Positions 1-64,000 of a DNA stretch of 64,000 nt are shown piece by piece. The position numbers and the translations under genes are program-made. The stretch covers positions 124,001 through 188,000 of the forward strand of contig NIVC01001101.1 of assembly GCA_002269645.1 (NCBI GenBank), written 5' to 3'. Each line of letters begins with the position of its first letter. The first letter of the stretch is position 1. Below the pieces are notes generated by a model. It saw only the letters and a list, made by a program, of their open reading frames with translations, did no database searches and was not told the origin of the DNA. This stretch comes from Macrostomum lignano (Eukaryota).

Positions 1-129
1 TCCGGAAAAAAACTGTCCGAAATATGGCTTTCGATATAATAGTTATAACAATTGATTATACCTTCCCAATACGGCTAGATGTGCAACTGACAGCTCAGCC
101 GCAGCTATTGCGCGGCGCACCTGACGGCT

Positions 130-358
130 GCGTACGGCTGTTCAGTCCAAGGATCCAAGGACTGAGGGGGGGAGGGTTGCCGCACACTCAATTTCCCCAG
201 CTAATGCTGGCATCCATTTTACAGCTGGGTGAACTGAAGCAATGCAGAGTTAAGTGTCTTGCTCAAGGATACAAATTGTTCCAGTGAGATCAGGAATCAA
301 ACCCCCTACCTTCAAGTAGTGAGTCCGACGCTCCAGCCACTAACTAAGCTACAACCCC
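130..358 (-). mobile_element. tRNA-derived SINE
   Basis: The minus strand has an A-box-like TAGCTTAGTTAGTGG and a B-box-like GGTTTGATTCC. These are followed by the widespread SINE body motif TCCTTGAGCAAGACACTTAAC...CACCCAGCTGTAAAATGG. The 3' boundary is approximate. Confidence 0.6.
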
Positions 359-529
359 TACCCTATGATACAACATGGCTTCAGAGGATCAGCAATAAGA
401 TGTTATAATTGCCGCATTATAATTGAACAAATAGCAATTATCCGTTTATTTGGCCAGCGATGACAATTTAAAGTCGCCACAGGGGATATGGCGGAATTCA
501 TTCTGGTGTAGACAGGTGAGGACAGATCT

Positions 530-531
<2 letters not shown>

Positions 532-622
<91 letters not shown>
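532..622. repeat. (GA)n microsatellite
   Basis: Direct reading; one interruption near 571. Confidence 0.95.
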
Positions 623-627
<5 letters not shown>

Positions 628-1869
628 GCAGCTGCCCAGGCCTTAATGACTGGTCTTACCTACACGCTATGAGAAACTGGGGGGAGGCTTAGCTTTCTGC
701 TTTTTTATAGCCCCAATGAAAGCAACTGCATGAAATTTCACAGAAGCTAGTATACGAAATACGTGTACAATAGTGAGAAGGGAATCAGAAATCGTCTAAC
801 AAATAATAAAGTTGTTGGTGCTGTATTAACTCAAGTTACTAATGAAGTACAAAGTAAAGTAAAGTAAGTAAAAAGTAAAAAGTAAAAAGGTGCACAAAGT
901 AAAAAGGTGCAAAATTAAAGTTACTTTTTAAAGACACTTGGGCAACGAACCCTGGTTCGATTCCCACCGTGAGGGGCCGCATTCATTTGGCGCTTGTGTG
1001 CACAAAATTTGGCCCAGTGAGTTTGCGATTCACAGACTGTAAAATTTTCTCTTCGCACTTCAATGAAATAGAGCTCATAGTTAAACAAAAAATTTTCCTG
1101 TTGACAAATCCTTTGTTTTCAACGTTTTAACTAATTATGAAGCAATAAATGGTTACAGTTAAATAAATAGAATTTTCCGTCCTCTAATGAAGACACCAAA
1201 AAACTGGCTTGAACTCATAAATTTTACTGACACTGTTAATCTTAGAGCAAAAACGGAAGCAGCTTACAAGCGCAACCTTGATGTCATTGTACATTATATT
1301 AATGACATCATGACGTCACCTAAAGATATGAAATATAGTTTTCCGTTTTTCACGTCAATAGACAAATACCACCAATACTCATGATGCTCCACCTTAGTGG
1401 TCGCAGCGTAAGGTCTATAATTAGGGTAGGGTCAGGCATTGGCTAATTGTAGCCGGGAGCTTTAGGTGCTCGTCGCAAAGAAACTATATTTTATTGGCTG
1501 AAATACGAGCATAGATATTTAAAGGCAAAAATAAGATAGAAAAATATTACTTTAACTACTGAATGAGTTACAACGTTTACCGCAAAACACTCAGCGCTAG
1601 TATATACGAGGAGTCAACTACTAGCACAAAAAGCTTACGTCAGTTTCGCTAATTTTTTTCTGGCAAGTCATCAAGTACAGAAACAGAAGTTAAGTTCTAC
1701 TTGATCAAAAAAGAGCCATTTTGACTTATCAATCTGACTGTCACTGCGAAATGAACGATGCATCCTATTCAGACCGCAAACACACATTACAGTGTACCAT
1801 CGCACCCATTGTTGAAAAGTATCCAGGAACACAATTACCCCCCAAAAGTTTTTATTCTTAGACAAAAAT

Positions 1870-2215
1870 TGCAGCCCTCCCGTGAGAAACTGCCGATAGC
1901 AGCATCACAGTGATGGAGCACACAGTGTGCAGCTTCTCACCGTCATCAACGAACAGCATGCGATCCCTGACAGAAATTCAAGGCCTGGCGCCCGCCTTGT
2001 TGATGGCGGTCACAAAGAGCTTCAGCTGGACTTCTTGGACTGACCGAAAATCACTGGCTTGCCGTCAGGTCGCTCGGCGAGGATGAACAGCTTGTCAGAG
2101 CCTCCGGCGATGCAGCGCAGCTCCTGCACGTCATCTTGCAGGTCGGATACGCCGACTCGATACTGCTCGACGCCGCACATGTCGGCGATGATCAGCTGTC
2201 GATTTTTCAGGCTCT
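1870..2215 (-). pseudogene. Degraded coding fragment, copy 1 of a duplicated unknown (possibly beta-propeller-like) gene
   Basis: Translates as RQLIIADMCGV...DLQDDVQELRCIAGGSDKLFILA, with a frameshift and stops downstream. Paralogous to 3235-3362. Confidence 0.35.
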
Positions 2216-2479
2216 TTTTTCAGGCTTCATACAGGCTTCATATAAGCCGAACGCTAGCTTACTCGGAGCGGGCGCAAGATTCTAAACTGTACAACATTCG
2301 ACAAGAATGTACTTTGCTGCTAAGAGCCAACTAAATGCAATCTCCAAGCTGCAGATGGTTTTCAGTACAATTCGTGTGATACTCGAAGCCAAAGTCGCTA
2401 TTCTACTACGCGTTACACACAGTCCAGGCAATAAATAGCTTAACATTAGGCTTTTTTCCGCTTCGACAAACTACCAAGG

Positions 2480-2870
2480 AGGGAATTGAAGTTGAGCAGT
2501 TGAGGTTTGCCCACTGTCGAGGCTTGATCAGCGTCATCAGACGTCATTTGTCACCTGGTCCCACCTGTTGAAGGTCCAGAAGCTCGTGCCTGGGTGAAGG
2601 CCAGGTTGAAGATTCACAAAGTCATAGCTGATGCAGACAAATTTCATCAACGTGCTTCGGAGGCTTGGCAAGGCTGCATGCACTAAGGCGCAATGCTGAT
2701 TGGCGTATTGAGGTGAACTGAATGCACTAGCACTCATGTCGGAAACTCCGACATTCTGTCAAAATTGTTGAATATCTCGACGGTCCTGAGAGCTGGCGAT
2801 TTGATTCTTGTTCGAGAAAGTGCGCAAAAAAACCTGTGTTTTTGAATTTCGTGTGCCTGCGTTGCTCCCT
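2480..2870 (+). pseudogene. Degraded LRR-like coding fragment, diverged homolog of 8345-8990
   Basis: Contains QLRFAHCRGLI and VTWSHLLKVQKL. The nucleotide sequence aligns in inverted orientation to about 8345-8760. Confidence 0.35.
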
Positions 2871-3229
2871 TCTGGCGCATAAAAAAAGCGCAGAGACACA
2901 AATCCACTCGTAAATGACAACTGAAACGCTAATTCTTAAGACAGATAAAATTTTGTCCAGGAAGAGCTGATCCTGTCTCACGCCCGCAACTTTGTCGCTG
3001 ACAATTCTTTTATCTACGAGTATAGACAAGCTTGGAAAAGTAGTCACAGATAGTTGAATAAAAAATGTTGCTTTTTACGCGCATACTACCGTACAGAGAG
3101 TAGTTTTTCTGAACATCGATGACTGAAGCATCTGGGGTATTTTGTATGCCGGCTTGCATTTGCCTTTCCGGAATGGAACTTTGACTGCAGCACCGAAGTA
3201 GGGCGTTCCGAAGCCGCCACTGACTTGCG

Positions 3230-3534
3230 AGAATAAACAGCTTGTCAGAGTCTCCGGCGATACAGCGCAGCATCTGTACGTCATCTTCCAGGTCAAAGAA
3301 ACCGCCTCGGGACTGATTGACTCCGCACATGTCGACGATGATCAGCTGTTGATCTTCAGCGATGATTTTGAGCTGCCGGGTACCTTGCCGACCTCTTGAG
3401 AGTCGAATGAAACCACAGCGATTTTTTCTCGCTGGAAGAATGATCCACGGTGACAAGAATGGATTTGGGAGGCAGTTGGAGTTTTTCAGATTCTTCAGTA
3501 GCTGCCTGAGATGCTTCAGCGACTTCAGTAACAT
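3230..3534 (-). pseudogene. Degraded coding fragment, copy 2 of the gene at 1870-2215
   Basis: QQLIIVDMCGV...DLEDDVQMLRCIAGDSDKLFILA within ORF 3010-3534. Confidence 0.35.
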
Positions 3535-3564
3535 TTCAGTAATATTTTTCAGGTGGTCACTCTC

Positions 3565-3675
3565 TGTCTCACGCTGTCACTCTCACTGTCACTCTCACTG
3601 TCACTCTCTGACACTGTCACTTCTCCTATTCTGGCATTCACTGTCACTCTCTGACTCTGTCTCTGTCTCTCTGCC
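3565..3675. repeat. Imperfect (CACTCT/CACTGT)n microsatellite
   Basis: Direct reading. Confidence 0.8.
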
Positions 3676-4322
3676 AATTGAATCCACAGTTATTAACCGG
3701 AAACAGTCAATGTCTATCAGGAAACAGGCGTCGGATTGCAGCTCGTGGGTAGCAAAGTGCCGTTGAGAATTTCCCCAACGTAAAACTCTGCAGTCATGCA
3801 CCCCTTGATGCCCTGACATAATTAAAAAAATAATCGAAGATTAATCGAAGCGCTTGCATGCAAGGCTATATGATAACTCTCTTTCTTTACTTCGCTTTAC
3901 TTCAACAATAACTTCTCTTTCTAAAGCAAGTATGACTTCAAATCTCGTTCTTATTGTGCTACACACAGACTTCTGACTGGACGGGCGAAGTATTTCCTGA
4001 GCCAGTGAAAATTCTCATTCGATTGTTTAAAGTTGCTTCTGACCAATAGTGTTTCGGGAATCAATGCATATTAAGAGGACAAGCAAGCAGCCTGGCTTGA
4101 GAAAATAACAACCAGACCACAGAGTTACCTTATGCTACAGTTGTACTGGACCATGTCAGGCAGCAACCTACTAGCAGGTTAGTGCAAACAGTATTCTCAA
4201 CTACTGTATTGCTGAAATAAAATTCCGATATTTCACCCTCCTCATTTGCTCCTGCAGGCTCACAGCTGATTTTCAAAGCCATTATTGTTCTCACGACAAT
4301 AATAGCAGCGACCTCCGGAACC

Positions 4323-5249
4323 ATGTGGAGGCTGGCGGACGTGCAGTGCGCTCCCGAGAACGCCAGCGCCGCGGCCGCCTTCCTCCGGTTCGTGGCGACC
4401 AGGGAGACTCACTGCGTCATGACGGCCTCCGAGAAGGCGCCCACAGGAGCTCTGGTGGCCCAGTTCGACAAGCTCTCCCGAACCTGCTCCGTGTTCGATT
4501 TCCAATCCGTGTGCCGAGCTCTGATCTCCGGACAGTCGGCCAGCTGCGCCGTGTTTTACCGATTTCCAATCAACCATCGATCGATGAACGCCAAGCTCAA
4601 CAACGTGTGGCTGGCGGACGGCGTGAGCAGACTGGAGAACCTGGTCTGCCAGGCTGACCGGGACACGAACCGGCTGCAACCGGTGGGCGTTGTGTGGAGC
4701 AGCGACGGCGCCGTGTTCGACGGAGTGAGCGCCTTCGCCCAGTTAAACAAGACCGACATCAGCTTCACCACTGGCCTCACCTGGCTGCTCAGGATCAAAC
4801 GGCAGCCCAGACAGCAGCCATACTTTGAGTTCAACGACTGCAGCACCTTGGGACAGGCTGTGGTGTACTCTGCTCACTTTTGGGAGTATTCTGCTCCAAG
4901 ACAAGCCTTCGTTCGACTGGGTGACATCACCGGAACTCTGCTGCAAAGTCACCAAACACTTGTAGACACCCTGTCTGCTGGAGCTGACGACTGGGTGAAT
5001 ATCGGTTTCACAACTACCGCCTCTGGCGAGTCGATGGACATGTTCTTGGGAAATTCTTTCTTGTCCAGAGCGAGCATTAGTAAACTAAACGTAGCGAGCA
5101 TTTCTATCAGCAACATGTGCATGCTCTTCGGGATGCGAGTGAGCGCTCCAAACTACATGTTCCATGGGACCCTGCGAGCTCTGGCCCTCGCCAGTGCCCG
5201 CATGTCCGAGACTGAGATTCGCGATTTCTTCGACCTACTGAGCGAATGA
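4323..5249 (+). CDS. Intronless 308-aa protein with a C-terminal LamG/concanavalin-A-like jelly-roll domain
   Basis: Uninterrupted GC-rich ORF in AT-rich flanks, with a good start context (GGAACCATG). The C-terminal pattern AVFDG...WVNIGFT...MFLG...MFHGTLRALAL...MSETEIR resembles LamG-like domains. Confidence 0.62.
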   Translation: MWRLADVQCAPENASAAAAFLRFVATRETHCVMTASEKAPTGALVAQFDKLSRTCSVFDFQSVCRALISGQSASCAVFYRFPINHRSMNAKLNNVWLADGVSRLENLVCQADRDTNRLQPVGVVWSSDGAVFDGVSAFAQLNKTDISFTTGLTWLLRIKRQPRQQPYFEFNDCSTLGQAVVYSAHFWEYSAPRQAFVRLGDITGTLLQSHQTLVDTLSAGADDWVNIGFTTTASGESMDMFLGNSFLSRASISKLNVASISISNMCMLFGMRVSAPNYMFHGTLRALALASARMSETEIRDFFDLLSE

Positions 5250-8200
5250 AATTACTTCAATGGTTTCGATCGTTCCCCGGTATTCTGCTAATTACTGTAG
5301 CGTCGGCAGCCTAAGCTGAAAATTTCTACTTTTTAGCACTTTTTAGAGCATTTCTATTCCTATATGACTGAATACGCGGCTCGTACAATCCCTTTTGGTC
5401 CGATTTCTTCTGGAAATTAATTTATTTATATGACCTATTATAATATATTATTCGACCAGAAATACAAAATTGCAAACCACTTATCAAGTTAATCTTTTAG
5501 TCTGTGATTTGTAATAATCAAGTATTAAAAAACAGGAACTAGCAGTTGTACATGTACATTCACGAACTAAATAGGTCAGGTGCAGCTCGTGACATCTTTT
5601 TAATCGATTTTCGTGCGGGATGCGCATCCAAGACACTTGCTGAAATGAGCACCCGAATCAAGGGCTTTTCAGGAGTTATTCAAACAATCAATCATTAGAA
5701 TAATTATACGCTCGTAAAAGTCTGGTATAATTACCTCTATAAAAAGCTATGGGCTAACTGATGAGGTTTAGAGTGTGTCGGATCTAGAAGTCGTCGAGCT
5801 CTGACTAAGGCCACGAGGCCATGACGCAGGCAGGAGAGCACTGAGTCTTATTAAATTGACATGCATGAAAGGATCGGAAAATATACTGATAGGAAACGTC
5901 TGATTTAGCGCAAGCATACAGAATTAACTATTTTAAATGTCATACGGACAGGGATGCTCCAGCGCTGGATGAGGGTTGAGGGGTGCTTCCACGATGCAAA
6001 AACCTGAGCGGTGGCAAACTGGTCAAAAGTACCTGGTAGAGCTTATAAGATGCATTCCAAATCCGCTTATTGAAATCTACAGCGCATCCCTACAGTGCCC
6101 TGTACTTGTTACTCTGAGCCCCTACATGTGCGTTTTGAGTTCCCGTCAAAGTCACGATACAATACAAGGACCCAGTTTCTAAGTTCTTCATCTTCGACAG
6201 CTGCTCTGATCTGCTCAGTTATAAGCTCACCCGAATGCGCTGCAAACCAATGTCTTATATTGACCCTTGTCACTGTATTGACCGAGAAAGTCTGTTTTGC
6301 AACTTTCCGCAGTTGAACATTCATTTTCCTGACGGATTAGTATTTACAAAGTCTTTCGTTGCCGTTTCACATTAGGGCCAAAGCAAAAAGGAATAAAAAT
6401 TTCGTATTAGCCATGGTATCATGGCTGCATAGGGCAGAAAAGTCCCCATTGAGGGATGAAAGGATGATGAAGTAGATCTGGTTCTCCAACCTTTCTCCTG
6501 TTCTCTTTTCCTGGTTTCGTAAGCATTTTTGCTGCTTTTTACAGTAGTCTTTTACTTTGCCATGTTAGAGTTAATTAAATTTGATTTGGAGTCGTGCACA
6601 GTAGAATTGATGCTTCCACGTCTAGAACACCAACCCCAACCATAAGCTCAATCAATACCAAACTAAATAAATTTATCGATGAGATATTTTGATTAGTGTT
6701 TTTGTTTTGCGATCTCATGAATATATTAAGCAGCTCGGCAAAACACAGCAATTTTGTGTCACTGAGCGGTCTCCCAGCTACGCTCCAGGTCAACATTGTT
6801 AAATCCCATTCAGTGAAGATCCACTCAGCACATCCCTTCTCAGCATTATTCCAAGTCAAGTACCATTTCCTGATCGTTAGCATCATTCCCTTGAAATATC
6901 TCAAGTGGCACTCAAAATGATCATTAATGCAAAATTGTGTTCACAAAACGACAAAATCGTTGTTTTCATAAGCTCAAAATTTCACATTTTTAATAGCAGA
7001 ATCTTTCACGATTTATCGATTTCTAAATTACATGGCTTGAAACTTCTGCGCCTGTCTCATGGTGGGGATCCCATGGGGCAAATGGGGCAGGACAACTCAG
7101 TAGTAACGAGTCTGACTCGCGCCGCGACTCCAGCTGGTTCATTTGCCAGACGTTGTCCTGCGATTCACAGCCACATGGCACAGAGAGTGGGCATGACTGA
7201 CGATTGAAAATTCAGAGCAGATGAACACCCTGTGTGAGCGTGTGTTATGAGTGCTTGCTTGCGTACACAATTAAAGCGCTCTGCTGAAAGTTCGGTCTAA
7301 CCACGGTCGTCTGCCGACCGGCTCCAAGCTCCTCTAAATGAAGAACTGGCGCTATGGGCTTTAGCTGTAGATCGTGGGCCAGCTTCCTAGCTCTGTTTTG
7401 TGTCCCAATTTTACCCATATTGACTGGCGCAGCCTCAATGCCGACGCCATTCGCGGTCCGATAATCTGACGGCGATGCCGGGGGGGGGGGTGGTTAGCCA
7501 CTGCGATCGTATTCGTATAGATGTGCTGCACAGCTGCATAGAAGAAAATATCGTGGGTCTTAAAAAATAACTTTTTTCAGGTATAATTATGACGACACAG
7601 CAAAAAATGTTGTTCAACCATTATGGATGAGCAAACAACTTGTACCTGTCAATATAGCTAATGCATCAGAAAGTTGGACGGATCTGAAAAAAAGTTGTTC
7701 AAGCATAATGGATCAGCAAATAAGTTGTATCCGCAAATAAATATAGTCTGCAAAGGAAGAGGCGACAGGAAAATCTGATTGCTGAATTAGATTTTAGATT
7801 TGCACCTTACGCAATTGCCCTCAAATTGGCTGTTTTTTCATGTGATTAAAAAATCTCACACCGCAGATTTTACCACTAAAATGATGGGATATAAAAAGTG
7901 ACTGAAAACTATAAATTATTATCAGCATAGAGACATCCCACCACTTCGGCTTTGGATGATGCGGTTGATGATGAGGCAGATCTGGCACTCTAGCCTCCCT
8001 CTGCTCCGTTTTTCCTAGTCTCGCAGGCATTTTTGCTGCTAGCTTGTCTACTTTACCACAGTAGAGTAGCTTAAAGTTGAGTTGAAGTACAACAGCATTA
8101 ATGCTTTGACTTCTAGAACACCAACCCCAATGCCAAGCACTCGTACAACCATAGACTATCAGTGCTAAATTAAAATTATCTGATAAAAATTGTCCAACCA

Positions 8201-8344
8201 CGGTTGTCTTCCGACTTTTGAGCTCTAGATGAAGACCTGGCGCTATTAGGTCCGTATTAGTTCGTGGGCCCGCTGCGGCCCAGGATCGATTCCAAGTGCA
8301 GTCACATTAACAGTAGAATTATCAAGAGGGGGAATTCCCCCTGA

Positions 8345-8990
8345 CAATTTTTTTACTGCGCCGAAACAGAGCAACGCAGGCACACGAAATTCAAGAACAC
8401 GGGCTGAATTTTGTTGCGCACCTTCTCAAACAAGAATCAAGTCGCCAGCCCTCCGGACCGTCGAGATATTCGACGATTCTGCCAGAAGGTCGGATTTTTC
8501 CCATAAGCGCCAGTGTATTCAATACACCCCTGTGCGCCGATCAGCACTGCGCCTCAGTGCGGCCTTGCCAAGCCTCCAAATTTCATCAGCTCGTCGAGCA
8601 CATGTGTCTGCATCAGCTCTGACTTCGTTGGTCACTGACTTTCATTCAGACGGAGCTTCTGGACCTTCAACAGGTGGCACCAGGTGACTACGGAAACGCT
8701 GTTTCGAAATTCTCTAGTTCCGCCGATCATGCCTTGACAGTGGGCAAGCCTCAATTGCTGGACATTCTCAGCTAGTTTCTCTAGCATTCCGTCATCACCG
8801 GACGCCGTCAGCACCTTCAAAAGGTGGCACCATGTGACTATGGACATCTTGCTGCAACTATGTCAGCTTTTTCTTATCAAGCTTCAATAATGGGCAAACC
8901 TCAGCCTCAACTGCTAGGTATCCTCAACTAGTTTCTCAAGCATTCGGTCGTCATTCAGTCGTCATCGGAACCCTCAGGAAGGCGAAACCT
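8345..8990 (-). pseudogene. Degraded LRR-like gene fragment
   Basis: MLEKLAENVQQLRLAHCQGM...VTWCHLLKVQKLRL shows LxLxxC spacing and internal repetition; stops are present. Confidence 0.35.
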
Positions 8991-9482
8991 TGACTATGGA
9001 TACCCAAAATTTTTAAACAATTTTAGTAACTTTTCAGACAGAAAACTTAGAGATTTAGTATATTGTGACTTGATCTTCACTTCACAAAAAATAGATATAA
9101 TTTTTTTCTTCGCGAATCTTCGGTTCAATTTACAGTTTAGTTAAAAAATTACGTCATCAAGTTAACGTAATCATGTCGGGTGATGATAGACTGTTTGAGA
9201 GTCTAGCTGAGAATGACCAGGAGTTAAAGTTTGCCCATAATTGATGCCTGGTCAGTGAAATGAAAAAAATCGCAACAGCGTGTTCATAGTCGCCTGGTGT
9301 GATCTATTTGAGGTATCGACGGCGTCGGGGTGATGACGGAATGCTCGAGAAACTAGCTGAGAATGTCCAGCAATTGAGGCTTGCCCACTGTCAAGGCATG
9401 ATAGGCGGAACTAGAGAATTTCGGAACAGCGTTTCCGTAGTCACCTGGTGCCACCTGTTGTAGGTCCAGAAGCTCCGCCTGA
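8647..9482. repeat. Inverted duplication (arms about 8647-8810 and 9318-9482)
   Basis: The arms are near-identical reverse complements, e.g. GAGAAACTAGCTGAGAATGTCCAGCAATTGAGGCTTGCCCACTGTCAAGGCATGAT. Spacer is about 500 bp. Confidence 0.85.
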
Positions 9483-9526
9483 ACTCCGTTGAACTCCTCG
9501 CTCCTCGAATCGTCCAGCTTCGCCGC

Positions 9527-9557
<31 letters not shown>

Positions 9558-9974
9558 GACCACCACTCGCTCGTCGGCCACGGTGAAGATGGCAAAATCG
9601 GTGAAATTCTGCCCATTGTTCAGGTCCGGTTTCGACGCGCTGTTGTTGCCAACGCTCCTAGAGCTGGCGTCGCCGCGTCGCTTCGGGCCGTTGTTGACGT
9701 GTCATCGTCGGCCTGTTGCTCGAAGCCGATGACATCGATCTGCGAGCGACATAGGAGTTGAGGGGCGGGGTTTGAGTGGGAATTCACAATCTTAGTAAAA
9801 ATCTATTTTGGCTGGGAACAATATTAGTAAATAGAAGCTAAATATTACTAACCCAAATAGCCGTAAACCCAAACCTAAAAAACCCGACGAACAACCCTAA
9901 AAACTGGACACCCCTACCTGTTGGATACTTTGTTCTGACCCTAAGCAGCCTCCGATCGAATTAAATTAACGCCT

Positions 9975-10150
9975 GAGATTTATGGATTCTAATGGTAGAT
10001 TTATGTATACTATTGGTATATTTATGGATTCCAATGGTATATTTATGGATTCCAATGATATATTTATGGATTCCAATGGTATATTTATGGATTCTAATTG
10101 TATATTTATGGATTCTAATGGTAGATTTATGGATTCTAATGGTAGATTTG
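9975..10150. repeat. 21-bp minisatellite (ATTTATGGATTCCAATGGTAT)
   Basis: About 8 copies; 7-aa periodicity in the overlapping ORFs. Confidence 0.92.
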
Positions 10151-10151
10151 T

Positions 10152-10380
10152 GGATACGGAGGTTTTTCGGCAAAGTATATGGATACGGATGTGGTTACGG
10201 GAAGTTACGGATACGGAGGTTTTTCGGCAAAGCATATGGATACGAATGTGGTTACGGGAAGTTACGGATACGGAGGTTTTTCGGCAAAGCATATGGATAC
10301 GAATGTGGTTACGGGAAGTTACGGATACGGAGGTTTTTCGGCAAAGTATCCGAGTTATGGATACGGATGTGGTTACGGGA
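10152..10380. repeat. 57-bp minisatellite (GGATACGGAGGTTTTTCGGCAAAG...)
   Basis: About 4 copies; 19-aa periodicity DTEVFRQSIWIRMWLREVT. Confidence 0.9.
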
Positions 10381-10429
10381 ACACATATTTCCTATATCTA
10401 GTTCCCGTATCTAGTAATAACACTCAACT

Positions 10430-10930
10430 GTGACATGAAAGACCATTGGAGCTGTTTCAAAGTGAGGGGAATTCTTAAGTCCCTGGAATTAGGACTCAAG
10501 CATCAACATAGTTTGTCAATGCCATGTCCACGTTGTGGTTGGGTGGTAGGGGCGAATGTTAAGATGAATGTTTTATCAGTTTCAAAGAGCTCGTAAGTCC
10601 ATGCAAGGATTTGGAGACTTGAGCAACAGAGAGTTTCGATGCCACATGCACGTTGTGGCTAGGTGGTGGTGGCTAATGTTAAGATGAATGTTTTTACTTT
10701 TCAATGCAGGGGCTAGAGCTCTTAAGTCCCTGGGGTCGTGGACTTAAACAACAGAGTTTTGACACCACGACAGCACATTGGGGTTGGGGATAAAGTTAAG
10801 ATAAATCACTTTCAAGGGGAGCTCTTAAGTCCCTGGGTTGGGGACTTGGATGGGGTTGGGATCGTGGGGCTAAATTTGAGATGAATGTGAGAGGAGCTCT
10901 TAAGTCCCTAGAATGTTGTGGTTGGGATGG
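10430..10930. repeat. Diverged tandem repeat of about 110 bp
   Basis: Recurring GAGCTCTTAAGTCCCT and GTTAAGATGAATG motifs. Confidence 0.6.
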
Positions 10931-11246
10931 TGGGGGCTTAAGTTAAGATGAATGAAGCTAATGGGGAAGCCGTCCAGCATTGGCCACTATCAAAGAAGAC
11001 TAGATTGCAAAGGAGGTGTCTTGAAAACCAACTGATAACTAGGCCATCGCCCTCCAAAAAGATCTTGAATAATAACAATTGGAGATTTTGTTACTTTAGT
11101 TACTTAAATAATGCAAGGAAAGATGTCAGGAGAGAGAGGACAGAAGGGAAAAAGAAGAGAGGGAGAAAGGAGAGAGAAGGGGGAAAGAAGAGAGGGGAGA
11201 GGGGAGGAAAGAGGGGAGAGAGGAGAGTAAAGGGGGCAGAGAAGAG

Positions 11247-11552
11247 AATCTTGCTGTTCGCCCTTGGCCTCGCCTGCGCGATCCCAGCAGCATGAGCAGC
11301 AGCACTTCGTGTAGCAGCTCAGGGCAGAGGGCCTCCGACCAGATGACGTGGCCAGCCAGTCGAAGTCATCGCCCGCGCAGCAGGTCAGAAGGATGCATCA
11401 GGCATGCCCTTGTGTAGAGCGCGGCATTGGTCTGATCTCGCTACCTGGACTGCTGCGCACTCTGAACGCCGCACGCAGCATGGCCGTAAGCGCAGCGTTC
11501 AGCTGCCTCTCCAAGGCTTCCGTCAGGGTCCAGGTCTTGGCATTGGACAACA
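11247..11552 (-). mobile_element. 3' fragment of an RTE-type non-LTR retrotransposon ORF, degraded
   Basis: SNAKTWTLTEALERQLNAA...MLRAAF, then after a frameshift TNAALY...PSDLLR..LRLAGHVI, matching the post-RT C-terminus of RTE elements. Confidence 0.65.
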
Positions 11553-14093
11553 GTTACGGAAGATTTACGAAGTTACGGATACGGATATGGATACGGAGTT
11601 TAAGAAGCAAAATTCAACCCCAAAATCAAGGCAATTGACAACTAGACGAGCAATCCGTGGTTTTACAGGTACATGTATGCACTATGCACTATGCATCAAT
11701 GCTTTGTACTCATTCTTGTTTAGTGGCTCAGCAACAGGATCGGCTTTTTTCTATTGTTAAATCAGTCGATCAAATACGAGAAAGCCAGAGGAAGTCACTA
11801 TATTGAGTTATTTATTTACGAGCCAATATAGATAGATTTTAATCTCCACGCAAGCCAGTCAGTTATTTAGACTGTATTTATATGATTTCCAATCATATCG
11901 TATCAGTATAGGCCAAGATTGAAAAAAAGTTGCTCTAGGGTTGGCTTGAGTGTAACGATCCGTGAGGCATCACCACCACTAGGGGAGCAGTGTGGACTGT
12001 TTGACCATAAATTAACTCTGCTCATTCAAGCTTGAATTGACAGCAACCCCGCCTACCTTTTGTAATACAACTTTTGTATTCAACTCAAACAACAGAATAC
12101 GGCTCATATGTGAACTCAATAGAAGTGGAAATAAAAAATAAAAAAACTGCATCAGTTGCCACCCATTCACGATATTTAATATTATTTCTAGATACCAACG
12201 GATAGACAACAGTTTGTAGCAATGAAAAAATTGTTTTTCTATGAAATCTTTCATCAGGCCTAGCTGTTCTGCGAACTTGGGTGCAAAAGGTATCTCATAT
12301 CTGCATTTTAATAGCTCGTATACGTAGCTCATATAATATCATACATAATGATGGGGATGATGATGAATTACGGAGGAAGAAGTGCACTGAGTCACACATA
12401 CATGCAGTGACTAGCCCAAGTAAAGGCTGCTTGCTCTGTAAGTGCGACACAATGAACCCCCCATCCCAAATTTTAGCGTATGAGGCAATAAGGTACGGGT
12501 GGCATGGATCGTATGATAAAGTTCAAGCAAATTATAGCAATGGGTGTAGCAAATAAGTAAGTGCGGATTTTTTGGCTTTTTTAACTCGTTATATCTGAAA
12601 TGGCAATAGGTGTGGGCAGGCAGGCTTGGGTAGTTGATGAGTTTTTAAGCCTCCTCGTCTGCAGGCTGCTGTACCTGCCAGACAGGCTGCGTGTGCAGAT
12701 AGCTGCAGGCCCTTAGAAAAGCCGCAATTGAAAGTGTACTTTCTCTGAGATGTCTGCAATGCGTCTCGAAGGCAGCATTCACTCATGTCCAGCAGGTCCA
12801 GCAGAAGGTAGACGTTCAGCGGTTTCTGTCCACGCTTGTTGAGTTGACCATGGCAGGCTTCTACGTCGATTAATTGATTGATACATTGATTGCAAAGCCA
12901 GAAAAACTCACCGACATTTCTCATTACAGAATACTGATTGATTGTGACGCGACTATCACATGCACGGTGCTGTCAATTCAAGCATTGAAAGCACTCAATT
13001 GCTTCTTGTCCATTGCAAACTGGCTGCAGACAGACCACACATGGATATGCGCCTGCCATCCTATATACTAAAAATGAGTTGTCTATGGGTATGTGGGTAT
13101 GCGATAGATTTCAGAAAAATTGGCTCAACCTATTTTCTTCAAACTTGCACCATTCGATTAGAAATTTTCCTGGGACGGTACATGCATCTTGGCTAAGAAA
13201 TTGCTCAATGTTAAAGGGATTAAATATTCGAAAAACATGCTTTTTTGCAAAGGTCAAGCAGCTCTTTCGACCTGAAATGCATTGTAAGAATGCTAGAGAA
13301 AAAATGACTGACTGAATTTCAATTGTGATAAAGATTGTCAGTGAATGAAACAGATGAATTTTGAACAGGGCATGAAATTTACCCAGTTTTTATCCCTTTT
13401 AAACAAGTAAATTAGTCTCAACCAATGAGAGAAACTGGAAAAAGCTACACCTGATTTTATATGAAGAGATTTGCTTAATACAAAATATGTTTACACCTCT
13501 TAGGGGCCTACTATAAGTAGGAAATAAAGACTCGTAACCATTTTTGTCTCTAACCCTGCAATATACTAATAAAATTTTGACTGCCTGTCGAACCCCTCCC
13601 CCCATTGCAACCCCAGATCTCCCCACCCGAAGCTATCCAATAGAAAACCAGTTGTCATTTTCCGTGACCCCCACCCCAGCTGTGGCCATCTTGGTGTGTG
13701 GCCATCTTGGTCTTACACCAGTACAGGATAGCCCCAAATGGACAATAGCCCCACTGCATTGCAGACAGCATGTCCTGGGTGACGATGTGCAGATCCCATA
13801 GCGACATGTTGAGATTGAGTAGCTTGTCGGTGTTTGGAACCTTGTTTAACGGGATGATGAACCTGGGTGCTGCAGATCGCCCAGCCATGGCACTGAAGAC
13901 AGGAAGATAAGAGAAATTGAAGCTCAAAAAACAAGCAGCTCATAAGCAACAGCTTCCTTTAAACTGACAACCCCTTAAACTCTGTTCGCTCAAACTTTTG
14001 GCCATAGACAAATTGCCAATCAATGTCATTTGACTTGGTGGTACGAATTCAAATGTTAAAATAATTTACCGAATGGAAGTGTAGGATTGCCGC

Positions 14094-14646
14094 CCATAGT
14101 CAGGAAGGTGGCATGTGTACGCCGGAATGAAATTCGGGCAGGGCTACCTATGTACGCCAAATGTAACCATATGTACGTCGAATATACCGTAATGCACGCC
14201 GAATATAGGCCCTACCGTAATGCACCCATGTACGCCGATTAGTTAATTGTTTATCAGCTTATTAGGACGCTGAATGACGTAAAAACCTTCCGTTGCAACG
14301 AATATTCGACAAGTTTGGTTGTTGTACTATACCAACAAGTTTAGTCTTTTTTAATTTGTTTAACTAAAGATGTTAAAATTAAAATGACCATTTTAAATTA
14401 CTGTAAAGTTTTGGCAGAGATTTGAATAAGAATATACGGTAGACATAATAGAGAATTAGCACTGCCTCATATGCCAACCTTATATCCCATATCATGCCAC
14501 ATATTTGCGGCGTACATGGCATATGCTGAATGTACGCCAACTGTTGCAAGGCAGACCTAATGTACGCCGAATGTATGCCGAATATCTTTGGCTATGCCTA
14601 TGCACGCCGGAATTTTCGACGAAAAAGGCCACCTTCCTGACTATGG
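14094..14646. mobile_element. MITE with 19-bp perfect TIRs and subterminal TACGCCG repeats
   Basis: CCATAGTCAGGAAGGTGGC (14094-14112) and GCCACCTTCCTGACTATGG (14628-14646). No TSD recognised. Confidence 0.75.
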
Positions 14647-16984
14647 TTTGTAGCACAGACAAGTTGTCAACTCCAACTTTTTGTCTAGCATTCATTGCCA
14701 TTCAATGCTAAAAATTTATAATTTGTGTCTCATCTAGCTGTTTTCTTTATTGTTTGTTAAAATGTTTGTAAAAATTTCTAGGAAAATAATTAAATATGCA
14801 AAATAAAAGAATGTTCAAACTAGCACCTAGTGAACTTTTTTCTACAGTAAAGTATAGTGTATTTGTAAATAATATAATATATTTACATTTCTAATTAATT
14901 AGGTAAAAGACCAACAAAACTTAATATTAATTAAAGTTAAAATTTGCTAGTGTTTTTTATACTCTATTAGGTATAATTTATAAGTTCATATACCTAGATA
15001 GATACCGACAGACCATTTTTAGTATATGGATTTATAAGTTTTAAATCTATGATATAACTTACTAAAGTATCTTAGTTTTATTCTACCTGTTTCCAATATT
15101 TTTTCATTAAAAATTTCTAACTAAAGCTATAAGAGTTTATAGATTGTGATAGCAACTACCATATTTCCATAGTTGTAGTTATAAGAGCAGATATAGACTT
15201 CTTGAACTTTAGGCAGTGATGGGCACTGCTAAATATTTTTGTAGCGCTGCTATATAGCGTTTCCACTATCAAATTTAAAAAAAAAGTTAGTGCCACTATG
15301 TAGCAGCCGCTATTTTAGTTTCAAAATTAGCGAATTTAGTGCCACTAAATATAAAATTGGCTAAAATTCAAAATTTCCCAAAAACAAAAAAAGATTCATT
15401 TTTACAATTTCTTTTGTTTAGTTTAAGCAGTGTAAATATTAGAAAGATTTTACTTTATATTTATTAAAATAAAACGCAAATTAGTCAAAAATTCGTCAAA
15501 TTGAAAAAAGTAATTTGTTGTACTTAAACTGCACAAAGCCAAAGGATAAGGTAAGGTAACCGGTACAGTTAACACTAACACTAACAGACAGTAGTACCGT
15601 AGTAAGTTTATTAACTTTACTTAGTAAGTTGCCATTGCCAGTCGCCAAGTTGGTCACCATCGCCAGTTGGCAGTCAATGCTGGTTATTGATGTGAATATT
15701 TAAATTCTACTATTGGAATTGATTGAATTGCTGATTTACAAAATTGTATTGTAATTATGGCACTCGCAATTGAATCAATTGAATAAATTAAATAATAAAA
15801 TGAACATTTAAAGATTTATTTAGGAGATAAAATAATTATTTAGACAAAAAACCAACAGCAAAAACAATAGCAGCAAAAACGAGACAAGTAACAAAAACAA
15901 AAAAGAAAAGTTAGACTTATCACTCATCAGTCATCAGTCATCACTATCGTCTATCAGGCATTAGCATTTCCAACATTGCCCACCAATGACCTAAATTTCG
16001 ACCTTAGGAAATTTTCGACTTGATATTGCTCTTAGACAAGTTAGGTAGCCGCTCAGAGCCGAAGTTGGCTCCCAAAAGAAAATCTCGGGGGACTCAACTG
16101 GAATCTATACTCCACAAATGCAGATTCTCGCATATGACAGGATCGCATGACCAGACTCACCTAGGCTCCTGAGCGTGATGAGAGACGATGATACTCCGCT
16201 CACACTGTGATAGTACAACCCAGTACAGGCAACCAGTACAGTATAGTACAACCCAGTCAAGTGGAAAATGGCAAGACAGTTTTAGCAAGAATAAAAACAG
16301 AAAAACAGTGACACGAACGTGAGCATGTGTATATTTTCTTTCCCTCCTCCTTTTTCATCCGGGCTGGGGACCGGCAATGCGGAGTTAAAAGAGTTGACTA
16401 AACGCAAGAATCACGAATTTGGTGGCCCTGAAAAAGGGCCGTTTTAACGTTCAGAAGGGATCACGTTTTTACAGGTCAGTGACCAAGACCTTTCCCAAAC
16501 CACAACTGCACAAGTGCAGTGGCGGCGGGCCGCTGCTGCGTGTTGCCAGACTGGCCAGCGTGGCAAGGCTCGGCACCTTGCCAGCGGAACAGCGGGCAGC
16601 CCGGTTTGCAATTAGTGCCCGATACTTCGCAGCAGCGGTCCGCACTGCGCAGCTTTGCCAGTGGAAACCGGGCTTAGGCGGCGAAGACGAAGAAGACGGC
16701 TTAGAACACGAAGGAGCTGACACTGGAGCTGGCACAGCTGGCCCCTCGCACCATGAAGTTTGCCCCCAAAAGCAGCCTGGCCCATTGCAGATTGCGTAGA
16801 AATCATTGTCTCTTAAACAATGTTTCCTACGGCACGTATTGGCTAGCAACTTTTGGCAGCAGCTTAAATGGTGCAAGGGGCACCACTCATCTTCTGCCAC
16901 CTCAGTAGCAGACTGGCGCGACAATAGACAGCCCTGGGATCATTTTGTGAACATAAATGATTATCCCACAAAAATTAAAACTAG

Positions 16985-17160
16985 CCAACATCTAGCCAAC
17001 TCCCCACCTAGCCACCCAACTCCCCATCTAGCCACCTAACTCCCCACCTAGCCACCCAACTCTCCACCTAGCCACCCAACTGCCCACCTAGCCACCCAAC
17101 TGCCCACCTAGCCATCCAACTGCCCACCTAGCCACCCAACTCCCCACCTAGCCACCAACG
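16985..17160. repeat. 20-bp minisatellite (CCACCTAGCCACCCAACTCC)
   Basis: Direct reading, about 8 copies. Confidence 0.9.
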
Positions 17161-17862
17161 ATCCACCTCCGCTTATCTCTACTCATCTCCGCTCCAGCCT
17201 AAAGTAAAAAATAAATAGAAAAACAAGGCTACTGTAAATATGCTTAGTGCATGCAAAAAAACATCGTTGGTGAGTGTTTATTGGATTTGTCATCAACAAG
17301 TAATTAGTGATGCCAAATTGTATTGCATTTTGTGAGTGGCGCGTCCGCTTACAGTTCTCCTAAGTCTCTAGGCTTACATTTTACTTCTATTCCTGCGTGT
17401 CGCGCATCTCCTACTTCAAGTAGCGAACTAAGCTTATTTTACTCGACATGAAAAAATAAATTAGCAAAAATATTATATTTTTAGTAAATTTCTATTGTGT
17501 ACGTTGCAAACTCGTAATACTCGAATACTAAAACTCTTAATTACAAGTTTTGCAATAGTTTCAGCTTTGCGTGCCTCTATTTTCTGTGTCCCTCACTACG
17601 CTCGTAAAAGAGGAGGGGTAGAAGAATGGAGGGGAGAAAGGGTAGACTGGAGGGGAGAAGGGTAGAATGTAGGCGAGAAAGGGTAGAATGAGGAGAGAAT
17701 ATTTATTTGCACTTCAATGCACAAATAAAGGACCCACAAAATTGAAAACAATATTTCCGCTAGTTCACTGACAACATTCGGATCTAAACGCGCAGGTTCA
17801 TGTCTTCCAGCAACGGAGCTGCAGACGCCGCGGCCGCAGAAGCGCCACCACCAGCAGTCGTA

Positions 17863-19603
17863 CGAGGGGCGTACCGAAAGTTTTGAGATACGCCGAAACC
17901 ACAAATATCTGAAGCAAAATTTCTGTCACGATTTTTCGAAGTAGTTGCCACCAGCTTGCACGCATTTCCTCATGCGGCGAAACCACTGCGTTCAGGCTCC
18001 AGCCCACTGTTCTTCTGGCACTGCTGACACCACCTGCTCGAACTTGATTCTTGCTGCTTCAGGGCTCTCAAACCGAGTCCCACGCAGTTGGATCTTCACC
18101 AAAGGGAAGGGAAAGAAGTGACGGTGCCATGTCAGAGAATATGCGGGATGCGTCCAACTGGACTCCATTATCGGCCAGAAATGCCAATGTTGCAACAGCC
18201 ATGTGCGCACTGGCATTGTTGTGGTGCAGCAGCAGGCAACGAAGTCCGGTGCGCGGCCGGCGTCTGCGCCACGCATCGAACACGAGTGGCAGGCACTGGT
18301 TAGTATATCAGTCTGCATTGACTGTCCGCCTGTTTTGGAGCGCTACAGACGCCAATTGGCCGGCCTGGCTGAAGAAAGCCGCCACCATCTGCTTCCCGAC
18401 GCTGCGGGCCCGCTTGACTTTCGTTGGAGTGGCATCCTCCGGAAGGAGCCAAACTGCAGAATGCTGCTTGGTTTCCGGGTCGTGCTGGCAGACCCAGGTC
18501 TCATCGCCACTGATGATCTCCCAGCATCACTTTAAAGTCCCAGAATCAAATCTTTCCAGCATGAACTCGCACCAAAGCACCCTCTCCGCTTTCTGGTCCT
18601 CCGTTAGGTTGTGGGCACCCAGCAGGCACACCGCTTGGAGGCTCCCAGCTTGTCATGCAGGATGGTCGTAACTGCTGCCGATCCAATGCCGAGAGCCTCT
18701 CTGACCTCTGCACAGGTCACTCGCCGGTCCTCGTCAATCATTCTTCGGACAGCAGCTAAAGTGAAACGAAGGCGCCGTTAGCAAGAGGATGGGAGAAATC
18801 AGCCGACACGCTCGTGATGTGTGAACAAGCATCCAGCCTTGGCAGCAACTCCCCAGATGCACAAGATCTGCATGCCAAAAAATAGTCCTGATGATCGGCG
18901 AGCAAGAAGCCCAGCCATGCGATCCTCGCGTGATGCATGCACAACCTCTGACCGACACTGCCTATTGGGCCTCGAAATCCCACTCTCTCCCCCTACTGCT
19001 CCTATTCCTCGTAGCTCGCGTACAGTGTGCTAGCTTATAAAATATACTGATTGAAGAGGAAAGATCCTTGCCTGAAGTTTGAGATCACACAGAGAAAGTT
19101 ACCATCGAAGTCCATAGTTCGTTGTCTTCCTGAACTGTTAGCAGAAGGAAACGATAATATGGGAAAACCCATATAAATTGTCGTTTCACAGCGATGTTTT
19201 CGTCCGTGACAGCGGAAGCTGGACGTCCCGTCCGAGGCTCGTCATCAAGGCTGCTTCGGCCCCACTTACATTCGCTGTACCACCGAAAAAAAACTATGGC
19301 ACGTGAAGGGGCTTGATCTCCAAAGACAGCATGTAAAGTTTCAACGCACTGCTCCTACGTGAGACCTTTTCGCTGGTTGTAAACAATCATGACTCGAAAG
19401 TCGCGATTTGTCAACTCCATTGGAGCAAGTACAGTTTGGTAGGGGGTATCGACTCTAAAGAGTGATTGTGAAAGATTGACAAAAGCACAAAGGCTAAAAA
19501 TTAATACTCAATCATCTTAAAGGTGGTAGAGTATGTAAATAAAAATTCGTGCAGTTTGTATTTATGAGTCAGCCGTATCTCAAAACTTTCAGTACGCCCC
19601 TTG
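17863..19603 (-). mobile_element. Full-length, inactivated Tc1/mariner (mariner-type) transposon
   Basis: TA-flanked TIRs CGAGGGGCGTACCGAAAGTTTTGAGATACG / CGTATCTCAAAACTTTCAGTACGCCCCTTG. Transposase remnants run from ATG 19420 to stop 17926, with RTGRP, IISGDETWV, LLLHHNNASAH and GGNYFEK; stops and frameshifts present. Confidence 0.92.
18757..19189. mobile_element. Nested ~430-bp insertion inside the mariner transposase
   Basis: Interrupts ENIA|AVRRMIDEDRR. AGC is duplicated at 18754-56 and 19190-92. Short inverted ends GTGAAACGA/TCGTTTCAC. Confidence 0.6.
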
Positions 19604-19789
19604 TACTGCTGCTGCTAATCGTGTCAGCAACGCAATCTACTGCGATATCCATCTCGCCTAGTCCGTTGCAAACCGCGCCTTGCAGTATATCGATGGCGGA
19701 AAACACAGCGTCCTGCAACACCGTAGCATATTATCCGAGAACACCGGCTGTTTCAGCAGAACTTGAAAGCTTAGCACCGACCTGTGCAA

Positions 19790-20100
19790 GATTCTGGGGG
19801 TAGTAATCGTGAGATTCTGGGGGTAAAAATCGTCAGATTCTGGGGGTAAGAATCGTCAGATTCTGGGGGTAAGAATCGTGAGATTCTGGGGGTAAGAATC
19901 GTGAGATTCGGGGGGTAAGAATCGTGAGATGCGGGGGGTAAGAATCGTGAGATTCTGGGGGTAAGAATCGTGAGATTCTGGGGGTAGTAATCGTGAGATT
20001 TTGGGGGTAAGAATCGTGAGATTCTGGGAAAAGAATCATGCTTAAAACGATTCTTTTTATTTCAAAGTTGCAGCGTTTTTGCAAGCCAAGAGTCGGTGGC
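19790..20100. mobile_element. 23-bp tandem array (GTAAGAATCGTGAGATTCTGGGG) forming the subterminal region of a hAT-like element end
   Basis: About 10 units followed by GAGTCGGTGGCAACA. A second copy of the same end, reading ...GGTGGCAACACTG, lies at about 26462-26590. Confidence 0.6.
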
Positions 20101-20169
20101 AACAATTTTAAGCAATCACAGAAGCTCAAAACCCTCCTGCGAAGTGCGAATCTGCCTGAGACTGGCATG

Positions 20170-20590
20170 AACTCTGCGTCCCACGCCGTAACGATGGGGC
20201 TGCACGTGACTGTCAAGCTGCTGCTGAGCTGCTCGCTGACATCCGCTGCTGGCATTGCTGGGCTTCTGGACTCGGATTCTGAGGGCATGGCTAATTTGAG
20301 ATGTGCCAAGAGATCGATCTGAATCTTATAAGTCTTATAAGATTAATGTAATATAAGAACTGCCAAATGCGTGAGCATATATATTTATAGTAAGGTGTGT
20401 TAAGCAGACAGACTTAACTCTGCGTCCCACGCCGTAACGATGGGGCTGCACGTGACTGTCGAGCTGCTGCTGCTGTGCTGCTCGCTGACATCGTCCGCTG
20501 CTGGCATTGCTGGGCATCTGGACTCGGAGTCTGAGGGCATGGCTGATTTGAGATGTGCCAAGAGATCGATCTGAATCTTATAAGTCTTAT
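20170..20590. repeat. Local direct duplication (about 20170-20340 and 20415-20590)
   Basis: Both copies run from ACTCTGCGTCCCACGCCGTAACG to ATCTTATAAGTCTTAT. Confidence 0.85.
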
Positions 20591-20624
20591 GAGATAAGAG
20601 CAGAGTGGCGAAGAGACTAGAATA

Positions 20625-23080
20625 GAAAAACAGATGTTTTTGAACATGTCATTTTAAAAAAAAAATGCAATTATCGGATGTTAAAGACTGTTTTAATTAG
20701 TTTTGATTGACTTCATATTTTAGGAATTTCAGTTTTCTGCTGTTGGGAAGAGAAATAAGGGCCATCCAATTTGAAATTGAAACCTTTGCTAAATAAGAAC
20801 CACATTTGTACATTTAAATATTCTGAAATATTTCGGCACACGACTGCCGTTTAAACAGTTTAAACAGCTTTCCAAATTTGCTAAGCATGATGCAGCGCTT
20901 GGCGAGTCTGGGCGATGTTCAGCTGTTCAACATGCGCAAGGATGTCGTAGTCCTGTCGCCGGGTGCCATGCAGCGAAGTCGAATGTCTCTGGGAATATAG
21001 ATAAATATAAATAAATAAATCTACCAATGAATTGCAAAGCAAATACTTTGCTAACTATTCAAAAACTCAATCAATCAATTCATGTACCTATTGTTAAAAA
21101 TTTTTCCCAATTGCTCACATTTCTATTTATCTCATTAAGTCCCTACTAAAAGTAAAAATTGGTATATATTATCTTTCTCCTTATATTACATTAGTAATAT
21201 AGGGACTGAATGAGCAAAAGTGCTCAACAATTCGTCGCCCCAGCCGCCACCTCAGCAGCCGCCCCAGCCTCCATTCACTGTTAGGTTCGCTGCATTCCTA
21301 GCCACCAACTAACCTATAAGTGTCTGCGTGTCGGCTGTAGGCGACGATCCCTTGGTTTTCTACTTGCTGTGCGACAACGAACAGAGCAGAAGTCTGAGCA
21401 ACCTGGTCTGCTCGATGGTTGAATACTACAACGGTTTGAAGCCTGACTATCCGCTAGGCTGCAACCTTTGCCCAGGCTGTGGTAGCGTGGGTCTGCTCAG
21501 TTGCTCCGCTCAGTGTAATGTACAGTGCAGGTGTACACCTGCAACGCGCGCGTGTGATTGGCTAACGCTTTGTCAGACAACCTTTATTGTTGGCCAGCTA
21601 TATTAAATAGAAGCTCTCTGCCTTGGGGGGGGGGTCTTACCCCCGAAGTGAAGTTTTCACAGTGGCGACGAGACTGAAACGACCCTGCGCAAATGAGTAG
21701 TGCAAGTGCACTAGGGCTTGTCGGCCCATACGAAGAAGGCTTTGAGCCATGGCATATGTACCAAGCAAGGTTAGAACAATATTTTGTTGCCAATGACGTC
21801 ACTGAGGAAGCGAAAAAGTAAGCGATTCTGGTTCGGAACTGCTTCCGTTTTTCGAACCGGCAATATGAAGAGGCTCCTAGATAGCAGCAGCTCTAGGGCC
21901 GCTGTTGGTGCCACCCCAACTGCAGCAGCTGGCGCCAGCGCAGCCGCTGTCAGAGAAGAACCGCTAGCCAAAGATTCATCGGACGTTTTAAAATACGTAT
22001 CGATTGATACAGCCAGAACGCAAGCAATTCGCGATTTAATTGTTGACAAAGTGGCTAGTAGTCGGTCTAGATTGATGACCGATATCTAAACTCAATGAAT
22101 AAATGTGTGGCTACCATCATAATTAAAGCTTGCCTGCATGGTAGCTTTGAAAATGCTATTAGCTTTCCCTTTTACCTGAGTTTGTTTTATCCATCATTTA
22201 TCCTTTGTGCATTTTCAAAGTCCTTTCCTAGAAATGTTCGTTAATTTTAGGGGGTGGCCTCAAAAGCAATGGGACTTAGGGAAAACAAGAAAATGGATTT
22301 TCTCGTTGCCCACTTACAGGTCCTTCCCAATGTCCGAGAAAGGTATTCACCAAAATATGCCCATGCAAATAACAAAGGAAAAACAGATTTTTTGAACATG
22401 TCATTTTAAAACAGAAAATGCAATTATCGGATGTTAAAGACTGTTTTAATTAGTTTTGATTGACTTCATATTTTAGGAATTTTAGTTTTCTGCTGTTGGG
22501 AATAGAAATAAGGGCCATCCAATTTGAAATTCAAACCTTTGCTAAATAAGAACCACTCCAGTAAATTTAAATATATAGATAAATATAAATAAATCTACCA
22601 ATGATAAACATTGCAAAGCAAATACTTTGCTAATTATTCAAAAACTCAATCAAACAATTCATGTACCTATTGTTAAAAAAATTTTCCCAATTGGTCACAT
22701 TTCTATTTATCTCATTAAGTCCCTACTAAAAGTAAAAATTGGTACTGAATGAGCAAAAGTACTCAACAATTCGTCGCCTCAGCAGCCTCAGCCGCCACCT
22801 CAGCAGCCCCAGCCGCCACCCCAGCAGCCCCAGCCGCCACCTCAGCAGCCGCCACCTCAGCAGCCGCCCCAGCCTCCATTCCCTGTTAGGTTCGCTGCAT
22901 TCCCAGCCACCAACGAACCTATAAGTTTCTGCGTGTCGGCTGTAGGCGACGATCCCTTGGTTTTCTACTTGCTGTGCGACAACGAACAGAGCAGAAGTCT
23001 GAGCAACCTGGTCTGCTCGATGGTTGAATACTACAACGGTTTGAAGCCTGACTATCCGCTAGGCTGCAACCTTTGCCCAG
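20625..23080 (+). repeat. Segmental direct duplication (about 20625-21475 and 22380-23080)
   Basis: Shared intronic and exonic sequence ending at GCAACCTTTGCCCAGG. Confidence 0.88.
21235..21475 (+). pseudogene. Truncated copy of the Tudor exon
   Basis: GAA>TAA stop before the VSAVGDDPL segment; homology ends just before the Tudor core. Confidence 0.6.
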
Positions 23081-23145
23081 GCGAATTGGTGGCCGCTTAT
23101 TATGAGCCAGATCAAACCTGGCAACGGGCCAGAGTTGTCAGTGTT
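22752..23145 (+). CDS. Probable exon: Q/P-rich linker plus extended Tudor domain (TDRD-like)
   Basis: Open frame QQPQPPP...FCVSAVGDDPLVFYL...CPGELVAAYYEPDQTWQRARVVSV matches the Tudor beta-barrel motif. No ATG; exon boundaries uncertain. Confidence 0.65.
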
Positions 23146-26100
23146 GACCTACTTTTTAAAAACTACTTTTAAGAAGTTCATAATTAAACATGTCTATTAG
23201 ACATAATTTTTTATGTAATGTCCCATTCCCTAGAAAATGAGTTAACACCGTGATTTTTAGTGCTTTTTAATTTGGGCCTCAAATTGCAGCTTATGAAGGT
23301 ACCTTGCCCTGGGCCTAATGCCCCTTAAATATATAAGGCTCTGCTGACTATGTGCACTGAGTATAGATTTTCAGATATAGATATTTCAGATATAGATAAC
23401 ATTAAGTTTCTTGAGACTGCCATGCAGCTTATTCAATAATATACAAAAAAAATCATAAGGCTCATGAAGTCATGCTTAGACTACTGTTTGTTTCAAAAAA
23501 CTAGTCAAAATTTCTTGAATTTCACATTGAACTTTATCTACAATGTAAAAATAAGCAAAAATTATCATTTTTAGCATGTTAATTTTGCAGCATTTATAAA
23601 GCTATTAATCATAACATAAGTTTAACTTATTAATTTCATTTATAATATATATGCTATAATTCATGTATAGCTAACTTGCATAAAAATCCAAACTTTCTAC
23701 TTTCTGAGCTGGCTGACACATTCACTTGTACCATCAAGCTGAACCAGGGGCAGGGGTGGATTTGGGGGGGGGGGAGGAAAAGCGCCCCCCAAAATAGCTT
23801 GACCGAACATATCCCCCCCCCCCAATTACAAATACAGTGCAAATACAAAACTAGTCACTTAGGCAGACAGCTGCTGTACATATGCAAATAGAACACTAGG
23901 AAGTGAGGTACAGCCATACAAGTAGATGCTGGATGCACACTAGGGTGGTTCTTATTTAGCATGTCCTTACCGGGTACAACACAGATTCGACGGCGGCCGT
24001 TGCTACAATCAGACAAATATTTGCCCAGGTGACAAGCCACTGCGGTTTTGACTGCGATATTTCAACTCCCATTACGATCTCAAATCCCCATTTCCAAACA
24101 GCTAAAGAATCCCATTACGTTCTCAAATCCCCATTCCCAAAGAGTTTGGGAGAGAGTTCAAAGAGAGGGCTACTAGCTTGCCTGCATGGTAGCTGGCAAT
24201 GGCAATTGGCTGGGACTAGGGCCTTTTCTTTATATCTGCAAATTAGCATGAAGAAACCTACATTAAAAATTATTGTTGTTTAATAATATTTAACCCCATA
24301 TACTGATATACATACACCATGTACACTTAGTCTAAATGTTATTTGAATTTTCATTGTTTTATGGCAATTGTTATTTGTCCGATGACTGGACGAATAGCGA
24401 CATGGTTATTCATTCGGTTACCAGACAAATAGCCATTTTGTTATTCGTCCAGTTAAATATATATTACTAGTACTATCTACTTGTAGGGAATATGTCTGGT
24501 TTTTAACAGCTTCTTACTCGTATCTTGAATAATATATTGTTATACTAGTGTCCAGTCAAGTTGCTAATATAAGTTTTTCTTCTTTAAAGTATTTGTTAAG
24601 TAATTAATATTCTGCATTTTTAGAACCTTTTTTCGTATCTCAGTTAATATTTTGTTTATACTGATAGCTATTAGAAAATGGTAATAAACATTTACAAAAT
24701 TAAAATACAAAATTGTAAATTAAGCATTGCCATCATTATAAATGGCAATGGCAATGATGTCTATAAGATGTTCTAGTTATAGTTAGGCTTCTATAATCAT
24801 ATGAATACAGTTACTGCCATTTACAATGTGACAGCTAGAGAACTAGTTTTAATGCTAGAACTAGTTATTACCAGTGGCTGTGTCATATTTAACAGGTTAT
24901 AACTGTTATAATATAGCTCATATGATTAAATACTTATAGCCATATATAGGCCTAGTCATGCAGCTCAGCAGCTGCAAGCAAAGAGCTGCAAAGATGGTTA
25001 TGGCTAGAGTTCCAGCACCAGAACTAGTCCCTAACAGCTGTGTAACTGACACTGCTGGATCTTATATCTAGGGTAATAATATAGCCATAAGAAAACTGGC
25101 TACTGGCTTTGCTGCCAGAACTCTAGCTAGTGTGGTAGGCCGGTCTACCACTGGGGCTTCGGCAACAGTTGGCGACGCGCGGAACGCCTTCATCCGGCGG
25201 ACGATTCTTTGACGTCATTTCGGCTCCCCCGGTTGAACTGTCTTCTCCCCCCGTTGTTCCCACCTCCGGTCCATCGGTTGCCCCTTCGCTTGGTCCCGCT
25301 TTGTTTTGCCGATTTCCACCCGGGTTTGTCCACTTTTCCCACCGGTGTTCCCCCCTGTGTCCCCCCTGGTGTCCCCCTGATTGTTTTTTGCGTTCTTTTG
25401 GTATTTAATCTTTAACGTAGCTTTAGTTTGTCAACCCCCCTTTTCTTCTTTTCTTCTTGGTTGTTTTTAGTAGGAAACACAGGAAACACAAAAAACAACA
25501 CAGAAAACAACAGGAAACACAAGGGGGAAGCAGCCGAGTGAACCGAGCGTTGCCGCGTCTGGAGTCCAAGCGGGCCAAAAACACCGGTTTAAATATCCGC
25601 CAACTGGACTACAGGTTGTTATAATGGAACACGTCGATTCTGATTGGCTGAGCCGTTTTGTTAGAATGAGCGCCGAATTTTCCAATTGGCTGAGCTAGTT
25701 GCCACCCAAAATCATGTGACCGGGAGATCCTATCAGTTCCCACAGGGTCATAAAAAGATGACAGGTGCGGCCGTAAATCAATCAAAATCGCAACAAAATG
25801 ATTTATGACTTTTCGCGTAGGATTGACAGAATGAAAAACAGAATAAATGAAAAAATATACATTAGAAAGCTCTTATTAAATAGAAAGTGAAGATAATGAA
25901 GAGAAATCGCTAATCCCAAAGTACTTTTAGCTGTCAAAGCTGTAACACGCTTGAGTGAACCCGAACACTAGGCTCTGACCTCATAAATCTGATGGCCTGT
26001 CAAAAATGATGAGAATAAAGCTACTATTCGCATCCCCTCAGACCATCTGGTGCCAGCCTCAACACTGAGTGAGGCGCAGGTGGCTGTCAGACCAGCTTCG

Positions 26101-26357
26101 AAAGCGATGATTTATGACCCAAAAAGCTGCGCCTATGTAATTATTACTACTGGTATGACCAAACCATATATCTAGTATAGATTCTATGTTACTTCGCAGA
26201 AAACGGATAAAAATGCCCCTAGCCTACTGTTAGTAAGCAAGTAAGTTCATGGCTCATGTGCTAGCACGGGATTTGGAAAAAAGGGCGTCCTCATCATTAT
26301 ATTATTATATTAGAATGCCTGAAGAAACTTCACCAGCGATTATACCAGAGAGGTAAG

Positions 26358-26402
<45 letters not shown>

Positions 26403-26419
26403 AATCTACCAATCTATCA

Positions 26420-26459
<40 letters not shown>
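26358..26459. repeat. (TATC)n microsatellite
   Basis: Direct reading. Confidence 0.95.
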
Positions 26460-26657
26460 GGTTCTGCGGGTAAGAATCGTGAGATTCTTGGATAAGAATC
26501 ATGCTCAAAACGATTCTCTTTATTTCAAAGTTGCTGCGATTTTTTATTACCTATGCGATTTTTGCGAGCCAAGAGTCGGTGGCAACACTGCTCTTTACAT
26601 ATGCAACGAGCTTTGAGGGAAACATCTTTTAGAGACACATTTCGATGACCAGCAGAT

Positions 26658-26816
26658 CAGGCGCGTAGCCAGAATTCACGTCAGTGGGGGGGGAACAAAG
26701 ACAATATACATAAATTCATCTGCAATGTTAGCGATGAAAGCAATGAAAAGGCAATGAAAAAATTGCCCTCTCCAGGGAGGACATGTCCCCAGTGTCTTCC
26801 CTTGGCTACGCCCCTG
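26658..26816. mobile_element. Small hAT-like MITE
   Basis: Ends CAGGCGCGTAGCCA / TGGCTACGCCCCTG, flanked by AGCAGAT and AGCAGAA. Confidence 0.6.
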
Positions 26817-27199
26817 AGCAGAAATATATCAATTATAATATACATACATACAGTCAGACTTAGAGATCCTGTAATTGTTTTGGAGGCTGATTTTTTTTAA
26901 AAATACACTGCAGACAGGAGAATATGTTTTAAGCACAAAATATATTACCCAAAGCATTTGACTCTGGAGGATGAAGATTACCATTATTTTAATTTAGCGT
27001 GCAAAACATGTTACTCTGCTGTATTTTATATAGTAATAGTTGCGCGTTATTATGTTTCATCTTCCTAGTTTCATTTTGTACTCTATAAATTTATTTTATT
27101 GTAGTGTCACTTTTTTATACTTTATATTCTGCTACTAATACTAATGTCACTAGAGAGTATGTACAACTTTTTGCGTGTAAAAATCTAATAAATAAATAA

Positions 27200-28700
27200 A
27201 TATAGATTATACTAGCAATCAGCGCCCCCGTTGGGGAGCCAAAAATGCAGTACAAGTTGTTTTATTAAACTACATGTAGCGTCTTCTTGCATTTTACCCC
27301 AGCAGTCCCTTGTAAGCCTTGACATGTCAGCAATTCCCCCCCCCACAAGTCTTAACATATCAACTCCCCCTTGACATTTCAGCGATGCCCCCATAAGCCT
27401 TGAAATCTTAAAAAATCTGTCTACTTTCTAACCCTAGCGTAACCCTAACCCAAACCCTAAAGTATTGACATTTCAATTCTCTTATTCTCTCTAAGAGTCA
27501 TTATAGCACTACTACATCATTATAGCGATTCCCTGCAAGCCTCGACATCGTAGGGATTCCCAAATGAATCTCTTAACTTCGACATGAAGCTTCTTTTATT
27601 TTTTACATTACGCTTCATCTATCAGCGATCCGTCCCGTGAGGAGCCAACAAATAATGTAATAAAACGTTTTCAATAAACTACATGTAGCTTCTGACTTTA
27701 TCCTTGACATCTCAGCAATTCCCCCAGTAAGCCTTGACACCTCAGCAATTCCCCCAGAAAGACTTCACCTCTTAGCAATTCCCCCAGTAAGCCTTGAAAT
27801 ATCAGCAATTTCCCCAGTAAGCCTTGAGATCTCAGCAATTCCCCCAGTAAGCCTTGAGATCCCAGTAAGCCTTTAGATCTCAGCAATTCCCCCAGTAAGC
27901 CTTTAGATCTCAGCAATTCCCCAATAAGCCTTGAGATCTCAAAAATTCTCCCAGTAAGTCTTGAGATCTCAGCAATTCCCCCAGTAAGCCTTGACATCTC
28001 AGGAATAACCCCATTAAGCCTCGACATCGCAGCAATTAAACTCGAGTCTCGACATCTATGCAATTCTCTCAGCGCAGTAATTAGCCTTGACGTCCCAACA
28101 ACCCAACTCCCCTCTCCCAAGAATTCAGCAATCCCCTTATAAGCCTTGATAACTCAGCTATTCCCTGATGAGCTTAGATATCTTAGCAAGTCTTTAATTG
28201 ATGGTTGACAGCGGTTAATCTATGATTAAACCAAAACTGATCCAAAGCCTCTAACCCTAACCCATAAGTGAATCTTGGCATGTTAGCAATTTCCACCATG
28301 AGCCTTGAGCCTCGGCTTTAAACTAACTTCCTCATAAGCTTTGTAATCTAAATTTCACTGAAAGCCTTGACCTGTCAGCAACTCCCCGTAGATCATTAGT
28401 GATTGACACGACTATCGCTCTATAATTGAACCCTAAGCCTAACCCTTAACCTGCAGCCTAATTTCAGCAATTCCCCAATGAGCTTTGGAAATGTTGGCAA
28501 TTTCCCCATGAGCCTGAAAATTGAGTGACTAACCTTTTGATATCTTGGCACTTGCATTTCAACAATTAATTTCTGCAATTTCACAAATGAACCTTGAAAT
28601 CAAAGCAATTCTCCCCAGAATGACAATTATAGCAATTCCCCTTGCGCCTTGAGATCTTAAAAATCCTCCCATGAGTATTGATATATCATAGCAATTTGCC
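27200..28700. repeat. Degenerate 30-bp minisatellite field (core 27700-28020), with CCCTAA-like islets
   Basis: Unit GATCTCAGCAATTCCCCCAGTAAGCCTTGA. AACCCTAA runs near 27430, 28255 and 28435. Confidence 0.8.
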
Positions 28701-28899
28701 ATACCTGCATTATGCTCGTAGCAATAGTCTTAGCAGTCTTAACAGTCTTAGCAATTCCCAATCAGACTTTTACGTTCGACAGGGCGCTTCTTTTATGATT
28801 GACATAATTTATAATTTATAATCGTTTTTTCTTGCCTTTGCGTTTTCTTCTCTTCAAAAGAAGTTTTTAATAAAAAACCAATATTTCACTATAGCTTTC

Positions 28900-30540
28900 T
28901 GCAGTTTAGCAATGGTTCATCAGCAGTTTAGCAATGCAGTTTAGCAATGCTTCACCAGCAGTTTCACAATGCAGTTTAACAATGCTTCACCAGCAGTTTC
29001 ACAATGCAGTTTAGCAATGCTTCACCAGCAGTTTAGCATCGCTTCACCAGCAGTTTAGCAATGCTTCACCAGCAGTTTAGCAATGCTTCACCAGCAGTTT
29101 AGCAATGCAGTTTAGCAATGCTTTACCAGCAGTTTAGCAATGCAGTTTAGCAATGCTTCTCCAGCAGTTTAGCAATGCTTTACCAGCAGTTTAGCAATGC
29201 AGTTTAGCAATGCTATACCAGCAGTTTACCAATGCAGTTTAGCAATGCTTCACCAGCAGTTTGACAATGCAGTTTAGCAATGCAGTTTAGCAATGCTTCA
29301 CCAGTAGTTTCACAATGCAGTTTAGCAATGCTTCACCAGCAGTTTAGCAATGCAGTTTAGCAATACTTCACCAGCAGTTTAGCAATGCAGTTTAGCAATG
29401 CTTCACCAGCAGTTTCACAATGCAGTTTAACAATGCTTCACCAGCAGTTTCACAATGCAGTTTAGCAATGCTTCACCAGCAGTTTCACAATGCAGTTTAA
29501 CAATGCTTCACCAGCAGTTTCACAATGCAGTTTAGCAATGCTTCACCAGCAGTTTAGCAATGCTTCACCAGCAGTTTAGCAATGCTTCACCAGCAGTTTA
29601 GCAATGCAGTTTAGCAATGCTTTACCAGCAGTTTAGCAATGCAGTTTAGCAATGCTTCTCCAGCAGTTTAGCAATGCTTTACCAGCAGTTTAGCAATGCA
29701 GTTTAGCAATGCTATACCAGCAGTTTACCAATGCAGTTTAGCAATGCTTCACCAGCAGTTTGACAATGCAGTTTAGCAATGCAGTTTAGCAATGCTTCAC
29801 CAGTAGTTTCACAATGCAGTTTAGCAATGCTTCACCAGCAGTTTAGCAATGCAGTTTAGCAATACTTCACCAGCAGTTTAGCAATGCAGTTTAGCAATGC
29901 TTCACCAGCAGTTTCACAATGCAGTTTAACAATGCTTCACCAGCAGTTTCACAATGCAGTTTAGCAATGCTTCACCAGCAGTTTCACAATGCAGTTTAAC
30001 AATGCTTCACCAGCAGTTTCACAATGCAGTTTAGCAATGCTTCACCAGCAGTTTAGCATCGCTTCACCAGCAGTTTAGCAATGCTTCACCAGCAGTTTAG
30101 CAATGCTTCACCAGCAGTTTAGCAATGCAGTTTAGCAATGCTTTACCAGCAGTTTAGCAATGCAGTTTAGCAATGCTTCACCAGCAGTTTAGCAATGCTT
30201 TACCAGCAGTTTAGCAATGCAGTTTAGCAATGCTATACCAGCAGTTTAGCAATGCAGTTTAGCAATGCTTCACCAGCAGTTTGACAATGCAGTTTAGCAA
30301 TGCAGTTTAGCAATGCTTCACCAGTAGTTTTACAATGCAGTTTAGCAATGCTTCACCAGCAGTTTAGCAATGCAGTTTAGCAATACTTCACCAGCAGTTT
30401 AGCAATGCAGTTTAGCAATGCTTCACCAGTAGTTTCACAATGCAGTTTAGCAATGCTTCACCAGCAGTTTAGCAATGCAGTTTAGCAATACTTCACCAGC
30501 AGTTTAGCAATGCAGTTTAGCAATGCTTCACCAGTAGTTT
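28900..30540. repeat. Composite satellite (21-bp and 13-bp subunits) with higher-order repeat structure
   Basis: Units CCAGCAGTTTAGCAATGCTTCA and GCAGTTTAGCAAT. The variant TGCTATACC recurs at 29211, 29710 and 30231; lines 29161 and 30181 are identical (offset 1020). Confidence 0.95.
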
Positions 30541-31078
30541 ATTAATCGTTTACCAGCACTGTTTTGCACATTGCAATAATCTTTGCTTATGGCTATATTG
30601 CTGCCGGGGCTGTTGCCCCCAGGACCCCGGGTCCTGCACGTAATGGCGTGGTGAACTATCTGTGCAGTATGAGACTGGTATGGCCTTTATCCCAGCCAGC
30701 GATGCTCACACCTGCCTCCCCTGGCAGGCTGATAGCTCTAGAGACTCTGTCTCCTGATTTTCACCTTGCAAGGCGCACTTCGAAGGGTACTCGTCCCGTG
30801 GGTGTTAAGGCAGGCCCCCTTGGGCCCTGCCGAGCTGATTCGTTGGCGCCGGGTCCTGGTGTGACCATAAACGCACCCTCTAATGTCCCAGTGTAACTCC
30901 GTGCTGATGGACGCTTGGCCAGGGAGTAGTCTGGTCGCTAACGGTTCCCCTTGCGCTTTTGGGTCCCCCCGCAGGGTGGTATTTTGCTTTTTGGGGGCCT
31001 GCCGCTTGGTTTGGGGTTGCGGCCTTGCGGCTCTTTGCCTGTGTTCTGCAGGAAGTCCCACCTTTTTACTTCCAGCCA

Positions 31079-32599
31079 ATGGCTTCTAACCGAAGTAACA
31101 AACCGGCTGTGGATGACACAGTGCCTCCGGCCTCGGCTGGGGCCGTGGACTCCTCGGCCATACCACCTGCTACCATCGGGGACGCCTCGGCGAGACCCGT
31201 GGAGCCAACTCTGAGCGGTGCCTCCGAGAAGACACCTGCTACTCCAGCTGCTAAGAAACGCAGCACCACCTCTGGAGCTGCCCGCCGTCGACTTAACAAG
31301 GCGAGGCGGGCCAAGGAGGGCGGAAGCCAAACCGGTGCCAGGGGCCAACGGCCCGCGGCAGCGGAAGCTTCCCAATCTGGGGCGGTGGCGGAAGAGGGCC
31401 TCGAGCCCACGGAAGCCCCTGCCCAGGATAGGGAGGCCGATGCAGCCGGGAGGGTGGACAGCCCACCTGAAGAAAGCTCCACTGACCCCCGGGCCTCCTA
31501 CGCTGATGCGGCAAAGAGGCAACCGGCGGTTGTCATCCTGGGAAAGGACGCGCGCCTGTCTCCCGATCAGCTGAAGCAGGTGAGAAGTGCCGTTGATGGC
31601 CTCCTGTGGAAGCAAACTCTAAAGGGCACGCCTCTGAACATTCATTCGAATGCGACGAGGGACTCGTGCCTTCTCATTTGGCCCAGTGATGCTGACTCGG
31701 GTCGGCGGCTCCTTGAGCTGCTGCCCGAGCAGAGCTGGGACCTCAACCTAGCCTTCTGCAGAGAGGACGAGCGCCCCCGGACCAAGAGGCATCGAATCTG
31801 GGTCCCGGCCAGGAGCGTTGTTACCTCTGCTGACGAGCTCCGGAAAGGACTGCTAGCAGTCAACCGGGAGCTTCCCGCCGCGGGCCTAGTGGTGCATGAC
31901 ACCCTTAAGCGCACCGACGGCACTGGCTTCACAGCCATCCTGGGGCTGTCGGACGCCTGGATGAGGCGTTATCCACACGGCAGCTTCATCAACGTCGGCC
32001 TTTGGAAGCTGCGCATCCGCTCCTACGAGGCCGACCCTCCCCGTGGCAGTGAGCAGGGCGGGCGGGATGCGGAGGCGGCCGGGGCCGAGGCGCAAGTCTC
32101 TGCTCAGACTGCCAAAGCAAACCGCCCTGCCCGGCAGCACGGCCGCGCGGGCAAAGCTGAGCGCGCTGCTGAGGGCGGAGGCGACCGACGCCCGGCGCGC
32201 AGCACCAAGCGGCGCGGCCTGTACCAGCGTGCAGCTGAGGCAGTCCGTACCGCCAAAATCTCCCAGCTGAGGCGAGAGGTCGCCGGGACGCCTAGGCGCA
32301 CCAGTTCGTCCAGGGAGGGTGGGGACGTCCCAGCTGGGCCCAACCCCTCGGGGCAGGGCCGACTGGAGACGGACCCGCCTGCCCAGGCGGCTGGCTGCTC
32401 CAGGGCATTGGGCCAATCTGAGGCGGAGGACCCCATGGATGGTGGGCAAAGGGCGGCGAACGCTGCCTACTGCCTTCCGGCCAATCGGGGGCCTTTTGCT
32501 GAAGAAGAGCCCATGGACACCGGCGACCCCGACCCGAAGCCGGTGAGCGCCGAGGAGGAGGAGGAACTCCTGGCGGCTGCAACATCCGATCTGCAATGA
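31079..32599 (+). CDS. LINE ORF1 (gag-like, no CCHC knuckle; central region resembles the DUF4780-type domain of LOA-like elements)
   Basis: Intact frame from ATG 31079 (MASNRS...) with a basic N-terminus and a SYADAAK motif. Confidence 0.8.
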   Translation: MASNRSNKPAVDDTVPPASAGAVDSSAIPPATIGDASARPVEPTLSGASEKTPATPAAKKRSTTSGAARRRLNKARRAKEGGSQTGARGQRPAAAEASQSGAVAEEGLEPTEAPAQDREADAAGRVDSPPEESSTDPRASYADAAKRQPAVVILGKDARLSPDQLKQVRSAVDGLLWKQTLKGTPLNIHSNATRDSCLLIWPSDADSGRRLLELLPEQSWDLNLAFCREDERPRTKRHRIWVPARSVVTSADELRKGLLAVNRELPAAGLVVHDTLKRTDGTGFTAILGLSDAWMRRYPHGSFINVGLWKLRIRSYEADPPRGSEQGGRDAEAAGAEAQVSAQTAKANRPARQHGRAGKAERAAEGGGDRRPARSTKRRGLYQRAAEAVRTAKISQLRREVAGTPRRTSSSREGGDVPAGPNPSGQGRLETDPPAQAAGCSRALGQSEAEDPMDGGQRAANAAYCLPANRGPFAEEEPMDTGDPDPKPVSAEEEEELLAAATSDLQ

Positions 32600-35500
32600 T
32601 GCCAGCGACTACCTGGTGTCTGCAGATCAACACCCAGCACTGCGTGGCGGCGTCGGTCAACCTGATGCGCACGGCAGAGCAACAGCTTCCGGGCCTGGTC
32701 TTCGTACAGGAGCCCTGGATGACTAAAGGTAAGCCAAATAATGTGCCATCTGGCTACCACTGTTTTTGCATGGCGGGCTCTCAGCCTCGCCCAAGATCTC
32801 TGGTCTTTGCTGCAAAAGCTTTTGAGGCATGGATGAGACCTGATCTCTCGACTGGGGACATCTGTGTTGTTCAAATCAATAACCTCATTCCCAATAAACC
32901 TGTGCTGGTAGCTTCTGCCTATTTCCCGGGCGATGCCCCAGTTGTCTGCGACGCGTTAGTCAACCTTACTGACTATGCTGCGTCCCATCGGTTCGAGCTG
33001 CTCATTGCAGGGGATGTGAACGCACACCACCTGCATTGGGGCAGCAAGAACATCAATAGCAGAGGCGAGGAGCTGCTGGCCTATGTCAGCAGCACTAACC
33101 TCAACTTCTGTAACGTGGGCAATGCACCAACGTTCAATAATGGGCGGTGGGCCGAAGTCATCGACACCACCATCGCCTCACCCGGACTGCTTTCCGCAGT
33201 TACGGGCTGGCGAGTGTGGGACGAGGACTCGCTCTCGGACCACCGCTTTATCCGCTTTTGCATTGGGCCGACCAAGCAAAAGCCTAAGGTCACTTGGAGT
33301 CGGAACGTCAGGAACACCGATTGGGCCGCCTTTGGCTCGAAGCTGAGCCGCGGCCTTCGGGATCTTGACCCCCCCAGTGACCTCTCTGACTGCCAGGTGG
33401 TGGACGATCTCGCCTCCTCCCTGGGCGGGGCGATTACCACTGCCTTTGAAGCAGCCTGCCCCCTAAAGGCCTATAAAGGCAAGAAATCTGCTCCCTGGTG
33501 AAACCCAGAGCTCGGGGCCCTTCGGCGCCGAGCCAGGACCCTCCAAAGGCGAGCGCTCAAAACCAAAGACCCATCTGACAGAGAGGCCTATACCCGTGCG
33601 ATCCGCGAGTTTAAGGGCCAAGTCAGAAGGGCCAAGACGGCCAAGTGGCGCCAATATTGCGAAGGGCTTGAGGGCTCTCGCCCCGTAGCCCGCGTGGTTA
33701 AGGCACTCACTAATGACCGTTTTTCTAAACTCTCTGTTGTGAAGAGACCTGACGGCTCGGTCACAGAGAGTACGGAAGAGACTCTAGAGCTCATGCTCAA
33801 CAGTTTTTTCCCTAAATCTCCGACTCAGCAGGGCCCGCCCGACCACACAGTGGGAGGGCAAGGCCTAGCAAAGTCTATGATCACCAAAGACCGCATTATT
33901 AGAGCGGCAAGGTCCTTTAACCCGTTCAAGGCGCCTGGGCCCGACGGCATCTACCCAGCGTTCTTGCACGAGGCGGTGAAAAACCACCGCTTCCTGGACC
34001 TGCTCTGTCGTCTCCTCCGAGCTTGTGTGGAGCTGGGCTATGTACCAGTTGCGTGGAGAGAGGCCCGGGTGGTCTTTATCCCCAAGCCTGGAAAGAGCGA
34101 CTACCAATCGGTGAAGGCCTTCAGGCCTATCAGCCTCACTTCTTTCTGCCTCAAGCTCCTCGAGAGACTGGTGCTTTGGCGCCTACTTTCGGTCGAGCTG
34201 AAGCGCTTCCCACTCTCGCAGAACCAGCACGCCTTCCGCGCGGGCAGGTCAACCGAGAGTGCTCTCCATGTCATTGTTGACTTCCTGGAGAGGGCCGTTC
34301 TTGGCAGCGGCTTTGCCCTCTCGCTTTTCCTGGACATTGAGGGGGCCTTCGACAACGTCATCTTCGAGGCCTTTTGCAGAGCCCTGGAATCCAGGGCCAC
34401 GCACCCTCACCTTGTCCGGTGGATCATGTTCATGATCCGAAACCGCACTGTTGTGGCCCACCTGAGCGGCAGCTCTCTTTCGGTGCCTGTCCTGAAAGGG
34501 GGCCCCCAGGGCGGCGTTCTCACCCCCGTTCTCTGGAACATGGTCATGGATGAGTTGCTTTGCAGTGATCTCCACGACCCCATTCTCAAGGTGGGCTATG
34601 CCGATGATGTGACCGCGATATGCGCAGGCCCCTCGGTTGATACCATCAGAGACCTTCTGCAGGGCTTTCTGGGACGAGCGGAGCGTTGGGCAGACCAATG
34701 TGGCCTTAGACTCTCAGAGTCGAAAACCACAGCAGTCATGTTTACCAACAAACTGCTCTGGACCATTAAGCCCCTCACCCTCTATGGAAAGAATATTTCC
34801 ATGGAGAAGCAGGTCCGCTGCCTGGGCCTCACTCTGGACCACAGGCTTAACTGGACTCCGCACATTCAAACTAAAGCCAAAAAAGCCCTGGCTGTACTGG
34901 CTCAGATCAGGCGCGCCGTGGGCACCACCTGGGGGCTCACCCCCAGGAAGCTGTGGTGGATTTACACTGCCATCATCCGCCCCTCGATCAGTTACGCCAG
35001 CCTCGTGTGGGCTAGCGGCCTGAGCGTCAAGAGCAACCTCGACGCTCTCTACAAAATCCAGGGCAGAGCCTGCCGCATGACAATGGGCGCTCCACCCTCT
35101 ACTCCTTTTGAAGGCATGAATGCCTTCCTCTGTGCCCCTCCTCTGGATATTTATATCAAAGGAGAGGCGGCGAAGAGCACCCGGCGTCTTCTGGATGCTG
35201 GGGTGGCCTTCAAGAAAGTGCGGGCCTTTAAGAAGCGGTCGCTTATCCCGCACTCTGACCTCTGCCTCAAGGCTCTCGAGGAGTGTGGCGGGCTCAACAT
35301 CCTCACGGACTCGATCCCAGCCACCCTTCTCCTGAGCCAAAGGTATAAGGTCACCATTCAGCCTCGACACGAGGCGAGTGACAGCTGGAGCGACTCTGAA
35401 GTCCACTGTTACACTGACGGCTCTATGAGGCATGGTCTTTCAGGCTTCGGAGCTTGCGTCTTCTTCAAGGGAGAAGTGGTGTGGAACTACTCCCAGCACA

Positions 35501-36300
35501 CTGGGCTCAACTCCAGTGTTTTTCAGAGCGAGGTGCTTGCCATCAGCTCCTGCGCGGCAGAGCTGCGCCGAAGGCAGCTTAGCGGCCGGAAATTTATTTT
35601 TCACTCTGACAGCCAAGCAGCCCTTCGGGCCCTCTGCCGCAGCACCGCCAGCTCCAGGTCCGTCCTGGACTGCAACACCCAGCTCAACGGGCTTGCGCTT
35701 GGCAACCAGGTGGAGCTCAGATGGATCCCGGGCCACGCCGGCTTCCTCGGCAACGAGCGCGCTGACCTGCTGGCCAAGGCTGGCTCCGCCGGCACGCTAT
35801 TGGGGCCGGGCCCGGGTGCCCCCATCCCCGCCTCGGTGATCAATTCCCGCGTTAAGCGCTGGGCTGACTCCGAGCATCTCCGCAGGTGGCACGACACCCG
35901 GAATTGTAGGCAATCCCGTGCTGCCGTCCCCTGTCCCTCTCCTCTCCTGCGTAGAGCCCTCCTCAGGCTCAACCGCAGAGACCTCAGAGCAGTTAGCATG
36001 GCCCTCTCCGGGCATGGCTGCTTCTCTCGCCACCGCTTCCTTCAGGGCCAAGTACCCGAGGAGCGGTGCCCCTTCTGCCGCTCAGGCAGTGAAAACGCCG
36101 AGCATTTTATCTGCCACTGCCCGGTTTTCACCAGGGCCAGGCTTACTCACCTCGGGCCAAACCCGGTTCTCTCCGACGTTTGCAGGCCCGAGAGCATCCC
36201 GCTGCTCGCCCGGTACCTCAGGGACACCGGACGAGCTGATTTCTTCCCCACCGTCGGTGAGGAGGACCGCGCTGCAGGCGAGACCGACGGGTCCCCCTGA
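32596..36300 (+). pseudogene. LINE ORF2: APE endonuclease, reverse transcriptase, RNase H and C-terminal CCHC, split by one TGA at 33499-33501
   Basis: VQEPW, GDVNAHH and SDH (APE); QGGVLTP and YADD (RT); YTDGS, SDSQAAL and WIPGH...GNERAD (RNase H). The two ORFs are in the same frame, and APW*N corresponds to the usual PWWN. Confidence 0.92.
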
Positions 36301-38540
36301 GCGACACCACTTCAACGGAAGTCGTTGGTCGCCAGGGGCTAGCGGAATGGGCGGTCTCCTCCGCCTCCCCGCTGCATCCGCCGGACGCCCCCTGCAGCTA
36401 AGTCAAGTAAGTCAAGGCTATATTGCTTCTGGATAATCGAAACCATTTAAAGTGTTTCTGCAACTTGCAGGTTAAATTTAATTCCCTTACATATTTATTA
36501 TTTTATTATATGCGTCAGATTAGCACTGCTCTCCCCGATTAGCGCTGCTCACCCAGATTAGCAATACCCTTTGCAAATTAGCACTTACAGCAGATAAGCG
36601 CTGCTCTTGAAGCTTAGCGTAGCCCCAGCAAAAGGATATACAAATAAAATGTTAAAAATTTGCATGAATCCCCATAGGAAACAATGATTATTGTCACAAA
36701 GATAAATTCGCTGCTTCAATGTAGACTCAAACTGCCGACCTTCTACTAAAAGCCTTATACTATTCTAAAGTTTAGTAACTTCTCACTTTGAAGTTCACCC
36801 CCCCCCCCAGAAATCGGCAGTTATCCCCACAACAACCTGAAATTAGCTATCACTTCTAATCCCGCAAGCAGACTGCAGTCATACTCTTAGCAGTCTGCAG
36901 GTACGAGTATCCACTTTGCTGTCTACAGCTTTCATTAACATCGGCAAACTACAATAATTCACTCAGCAGTCCGCAGTTACTCGTATCCCCTCAACAACTT
37001 GCTCTGCTATACACTCATAAGTCTGGAGGAATACCTCAGCAGTTTTTTTCAATTTTTCCCATTGCAGTCTGCATGAATGAGTCTTCTCAGCAATGATTCT
37101 TTCAGTAATCTGATAATTTGCTCAGCATATAGTACGGCTCACTAATCAATTTTCGATACATATCGGCAGTCTTTTGCGCAGCTCAGCATTTAGCAGTACC
37201 TTCAGCTGTTTAGCTATTTAGCAGTATCGTCTGCAATTCGGGAGCAGTAATACACGAATCAGTTTTTTACAAATCAAATTTTAAAATGCACTGGCTGAAA
37301 TCAAATCAAATTCAAATTGAAAAATCAAGTTTGTTCAGCAACTTGTGCTGAAAAGCAAAAATGATTCATTGAGTGTGGCTTACTAATTAATAAAAAAATG
37401 ATTTAATTGGTTGAGGCGCAAGCTATAAATGTACTAATTTATTTAATTTTAATTATCGGCCGGCGAGGCCGACTCGAACCTTGGACCTTACGCCTAGCCT
37501 AAACCAATTCAAAGTGCCTACAGTGCGGCTATTCCGCCTACTGATTGGAGGGCGCAAAAATCAGCCATATATGCTTCGTGTGCACAGGTTTGGTGCTGGA
37601 AGAGCCATTGCACAGTTAAGAGAAAACTATAAATAGTAACTTTCTATGCAGTCCGCCATTCAGCCAGGGTCAGAAGAATGTACACACGCAGCCACTGAGC
37701 ATTATTTTAACTTCAATGGTTGGCACACTGCCTGCACCTAAAAAGCTTAGAGTCAGTTTATAGCGAGAATATGCAGTACGCAGTTGTGGCGCAATCAAAA
37801 TTAGATTTGGAATTCAGCCAGTCAAGAATTCAACCTTGCTTGGCCTTCCATTAAAAGCATAGGGAAAACTCGATTTTCGAATATTAAATGCCTTGAACAT
37901 TGAAGCAGATTGAAGAAATTCTAACTGTCTTTTGTCCAGATAACTATAAATCTTTTGGCGAAAACGCGATCAAAATGGTCAAGAATTGCAGTCTGTAGAG
38001 CGATAGCTAATTGAGCTGTCTGCCAGCATCGAGAGTACTTTTTATATTCACCCATTTAATTAGAATTAATTAGAATTTAAATAGAGTTGTTATCTCGCCA
38101 GTGGGGCCCAGTGAGTTTTATGATCAGTTGCTCTGGCGCAATCATTAAAATTGGCTGTGAAATCTCTCGCTGCGAGCAGTTTGATAAAAAATACATTGAA
38201 TTTGCCCATTTAAAACCGTTTTTCGAATATTTAATCCCTTTAGCATTGAAGCAGATACAAGAAATTTTAACTGTCTTCTTTCCAGACAATTTTGAATCTT
38301 TTGGCGAAAACGCGATCAAAATTGGTCAAGAATTGCAGTCTCTAGAGCGTTTTACACGGACAAACAAATATTAGAGATGTAAGTATATTTGGATGTCTTC
38401 TTTCCAGACAATTTTGAATCTTTTGGCGAAAACGCGATCGAAATTGGTCAAGAATTGCAGTCTCTAGAGCGTTTTACACGGACAAACAAACAAATATTAG
38501 AGATTTAGTATATAAATGGATGCATGGATGGATGGATGGA

Positions 38541-38573
38541 CTAGCAATTTAAAGCCCCCGTCTTCGGGGGGGC
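38541..38573 (-). mobile_element. Helitron 3' terminus
   Basis: Minus strand: GC hairpin GCCCCCCCGAAGACGGGGGC, 9 nt spacer, then CTAG followed by T. Confidence 0.8.
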
Positions 38574-38975
38574 ATACAGCAATGTGATGTAACCCCCTTA
38601 AAATACTTAAGAACATAACGGTAATATACGAGTAATAGAGTGTAATAGAAAGACCATAATAATATTATTGAGCCATTGCTTTTCCGTATCAGTCACTGGC
38701 CTAGATGCAGTGAGACGGGTTCTTCAACCGAGTAGATAGTTTTTGCCATAGACGCAACTCAAATTTTGAGCTGGGACTTTCAAAAAGGTTTCAATTCAAT
38801 ATATAGTATTTCAATAATTGCAACGTTTATTTAATTCGCATAGCTCGTATATTTTTGAGACGTTAATTCTACAAGGTGACATGTACGAGCGTATCTAAGC
38901 CTAGTAAAGATTACTTGCTAGTGATTCACAATAATAAAATAACTTACTTAGTATCAAACTCTAACGACTCTTGTA

Positions 38976-39390
38976 CGAGGGGTGATCAAAAAGTTCTGCA
39001 ACCTCGACTCCTGCTGCACCATGACAATGCGGCACCGCACAGACCGGCCTCAACCATGGCGTACCTGGAGCAGCAGGGGGTTCAGCTGCTGCCCCATCCA
39101 TCCTACTCTCTAGACCTAGCACTCTGCGACTTTTGGCTGTTCCCGAGGATCAAACCCGTCATTTTTGGGAGGCTGTTTTCACGCATACCCTGCCCAAGCG
39201 GTACGTTCAGCTCTACAGGGTATACCAACTCCAGAGTACCATAACTGCTTTCAGACATGGTGCACACGCATGCAACGGTGCAAAGATGGTGGTGGAAAGT
39301 ACTTTGAGGGAATGTGACACTGATTAGACGCCTCGGCTGCTGTAACACTGAGTTGTGAGGTCACTTGCAGAACCTTTTGATCACCCCTCG
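38976..39390 (+). mobile_element. Internally deleted mariner
   Basis: TIRs CGAGGGGTGATCAAAAAGTTCTGCAA / TTGCAGAACCTTTTGATCACCCCTCG. Transposase C-terminus LLLHHDNAAPH...HPSYSLDLALCDFWLFP. Confidence 0.88.
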
Positions 39391-39711
39391 TTCTTTACCT
39401 TACCCTAACCTCATCTGAACAGAATTTGGAAATTTCTGCAGAAGCATCTGCCCATCCCTTACTTCAATATTGTTATATTTTATAACGTACGCAAATAGGA
39501 ATTCATGCTTGAGTTCCTCAATTGTCTGAAGATAACTGTGACGGGTCAGCAAATTGTGTTGAAATCGGTAGGCCCGGCTGAATGAACACTGCGCGCCAGT
39601 CACGAGTGAAGGTTATCTTCGGAATAAATTTAATTTAAAGAGTTTTAATCAATTATTAGTTGACAGTAGCTCGTAAGATATAAGATATAACATTTGATAT
39701 GGAAAACATAC

Positions 39712-42005
39712 TTCTTTGTCGCCACAGCGCACTCGAATTTTATTTATGTTCTCGTAGCCTGCAAACAATCGGTCGGAGCACTGCAACAAAATTTCATCAT
39801 GTGCAGATTGGCTCGCATGCTCTGTTGCTTGGGCCACACGGACTGACTCGAAGAGTTGCTGGCTGGACACCGCCTCTTCAAACCATTCTGTCAGATCGGA
39901 ATCGTTGGCAAGGTGGTAGCGAATTTCAGCATCAGAACAGTTCAGCACAACGACTTGGCCGTACTCTTGGACCTGGGCCCCTTGAATTTCCAGGGTGTTG
40001 CCCACGGCCCAGTTATTCACTCGAGTTGAACTTTTTGCCCAGAATGTGCAGGACACGGAGGATGCCGAGTCATCGACCAGCATTACTTTGGCCAGGTTGA
40101 CGGGAGGCCCATATTTTCTCTGGACTTCCTTCGACGGTTCGATGTTTTTTATCACACCTCGGATGTCAACTTTTCTGTTTAAGTAGGGCAAAAGTGCACC
40201 AGTTATGGATTACAAAATCTTGGTCTTCTGTCAAACCCCTGGATTATCGGGATTAGGAATTCCCGGCCAAAGATAATGCCGGGATTATCCATCCCGGTAA
40301 ATCCAGAGTTATTCGTAATCCTGAGATCCCAAAAATTCATCTCGATCCTGGGACTAATCCTTGGATTCTGGAGTAGAATATGATCGCAGTAGAGATTTAT
40401 CAATTCCCAACTACATTAAGCCAGAAATACTAAATCAATAGCAAATGATTTCATGAGCTAGCTGTACTTGTTGAATTGTAACTTTCTAGGTTTCTTGTGT
40501 AATCTGCATATTGGTTTTTATTTTTTATTTTGTATAGCTACATGCTGCCGCAACAAGTCCAATCAATATTTCTTATTTCAATATTTCAGTATTTCTGTGC
40601 ATGTGTGTGACTGATCGATTTTTGAAAAAAAAACTGCTAAACCGATTTCGTTAGAACTGCACTGTTCGATCAGAAATAATAGCGTGGGAAAATGGTTTCA
40701 GTTTACGAATGATATGAGTTTGTGCTAAATCAAAGAAAAATAGAGAATAAGAGGATGAGACTGACAGGTCTGACAAGAAAAAAAAATTCCAGGAAAGGAG
40801 AAAGAAGAAAGAGAGTGTTAGGTTTTGGCCGAAGAATGATTACAAATTCAAAGACAACTTTTATGAGCAGCCCTTGGCTTGCTACTTTCTATAATGTTCG
40901 CTCGCTCTATAAGCGAGGAGTTTGGAACCTTTTTATTTTATACCACTTACGAGCATAGCTTTTGCTTCTCGATGTCGTGGTCTGTATCAAACGGAACGAG
41001 TTTGTAACCATAGACACAGCCACAAAGTAAATTCATTTATAGCTAAGAGCTCGATAGCTCACAGAGAGGAAAGAGAGAAGAGAGGAGAGATGAGAAAGAA
41101 GAGAAAGAGGAGAGGACACAAAGCAGTAGGATTTTGCTATAGTGTTAAACGGAAATGTTAGTCAAATACTCTTGCTCATAACCGTACTGCAGCTCAGAAT
41201 TAGGAACAGATAGTCAAGAGCATTTAGTAGAGATGGAATATTCGTTATTCGGATTTGGTACTCGAAAAATAATATGAATCCGAATATTCGGTATTTAGAT
41301 TTGGTATTCGTGTTCGGAAACATATTGGATTCGTTCTTTCTCTAGAATTTAGGCACATTATTGGTTTTAAATCCCGAAAATTCCCGGGATTCATAGATTT
41401 TTATCACGGATGCCGGAATCCCCAATACCGATAATTTGTGATCCTGGGACTATCGATCCGGGTAAATCCCGACAACCCCGACATTGATCCTAGTCCCGGG
41501 ATTGCAAACCCTAGCACCGGTAAAGACTGTATCTAATAATTTAAAAATTATGAAAACCTTGAAATATTTTTAAGCACTTACTTCTTCATGGAGACGGCAG
41601 AAAGGTCGCCGATTTTTTTATACACCGCGGGTGGCCGATTGACGATCTCTTGGGTCGCTAGGATGGTCGCATTATTGTCTACTGACAGAGTTATTTCAAG
41701 GCGATTGTCGGTGCAGTTGTAGGTCTGATTTGCAGGCTTCACCCAACCCCCAGACACTCTTACAGTGCTTGAGTCTTGGCACATGTCGTGGTGATTTTTA
41801 AGTCGCGACCGAAAACGCTCACTCGAATCTCATTCTGGCCATCAGCCAAAACAAATGAAAATACTTGGCCGTTTCCCTTGGCGCTAGTATAATTCTTGAG
41901 CTGCGTCACTCGGGACACCAGGCCGATTATAGAACCGTCCATTAGGCCAGGCACAAGAGCTGCGATGCTCAGTTTGCTCTTAGCAGTTGTAGTATCTGTT
42001 GCCAT
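39712..42005 (-). pseudogene. RPA70-like ssDNA-binding protein gene (two OB folds); exons 42005-41582 and 40174-39712; one frameshift near 41800
   Basis: GNGQVFSFVLADGQNEIRVSVF...GWVKPANQTY resembles RPA70 DBD-A; KVDIRGVIK...VMLVDDSASSVSCTFW...GAQVQEY...WF resembles DBD-B. The GT-AG intron 41581-40175 is phase-consistent. Confidence 0.75.
40200..41515. mobile_element. Degenerate hAT-like MITE remnants in the RPA-like intron
   Basis: CCCGGGAT-rich subterminal repeats at 40200-40420 and 41360-41515, ending GGGATTGCAAACCCTAG. A TAGAGATGGAATATTCG end with ATTCG repeats lies at about 41225-41330. Confidence 0.5.
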
Positions 42006-43715
42006 TGTTACAAAGAGAACAGAAAATGCTGGAAAAATAGCAGTTTAAAAATGAAATAAAAAAGGTTGGGAGACGGTTTGAGTTGCAGTTAGACAAACTT
42101 TGAGATCATCCGAATAAAATATCTTTTATTTTATTAGCTGCACCAGACAGCTAGAGTACCTGTAATTAGGCTGGGGTGGGGCACCGGCTGAAATTTGATA
42201 ACAGATCAATTAAGTTTGAAAGCTAAACATTTCTACCTGGCCATGATTTAATTTAATAATTGCTCAATTAAATTAAAAAGCCAATTTTTTCTACTTAGTC
42301 ATGATTGAATTTAATAACTGATCGATTAAGTTGGGCAATCTTTACGTTTTTACCTGGCCGTAGTTAGCTCTGAAACGCACCGGCTTAAGAAGTAGCGGCA
42401 GGTCGCCTCATTGTAAAGCTGATTAATATAGCTCAGTATTCAATTCCCTCGCAGCTCACCTTTTCAACTTAAATCTGATACGTGCTGCACCTGCTGGATC
42501 AAAGTCATTAAAGACTAATTAAAGTAATTACCAAATCGAACAAATAATACCGGCCCACCGGCTCAATTATGCGCTCGTGCGCCCCTATAAAAGATCGCAA
42601 TGAGGCAAGCCAAGAGTCAAGAGCTCTGAGATTACGCTCGTATTTGTTTTCTTCGTCATTAATACTTGCATCAGCTAAGCAACAGCACCGGCCCGCAAAT
42701 ACGAGTATGAAGATAGTGAACAACTACACAAAAATAGAGCTACATGGCCTAAATGTTTTGTGCTGAATAAATAATTACTCTATTAGTGCAACAGAAGAAA
42801 TATTCTTATTGCAGTTCTTAAAACGAAATATTGCGGTTGCCGTTCGGCCAATATGCACAAACTAAGTCGCCCTGCTCGTGCTTTCCGGCCGGATTGTTGC
42901 CGCCACCGTCAGAGGCTGCGGCGTCGTTAAGCGGACGGCGGCGCTTTGTTTGAGCCGATGTCTCGCGCCTGTGGCAACCTAAATTGGGCGGAAGGTTTTG
43001 ACGGCTTTTATGTTTTCTTTCTAGGATCAATATAATAATTTAGTAATTTTCGTAATTTTTCAATTCTAATTACCTTGCCAGTCGACGCTTCAATTGCCTT
43101 CATGAGCACGTCGTTGCCCGCCCTTCGGTAGCGGTCTGTATGCACTTAATATGCATCAAGTGCTACTTTAGGAGTATGCTACAGACGGTCAGCCATCAAC
43201 TGTTTATCAGCGCCAGCCAAGAGCTTGAATAGAAGATATAAATGAAAGTTACTAAATTTATAAGCAATGGAAATTTATAATTTTGCATTTAGGATAATAA
43301 AGATTAGATATTCTGTCAGTGCAGATAATTTTTATATAACTAAATATCCATAGAAAAAGAACTATACGTACGAGTCCCTGGCTTGTCGATTGTAAATTAG
43401 CTAGGTCACAATAATAAGAAGGAAGGAAATTGCTGAATCACAGTGATAAGAAGTAAGAATTAGCACACAAAAGAATTATTTCTAGCAATACTCGCTTTTG
43501 TTTCAATGAACACTCGAAAGCTTGTACATCTTACGTTATGTAACAGCTCGCTGAACCGAGTCCTATGTTCACGAAACATTCCTTCAAAGCTGACATACTT
43601 GAACTTAATGAATGGACTTATGTAAAAGATCCCTAAGTCGCCAATAAAACGTCACTTTAATCCCAACGCTGATTTCAAATGTAAGGGGTGTAAGATTATA
43701 TGAAGCTGACGGCCT

Positions 43716-43735
43716 GAATCCCACCGTCGCTACCA
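43716..43735 (-). promoter_or_regulatory. Primer-binding site complementary to a tRNA-Leu-like 3' end
   Basis: TGGTAGCGACGGTGGGATTC, 2 nt after the LTR end ...TTTTACA. Confidence 0.75.
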
Positions 43736-43737
43736 AA

Positions 43738-45005
43738 TGTAAAAGCTCTCGAATTATATACACTTCACGGAGTTAAATATTAATCTAGTTTTAACTTTCC
43801 TACTAACGAGTAGTCTCTCGCCGATAAAAAAATCTAGCGCTAAGCCGAAATGGGCTAATCGTCTCGCGCGCCCTATAATTTCCTTGTGCTATATGTCTCG
43901 TGGTAGCTCTAGGTTTCCACTGGGGTCTTTGTCTCGCTAGACTCCTAGATTTCCGCTGAGCTCTCTGTCTCGCTAGGTCTTTGTCTGACTGCAGACTAGC
44001 GTCACCTGGACTTTAATAGGTAAGGACTCAGCGTCTGGAGTTGATTAACTGGGCTAAACGTTCGGGAACTCTTAACGGGGCGGATTGACTGGTGATCGCT
44101 GACAATAATCCCAAATAACTTTGACTAACGGTAGTTCGCCAGAGATCTGGCTAGTAGTCATTGGAAGACATTTCAGACAATCTATGAGTAGCGGCGATAG
44201 TTAGGGCCTAAGGCTATACTGCTTATATTGCACCAGCCGAAGAGCGGTACCCAGAGATGGTCTGATAGAGTGCGACCGATAATTCTTGATAAATTGCGTT
44301 TCCTACCAAATCGGTAATTAATCCCATAGCTAAAATGTCAATCACGAAAGGTAGTTCGCTGCCACCAGTCGAAGCTATGATTAAATTGACTGAGACAAAC
44401 CGCTCTCAAAAAAAGGTTTGATTAATTAAAACTGAATGACTTAAATTGTAACTTCGAAGTAATAAGTTGACAAATTTAATTATTGAACTGGTAAATTAAC
44501 TAGCACACAAGCAGAAAAATATTGATAAAAACTTGGTTGAACACTAAAAATTTACATAAATATATGCTTGGCGTCCTGTGTCCTTACCAACACAGTCTGT
44601 TAGAGCTAATTAATAATTGCGTCTACGGCTCGACTATTTTCAATAAGTAGGAGCTTCGATAACACTAGGACTCAGTTGAGTATCTATAACTAATTAACTC
44701 ACGAAGTCACTAGACAGTACAGGCTGGGCTTACACAAGCCAATGTCAACTAAGACTTGGAGCACACAGTCCGGCCAAAGAGAGGCAAGGGCCAACGCGCG
44801 CGGAGTTTCAAACTGGTGCGCGCGGTATTTATACCCGCAATGTCAGTGCATTCAAACAAATAATTGACACTGTCGCGCAGTTACTGTACGTTACTAGTCA
44901 GCGCATGTGCATAAGTTTTCAGTGAATTAATTCGCATGTTTAGTAATTTCTTATTCTTCATTAGTAATTTCATAGTTAATGCGTAATCCAAGGAGCTTTA
45001 CCACA
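43738..45005 (-). mobile_element. LTR of an LTR retrotransposon (~1.27 kb)
   Basis: Begins TGTGG (45005) after the purine tract AAGGGAG and ends TACA (43738) before the primer-binding site. Internal TATAAATA at 44826-44833. Confidence 0.7.
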
Positions 45006-45661
45006 ACTCCCTTGGACTAATAAAAAACTGTAAAAAGATTTTTGAACTTGTTAGCAAAATATGAAAAATATTGTTTTAGTTTTGCTGGTTTTATTGACAC
45101 GATTAAACAAATAAGCGATTTAGGGTGACTCCTTAGCAGCAAGAAAACGACATCAGATACAATCAGTTTAGCGTTATACGCCACGCCGAGCAATGCGTCT
45201 TCAGATGTAGAACGACGGTCGCAGCATTTCTGTCAGACCCCATCCGGTCCACCCACATACGATCTGCGCGAGTGCGCTAGGCTGCGCACTCGCCTGGCCG
45301 TCACACGCTCGCTGAGCCGGGACGGCGACATGACTGCCTGCAGGAGGTTCTCCCGCACTTTAGCTAAGATGCGAGGGTAGCTACTTATAGTAATACATAC
45401 GAGTTAATATTTCCTTAGCCCTATATCAACTGGCTTCCCTTACTTAATTTTTTTGAAGAAGTTATATGCGTGAGTAAAATTAAACATAGTATTATAAGTA
45501 GCATATTATTGAGCAAAAAGAGGTAAGCACGGGTGAGCAAAGATAAATATAGTATACGTAAGCAAAAATAGACATGGCAATGGTGAGCAAAATAAGCATA
45601 GGCATAGATGAACAATGGTGAACAAAATAAATATAGGCATAAGCATAGATGAGCAATGGTG

Positions 45662-46357
45662 TCAATTAATTATATTTATAGTCAGTTCATCCCAAACTCG
45701 ATTGGCAAGTTGTTTTGTACTGGCCAACCGATGAGTACCAGTATGATGGACTGGAGGGCGTACATGACCGCCATACGCCATCGAGTCCTGCTGAGCCGGC
45801 CGCTGATTGGTGTATACCGCCGGCGGGGTCTCAGGTGCTGGTGGCTGTCGCAGTGTAGACACCTGCTGACGGTTTAGTGGTGGCACATCGGCTGATGATG
45901 GCGGCAGAGATGACCTATGCCTGGTCGGGGTCGTCTATTTACGCTGCTGATTCGACTGCGGCGGTTTAAGCCGGATGAGCTTTGACCGTTTTGCGGGCAC
46001 ATACTGCGTAGTCGCAGATCCAACCGGGTATCGGCGGGTCAATGTCGTCTCTGGGACGACTGGCTTTTCTGCCTGTCGCTTTAGTAAGGCTTGCCGAGCT
46101 TCGGGGTCGTGCGGCACTGGTAGCTTTTTAATGACTATTGACTTCAATACTGGCTTAGCACTTTTCTGGGTGTCTACCACCTCTTTCTGTTGAACTCGAA
46201 ACGCCTAATAGTTCTTCTTTAGGGTGTTCACCACCTTCTGGGTGTGTACCACCTCTTCCTCTTTCTGCCGGGTGTTCACCACCTCTTCCTTATCTTGGCA
46301 TACATCTGTAAAATTAGCTAGCAGCTCGTCAAAAGCTATCGCGTCAAATTCTTCCAT
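45662..46357 (-). pseudogene. Degraded unknown ORF upstream of the LTR (MEEFDAIAFDELL...), two in-frame TAG stops
   Basis: A single frame runs from ATG 46357 through ORFs 45935-46180 and 45662-45886 with only TAG interruptions. Confidence 0.45.
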
Positions 46358-46521
46358 GATTATTTCCTAGCTATCTTCTAGCTCTAAATCTAGCTCTGAA
46401 TTCTATCCTGACTCTTTTCTGTCTCAAGTGTCCTTTTTATGTAGTCTTGCTCCCCCCGCTAAGAATTATTTAAACAAACTGAAAAATGAAGGCCAACAGA
46501 AACATAAAAGTAAATTATTAT

Positions 46522-46560
46522 AGCCAACGCGTTTCGACACAAGCGGTCATCTTCAGGGCT
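46522..46560 (-). ncRNA. Minimal type I hammerhead ribozyme of Penelope-like element type
   Basis: AGCC CUGAAGA U GAC-CGCUUGU-GUC GAAA CGCG UU GGCU: catalytic core, stems I and II, and palindromic stem III (ACGCGU). Confidence 0.8.
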
Positions 46561-46864
46561 TGCACTCATGGTTCACAATTCCGTATATTTAAATAAATAA
46601 AGACAATCAAAGACTGTACAGGGCAATAGACGAATGGGTTCAGTCCGGTCAATAATTGTACATTAAGAGACAAAAATAAATTGTGTCCATTACTCTGCCG
46701 CGTTCAGTGGCTTGCCGGTGTACGATGTGCGGAGTAATGGGGTTTAAACTGTGAGGGGGGAGGCTGCATGCCTATTTATGCCGCCGCGCGGCCTTTGCAC
46801 TCTCGCCACTCTTTGCGCTCAATTTTTTAACTAGCTATTTTTTAAGCAGGCTAGCTATTGAAAT

Positions 46865-47383
46865 ATGTGTGAACCGCAAGAACCGCTGAATCATTATACA
46901 GCCAAAGAGCTCGGTGGCCTTTTATTCAATTATGGGTGCAAACAACAAGGCAAAAAGAGTGAGCTCATTCAGCGCCTACGCCAAGCCATGCAGCAAAGCA
47001 CACACAGCCGGAGATCTGAACGGAGACGCCAGGCTAAGGACGAAGAGGACGCCCTCTCTGCAGCGCTGGGTGCAGCCCGGATCAGCGACGGATCTGACGA
47101 GGAGACTGCCGCGGGGCCCCCGTCCCAGTCGGATGGCGACCGGAGAAAGCGGCTTCAGCACGAGGTGGAAGAGCTGGAATGTCGGGTCCTCGAGAACCGC
47201 AAGGCTCAGCTGCAGCGACAGCTAGGTGGGCTCGAGGCATCGGGATCATCGCTGTCTCAGCCAGGTGAGCGCCAGTCTGCGACTGATGTTTTGCGTGAAT
47301 GTGCTGAAACGCTAGGCCAATCGGTAGGGACTGGGCAGACGAGTGCCGGTGGCAGTGCTATCCCGACAGGATCAGGCCAGTAG
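46865..47383 (+). CDS. Truncated SAP-domain protein, probably a retroelement gag-like N-terminus
   Basis: YTAKELGGLLFNYGCKQQGKKSELIQRLRQA fits the SAP consensus and is followed by a coiled coil. The stop codon is supplied by the insertion at 47381. Confidence 0.55.
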   Translation: MCEPQEPLNHYTAKELGGLLFNYGCKQQGKKSELIQRLRQAMQQSTHSRRSERRRQAKDEEDALSAALGAARISDGSDEETAAGPPSQSDGDRRKRLQHEVEELECRVLENRKAQLQRQLGGLEASGSSLSQPGERQSATDVLRECAETLGQSVGTGQTSAGGSAIPTGSGQ

Positions 47384-47478
47384 TAGTATGTTATAAGGGG
47401 CTGCGCCACACTTATTGCTCGGGCGCATTGCGCGCCAGCTCGCTGGATGACTCAGCCCCTTATAACATACTACTACTA
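47381..47478. mobile_element. 98-bp miniature TIR element with CCAG target duplication
   Basis: TAGTAGTATGTTATAAGGGGCTG / CAGCCCCTTATAACATACTACTA(CTA). CCAG at 47377-80 and 47479-82. Confidence 0.8.
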
Positions 47479-47528
47479 CCAGGAGGTCAGAGTTGCAAGT
47501 GTGTGATATTTAAATATACATATATCTG

Positions 47529-47659
47529 TGAGTGAGGGTGTTGAGGGTGAGGGCATGTGGGGGCATTGGCCTGTGGAATATTTCACAGAACACAGATTTT
47601 CCGGAATTTTTATACTTTTAAAAAAGGGGGGGGTGCCCTCGCCCTCATGCCCTCACTCA
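47529..47659. repeat. Imperfect inverted repeat (MITE-like)
   Basis: TGAGTGAGGGTGTTGAGGGTGAGGGCA / TGCCCTCGCCCTCATGCCCTCACTCA. Confidence 0.65.
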
Positions 47660-48269
47660 TTTTGAAAATCAGTAAAAATAAGTAAAAAATGACTAAAAAC
47701 AGGTGAAAATGGTCTGAAAACAGCAATTTTTTGTGATTTTCAAAAATTTTGAAAAAGTGCAATTTTCACGATTCCAGCTCTAAAACCATGAGAAAAGTTG
47801 GATTCACGGGTCAATTCAATGCAATTTCAGGTCTATAGAATATGAAAGTGTCATCCAGTTTAACGATAGTAAATTATATATATATAAAATGGCCTTCAGT
47901 AAACCATTATTTCTAGGAAATGCTTTAGATATTCAGTCAGCTATAACAAAACTACCACCCATCTTCTCCACTGGAAAATATCCTGGCGAATTTCATATTC
48001 CAGGGTATTCTTTTGCAAGCCAACAGCTCTGACTCACAATGCTGATGATGTATCAGATCCCCGTAACGTGGCACATTTTTGTCTATTTTTAGAACTAGAA
48101 AAAAAATGAATGAAGCAAACACAAAAGACTCTCAGACACACAGAGTGGGTGGCTCCACTGGAGCACAAAGGCAGCCTTTATTTCAAAGAGTTGTTTTCAT
48201 GGTATATACTAAGGTAAGTAGCGCGGAGTGAATGTTTGAATGATAATTGTCACTTTAAGTAGTAGCATG

Positions 48270-49167
48270 TCAATTTTTCTGGACGTCCAGAAAAAATTCT
48301 GGATATTTGTCTGTCATGTGTTTATTCATAATAAAAGCGCTTCCCATTTCGCTAGTGGCTGCTTCAATCGTGTCGTTCTCTTCTTCATCAAGCATGCTGT
48401 CATCCTCTCCTTCAAAGTGCAGTTCGATGTCGAGTTCGAGGCGGCATGCGAAATTCTCATCTTCTGATGCTCTTTGTTCAATTGCCTTCTTGAACGTCAG
48501 AATGGTCTCAAAGCAATATCCAGAAATTACCAGACTCGGGTACTTTTTTGTTAGCTTGTAGAATGTAAATAGTCGCTGGGCAAACTTCACATCTATATCT
48601 AGCTTTCTCGCAACTCCTTCAATGCTCAGTCCGAGTTTTTCTTGCAACGCAGCAATTACTTCTGCTTGCTTCTTCCTGGCAATACAACCCAGCACTTCAA
48701 GGTCGGCGATGAAACCTTCCAGTTGATTGAACCGTTCGATCATGCGAGTCTCATCATCGCCAATGATAGATGTGCACACCTCCTTTGCGTTGTAGAACCT
48801 ATAATGAAAATGGACTCAAGTTATGATATTTGCTTTTATTCAATGAAATTATGGAGAATGAAACTGAAACTTACCGAGTCCTGATAGTTGTTACTTCGTT
48901 TGTCACTCCTCTCATTTTTTCGATAAGGCGTCCAATAAATCGGCTTTCTCTAATAGATTTAGAATCGCTCTCTTTGCTCTTCTCTTCCTTCTTATTCTTC
49001 TTGAAGGACTCACATTCAATCTTTCGCAGTTTTTCCAGTAATGAGTTCTGCTCCTCGTTAGACAAGCGACTAACTGCAACTGCTGAACTTGATTGGTCTT
49101 TTGAGCTAATACTCTTAATCGTGGAAACTATCTTAGATGGAAGCTTTCTATCGCTGGAAGAAGCCAT
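48270..49167 (-). CDS. Two-exon orphan gene (~273 aa) with an HTH-like segment and acidic tail; exons 49167-48875 and 48798-48270
   Basis: The GT-AG intron 48874-48799 joins two ORFs in frame (...TIRTR|FYNAKEV...). LGLSIEGVARKLDIDVKFAQRL looks helix-turn-helix-like. Confidence 0.7.
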
Positions 49168-49949
49168 TTGAAATATGTTGTATAGATAGAATTCTAAACC
49201 TAAAGTAAATTTTCTCTTGCTCTTGCTTGCTAAGCTAAATGAAACTAATATAGTGATGAAGAGAAGGGTCGCAGTCAGCCGATAACAGATTACAACTAGC
49301 AAAAGTGTGTGGGTGTGAGCCACGCATTAAACTTAATATTATGTGTGTGAGTGTATTAATTTCAACAAAGAATCTCTAACAATTACTCACGCGCTCGTTG
49401 TGCGAATTGAGATAGAGAGTATCTTTTAATAAACACACACAAATAACTACCATAACGTTTGAGAGTTGGTGAGTGTGCCAGTCCTGCATCAGCCTGTAAA
49501 TTGTTGTAAAAGACAGCTAGCATGAGGGGTGCGCTTAGTGTCTTTTATGAGTTGAATAAGGGGGTTTGATGAAGATGAAAAAACACTGAACTCCTGTGAG
49601 AGTCTCGGAGAGTGGCAGCGGAGTGTGGTGTGAGTCAGTCTCAATCTCTCAATCAGCGAAACCAGAATTCCAAAACCAGATTGTAACTGCTAAATTTTCT
49701 TAGAAAAATGTAAGCTAATAACCCAAATGTTCGAAATGCTCTACCACAAAAATACTATGATTCTATTATAAACTTCTCTCAAATAAAAACACCCACTTGA
49801 AAGTTTCGACTAATTGAAGAAATTGATAAAGCTTACGATGAATATAAAGCAGAAATATTAAAACACACCGATTGTAAATGCCCCCCTTATTTGTATTCAT
49901 TCAGAGTATATCTTGCACATGTTGATAAATGGGCATTGATTTCGAGACA

Positions 49950-52106
49950 GTCTTTGATGTAAAACATATTTCTCCTTGTTGTAAAATGTCAACATCAACT
50001 TTGACTGGACAAACTTTTTCTTTTCGACTTCGAGGTATTGCTTCTGTATGTCAGATAAATCCTCAAATCTAGTTGTTCGTCTTTCAGGAGCCAGTGGATA
50101 TTTACCTGTAGCTTTCTTACACTCCTCTGTATATTCAAGGTCAACTTCAAGAAAACAACCCCTGCCATTAGGAATATTCTTGTGATACTCTAGATCATTT
50201 TCATACTTGAAATCTCCCACAGGAAGATTTTTCATCATTGCTTCACCATATAAATTATTCTTGTCCAAGTATAGCATGTATGACGATTCAGAATTGCTGT
50301 CATAATTTTCTAAATACTTATTGTTCATTTTTTTATATCGATCTCCAAGAACTCCAGAGAAACCACCGCGAATACCACTTTCTACCATGGATATCATATC
50401 TTTATCACCAAGTAATTCCAGCTCAACATTGGTATATTTCAACCCACATGCCCACGATAATCCAGAAAGGGAAAAGCAATACGCAGGATCTATCTTGAAA
50501 TATTTCAAAAATGTTGATCGAAACTTCTCAAAAGCGTTAACAAATGAGTAAATCTTTCTAATTACTGCTGTTGTATCACTGGGTGGCAAATATTTTATTT
50601 CTTCTTCAGAGAGTGTAAATGGTGGTTCCAAAAACCTAGATCCATCTAAAAACACAACGCCACTTGTATAATTCCCCCACTTAATTGCAACATGGTCTTC
50701 GATGTTTTAGAAATGAAATCCAATTTATATGCTGCATTCTTTATTCTTGTTAATGGAACTATCGAATAGTTTAGATCTTTTCCAGATTCATTCAGGAGAA
50801 ACAACGGTACTGTTTGATTCGCCTTGCCCTCTTTGGTATTACATGATTGACATGCTGCACCGCGATATTTACCATTGTAGTGATTATGCTCTCGAATTTT
50901 TTTACTATCTACAAATGGGCTTGTGCAGAGAAAACATTGTTCTGCCGCTTTGCAATCAGTCTCTTCGACATCACTTAAACTTGGATGTTTATATCTATCC
51001 ATTTCATTTTTAATATGCTCAAACTTTTTGATTACGGTTTCAACGAATGATTCCACTGTAGTATTTGAAATAATATCAGACTGTATAATGTCTTCATAAT
51101 CAGAACTAGTAAAAAGTGTCCATTGTGATAGTTCTAGCGATTTATCATCCATAGTTACATAATCCAATATAGCATAAAACACAAATGGCTTTCTCACACT
51201 CATGTGGTAGTTTTTAAACTTTAATATCCTCTTATCAATCTTTGGAACTTCAATTGACACCTTGAAGTCGACACAAAGTGCTTTATGATTATCCAGTGCA
51301 TCTTGGGAGTATTTCACTTGAAGACACTTTCGACAAAGAAAAGCCCTGTTATTGGACGTCAGGAATAAGTTCAGGTCTGTTATTAAACAATAATGATTTT
51401 TGACAAGTAGTAAATCAATAACATCGGGGTTGTCATAATCTTCAGTAAGACGAATTGAATATATGGACTCTTTAGTTTTAATATCTCTCAATCCAAACAC
51501 ATTTATATGGAGGCTGTTCAACTTTTCAATCTCAGAGATATCTCGAATGTCTACTGGAAACGCAACGTCTCCTAAGTTTATTTCATTTATATACTGTGTA
51601 TACTTACCAACTCTATATCTATGTTCCTTCACAGGATGGAGCTTTGCTAAAATAGACCAGAGAAAGCACCTATTGTCTTTAGTATTCTTAACATTTACTA
51701 ATGCGTTTGATTTAATTGGAATTGGAATATAAGTTCCTCCTTTCAACTGATTAATGCCACCAACTTTCAACACAATCTTTACTAACTTAACAAAATAATA
51801 TCCCGATCCCCTTTCATTAAAGCTATCCTTCCATTCATCAAATTCATCCAGAACATCCCCGATTGTACTTTCAATACTAGCTTCAACTTGAAGCAGATTT
51901 AACAAAGTTCGATACTTTGAATGATATTGGAACTCAATCCAACTGTCGGTAGTTCCTTTATAAAATTCTGCGACAAAGGAAATTCTGTATTTTATTGAAT
52001 CTCTAGCCATCAAATATTCGGAAAGAATTGGAGAGATTAAACCGCGAATTTCTTCAACGGAGTCGAGATCAAATTCATAAGAGGCCGCTGGTATTTTCCT
52101 TTCCAT
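49950..52106 (-). pseudogene. Protein-primed DNA polymerase B, with one frameshift near 50675 and C-terminal truncation
   Basis: ERGSGY, DNRCFLWSILA, NHYCLI, CxxC zinc fingers, HNHYNGKYRGAACQSCN, GIRGG and YLDKNNLYG. Motifs B and C are absent after VLHQRL. Confidence 0.88.
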
Positions 52107-52130
52107 TTTTAAGAAAAAAATTATACAATA

Positions 52131-52871
52131 TTAATTGTAGGGAGGTGCACTCGGAGCGTTTGATTGAAGATTGAGTGTTGCCGAGTACTCTTTTGGCTTA
52201 TCAGCTAGACCCATTTTTTCTCTCAGATCTTTCTCCAACAATTCCTTTTTAATTTTTTCCTTCGCTGAATGATCAAGTCTACTCTCTTTGAGGATTTTAT
52301 CAACAACTTCCGAATGGTTAACTTCTTCAGGCGCAACACAGGCGTCTAACAATTGGTCTCTTTTCTCTCTGTATTCTGAATAAATTGCAGTAGCTGCTTG
52401 AACCTCTTCAACAGTTATTCTATAATCATCAACTACTTTTTGGGAGTATATATACAATCTTTCTCTGTATTGATTTGCCAGATCTCTGAGAACAATGTAT
52501 TTTGCCTTCTGCTTTTGGCAATGCATTTTCACAGTTGCAAACAACGACGTGGATTTTACAGCTTCAAAACCACTCATTGCCCCGATTGCTACTCCAATGA
52601 CTAAGGGATTCAATGTCAGTATCGATGATGCTATGCCAATCCCTGTAGCAGTCAAGAGACTTACATTTCCTGTCACAATGTTGATCCAATTTATCCTGCT
52701 ACTTTGTCGTTTGTACTTTTTTACCTTTTTGCTATAAATTGTAAGATCTTTAGTAATACATTCAATACTGCCTTTGATTTCACCCCTTCTCTGATTGAAA
52801 TAGTCCCGCTCCCTCAAATCTGCTTCATGCAGCTCAACCACAGGATAGATGTGTTCATTTTTCTCATTCAT
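52131..52871 (-). CDS. 246-aa membrane-active protein of the adintovirus 'GasderminX'-like type
   Basis: Basic helix, then a central Gly/Ala-rich hydrophobic hairpin (residues ~62-112), then KQKAKY and a helical C-terminus. Intact ORF. Confidence 0.65.
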   Translation of the reverse strand: MNEKNEHIYPVVELHEADLRERDYFNQRRGEIKGSIECITKDLTIYSKKVKKYKRQSSRINWINIVTGNVSLLTATGIGIASSILTLNPLVIGVAIGAMSGFEAVKSTSLFATVKMHCQKQKAKYIVLRDLANQYRERLYIYSQKVVDDYRITVEEVQAATAIYSEYREKRDQLLDACVAPEEVNHSEVVDKILKESRLDHSAKEKIKKELLEKDLREKMGLADKPKEYSATLNLQSNAPSAPPYN

Positions 52872-52873
52872 TT

Positions 52874-54253
52874 TTATGTGGCAATTATGTCTAAAATCGG
52901 ATAAAGTTGAAAGCCTGAAACTATAAGAACAGTTGATCCTTCAGTGGCTGAATTAATATGCACTCTATAAACGGAGAATTTTTCGGTGGAAGCTACTTCG
53001 AAATACTTCATCACTCCAGGAACTAAACCAGCGTTTTCGGTAGAAAAAATATTCTTAAAGTCTCTCTTGTTATTGCTTCCTTTCAGAATAAAACGTTTTG
53101 GTTGATTTTTTATAATTTCACTACCTACTGCTTTGGTTCCTTTCAATCCGAATTTCCAAATTTGAATAGACTCGGGAAGTTGTACTTCAATGTAAGAATT
53201 GGAATCATTCCTCGATGCCCATTCTGAATTAGATACTATATAACCCCAATTATCTGACGTTGCAAATGCTCCAGATGACGCTACATTGAAAACCCTTTCT
53301 CTCTAGTTTTGGTATGTTGCTAGTGAGGGAATATATCCTGTATAAGATTTGAAACCTAGTCCCCGCCTTAGTCGCAGCTCCACTGATTCAAGTACATTGT
53401 CTACGTATAGCTTTGGTACAGCTTGAAGTCTATCTATAGGCCACACTAAATCATTAACCACTGTTTCTCTCTCAAGTAATTCAATTTTTGTAAGCTTTAC
53501 AGAACCAGAAAAATTTAGAGAATAATGGAAATAATATGAGGGATTGGGTATTTGTTTCCTACGATGTGCATTGCTCCTTCGTAGTTCAATGGGTGCACTT
53601 TGTTCAACAGGTGTCCAGTTTGTTCCATTTAGGCTCACACTAACAGACCAACCAGGCCACACCTCTCCTTCCAACTTTATCTCTACAACTTTCCTAGCTC
53701 TTTTCAAAAATTGAAATCGTATCCACTTGTCTGAGTCATCTGCACTGCTCCATTCTGAAGCTGGGTTTGAATCTGCAACATGATATGCTGCTGAAGAGTT
53801 ATGAGAAGCGGTCGATTTCATGTCAGGATGGGAAGTGTTTGAAGTCAGTAATGAAAGAATATTGACTAATTTCGAAGTCTCTGTACCCCCCACAGTACCT
53901 TGCCTTTCTGCTAACAAAGTGTCAATCTCAGTTTTAGAATACATCTTAGTGTCAATTTCGGTTTTAGAATACATCTTAGTGTCAATCTCAGTTTTTGTGT
54001 AGACATTGTTTACGCGCCCATGAGCATCGTCAATTAATTGTAGCATGGTGATATTCATTGCGTCACTATCTTCCTTTGAATAACAGTCTGAAACATTTCT
54101 CTTTGCTAACAATAAACTATCTATTTCCTCTCTCTTATATCCTTCACTTTCATTGATGTAGCGATCATCAGCTAACGCTATTGTTATTCCAGGCGCTATA
54201 TCATTTGAATTTGACGAGTAACCAAATTGATTGGCAGTATTCTTGTAATTCAT
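52874..54253 (-). pseudogene. Fibre/spike-like protein with YSKTEID repeats and two F5/8 type C (discoidin)-like domains; TAG at 53303 and a frameshift near 53230
   Basis: N-terminal ADDRYI motif and three Y(T/S)KTEID repeats. SEWSS...WIRFQF...SLNGTNW and SEWAS...YIEVQLP...FILKGSN mark the two domains. Confidence 0.65.
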
Positions 54254-54681
54254 TTTAATTGCTGCAAAATTTCATTAAAGCTATCTCCTTTATCGATTCG
54301 GTGTAAAAATTACAGCGACATTTGACCACAATATTTCTTATCAAAAGTTTGAATTTGTTCTTCCATGTCTCCACATATTCTATTCTTTGTGTGATTAAAC
54401 TTTTCCATAATTTCCAATGTGGGGGGTAGTGCATAGGAATCAAAATAATAAACCTTATCAGGAGCTGAAAAGATAGCTGAATGATGTATACCCCGTTCTT
54501 TCGAAGTGTGAATATTTGTCATTAAGTAACCATACTGTGGTAAACCAACAATTTCATCTCTCGTGGCATAACGAAATGGTTTTAACTTGAGATATTTTAC
54601 CCAATTTATCAGATAAATATTAGTCGTAGTGTCAGTCCCAAACTTTTGTTTAAATGCGTTCCATGTCTCAGCTTTGCTCAT
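54250..54681 (-). pseudogene. Adenain-like cysteine protease (complete copy) with a premature TAA at 54310-54312
   Basis: GIHH (His), YYFDSY (Asp) and QIQ...YCG (Gln/Cys). The frame continues FLHRIDKGDSFNEILQQLK* after the stop, and its TGA overlaps the fibre ATG. Confidence 0.82.
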
Positions 54682-54875
54682 TTTTACCACTCATATTTGT
54701 CGTACGTGTAGATTTATACATATTTCCTCGCCAAGAAATATTGGGATAGTTTTATGAGAACCAGATAATATCTGCAAGCTAAGCTTGGTCAGCGAATGTT
54801 AGTTTAATTTTAGACTTTTATTGACTCTAAGGGATCTTGTGGTTTTTTTCTTGGTTCACAAAATTTAACATAAAG

Positions 54876-55205
54876 TCAAAGTGAAATTAAAATAAAAAAT
54901 AAAAGTTGTGGAATTATTAGTAATGTACTTGATATTACTATTAATGATATTGCAATTTTTATATTTGATTCATAATTATTTGGTATTCCTATGATATTCA
55001 ATTTTTTAGATAAAAATAAGGCGGGAAAAATAATCATCATAAGTAAGATTAGTAAAATAATAGGAATTATAATATTTTGATAGCTGTTCGTTTCACTTGG
55101 TTGGTTATCATCCGTTACTTTACGCTCTTTGTCTTTATCAAATAAAAGGGGCGCTGCTGCTATAGGATGGGTGCTGTCACAGGTGTTGGCACAATCTGTT
55201 GCCAT
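54876..55205 (-). CDS. 109-aa two-TM membrane protein inserted between duplicated protease segments
   Basis: Intact ORF with two long hydrophobic stretches; starts 1 nt after the stop of the truncated protease. Confidence 0.6.
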   Translation of the reverse strand: MATDCANTCDSTHPIAAAPLLFDKDKERKVTDDNQPSETNSYQNIIIPIILLILLMMIIFPALFLSKKLNIIGIPNNYESNIKIAISLIVISSTLLIIPQLLFFILISL

Positions 55206-55206
55206 T

Positions 55207-55458
55207 TTATAGTTTATTTTTTAAATAAACCTTATCAGGAGCTGAAAAGATAGCTGAATGATGTATACCCCGTTCTTTCGAAGTGTGAATATTTGTCATA
55301 AAGTAACCATACTGTGGTAAATCAACAATTTCATCTCTCATTGCATAACGAAATGGTTTTAACTTGAGATATTTTACCCAGTTTATCAGATCAATATTAG
55401 TCGTAGTGTCAGTCCCAAACTTTTGTTTAAATGCATTCCATGTCTCAGCTTCGTTCAT
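55207..55458 (-). pseudogene. Truncated duplicate of the adenain protease N-terminal half
   Basis: Segment 55224-55510 duplicates 54447-54733. It ends at PDKVY, before the catalytic Asp and Cys. Confidence 0.85.
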
Positions 55459-55467
55459 TTTTAACAC

Positions 55468-56259
55468 TCATATTTGTCGTACGTGTAGATTTATAAATAT
55501 TTCCTCGCCATCAAAGTCGTATAGAACACCAGACTCATCTTCGATGACAAAATCGAATGTGCTCAACATGTTTGTAGTTAGTGGTAGGTACACAGGATTT
55601 GCAGGCTCTTGAATATTTTACTTCCCATTGGGACAGAGAACGATGGAATTGAAAGAAGTATTTGCTTATCAATTAAATGATTTCGATTAGCTGGATCAGT
55701 GATAAAACCCCCCTTGATATTTAGACGACGAACCATGATTGCACTTCTAGCTCCGTCTATCCGAGCTGGATTTGGAGCTCTCTCAAATGGTTTCAAATAC
55801 ACTTCCGAATCGAATCCCAATAGTCTTCTAAAATTATTCGAATGTGCATCCCTGAAATCAACTTGATAATCTGTGGCTAACCGTAACTCAACTCTACGCG
55901 TGCCTAGGCTTGCACTAAAAACAATAGCCCCCTCTTTCCAATCATTTACAGCTGTTAGCAATCTTTGAATCTCGCTTGACAGACTTTTAACTTCCTATGA
56001 ACCTGCTTGAATCTTTATTTTTCTCCATGTTCTACCACTATCCCTCGAGTATCGCAACTCATTATTGCCTCCTTCAATATTGTTAATGGCATCAAATACT
56101 GCAAACTTTTTTATACCAGCTTCGTATTCTTGATCTTCATAAAGATTTTTAGGAGTGCCTAGAGTTTCTCGAAATGAGTTTTTAATTGAAAAGAAGTCAA
56201 ATGTGCGTTGAAAATTTTTACTCAAGAGGATGTTGACTTTTTCTATTTCTTTTTTCCAT
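55468..56259 (-). pseudogene. Minor capsid protein (penton), three lesions
   Basis: Reconstructs as MEKEIEKVNILL...AINNIEGGNNELRYS...GS(Y)EV...LLGFD...QEPANPVYLPL...DFDGEEIFINLHVRQI*. Lesions: an extra A in the run at 56250-55, TAG at 55995 and a frameshift near 55612. Confidence 0.78.
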
Positions 56260-56261
56260 TT

Positions 56262-56993
56262 TTAAGCAAATAATTCTGCTAGCTCTTTATCAACATTGTT
56301 ATGTCCCACTGCCTTAGCTGCTAGTAATGTCAACACTCTTTCACTGAGTCCAGATCCCGGTTTTACTCGATATCCTGGTGGATTATTTTTCAATATCCTT
56401 ACTGCTTGCTTATAATTCCCACTTGATTTGGCCGCTGGATTTTTACAATGTTCAATGAGGTTAACATAATCCTGCAATGTTTGCATCTTGAATTGCTTCA
56501 GCTCTTCACCATTTTCAGTTACTTTAGGCATTTTGAACAACTCTTCAAGATCTTCAGAAAATGGCATTCGGAATTCGTTGACAATGATGTCTCGACCTTG
56601 TTCATGGAATTCAACATCTATTACAGATGATCCAAATATATATCCAGCATCAGTTTTTTGAATTCGTATACTAGGTGCTGGTCTTTGAGTTATTGGAATC
56701 TTTCCAATTTCTTCAATTATTTTGTCAAATACTTCCAGAGGTTCAAATCGTCCTTTTGGTGTACTTGATTGCGGAACTGGAACTTTTTGATTCTGAAGTT
56801 TATCAACAAGGTTGGCATTGACATCAATAAATTCATCAAGCTTTTCTGTGACAGGTTTTTGAGCTAATGGATCCACTCTTGCATATAAACTCTCTTCTCC
56901 AATTTTCAAATAGCGATGAGCATCATTTCTGGATTTGTACATTTCTCGCTGCTTCGCTAAATTAATGAGATCTTTTATATATTCATTAGTCAT
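56262..56993 (-). CDS. 243-aa conserved Polinton-type protein of unknown function
   Basis: Intact ORF between ATPase and penton. The C-terminal GSGLSERVLTLLAAKAVGHNN resembles a motif common in Polinton ORFs. Confidence 0.65.
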   Translation of the reverse strand: MTNEYIKDLINLAKQREMYKSRNDAHRYLKIGEESLYARVDPLAQKPVTEKLDEFIDVNANLVDKLQNQKVPVPQSSTPKGRFEPLEVFDKIIEEIGKIPITQRPAPSIRIQKTDAGYIFGSSVIDVEFHEQGRDIIVNEFRMPFSEDLEELFKMPKVTENGEELKQFKMQTLQDYVNLIEHCKNPAAKSSGNYKQAVRILKNNPPGYRVKPGSGLSERVLTLLAAKAVGHNNVDKELAELFA

Positions 56994-56995
56994 TT

Positions 56996-57767
56996 TTACA
57001 ATGGGATTTTAGTTAGAACATCCTTATACAAATCTTGCTCATCCTCATCAGCTCTTGTATTTATATAGATATAGCCATACTTCTTTTTCCAAGCCTTTCT
57101 ACATTTAGCCTTGAATATAGCGGGTTCATAATTCGTTTCTATATTTCTAGCAATGTGATTCAAGTTTGTATCTTTTTGTTTAAAGATTATGTAGCATGTC
57201 GTATTCTCCCTGACAGTATTGCGATCTAGTTTGGTAAAATTTTGAGCTAGATAAAAACCACAACAGTTTCCATGCCTGCCTCTCTGAAACAGACTTTCCT
57301 GAAATGTTTGATTAGCCTCTCCCAAAACATCGTCCAATATCACATGTCTTTAGTCCATTATGAAAAATTTCTTCATTTGGAGTATGAGAAAGAGTGACAG
57401 GAATTTTTTTGATTTCTTCATTTTTTTCTGATGTGCTTTGCACTCGACCAAGGTCGGCTGCCTCTCGACAAATATGTCTAATATCTTCAGGAGATGCATC
57501 GTCACTCACCTGGTAGACATGATAGAGTGAGTTGATAAGAGAAGGTGGGAGACCATTTTCAAAGCCATGCTTTAGAAACTGATACTCTGGATCCATTTGA
57601 GATGCTCTGGGAACATATAAAGCTAACTCATTAAAGTCCACTAGTTTTTCAGGACTTGTAAGAATATGGAATAGTAAATATGTTTTACCCGTATTTGTAG
57701 CGCCGATAATACAACATAAAAGAGGATTAGGGAAAATAGGATCATGCTGAAATTTTACTTTGGGCAT
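56996..57767 (-). pseudogene. A32/FtsK-like genome-packaging ATPase, one-base frameshift near 57350
   Basis: Walker A GATNTGKT, Walker B VILDD, arginine finger RGRH and AQN. Removing one A from CTAAAGACAT fuses the two ORFs. Confidence 0.88.
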
Positions 57768-57788
57768 TTAAAAAAAGAAAAAATGACC

Positions 57789-59159
57789 TTATTCGACGCG
57801 GCCCATTTGAGGGTGAGGCCCACTGATAACTTGGATTACATTCTTTGTTTGTTCAAGAATTAGTGCAAAAGCTGTCAGCTCAACATTGGTTGACTTCTTG
57901 ATAAATAATTGAATATTCACTCCACTCTTGACAAGAAACTCATCCTGAGCTGTTATATCAAAGCAGAATATTGGATAGATGGTTAGATAGTCTTGTTTAT
58001 TGAATGGTGGAGTTACACCGAAATGGCTGCAGATGCCCTCGTACATTTCACTCGCTTTATGAATGTCTTGAGCTACTGGATCAATATCAACATAATCAGT
58101 TGGATACATCACTTGATTTAATCTGACTTGAAGCTGGGTTATTTTTACTGCATTTGCTCCAGTCTTGTAAGACACATACTTGTGATCATTAACTATATAT
58201 GATGGGTTGTTTACGTCATATTTGAAGGCTACAAAGATTGCAAGTGGCATATTGGAGATGCTGGTTTTGTTCCATGTATATGGGCTTCCTTGAATGAGTT
58301 GTGGCGGAATCGTTACCCTCTCTGGAAATGATACTATAATGCTCTTGTTGAGTGATTCTAGAAAAGCTGCTTCAGCACTGGGTGACAAAGTAATAGCAGG
58401 GATCCAAATCTCAAAGCTATTAATAGTTAACTTAGCTTCGGTCCCGGCAGCTCCAAAGAAAATTTCAGCATCGTTAGTCTTTCTTGTCCATGTAAATTTG
58501 TATTTAATTCCTTTGCTAATTTTCTGCCAATCAAGGAACCCAATGAGGGGTGTTAATGATAGTTTGATTGTTCCACCTCTGTTTGGAGCATTAGTGACAT
58601 TATTATAATTTTCAAGCCTCCTAATGTATCCAGTATTCGAATCCTTCTTATTAAGTCTATTTTTCATAGCGATTGCTGCAGTTCTCACAGCTTCAGCATC
58701 TGCGTTGTTTGCTAGAGGTATATCAGAAACAGTCCCAGCATCCCCAGTGTCTGGAATCCAACCGTATGCTTCTCCGACTTCATTCATCAATTTTGAGTAC
58801 ATTACGGATTTTAAGATTATGTCATACTCTCCAGGTTCATTATAGACTTTCTTTGATCCTCCTATGTCCACAATAAGTTGAGAAAACAGACGCATAGGCC
58901 AATTATGTTCTAGAGTAATGTTCGTATTCAAGTCTGTGTTATCTCGCTGTGTTATCGAGTATCTTATAAAACCGAATGCCTCTGACATGAGAATGTATGC
59001 CTCTGTTGAATTGACTTCATGAACTATTTGACCTCCAGCAACATTGACATTATTACTGCTACCTGCTGTTGGCGAAATCTTAATATAATCTTCTTTCTTT
59101 TTGAAAAAGCTAAAAGTTTTGTCCTCATATAGGTTCAGTATATCCTTTTTGTTTTCCAT
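57789..59159 (-). CDS. Double jelly-roll major capsid protein (456 aa, intact)
   Basis: Size, position and Polinton capsid-like motifs: LFSQLIVDIGG, GWIPD, PLAIFVAF, LQVRLNQVMYP and YPIFCFDITAQ. Confidence 0.85.
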   Translation of the reverse strand: MENKKDILNLYEDKTFSFFKKKEDYIKISPTAGSSNNVNVAGGQIVHEVNSTEAYILMSEAFGFIRYSITQRDNTDLNTNITLEHNWPMRLFSQLIVDIGGSKKVYNEPGEYDIILKSVMYSKLMNEVGEAYGWIPDTGDAGTVSDIPLANNADAEAVRTAAIAMKNRLNKKDSNTGYIRRLENYNNVTNAPNRGGTIKLSLTPLIGFLDWQKISKGIKYKFTWTRKTNDAEIFFGAAGTEAKLTINSFEIWIPAITLSPSAEAAFLESLNKSIIVSFPERVTIPPQLIQGSPYTWNKTSISNMPLAIFVAFKYDVNNPSYIVNDHKYVSYKTGANAVKITQLQVRLNQVMYPTDYVDIDPVAQDIHKASEMYEGICSHFGVTPPFNKQDYLTIYPIFCFDITAQDEFLVKSGVNIQLFIKKSTNVELTAFALILEQTKNVIQVISGPHPQMGRVE

Positions 59160-59179
59160 TTTTATACGAGAAATTTAAA

Positions 59180-59545
59180 CTAAGCTTCATGAGGTCTAAG
59201 AATTATCCCATTACCCTGTTTCTCCTTTTCAACTTTAAAAGTCTTTAGCAGCCACTTAACTGCTTCACTGGGTACTTGTTCGACTCTTTTAGCCGCATCA
59301 ACTAATACACCACTCCCTTGAGCTTTTTTCAATTCTTCTAGTTTTTGTCGTTCAATGCTTTCTAATGTCTTATTATGCTTAGCATTGTTGGCTGTATTAA
59401 CACTTTTTGCAATCATTGTACCAACTCCTGAGGCTGCTCCGATACCACCCAAAATTGCTGGTAGTAAGCCTAATAGAGGAATTATTCCACCTTCATGTTC
59501 TTTCTGTTTGTCTTGCAATTCTCGAATCTTCTCTTTAGAAAGATA
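59180..59545 (-). pseudogene. pX/core-protein-like ORF with a GG-hydrophobic maturation motif, 5'-truncated
   Basis: LSKEKIRELQ...EGG|IIPLLGLLPAILGGIGAASGVG resembles adenovirus pX (GG|ILPLLIP). No ATG upstream; the element breaks at about 59545. Confidence 0.6.
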
Positions 59546-60096
59546 CTAGCAGAACCCCCCGCTTAAAGTGTCCCATCCACGGAAAATTCCAATCTATTGC
59601 AGAACTCCCCCATTAAATTGTCCCATCCGTGAAAAATTCCAATCTATGGGATGCAAATCCTCGGAATCCTAGTCTTACAGTATGTGAGCCAACATAATTT
59701 TAATTGATATTATTAAAATTCGATAACAAATCGCAATAGACAATGCAACGGAAATACTTAAAATAATACTGAAATGCTGTGTAGTGTGACTTTCACATCT
59801 TGTACTTATTTGCAAAAAAATCTATGCGATGGCACAAATCGAATTTACGCGCTGAGTTTATTGATGGAGTTTATTGACTTTGAGGACAGCTCAGCAAGAA
59901 TCAAATTTTACAATAAAAATGACTCACATTCGACGGAGTTGAAAAGCTCTACTTTTCTCTACTACTCTTCTCTGAAAAGCTCTGCAATTTTTAACATATC
60001 ATCTGTAAATTCAGTAAGTCCATGAAATAAATGATATATACTTCTATTACAGTCCTTGACGTCAGTGCGATTTATCGGCGGCTGCTTCACACCGCT

Positions 60097-60426
60097 TCAT
60101 TCAGTATCGATGGTTTCATTAGCTGACTCTGCAGGCAAATCCTTGGACATACAGGAGGCGTCAGGTTTGTCTGCCTCACACCGATCTGGTCCCAGCCGAG
60201 GTTCCTTCCGTCGTGGCGTCAGTTCCTCCGATTCGTCCAGTCTCTCTCCAAGGATTGATTCCAGATGGTCCCGCTCTGCCCGAACGATGTCCAAATCGTA
60301 CCTGAGTATGGCGATCTCGTCGTCCCTCGCCTTCTGCCCTTCTTCCAATTCTGCGATGCGCTTTCTCAGATCGGCTATTGTTGAACCCTGTTCTCCTACA
60401 ATATCGGAGAACACTTCCGCCGCCAC
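60097..60426 (-). CDS. Coiled-coil ORF fragment of unknown origin at the Helitron breakpoint
   Basis: Heptad-like IADLRKRIAELEEGQKARDDEIAILRYDL; no ATG. Confidence 0.3.
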   Translation of the reverse strand: MAAEVFSDIVGEQGSTIADLRKRIAELEEGQKARDDEIAILRYDLDIVRAERDHLESILGERLDESEELTPRRKEPRLGPDRCEADKPDASCMSKDLPAESANETIDTE

Positions 60427-62326
60427 GCAGGTGTAGAATCACGTCCCGCATTGTCACAGGGCCCTCACCATCATCAGCAGTCTCAGTGCCAGTCAAGACA
60501 GCAACCTGACTGACAGCAGGAAGGTTAAAGCGTCTGTAAATGCAGAAAAATAATAGTTATAATAATATTAGTCATACAAATAGGAATAGTTTGGAATAAT
60601 TAAAACCATGTATGTTCACAACATCTCAAAATCATTTACCTTAAGTGTTCCCCAGCTGGCTTTCGGTCCGCGCGAATCACAAGAGACGAATGCTTCAGCT
60701 GAGGGTCCTCAGTCAGTCTCTCAATCGCAGCTTTGAAATTGCGCACATAAGAATTGTGTCGGTGCAGCAAGTTCTGAAGCAATTCTATCAGCTGGCGGTC
60801 AATGCCCTGGACCATGGCCATCCTTGTCTCCAATTCGGAGTCACAAAAAAAAGATCTGACAAAACTTTGCTGCCAATTTCCTTCAGGGAGCAAACTTCCC
60901 ATTCGGTGGTGAAACTCTCCATGAACAATCACGTTAATACATCCACCAGGTAGTAGTCTCTCATTCACTCCCAATGGACACATGTGAAGCAGAGCATTGA
61001 TCTTTCTTACGTTGTTCAGGAAGTTGGCGCTTTTGTCGCGCTCACCCAGGTAAAGTCTTGAGCTCGTCCGAGATTTGTGGCGGCGTCAATTTCACCTTTC
61101 CGCCCTTACAGCACATTCCAGGTGGTTCATATTGCCAGAGCAGGGCGCTGCATTTCTTGCATTGTAACGCCAATCGCCCCGCAAAATGTGGCTTCATAGC
61201 AGTCGCAGTCAGCTGCCAACTCTGGCGCAGGGCATCTCGGGCACGTGCTGCACTCAGTCGGGTAGCACTGTCCGTCTCAGTCTCGACATTATTGTAAACA
61301 CGGGTGGAGATCTCAGAGAGGTCGGGTAGCTCCGCCTGTGCACTGCTCATAGAACGAGCACCGCTATCAGACCCCACTGTAGCATCTAAAAAACATCCAC
61401 TGATGACGCGCAGCGACTCGTAATGCTGGCTACTGCGGTGGTACAGCAGCAGAACGGTGGCCACAGACGGCAGCGTCGCTGCTGGTGAGCTCTGTACGCA
61501 GGTCAGCCTGTCGTCTTGGGACTCGTCAAGCTGATAAATAGCGAAATCCACGTTCAGGATTTTGCCAAGCAAAGGCGCGACAAAATCATGAACGTAGACC
61601 CCATCAGTCAAGGTGTCCCGTACCACCTGCTCGATGGTCAGCCGCTCGACCTGCAGCAGGGCAGCCTGCTCCTGGAGCAGAGGCGGGAGTCTGTCTGCCA
61701 TTGTTCGCCTGACCATGGCGTGGTCCATGGCCAGCGGCGTTCCGCGCAACTGATCCGCAACGGCGTGAAAGTAGCAGTTGCCGTCCCCACTGACAGGAGT
61801 AACCTGGGTGCAGGTTACACTGAGCGCGCGACCCGTGACTGACCTGCAGTTAACAACGTTTAATACTTAAATCCAACGTTTAATCCATGTTTAGAAACGA
61901 CGACAAGAAAAGAAACAATAATATATATATTAAAACTTACATACGTCGACCTTGACTGACTTCTAACGCTGAAGCTACGTCAGTAACATTCAATGTCCTG
62001 CGCTGCGTAGAAATGCGCCGTTCGGCCTCCAGACGGGCTCGTCGTTGTATCTCCGACTCGACTAAACGGCGCTCCGTACCGCGGGCTTTGTCCCTGGCCT
62101 GTCGTGAAACTCGCTCAGTCTCTGATTCGCCTGTGCGTCGGGCCGCAGTATCCAGGCGATCGCGTTCCAGACGCGCTTCTCGAGAGCTTTTGCTCTCCGT
62201 TTCACGGCGTATACGCGCGCGTTCTTGGTGCTTTTGTAACCGTAGCTCCCTATCTTCTGCAGTTTCTTCCTTCCTACGTTGCTTGGCTTCGCGACTTTTC
62301 TAAGCAACGCTCTTACGTTTAGCCAT
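60420..62326 (-). pseudogene. Helitron RepHel N-terminal region: charged repeats, OTU protease, zinc finger and Rep N-terminus; truncated before the HUH and helicase domains
   Basis: ETAEDRELRL/EARLERDR repeats; GDGNCYFHAVADQL...QHYESL (OTU); CKKCSALLWQYEPPGMCCKGGKVKL; HGEFHHRMGSLLP; and GEHLR|RFNLP across the GT-AG intron 60639-60534. TAG at 62300 and a frameshift near 61050. Confidence 0.88.
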
Positions 62327-62852
62327 GGGACCAAAAAATGCAAGATAGCAGTTCGATTCGATTCGAAATTGACGTAAAAGAATTACGTCAAACGATAAAG
62401 TGATATATATATATGTATAGCCAAAGAAACCAAAGAAATCGCGACCGCACCGCGTTTGCGCTTACGACACAAAAGACCATAGACTCTTTAGCAGAAAAGC
62501 AGAATAGCAGAATTTAGCAGAATAGCAGAACCATGGATGAATGAATAGAATGGATTGCTATTCTGGCTCTGGCTATTTTCGTTTTTGACTCTTTTGCATC
62601 CGGTTCCCCCCCCCCGTGCCTTTTCATTGGTTGATGATTGCCATAGACAATTTTGTTTGTCTCGCTCGTGTTTTGAAATAAAGGGGGAAGATTCGAGAGT
62701 CGATTCGTCTACAATTAAATCAGTTCTTTGCGCTTGTGCATCGAAAGAAAGGGGCGAAGGCAGATTTATTTCAAAACACGATAAATCTCAATGTTCATGA
62801 GTTCATTGGTTGCTAGGGTCCTCGAATTGGTTGCTAGGGTCCTCGAATTGGT

Positions 62853-63178
62853 AAAGGCGCGACAAAATCATGAACGTAGACCCCATCAGTCAAGGTGTCC
62901 CGTACCACCTGCTCGATGGTCAGCCGCTCGACCTGCAGCAGGGCAGCCTGCTCCTGGAGCAGAGGCGGGAGTCTGTCTGCCATTGTTCGCCTGACCATGG
63001 CGTGGTCCATGGCCAGCGGCGTTCCGCGCAACTGATCCGCAACGGCGTGAAAGTAGCAGTTGCCGTCCCCACTGACAGGAGTAACCTGGGTGCAGGTTAC
63101 ACTGAGCGCGCGACCCGTGACTGACCTGCAGTTAACAACGTTTAATACTTTAAATCCAACGTTTAATCCATGTTTAGA
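62853..63178. repeat. Copy of 61571-61895, inserted between duplicated flanks 62749-62852 and 63181-63284
   Basis: Near-identical sequence from AAAGGCGCGACAAAATC to CATGTTTAGA. Confidence 0.92.
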
Positions 63179-63236
63179 TTAAGGGGCGAATGCAGATTTA
63201 TTTCAAAACATGATAAATCTCAATGTTCATGAGTTC

Positions 63237-63965
63237 ATTGGTTGCTAGGGTCTTCGAATTGGTTGCTAGGGTCTTCGAATTGGTTGCTAAGGTCCTCGAA
63301 TTGGTTGCTAGGGTCTTCGAATTGGTTGCTAGGGTCCTCGGATTGGTTGCTAGGGTCCTCGAATTGGTTGCTAGGATCCTCCAATTGGTTGCTAGGGTCC
63401 TCGAATTGGTTGCTAGGGTCCTCGAATTGGTTGCTAGGGTCCTCGAATTGGTTGCTAGGGTCCTCGAATTGGTTGCTAGGGTCCTCGAATTGGTTGCTAG
63501 GATCCTCGAATTGGTTGCTAAGGTCCTCGAATTGGTTGCTAGGGTCTTCGAATTGGTTGCTAGGGTCCTCGAATTGGTTGCTAGGGTCCTCGGATTGGTT
63601 GCTAGGGTCCTCGAATTGGTTGCTAGGATCCTCCAATTGGTTGCTAGGGTCCTCGGATTGGTTGCTAGGGTCCTCGAATTGGTTGCTAGGGTCCTCGAAT
63701 TGGTTGCTAGGGTCCTCGGATTGGTTGCTAGGGTCCTCGAATTGGTTGCTAGGATCCTCGAATTGGTTGCTAAGGTCCTCGAATTGGTTGCTAGGGTCCT
63801 CGAATTGGTTGCTAGGGTCCTCGAATTGGTTGCTAAGGTCCTCGAATTGGTTGCTAGGGTCCTCGAATTGGTTGCTAGGGTCCTCGAATTGGTTGCTAGG
63901 GTCCTCGAATTGGTTGCTAGGGTCCTCGGATTGGTTGCTAGGGTCCTCGAATCGGTTGCTAGGGT
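63237..63965. repeat. 21-bp minisatellite (TTGGTTGCTAGGGTCCTCGAA)
   Basis: About 35 near-identical copies. Confidence 0.97.
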
Positions 63966-64000
63966 ATTTTTGATTTTGGTTGCTACGGTCTCGTGCTTTG

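Follow-up and report, generated by a model that had tools for sequence, protein, structure and literature searches.

A broken copy of a young Polinton in the flatworm Macrostomum lignano, from a family whose polymerase has lost its exonuclease motifs beside a D5-like primase-helicase

Endogenous Polintons are ordinary in animals, and typically leave a 6-bp target-site duplication (TSD); an rve integrase is also carried by the mavirus-like virophages, while AAV and other parvoviruses with rolling-hairpin ends have at either end a fold-back of about 100 nt that could self-prime. In the description of Beta-type adintoviruses and animal Polintons by Starrett et al. (2021, PMC8502044), the gene set comprises a pPolB polymerase with an OTU domain, an rve integrase, an FtsK/A32 ATPase, adenain, hexon and penton between inverted terminal repeats, and arrays of nearly overlapping ORFs served as a search criterion. 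As to proofreading, the account of Krupovic et al. (2024, PMC11161782) names mavirus, alongside pPolB-S1H fusions of Polinton-like viruses (PLVs), as the exception to an exonuclease otherwise conserved throughout the family B polymerases, and describes the trade of exonuclease for helicase in mavirus and PLVs only, where loss of the exonuclease is paired with gain of a helicase, the proposal being that the gained helicase makes up for the lost exonuclease. Some polintoviruses are known to have D5-like proteins anyway (PMC4405056). For nematode Polintons, Jeong et al. (2023, PMC10748475) report Exo I-III as conserved in both pPolB classes and across a eukaryote-wide Polinton set, in a main text from which the word 'helicase' is absent.

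The window considered here, a stretch of 64,000 nucleotides of contig NIVC01001101.1 (C1101), contains one damaged copy of a Polinton of the flatworm Macrostomum lignano, multi-copy, recently spread and equipped with an rve integrase, and it is the replication module of this family that is unusual. What is new is a loss of exonuclease motifs beside a D5-like primase-helicase in an animal Polinton that has sisters with an ordinary polymerase and the same capsid genes. Taken jointly, the explanation that we find best, and rather probable, is that of a broken young Polinton whose polymerase, judged from its sequence, is without proofreading motifs and likely relies on the adjacent primase-helicase.

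Table 1. Features of the element in the window (positions refer to the window unless a contig is named)
Feature	Position	Strand	Remarks
Left TIR	47379..48017		begins AGTAGT; 97.9% over 632 bp to right TIR, C1101:189960-190590
Terminal fold-back	47379..47477		perfect 25-bp stem, 49-nt loop, inner inverted copy of element's end
Two small ORFs (157 and 98 aa), variable left region	48270..49167	-	common to C620; no Pfam family above cut-off
Remnant of 114-aa ORF preceding primase-helicase	49708..49949	+	tblastn 84%
Polymerase, protein-primed	49950..52106	-	frameshift near 50650-50700; cut at 49950
246-aa ORF, two-TM-like, whole	52131..52871	-	dN/dS 0.24; predicted earlier as GasderminX
Fibre-like gene with F5/8 type C (discoidin) domain	52874..54253	-	PF00754 above cut-off; in-frame stop 53303-53305
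Adenain-type protease	54253..54681	-	His, Asp, Gln, Cys retained; frameshift near end
109-aa transmembrane (TM) ORF, locus-specific insertion	54876..55205	-	DNA 69-80% alike to gene of second Polinton family, same genome
Duplicated 5' part of protease gene	55207..55458	-	292 bp, 96%
Penton (minor capsid) candidate	55468..56259	-	in-frame stop near 55996; frameshift near 55610-55635; module position
Conserved 243-aa ORF, whole	56262..56993	-	dN/dS 0.19; no Pfam family above cut-off
A32/FtsK-type packaging ATPase	56996..57767	-	frameshift near 57340; sister ORF passes Pox_A32
Major capsid protein (MCP), 456-aa ORF	57789..59159	-	PF21738; model; dN/dS 0.22
3' part of 150-aa amphipathic core-protein-like gene	59180..59545	-	tblastn residues 30-150; 5' part displaced by insertion
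Foreign insertion splitting element	59546..64000, on to C1101:188241		integrase and right TIR beyond, outside window

The original prediction took both ends of the element as truncated and the absence of an integrase as beyond interpretation, and neither view survives. The left TIR starts inside the window and its partner lies about 2 kb beyond the window end, while what look like the ends of the array are, at 49949/49950, an internal deletion (3.5 kb when compared with C620) and, on the other side, a foreign insertion, the first 355 bp of which match five contigs. C620 is a duplicate of the window locus, and carries at C620:190528-194016 the segment deleted here; the deletion cut the 114-aa ORF and took out the D5-like gene and the C-terminus of the polymerase. 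The window copy itself is dead. The integrase is present just outside the window, as a protein of 452 aa with an rve and a PLA2-like domain (the inner 130 bp or so of the left TIR repeat the start of its gene; tblastn match 47889-48017), and PF00665 (rve) is above cut-off both at this locus and in a sister copy. The element is therefore a Polinton, and an integrase-less Polinton-like virus (PLV/MELD) is ruled out. The fusion to a PLA2-like domain sets the family apart from the Beta-type adintoviruses, being typical of Alpha modules in the same account (PMC8502044).

The array runs on the minus strand from 59545 to 49950. Its predicted gene order, single strand and AT-richness (G+C 0.36, as against 0.45 in the window outside the element) are sound, but only eight of the ten junction gaps fall within 1-24 nt (20, 21, 2, 2, 9, 1, 2 and 24), the others being 194 and 56 nt, and the genes start with AAAATG or TAAATG. 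Nor is the gene set quite as near to complete as had been claimed: the MCP, the 243-aa and 246-aa ORFs and the TM ORF are whole, yet frameshifts break the ATPase, penton, protease and polymerase, in-frame stops the penton and fibre, and the 150-aa gene, with a Gly-rich amphipathic stretch recognised by eye and possibly pX/cupiennin-like, has lost its 5' part. The truncated protease and the TM gene, which had been counted as members of the array, are a local insertion that goes with the 292-bp duplication and was met, among the family copies examined, only at the window locus and its duplicate. In an alignment of the protease with its sisters and a Peptidase_C5-matching ORF, the four residues of Table 1 are invariant, although the protease ORF itself has no Pfam match. 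The sister protein of the penton candidate goes (Atlas, 0.97-0.98) to mostly viral clusters that name no family, the top two being mostly Preplasmiviricota. The GasderminX label of the 246-aa ORF drew no support: a sub-threshold SLATT_1 match (E 0.04) and unnamed Atlas clusters are what it has, with no gasdermin match in Pfam or among its seven PDB matches, so that this gene of the Beta-type adintoviruses (PMC8502044) is unconfirmed in the Macrostomum family.

The attribution to adintoviruses/Polintons is borne out by the capsid and the packaging ATPase, and neither of the two results that had been named in advance as refuting it was obtained. The ATPase of an unbroken sister passes Pox_A32 (25.9 bits, cut-off 22.8). 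The sole Pfam match of the 456-aa ORF is PF21738 (DJR-like; above cut-off, E 4e-11), and its model (pLDDT 93.2, from a 106-row alignment) matches the capsids of iridovirus, PBCV-1, Sputnik and mavirus (Foldseek, E 9e-14 to 5e-12); as modelled, the protein folds as a double jelly-roll. With the mavirus MCP it has the fold alone in common (8-10% identity), and a virophage-type MCP is rejected. That the lineage is divergent, as was proposed, holds for the capsid sequence, of which the best database matches outside Macrostomum lignano are 60% and 33-44% identical.

Intact copies, the search for which had been recommended, exist: sisters of 17.8-18.7 kb have AGTAGT ends, an integrase and 6-bp target duplications, and the family MCP has 21 full-length, stop-free matches at 93-100% among 105 matches. 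The TIRs of nine elements are 582-881 bp long and 93.5-99.4% identical. A 6-bp TSD is seen in seven of the 12 contigs with both ends read, and was not found at the window's own locus, where the right tip has decayed; in three of the five contigs where it fails, flanks are shared between contigs, which indicates that the assembly holds chimeras or recombinants. The family copies have the capsid module and the PLA2-rve integrase in common. Layouts A and B combine the exonuclease-degenerate polymerase with an 832-aa AEP-PriCT-SF3 protein, while layout C has an exonuclease-intact polymerase without it, its capsid and ATPase being 96-99% identical to those of the degenerate copies. The intact polymerase is on 11 contigs, seven of which were mapped and have the capsid module in common and the helicase absent; the primase-helicase is on 38 contigs, and on one of the 11 layout-C contigs. 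Layout C looks younger, its copies being near-identical. In comparison with sisters, dN/dS is 0.22 for the MCP, 0.22 for the integrase and 0.13-0.15 for the TP-like, vOTU and palm parts of the polymerase, which from these sequences are under purifying selection; the constraint is weaker for ATPase, fibre and protease (0.53-0.60, on few sites).

The polymerase has TP-like, vOTU and endonuclease VII-like domains and homologues in Mytilus and metagenomes. It has no PF03175 match, as expected of the divergent OTU-PolB class of Beta-type adintoviruses that groups with the Terrapene reference (PMC8502044); OTU motifs are present, and the enzyme may belong to that class. An alignment with 46 relatives finds the Pol A, B and C motifs retained (motif C reads SDCDS instead of the usual DTD), together with the vOTU Cys/His and the GSG linker. 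In all 13 loci, however, the ExoI Asp-x-Glu pair is missing; some 70 residues including ExoIII are missing from the naturally unbroken ORF, and ExoII is altered, its Asp retained. Of 119 other database homologues, 108 cover ExoI and 106 of these have it; 100 cover ExoIII and 99 of these have it. In a FastTree phylogeny (support 98-100; mavirus outside the tree) the enzyme is placed within a set of exonuclease-intact relatives, hence the loss is derived. As far as motifs tell, the polymerase has lost proofreading and keeps priming and polymerase motifs under purifying selection; it may run at low fidelity.

Its partner, the 832-aa primase-helicase, has PriCT_2 and D5_N above the Pfam cut-off, Prim-Pol and DUF5906 below, and Walker-type motifs visible by eye. 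An old copy, 62% identical, has the same motif loss with the D5-like gene adjacent, and the protein likely compensates for the missing exonuclease motifs. This separate AEP-SF3 helicase and the loss of exonuclease motifs set the family apart from the Beta-type adintoviruses as described (PMC8502044), and bring it, on predicted proteins, close to the mavirus-like virophages: these too combine a TP-vOTU-palm polymerase without working exonuclease with a superfamily 3 helicase on a separate gene (PMC11161782). The two differ in that the exonuclease domain is eroded here and almost gone in the account of mavirus (PMC11161782), and that the Macrostomum helicase includes a primase domain; in that the capsid is of Polinton type, 10% identical to that of mavirus, and the host an animal; and in that the polymerase nests among intact Polinton enzymes. 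The nearest parallel for the layouts is found in nematodes, where one capsid module and TIR are likewise joined to two polymerases, pPolB1 and pPolB2, in one host (PMC10748475); the Macrostomum swap alters proofreading and helicase together. We would entertain, at somewhat less than even chances, that an animal Polinton independently evolved the mavirus solution and that a younger branch swapped back to an exonuclease-intact polymerase, dropping the helicase. What underlies the link between exonuclease and helicase in these Polintons is a single loss and a single replacement rather than a series of independent cases, and the D5-like proteins of some other polintoviruses count against it.

Replication would start by protein priming at the AGT-repeat ends, the TP-like and vOTU motifs being retained; the helicase would open the DNA in front of the polymerase, which would synthesise at low fidelity. 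The single strand displaced in this way would fold the 25-bp hairpin of its end, and so either restore a short double-stranded version of the origin or prime the second strand; progeny would go into the double jelly-roll capsid or, through the integrase, back into the genome. The fold-back in the window has z -8.7 (0 of 200 shuffles), and every end read folds back, the hairpin being perfect in 36 of 44 and imperfect in eight. Its arms covary (matching changes on the two sides in 6 pairs and 14 cells, a level reached by 0 of 500 shuffles), and seven different substitutions are present on both arms. Two other Polinton families of the genome have fold-back ends of different sequence, of 113 and 240-314 nt. 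Layout-C copies and family 2 retain the hairpin with intact exonucleases, which shows that it is not tied to the exonuclease-degenerate polymerase and helicase module. As in AAV, the roughly 100-nt fold-back present at each end could self-prime; unlike AAV, there are no flip and flop forms, the loop having 32 exact matches genome-wide in the usual orientation and none flipped (44 of 44 ends unflipped), so that a flip model of the AAV type is excluded, and no HUH Rep protein was found among the ORFs scanned. Palindromes at TIR tips beside the TSD, with hairpin priming proposed, are reported from Halocafeteria virophages and PLVs, in a protist and mostly in elements without pPolB (bioRxiv 10.64898/2026.07.28.741278); here they are in three pPolB-bearing animal families, with covariation counted and no loop flip. 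It is rather unlikely that the hairpin is instead a binding or processing signal, made of two inverted sites for the integrase or an origin protein, with no fold-back, and that template switching, which may perfect any palindrome, produced the paired changes. The inner copy of the end could indeed serve as a second protein site, and mismatched arms are tolerated and inherited (the C944 left end has a variant outer arm over the standard inner arm with its TSD intact, and in family 2 the two ends of one copy show the same mismatches), yet three families keep the fold-back although their arms differ in sequence and are spaced by anything from 49 to more than 100 nt, and the substitutions shared by both arms are seven.

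Two further readings displace the polymerase from its role. The primase-helicase might be the true replicase, the AEP priming and the hairpin 3' end self-priming, with pPolB in the course of being lost, as in PLVs whose replication relies on AEP-S3H only. Its AEP, PriCT-2 and SF3 parts are intact, the polymerase has an unusual motif C, and Halocafeteria palindromes mostly accompany non-pPolB replication genes (bioRxiv 10.64898/2026.07.28.741278); strong purifying selection on the TP-like, vOTU and palm regions, hairpins that persist without the primase-helicase in layout C and family 2, and the unflipped loop make this improbable. We think it improbable as well, if anything more so, that the exonuclease-less lineage is a dependent form which owes replication or fidelity to the exonuclease-intact Polintons abundant in the genome, its helicase a passenger: family 2 and layout C provide many intact polymerases among the matches listed, genes pass between families, which have the TM ORF and an Eco47II-like gene in common, and there is a deletion derivative of 5.8 kb that has a TSD, but polymerase and helicase have remained paired over a protein divergence of at least 38%, purifying selection acts on the polymerase, and it is layout C that looks younger. 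Very improbable is the original reading of a truncated relic, possibly integrase-less (PLV/MELD) and notable for polycistronic or reinitiation-based expression, which has in its favour short junctions with AAAATG starts and contigs from presumed-RNA runs that span several gene junctions (and show no single transcript), but meets an integrase, TIRs and TSDs, the lack of any spliced-leader-like loose end or long RNA read among the rows shown, and tight arrays so ordinary in the group (PMC8502044) that packing says little on expression.

Under the preferred reading, of a young Polinton whose polymerase is likely helped by its primase-helicase, Macrostomum lignano would offer an apparently independent case of exonuclease loss, in a laboratory animal and with an internal control lineage. 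One genome in which the same capsid module and ends go with both replication systems would be a natural matched pair to test the trade-off between exonuclease and helicase, and fidelity, strand displacement and helicase need would become directly comparable using natural enzymes. The co-varying hairpins in three families of this genome extend the 2026 protist observation to pPolB-bearing animal Polintons; if they act as proposed, conserved fold-back ends may give a protein-free way of finishing or priming ends, and would bear on the way in which the terminal protein is removed ahead of integration.

The element belongs to the Polintons/adintoviruses and is probably of Beta type. Its minus-strand array of AT-rich ORFs (G+C of 0.36, against 0.45 outside the element) runs in the gene order set out by the original prediction. 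Eight of the ten gene junctions measure 1-24 nt and the starts read AAAATG or TAAATG; nearly overlapping ORF arrays are a search criterion in the accessible part of Starrett et al. (PMC8502044), and the tight packing says little for the polycistronic expression that the original prediction suggested. The 456-aa ORF had been proposed as a double jelly-roll (DJR) major capsid protein (MCP), and this stands at the level of a predicted structure: the protein passed PF21738, and an AlphaFold model based on a 106-row alignment (pLDDT 93.2; the single sequence gave 30.5, hence the choice of the alignment-based model) matches the DJR capsids of iridovirus, PBCV-1, Sputnik and mavirus, together with MELD/adintovirus models. 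Its companion, the putative A32-type ATPase, is likewise upheld, as the unbroken ATPase of a sister (another genomic copy of the same Polinton family, family 1) passed Pox_A32. PDB sequences searched with the MCP profile and with the ATPase returned no match.

Frameshifts affect the ATPase, penton, protease and polymerase of the window copy, the penton and fibre genes contain in-frame stop codons, and the pX-like gene is cut. Because many frameshifts in the sisters differ from copy to copy, and some are missing from short-read contigs, sequencing errors probably account for part of the decay seen in the assembly; the ATPase break and the protease duplication, at least, stand both in C1101, the contig of the window, and in C620, its duplicate locus. 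Between window and sister, dN/dS is 0.13-0.24 for the MCP, ORF243 and ORF246 (243 and 246 aa), three parts of the polymerase and the integrase; the values for ATPase, fibre and protease parts are 0.53-0.60.

The array had been thought truncated at both ends, and this is not borne out: a left TIR lies beyond a 3.5-kb deletion that mimics a break, and on the right a foreign insertion has displaced the integrase and the right TIR out of the window. The integrase of this locus, a 452-aa PLA2-rve fusion, is encoded just beyond the window. The original prediction suggested seeking intact copies with TIRs, 6-bp TSDs and an integrase, and sisters with these features do exist. The sisters encode an rve integrase: the five copies with both ends are 17.8-18.7 kb long, the TIRs of nine elements measure 582-881 bp and are 93.5-99.4% alike, and a 6-bp TSD is found in 7 of the 12 contigs with both ends read, three of the failures having flanks common to other contigs and the right tip of the window locus being decayed. 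Flanks are swapped or shared among contigs in C67, C5112, C105, C3947 and C2232, which points to assembly chimeras or inter-copy recombination. A 5.8-kb deletion derivative on C219, which retains both ends and has a 6-bp TSD of its own, is likely a non-autonomous form.

In its own genome the MCP has 105 matches, a count that includes duplicate loci such as C1101/C620 and C4094/C4788, and 21 of these are full-length, stop-free and 93-100% identical; a second MCP family in the same genome is about 25% identical. The best database match of the MCP is a Macrostomum lignano protein (93%), followed by others at 60% and 33-44%, and the polymerase finds a fragment from the same species at 96%. No relative was confirmed in IMG/VR, scanned with the MCP, its alignment and that of the polymerase; the metagenome scan yielded 11 contigs of 1-9 kb.

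Features of the window (bare positions, counted from the start of the window on C1101) and of other Macrostomum lignano contigs (C numbers; L numbers are stretches of these contigs)
Feature	Position	Strand	Remark
342-codon open frame	4221-5249	+	Pfam scan without family
Open frame, Tudor domain match	22753-23172	+	Probably host exon
LINE-type retrotransposon	30908-36300	+	G+C-rich block; endonuclease, reverse transcriptase and RNase H ORFs (Pfam above cut-off)
Open frame, RPA OB domain match	39649-40209	-	Probably host exon
ORF, weak SAP-domain match	46865-47383	+	Stops exactly at left tip of element
Left TIR	47379-48017
3.5-kb deletion	49949/49950		Helicase and polymerase end lost
ORF array	49950-59545	-
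TM gene	54876-55205
Foreign insertion	59546-64000, on to C1101:188241		Splits pX-like gene; internal 300-bp duplication, 21-bp tandem array
ORFs in insertion	60636-61728		No Pfam match
Deletion derivative	C219:306988-312793 (L129)
Layout A members	Window, C620, C2232, C3947, C944, C412
Layout-B spacer	L043:7680-9500, L065		Small RING-finger ORF, tandem repeats, 21-bp hairpin
Family 2	C77, C1776; L135-L140, L066-L067, L069-L070
Third family	C234:52000-78632 (L073-L074, L125-L126)
Family-1 copy and fourth element	C67:338000-348714 (L021, L075)

Since the frame with the SAP-domain match ends where the element begins, the insertion site of the Polinton probably lay within another repeat. The ORFs of the foreign insertion resemble by eye what we take to be an OTU domain and a Cys-rich Helitron start. 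Family 2 consists of abundant Polintons with an MCP of about 490 aa, a 1324-aa exonuclease-intact polymerase and end hairpins longer than those of family 1, and has a 6-bp TSD in C1776. The third family has an MCP 50-59% identical to that of the window, an unexplained 986-aa ORF, and polymerase pieces with a GGRTE motif, presumably of Alpha type. On C67 a family-1 copy borders on, and perhaps lies within, a fourth element, which has a 1127-aa polymerase, a protease, and PLA2-like and integrase-like ORFs; an Alpha-type assignment of this polymerase, from its PF03175 match, was dropped, as its endonuclease VII domain and RGG motif are those of the family-1 class. Families 1 and 2 have the TM gene in common, and also an Eco47II-like endonuclease gene adjoining the integrase (C629, C1568, C3209), lying in many family-1 copies between the PLA2 start and the integrase; these common genes point to exchange between Polinton families.

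Three layouts make up family 1. Layout A has fibre, ORF246 and polymerase in a single run, with a D5-like gene, an 832-aa primase-helicase, convergent to it; in layout B this block is inverted and ORF246 adjoins the left TIR, at least one such junction being present on 11 contigs. That layout B is an assembly artefact was rejected, the TIR-to-ORF246 joint being present in short-read contigs of all four of four runs. A programmed flip-flop is not favoured, because the two layouts are unlike in spacer content and the 21-bp breakpoint copies are not identical; a single old inversion fits better. A hairpin similar to the 21-bp one of the layout-B spacer occurs in family 2. Layout C shares the capsid module (MCP 96-99%, ATPase 97%) but has a different polymerase, about 1276 codons long, whose two aligned parts are 25% and 51% identical to that of layouts A and B.

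The polymerase of layouts A and B keeps the GSG linker (TP-like), the Cys and His of vOTU, and the Pol motifs A, B and C, motif C reading SDCDS. The ExoI Asp-x-Glu pair is missing in 13 of 13 loci, ExoII is altered with its Asp retained, and the ExoIII region, about 70 residues counted by eye, is gone from a naturally unbroken ORF. Among 119 other database homologues the acidic residues are kept in 106 of the 108 covering ExoI and in 99 of the 100 covering ExoIII (11 and 19, respectively, leave the motif uncovered), and all three motifs are kept in the layout-C and family-2 enzymes. Judged from a FastTree phylogeny of 48 proteins, the loss is derived, because the exonuclease-less enzyme groups with family 2 (support 98) among intact enzymes, in a clade with support 100. 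The losses recur in C2974, an old copy with 62% identity, again beside the same neighbour gene.

This neighbour, the 832-aa gene, matches PriCT-2 and D5_N above cut-off, Prim-Pol and SF3-type domains more weakly, and its seven database relatives at 26-34% identity. It has matches on 38 contigs and is absent from 7 of 7 mapped layout-C copies (two mapped up to a TIR); among the matches listed it occurs on one of the 11 contigs with a layout-C polymerase, C1874, as a partial match 12 kb distant. Phi29-type enzymes that lose the exonuclease domain also become weaker in strand displacement. In the accessible part of their paper, Krupovic et al. (2024; PMC11161782) state that family B polymerases, mavirus aside, retain the exonuclease, that in mavirus and PLVs its loss accompanies the gain of a helicase, and that removal of the terminal protein before integration is unexplained. 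The portions available of two other papers record that nematode Polintons exchange polymerases with Exo motifs conserved (Jeong et al., 2023; PMC10748475) and that D5-like proteins are present in some polintoviruses (Koonin et al., 2015; PMC4405056). The literature searched, outside which lie Repbase and subscription journals, showed no description of family 1 or of an exonuclease-less animal Polinton, and the supplement of Starrett et al. has 0 matches for Macrostomum in the portion before the sequence files/Table S1.

The first 99 nt of the element form a perfect 25-bp stem (z -8.7), found in 36 of 44 ends (a count that leaves out both C219 ends, missed by the anchor); the eight imperfect ends include one single-base deletion and the decayed right tips of the window locus and its duplicate. 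Across 20 distinct ends, 6 arm pairs and 14 cells changed on both sides, cell counts being inflated by related copies, against 0 of 500 shuffles and 0-1 in slid controls; exact loop matches had 32 in the usual orientation and 0 flipped. Fold-back tips with sequences of their own stand at eight ends of family 2 (240-314 nt) and at one end of the third family (113 nt). Obligatory copying from arm to arm is weakened by C944, where a variant outer arm stands above a standard inner arm, and by family-2 stem mismatches that recur at both ends of one copy. The hairpin could itself be simply a pair of protein sites, which we hold possible though doubtful, next to the favoured reading in which displaced strands fold back. 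Protist virophages and PLVs have end palindromes too, mostly without pPolB, in the part available of a preprint (bioRxiv 10.64898/2026.07.28.741278); our literature search on terminal hairpins gave this preprint, on Halocafeteria, as sole relevant work.

As for expression, none of the runs is recorded as RNA. Runs X1 and X5 cover the flanks too and are DNA-like. On a sister copy, run X10 covers 30 of 30 bins, and three small runs that are presumed to be RNA reach most gene bins and not the hairpin bin, a pattern that is only a hint of expression; no spliced-leader-like loose end was seen among the matches listed.

Two further explanations concern what drives replication. A replicon driven by the primase-helicase is improbable; dependence on intact Polintons co-resident in the genome seems slightly less probable still. 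We consider it reasonably probable that family 1 follows another course: replication would be protein-primed and of low fidelity, with the D5-like helicase as an aid; displaced strands would fold back, re-creating a duplex origin or primer; the DJR capsid would package the DNA, and integration would create the 6-bp duplication. The novelty of Polinton family 1 is its replication module.
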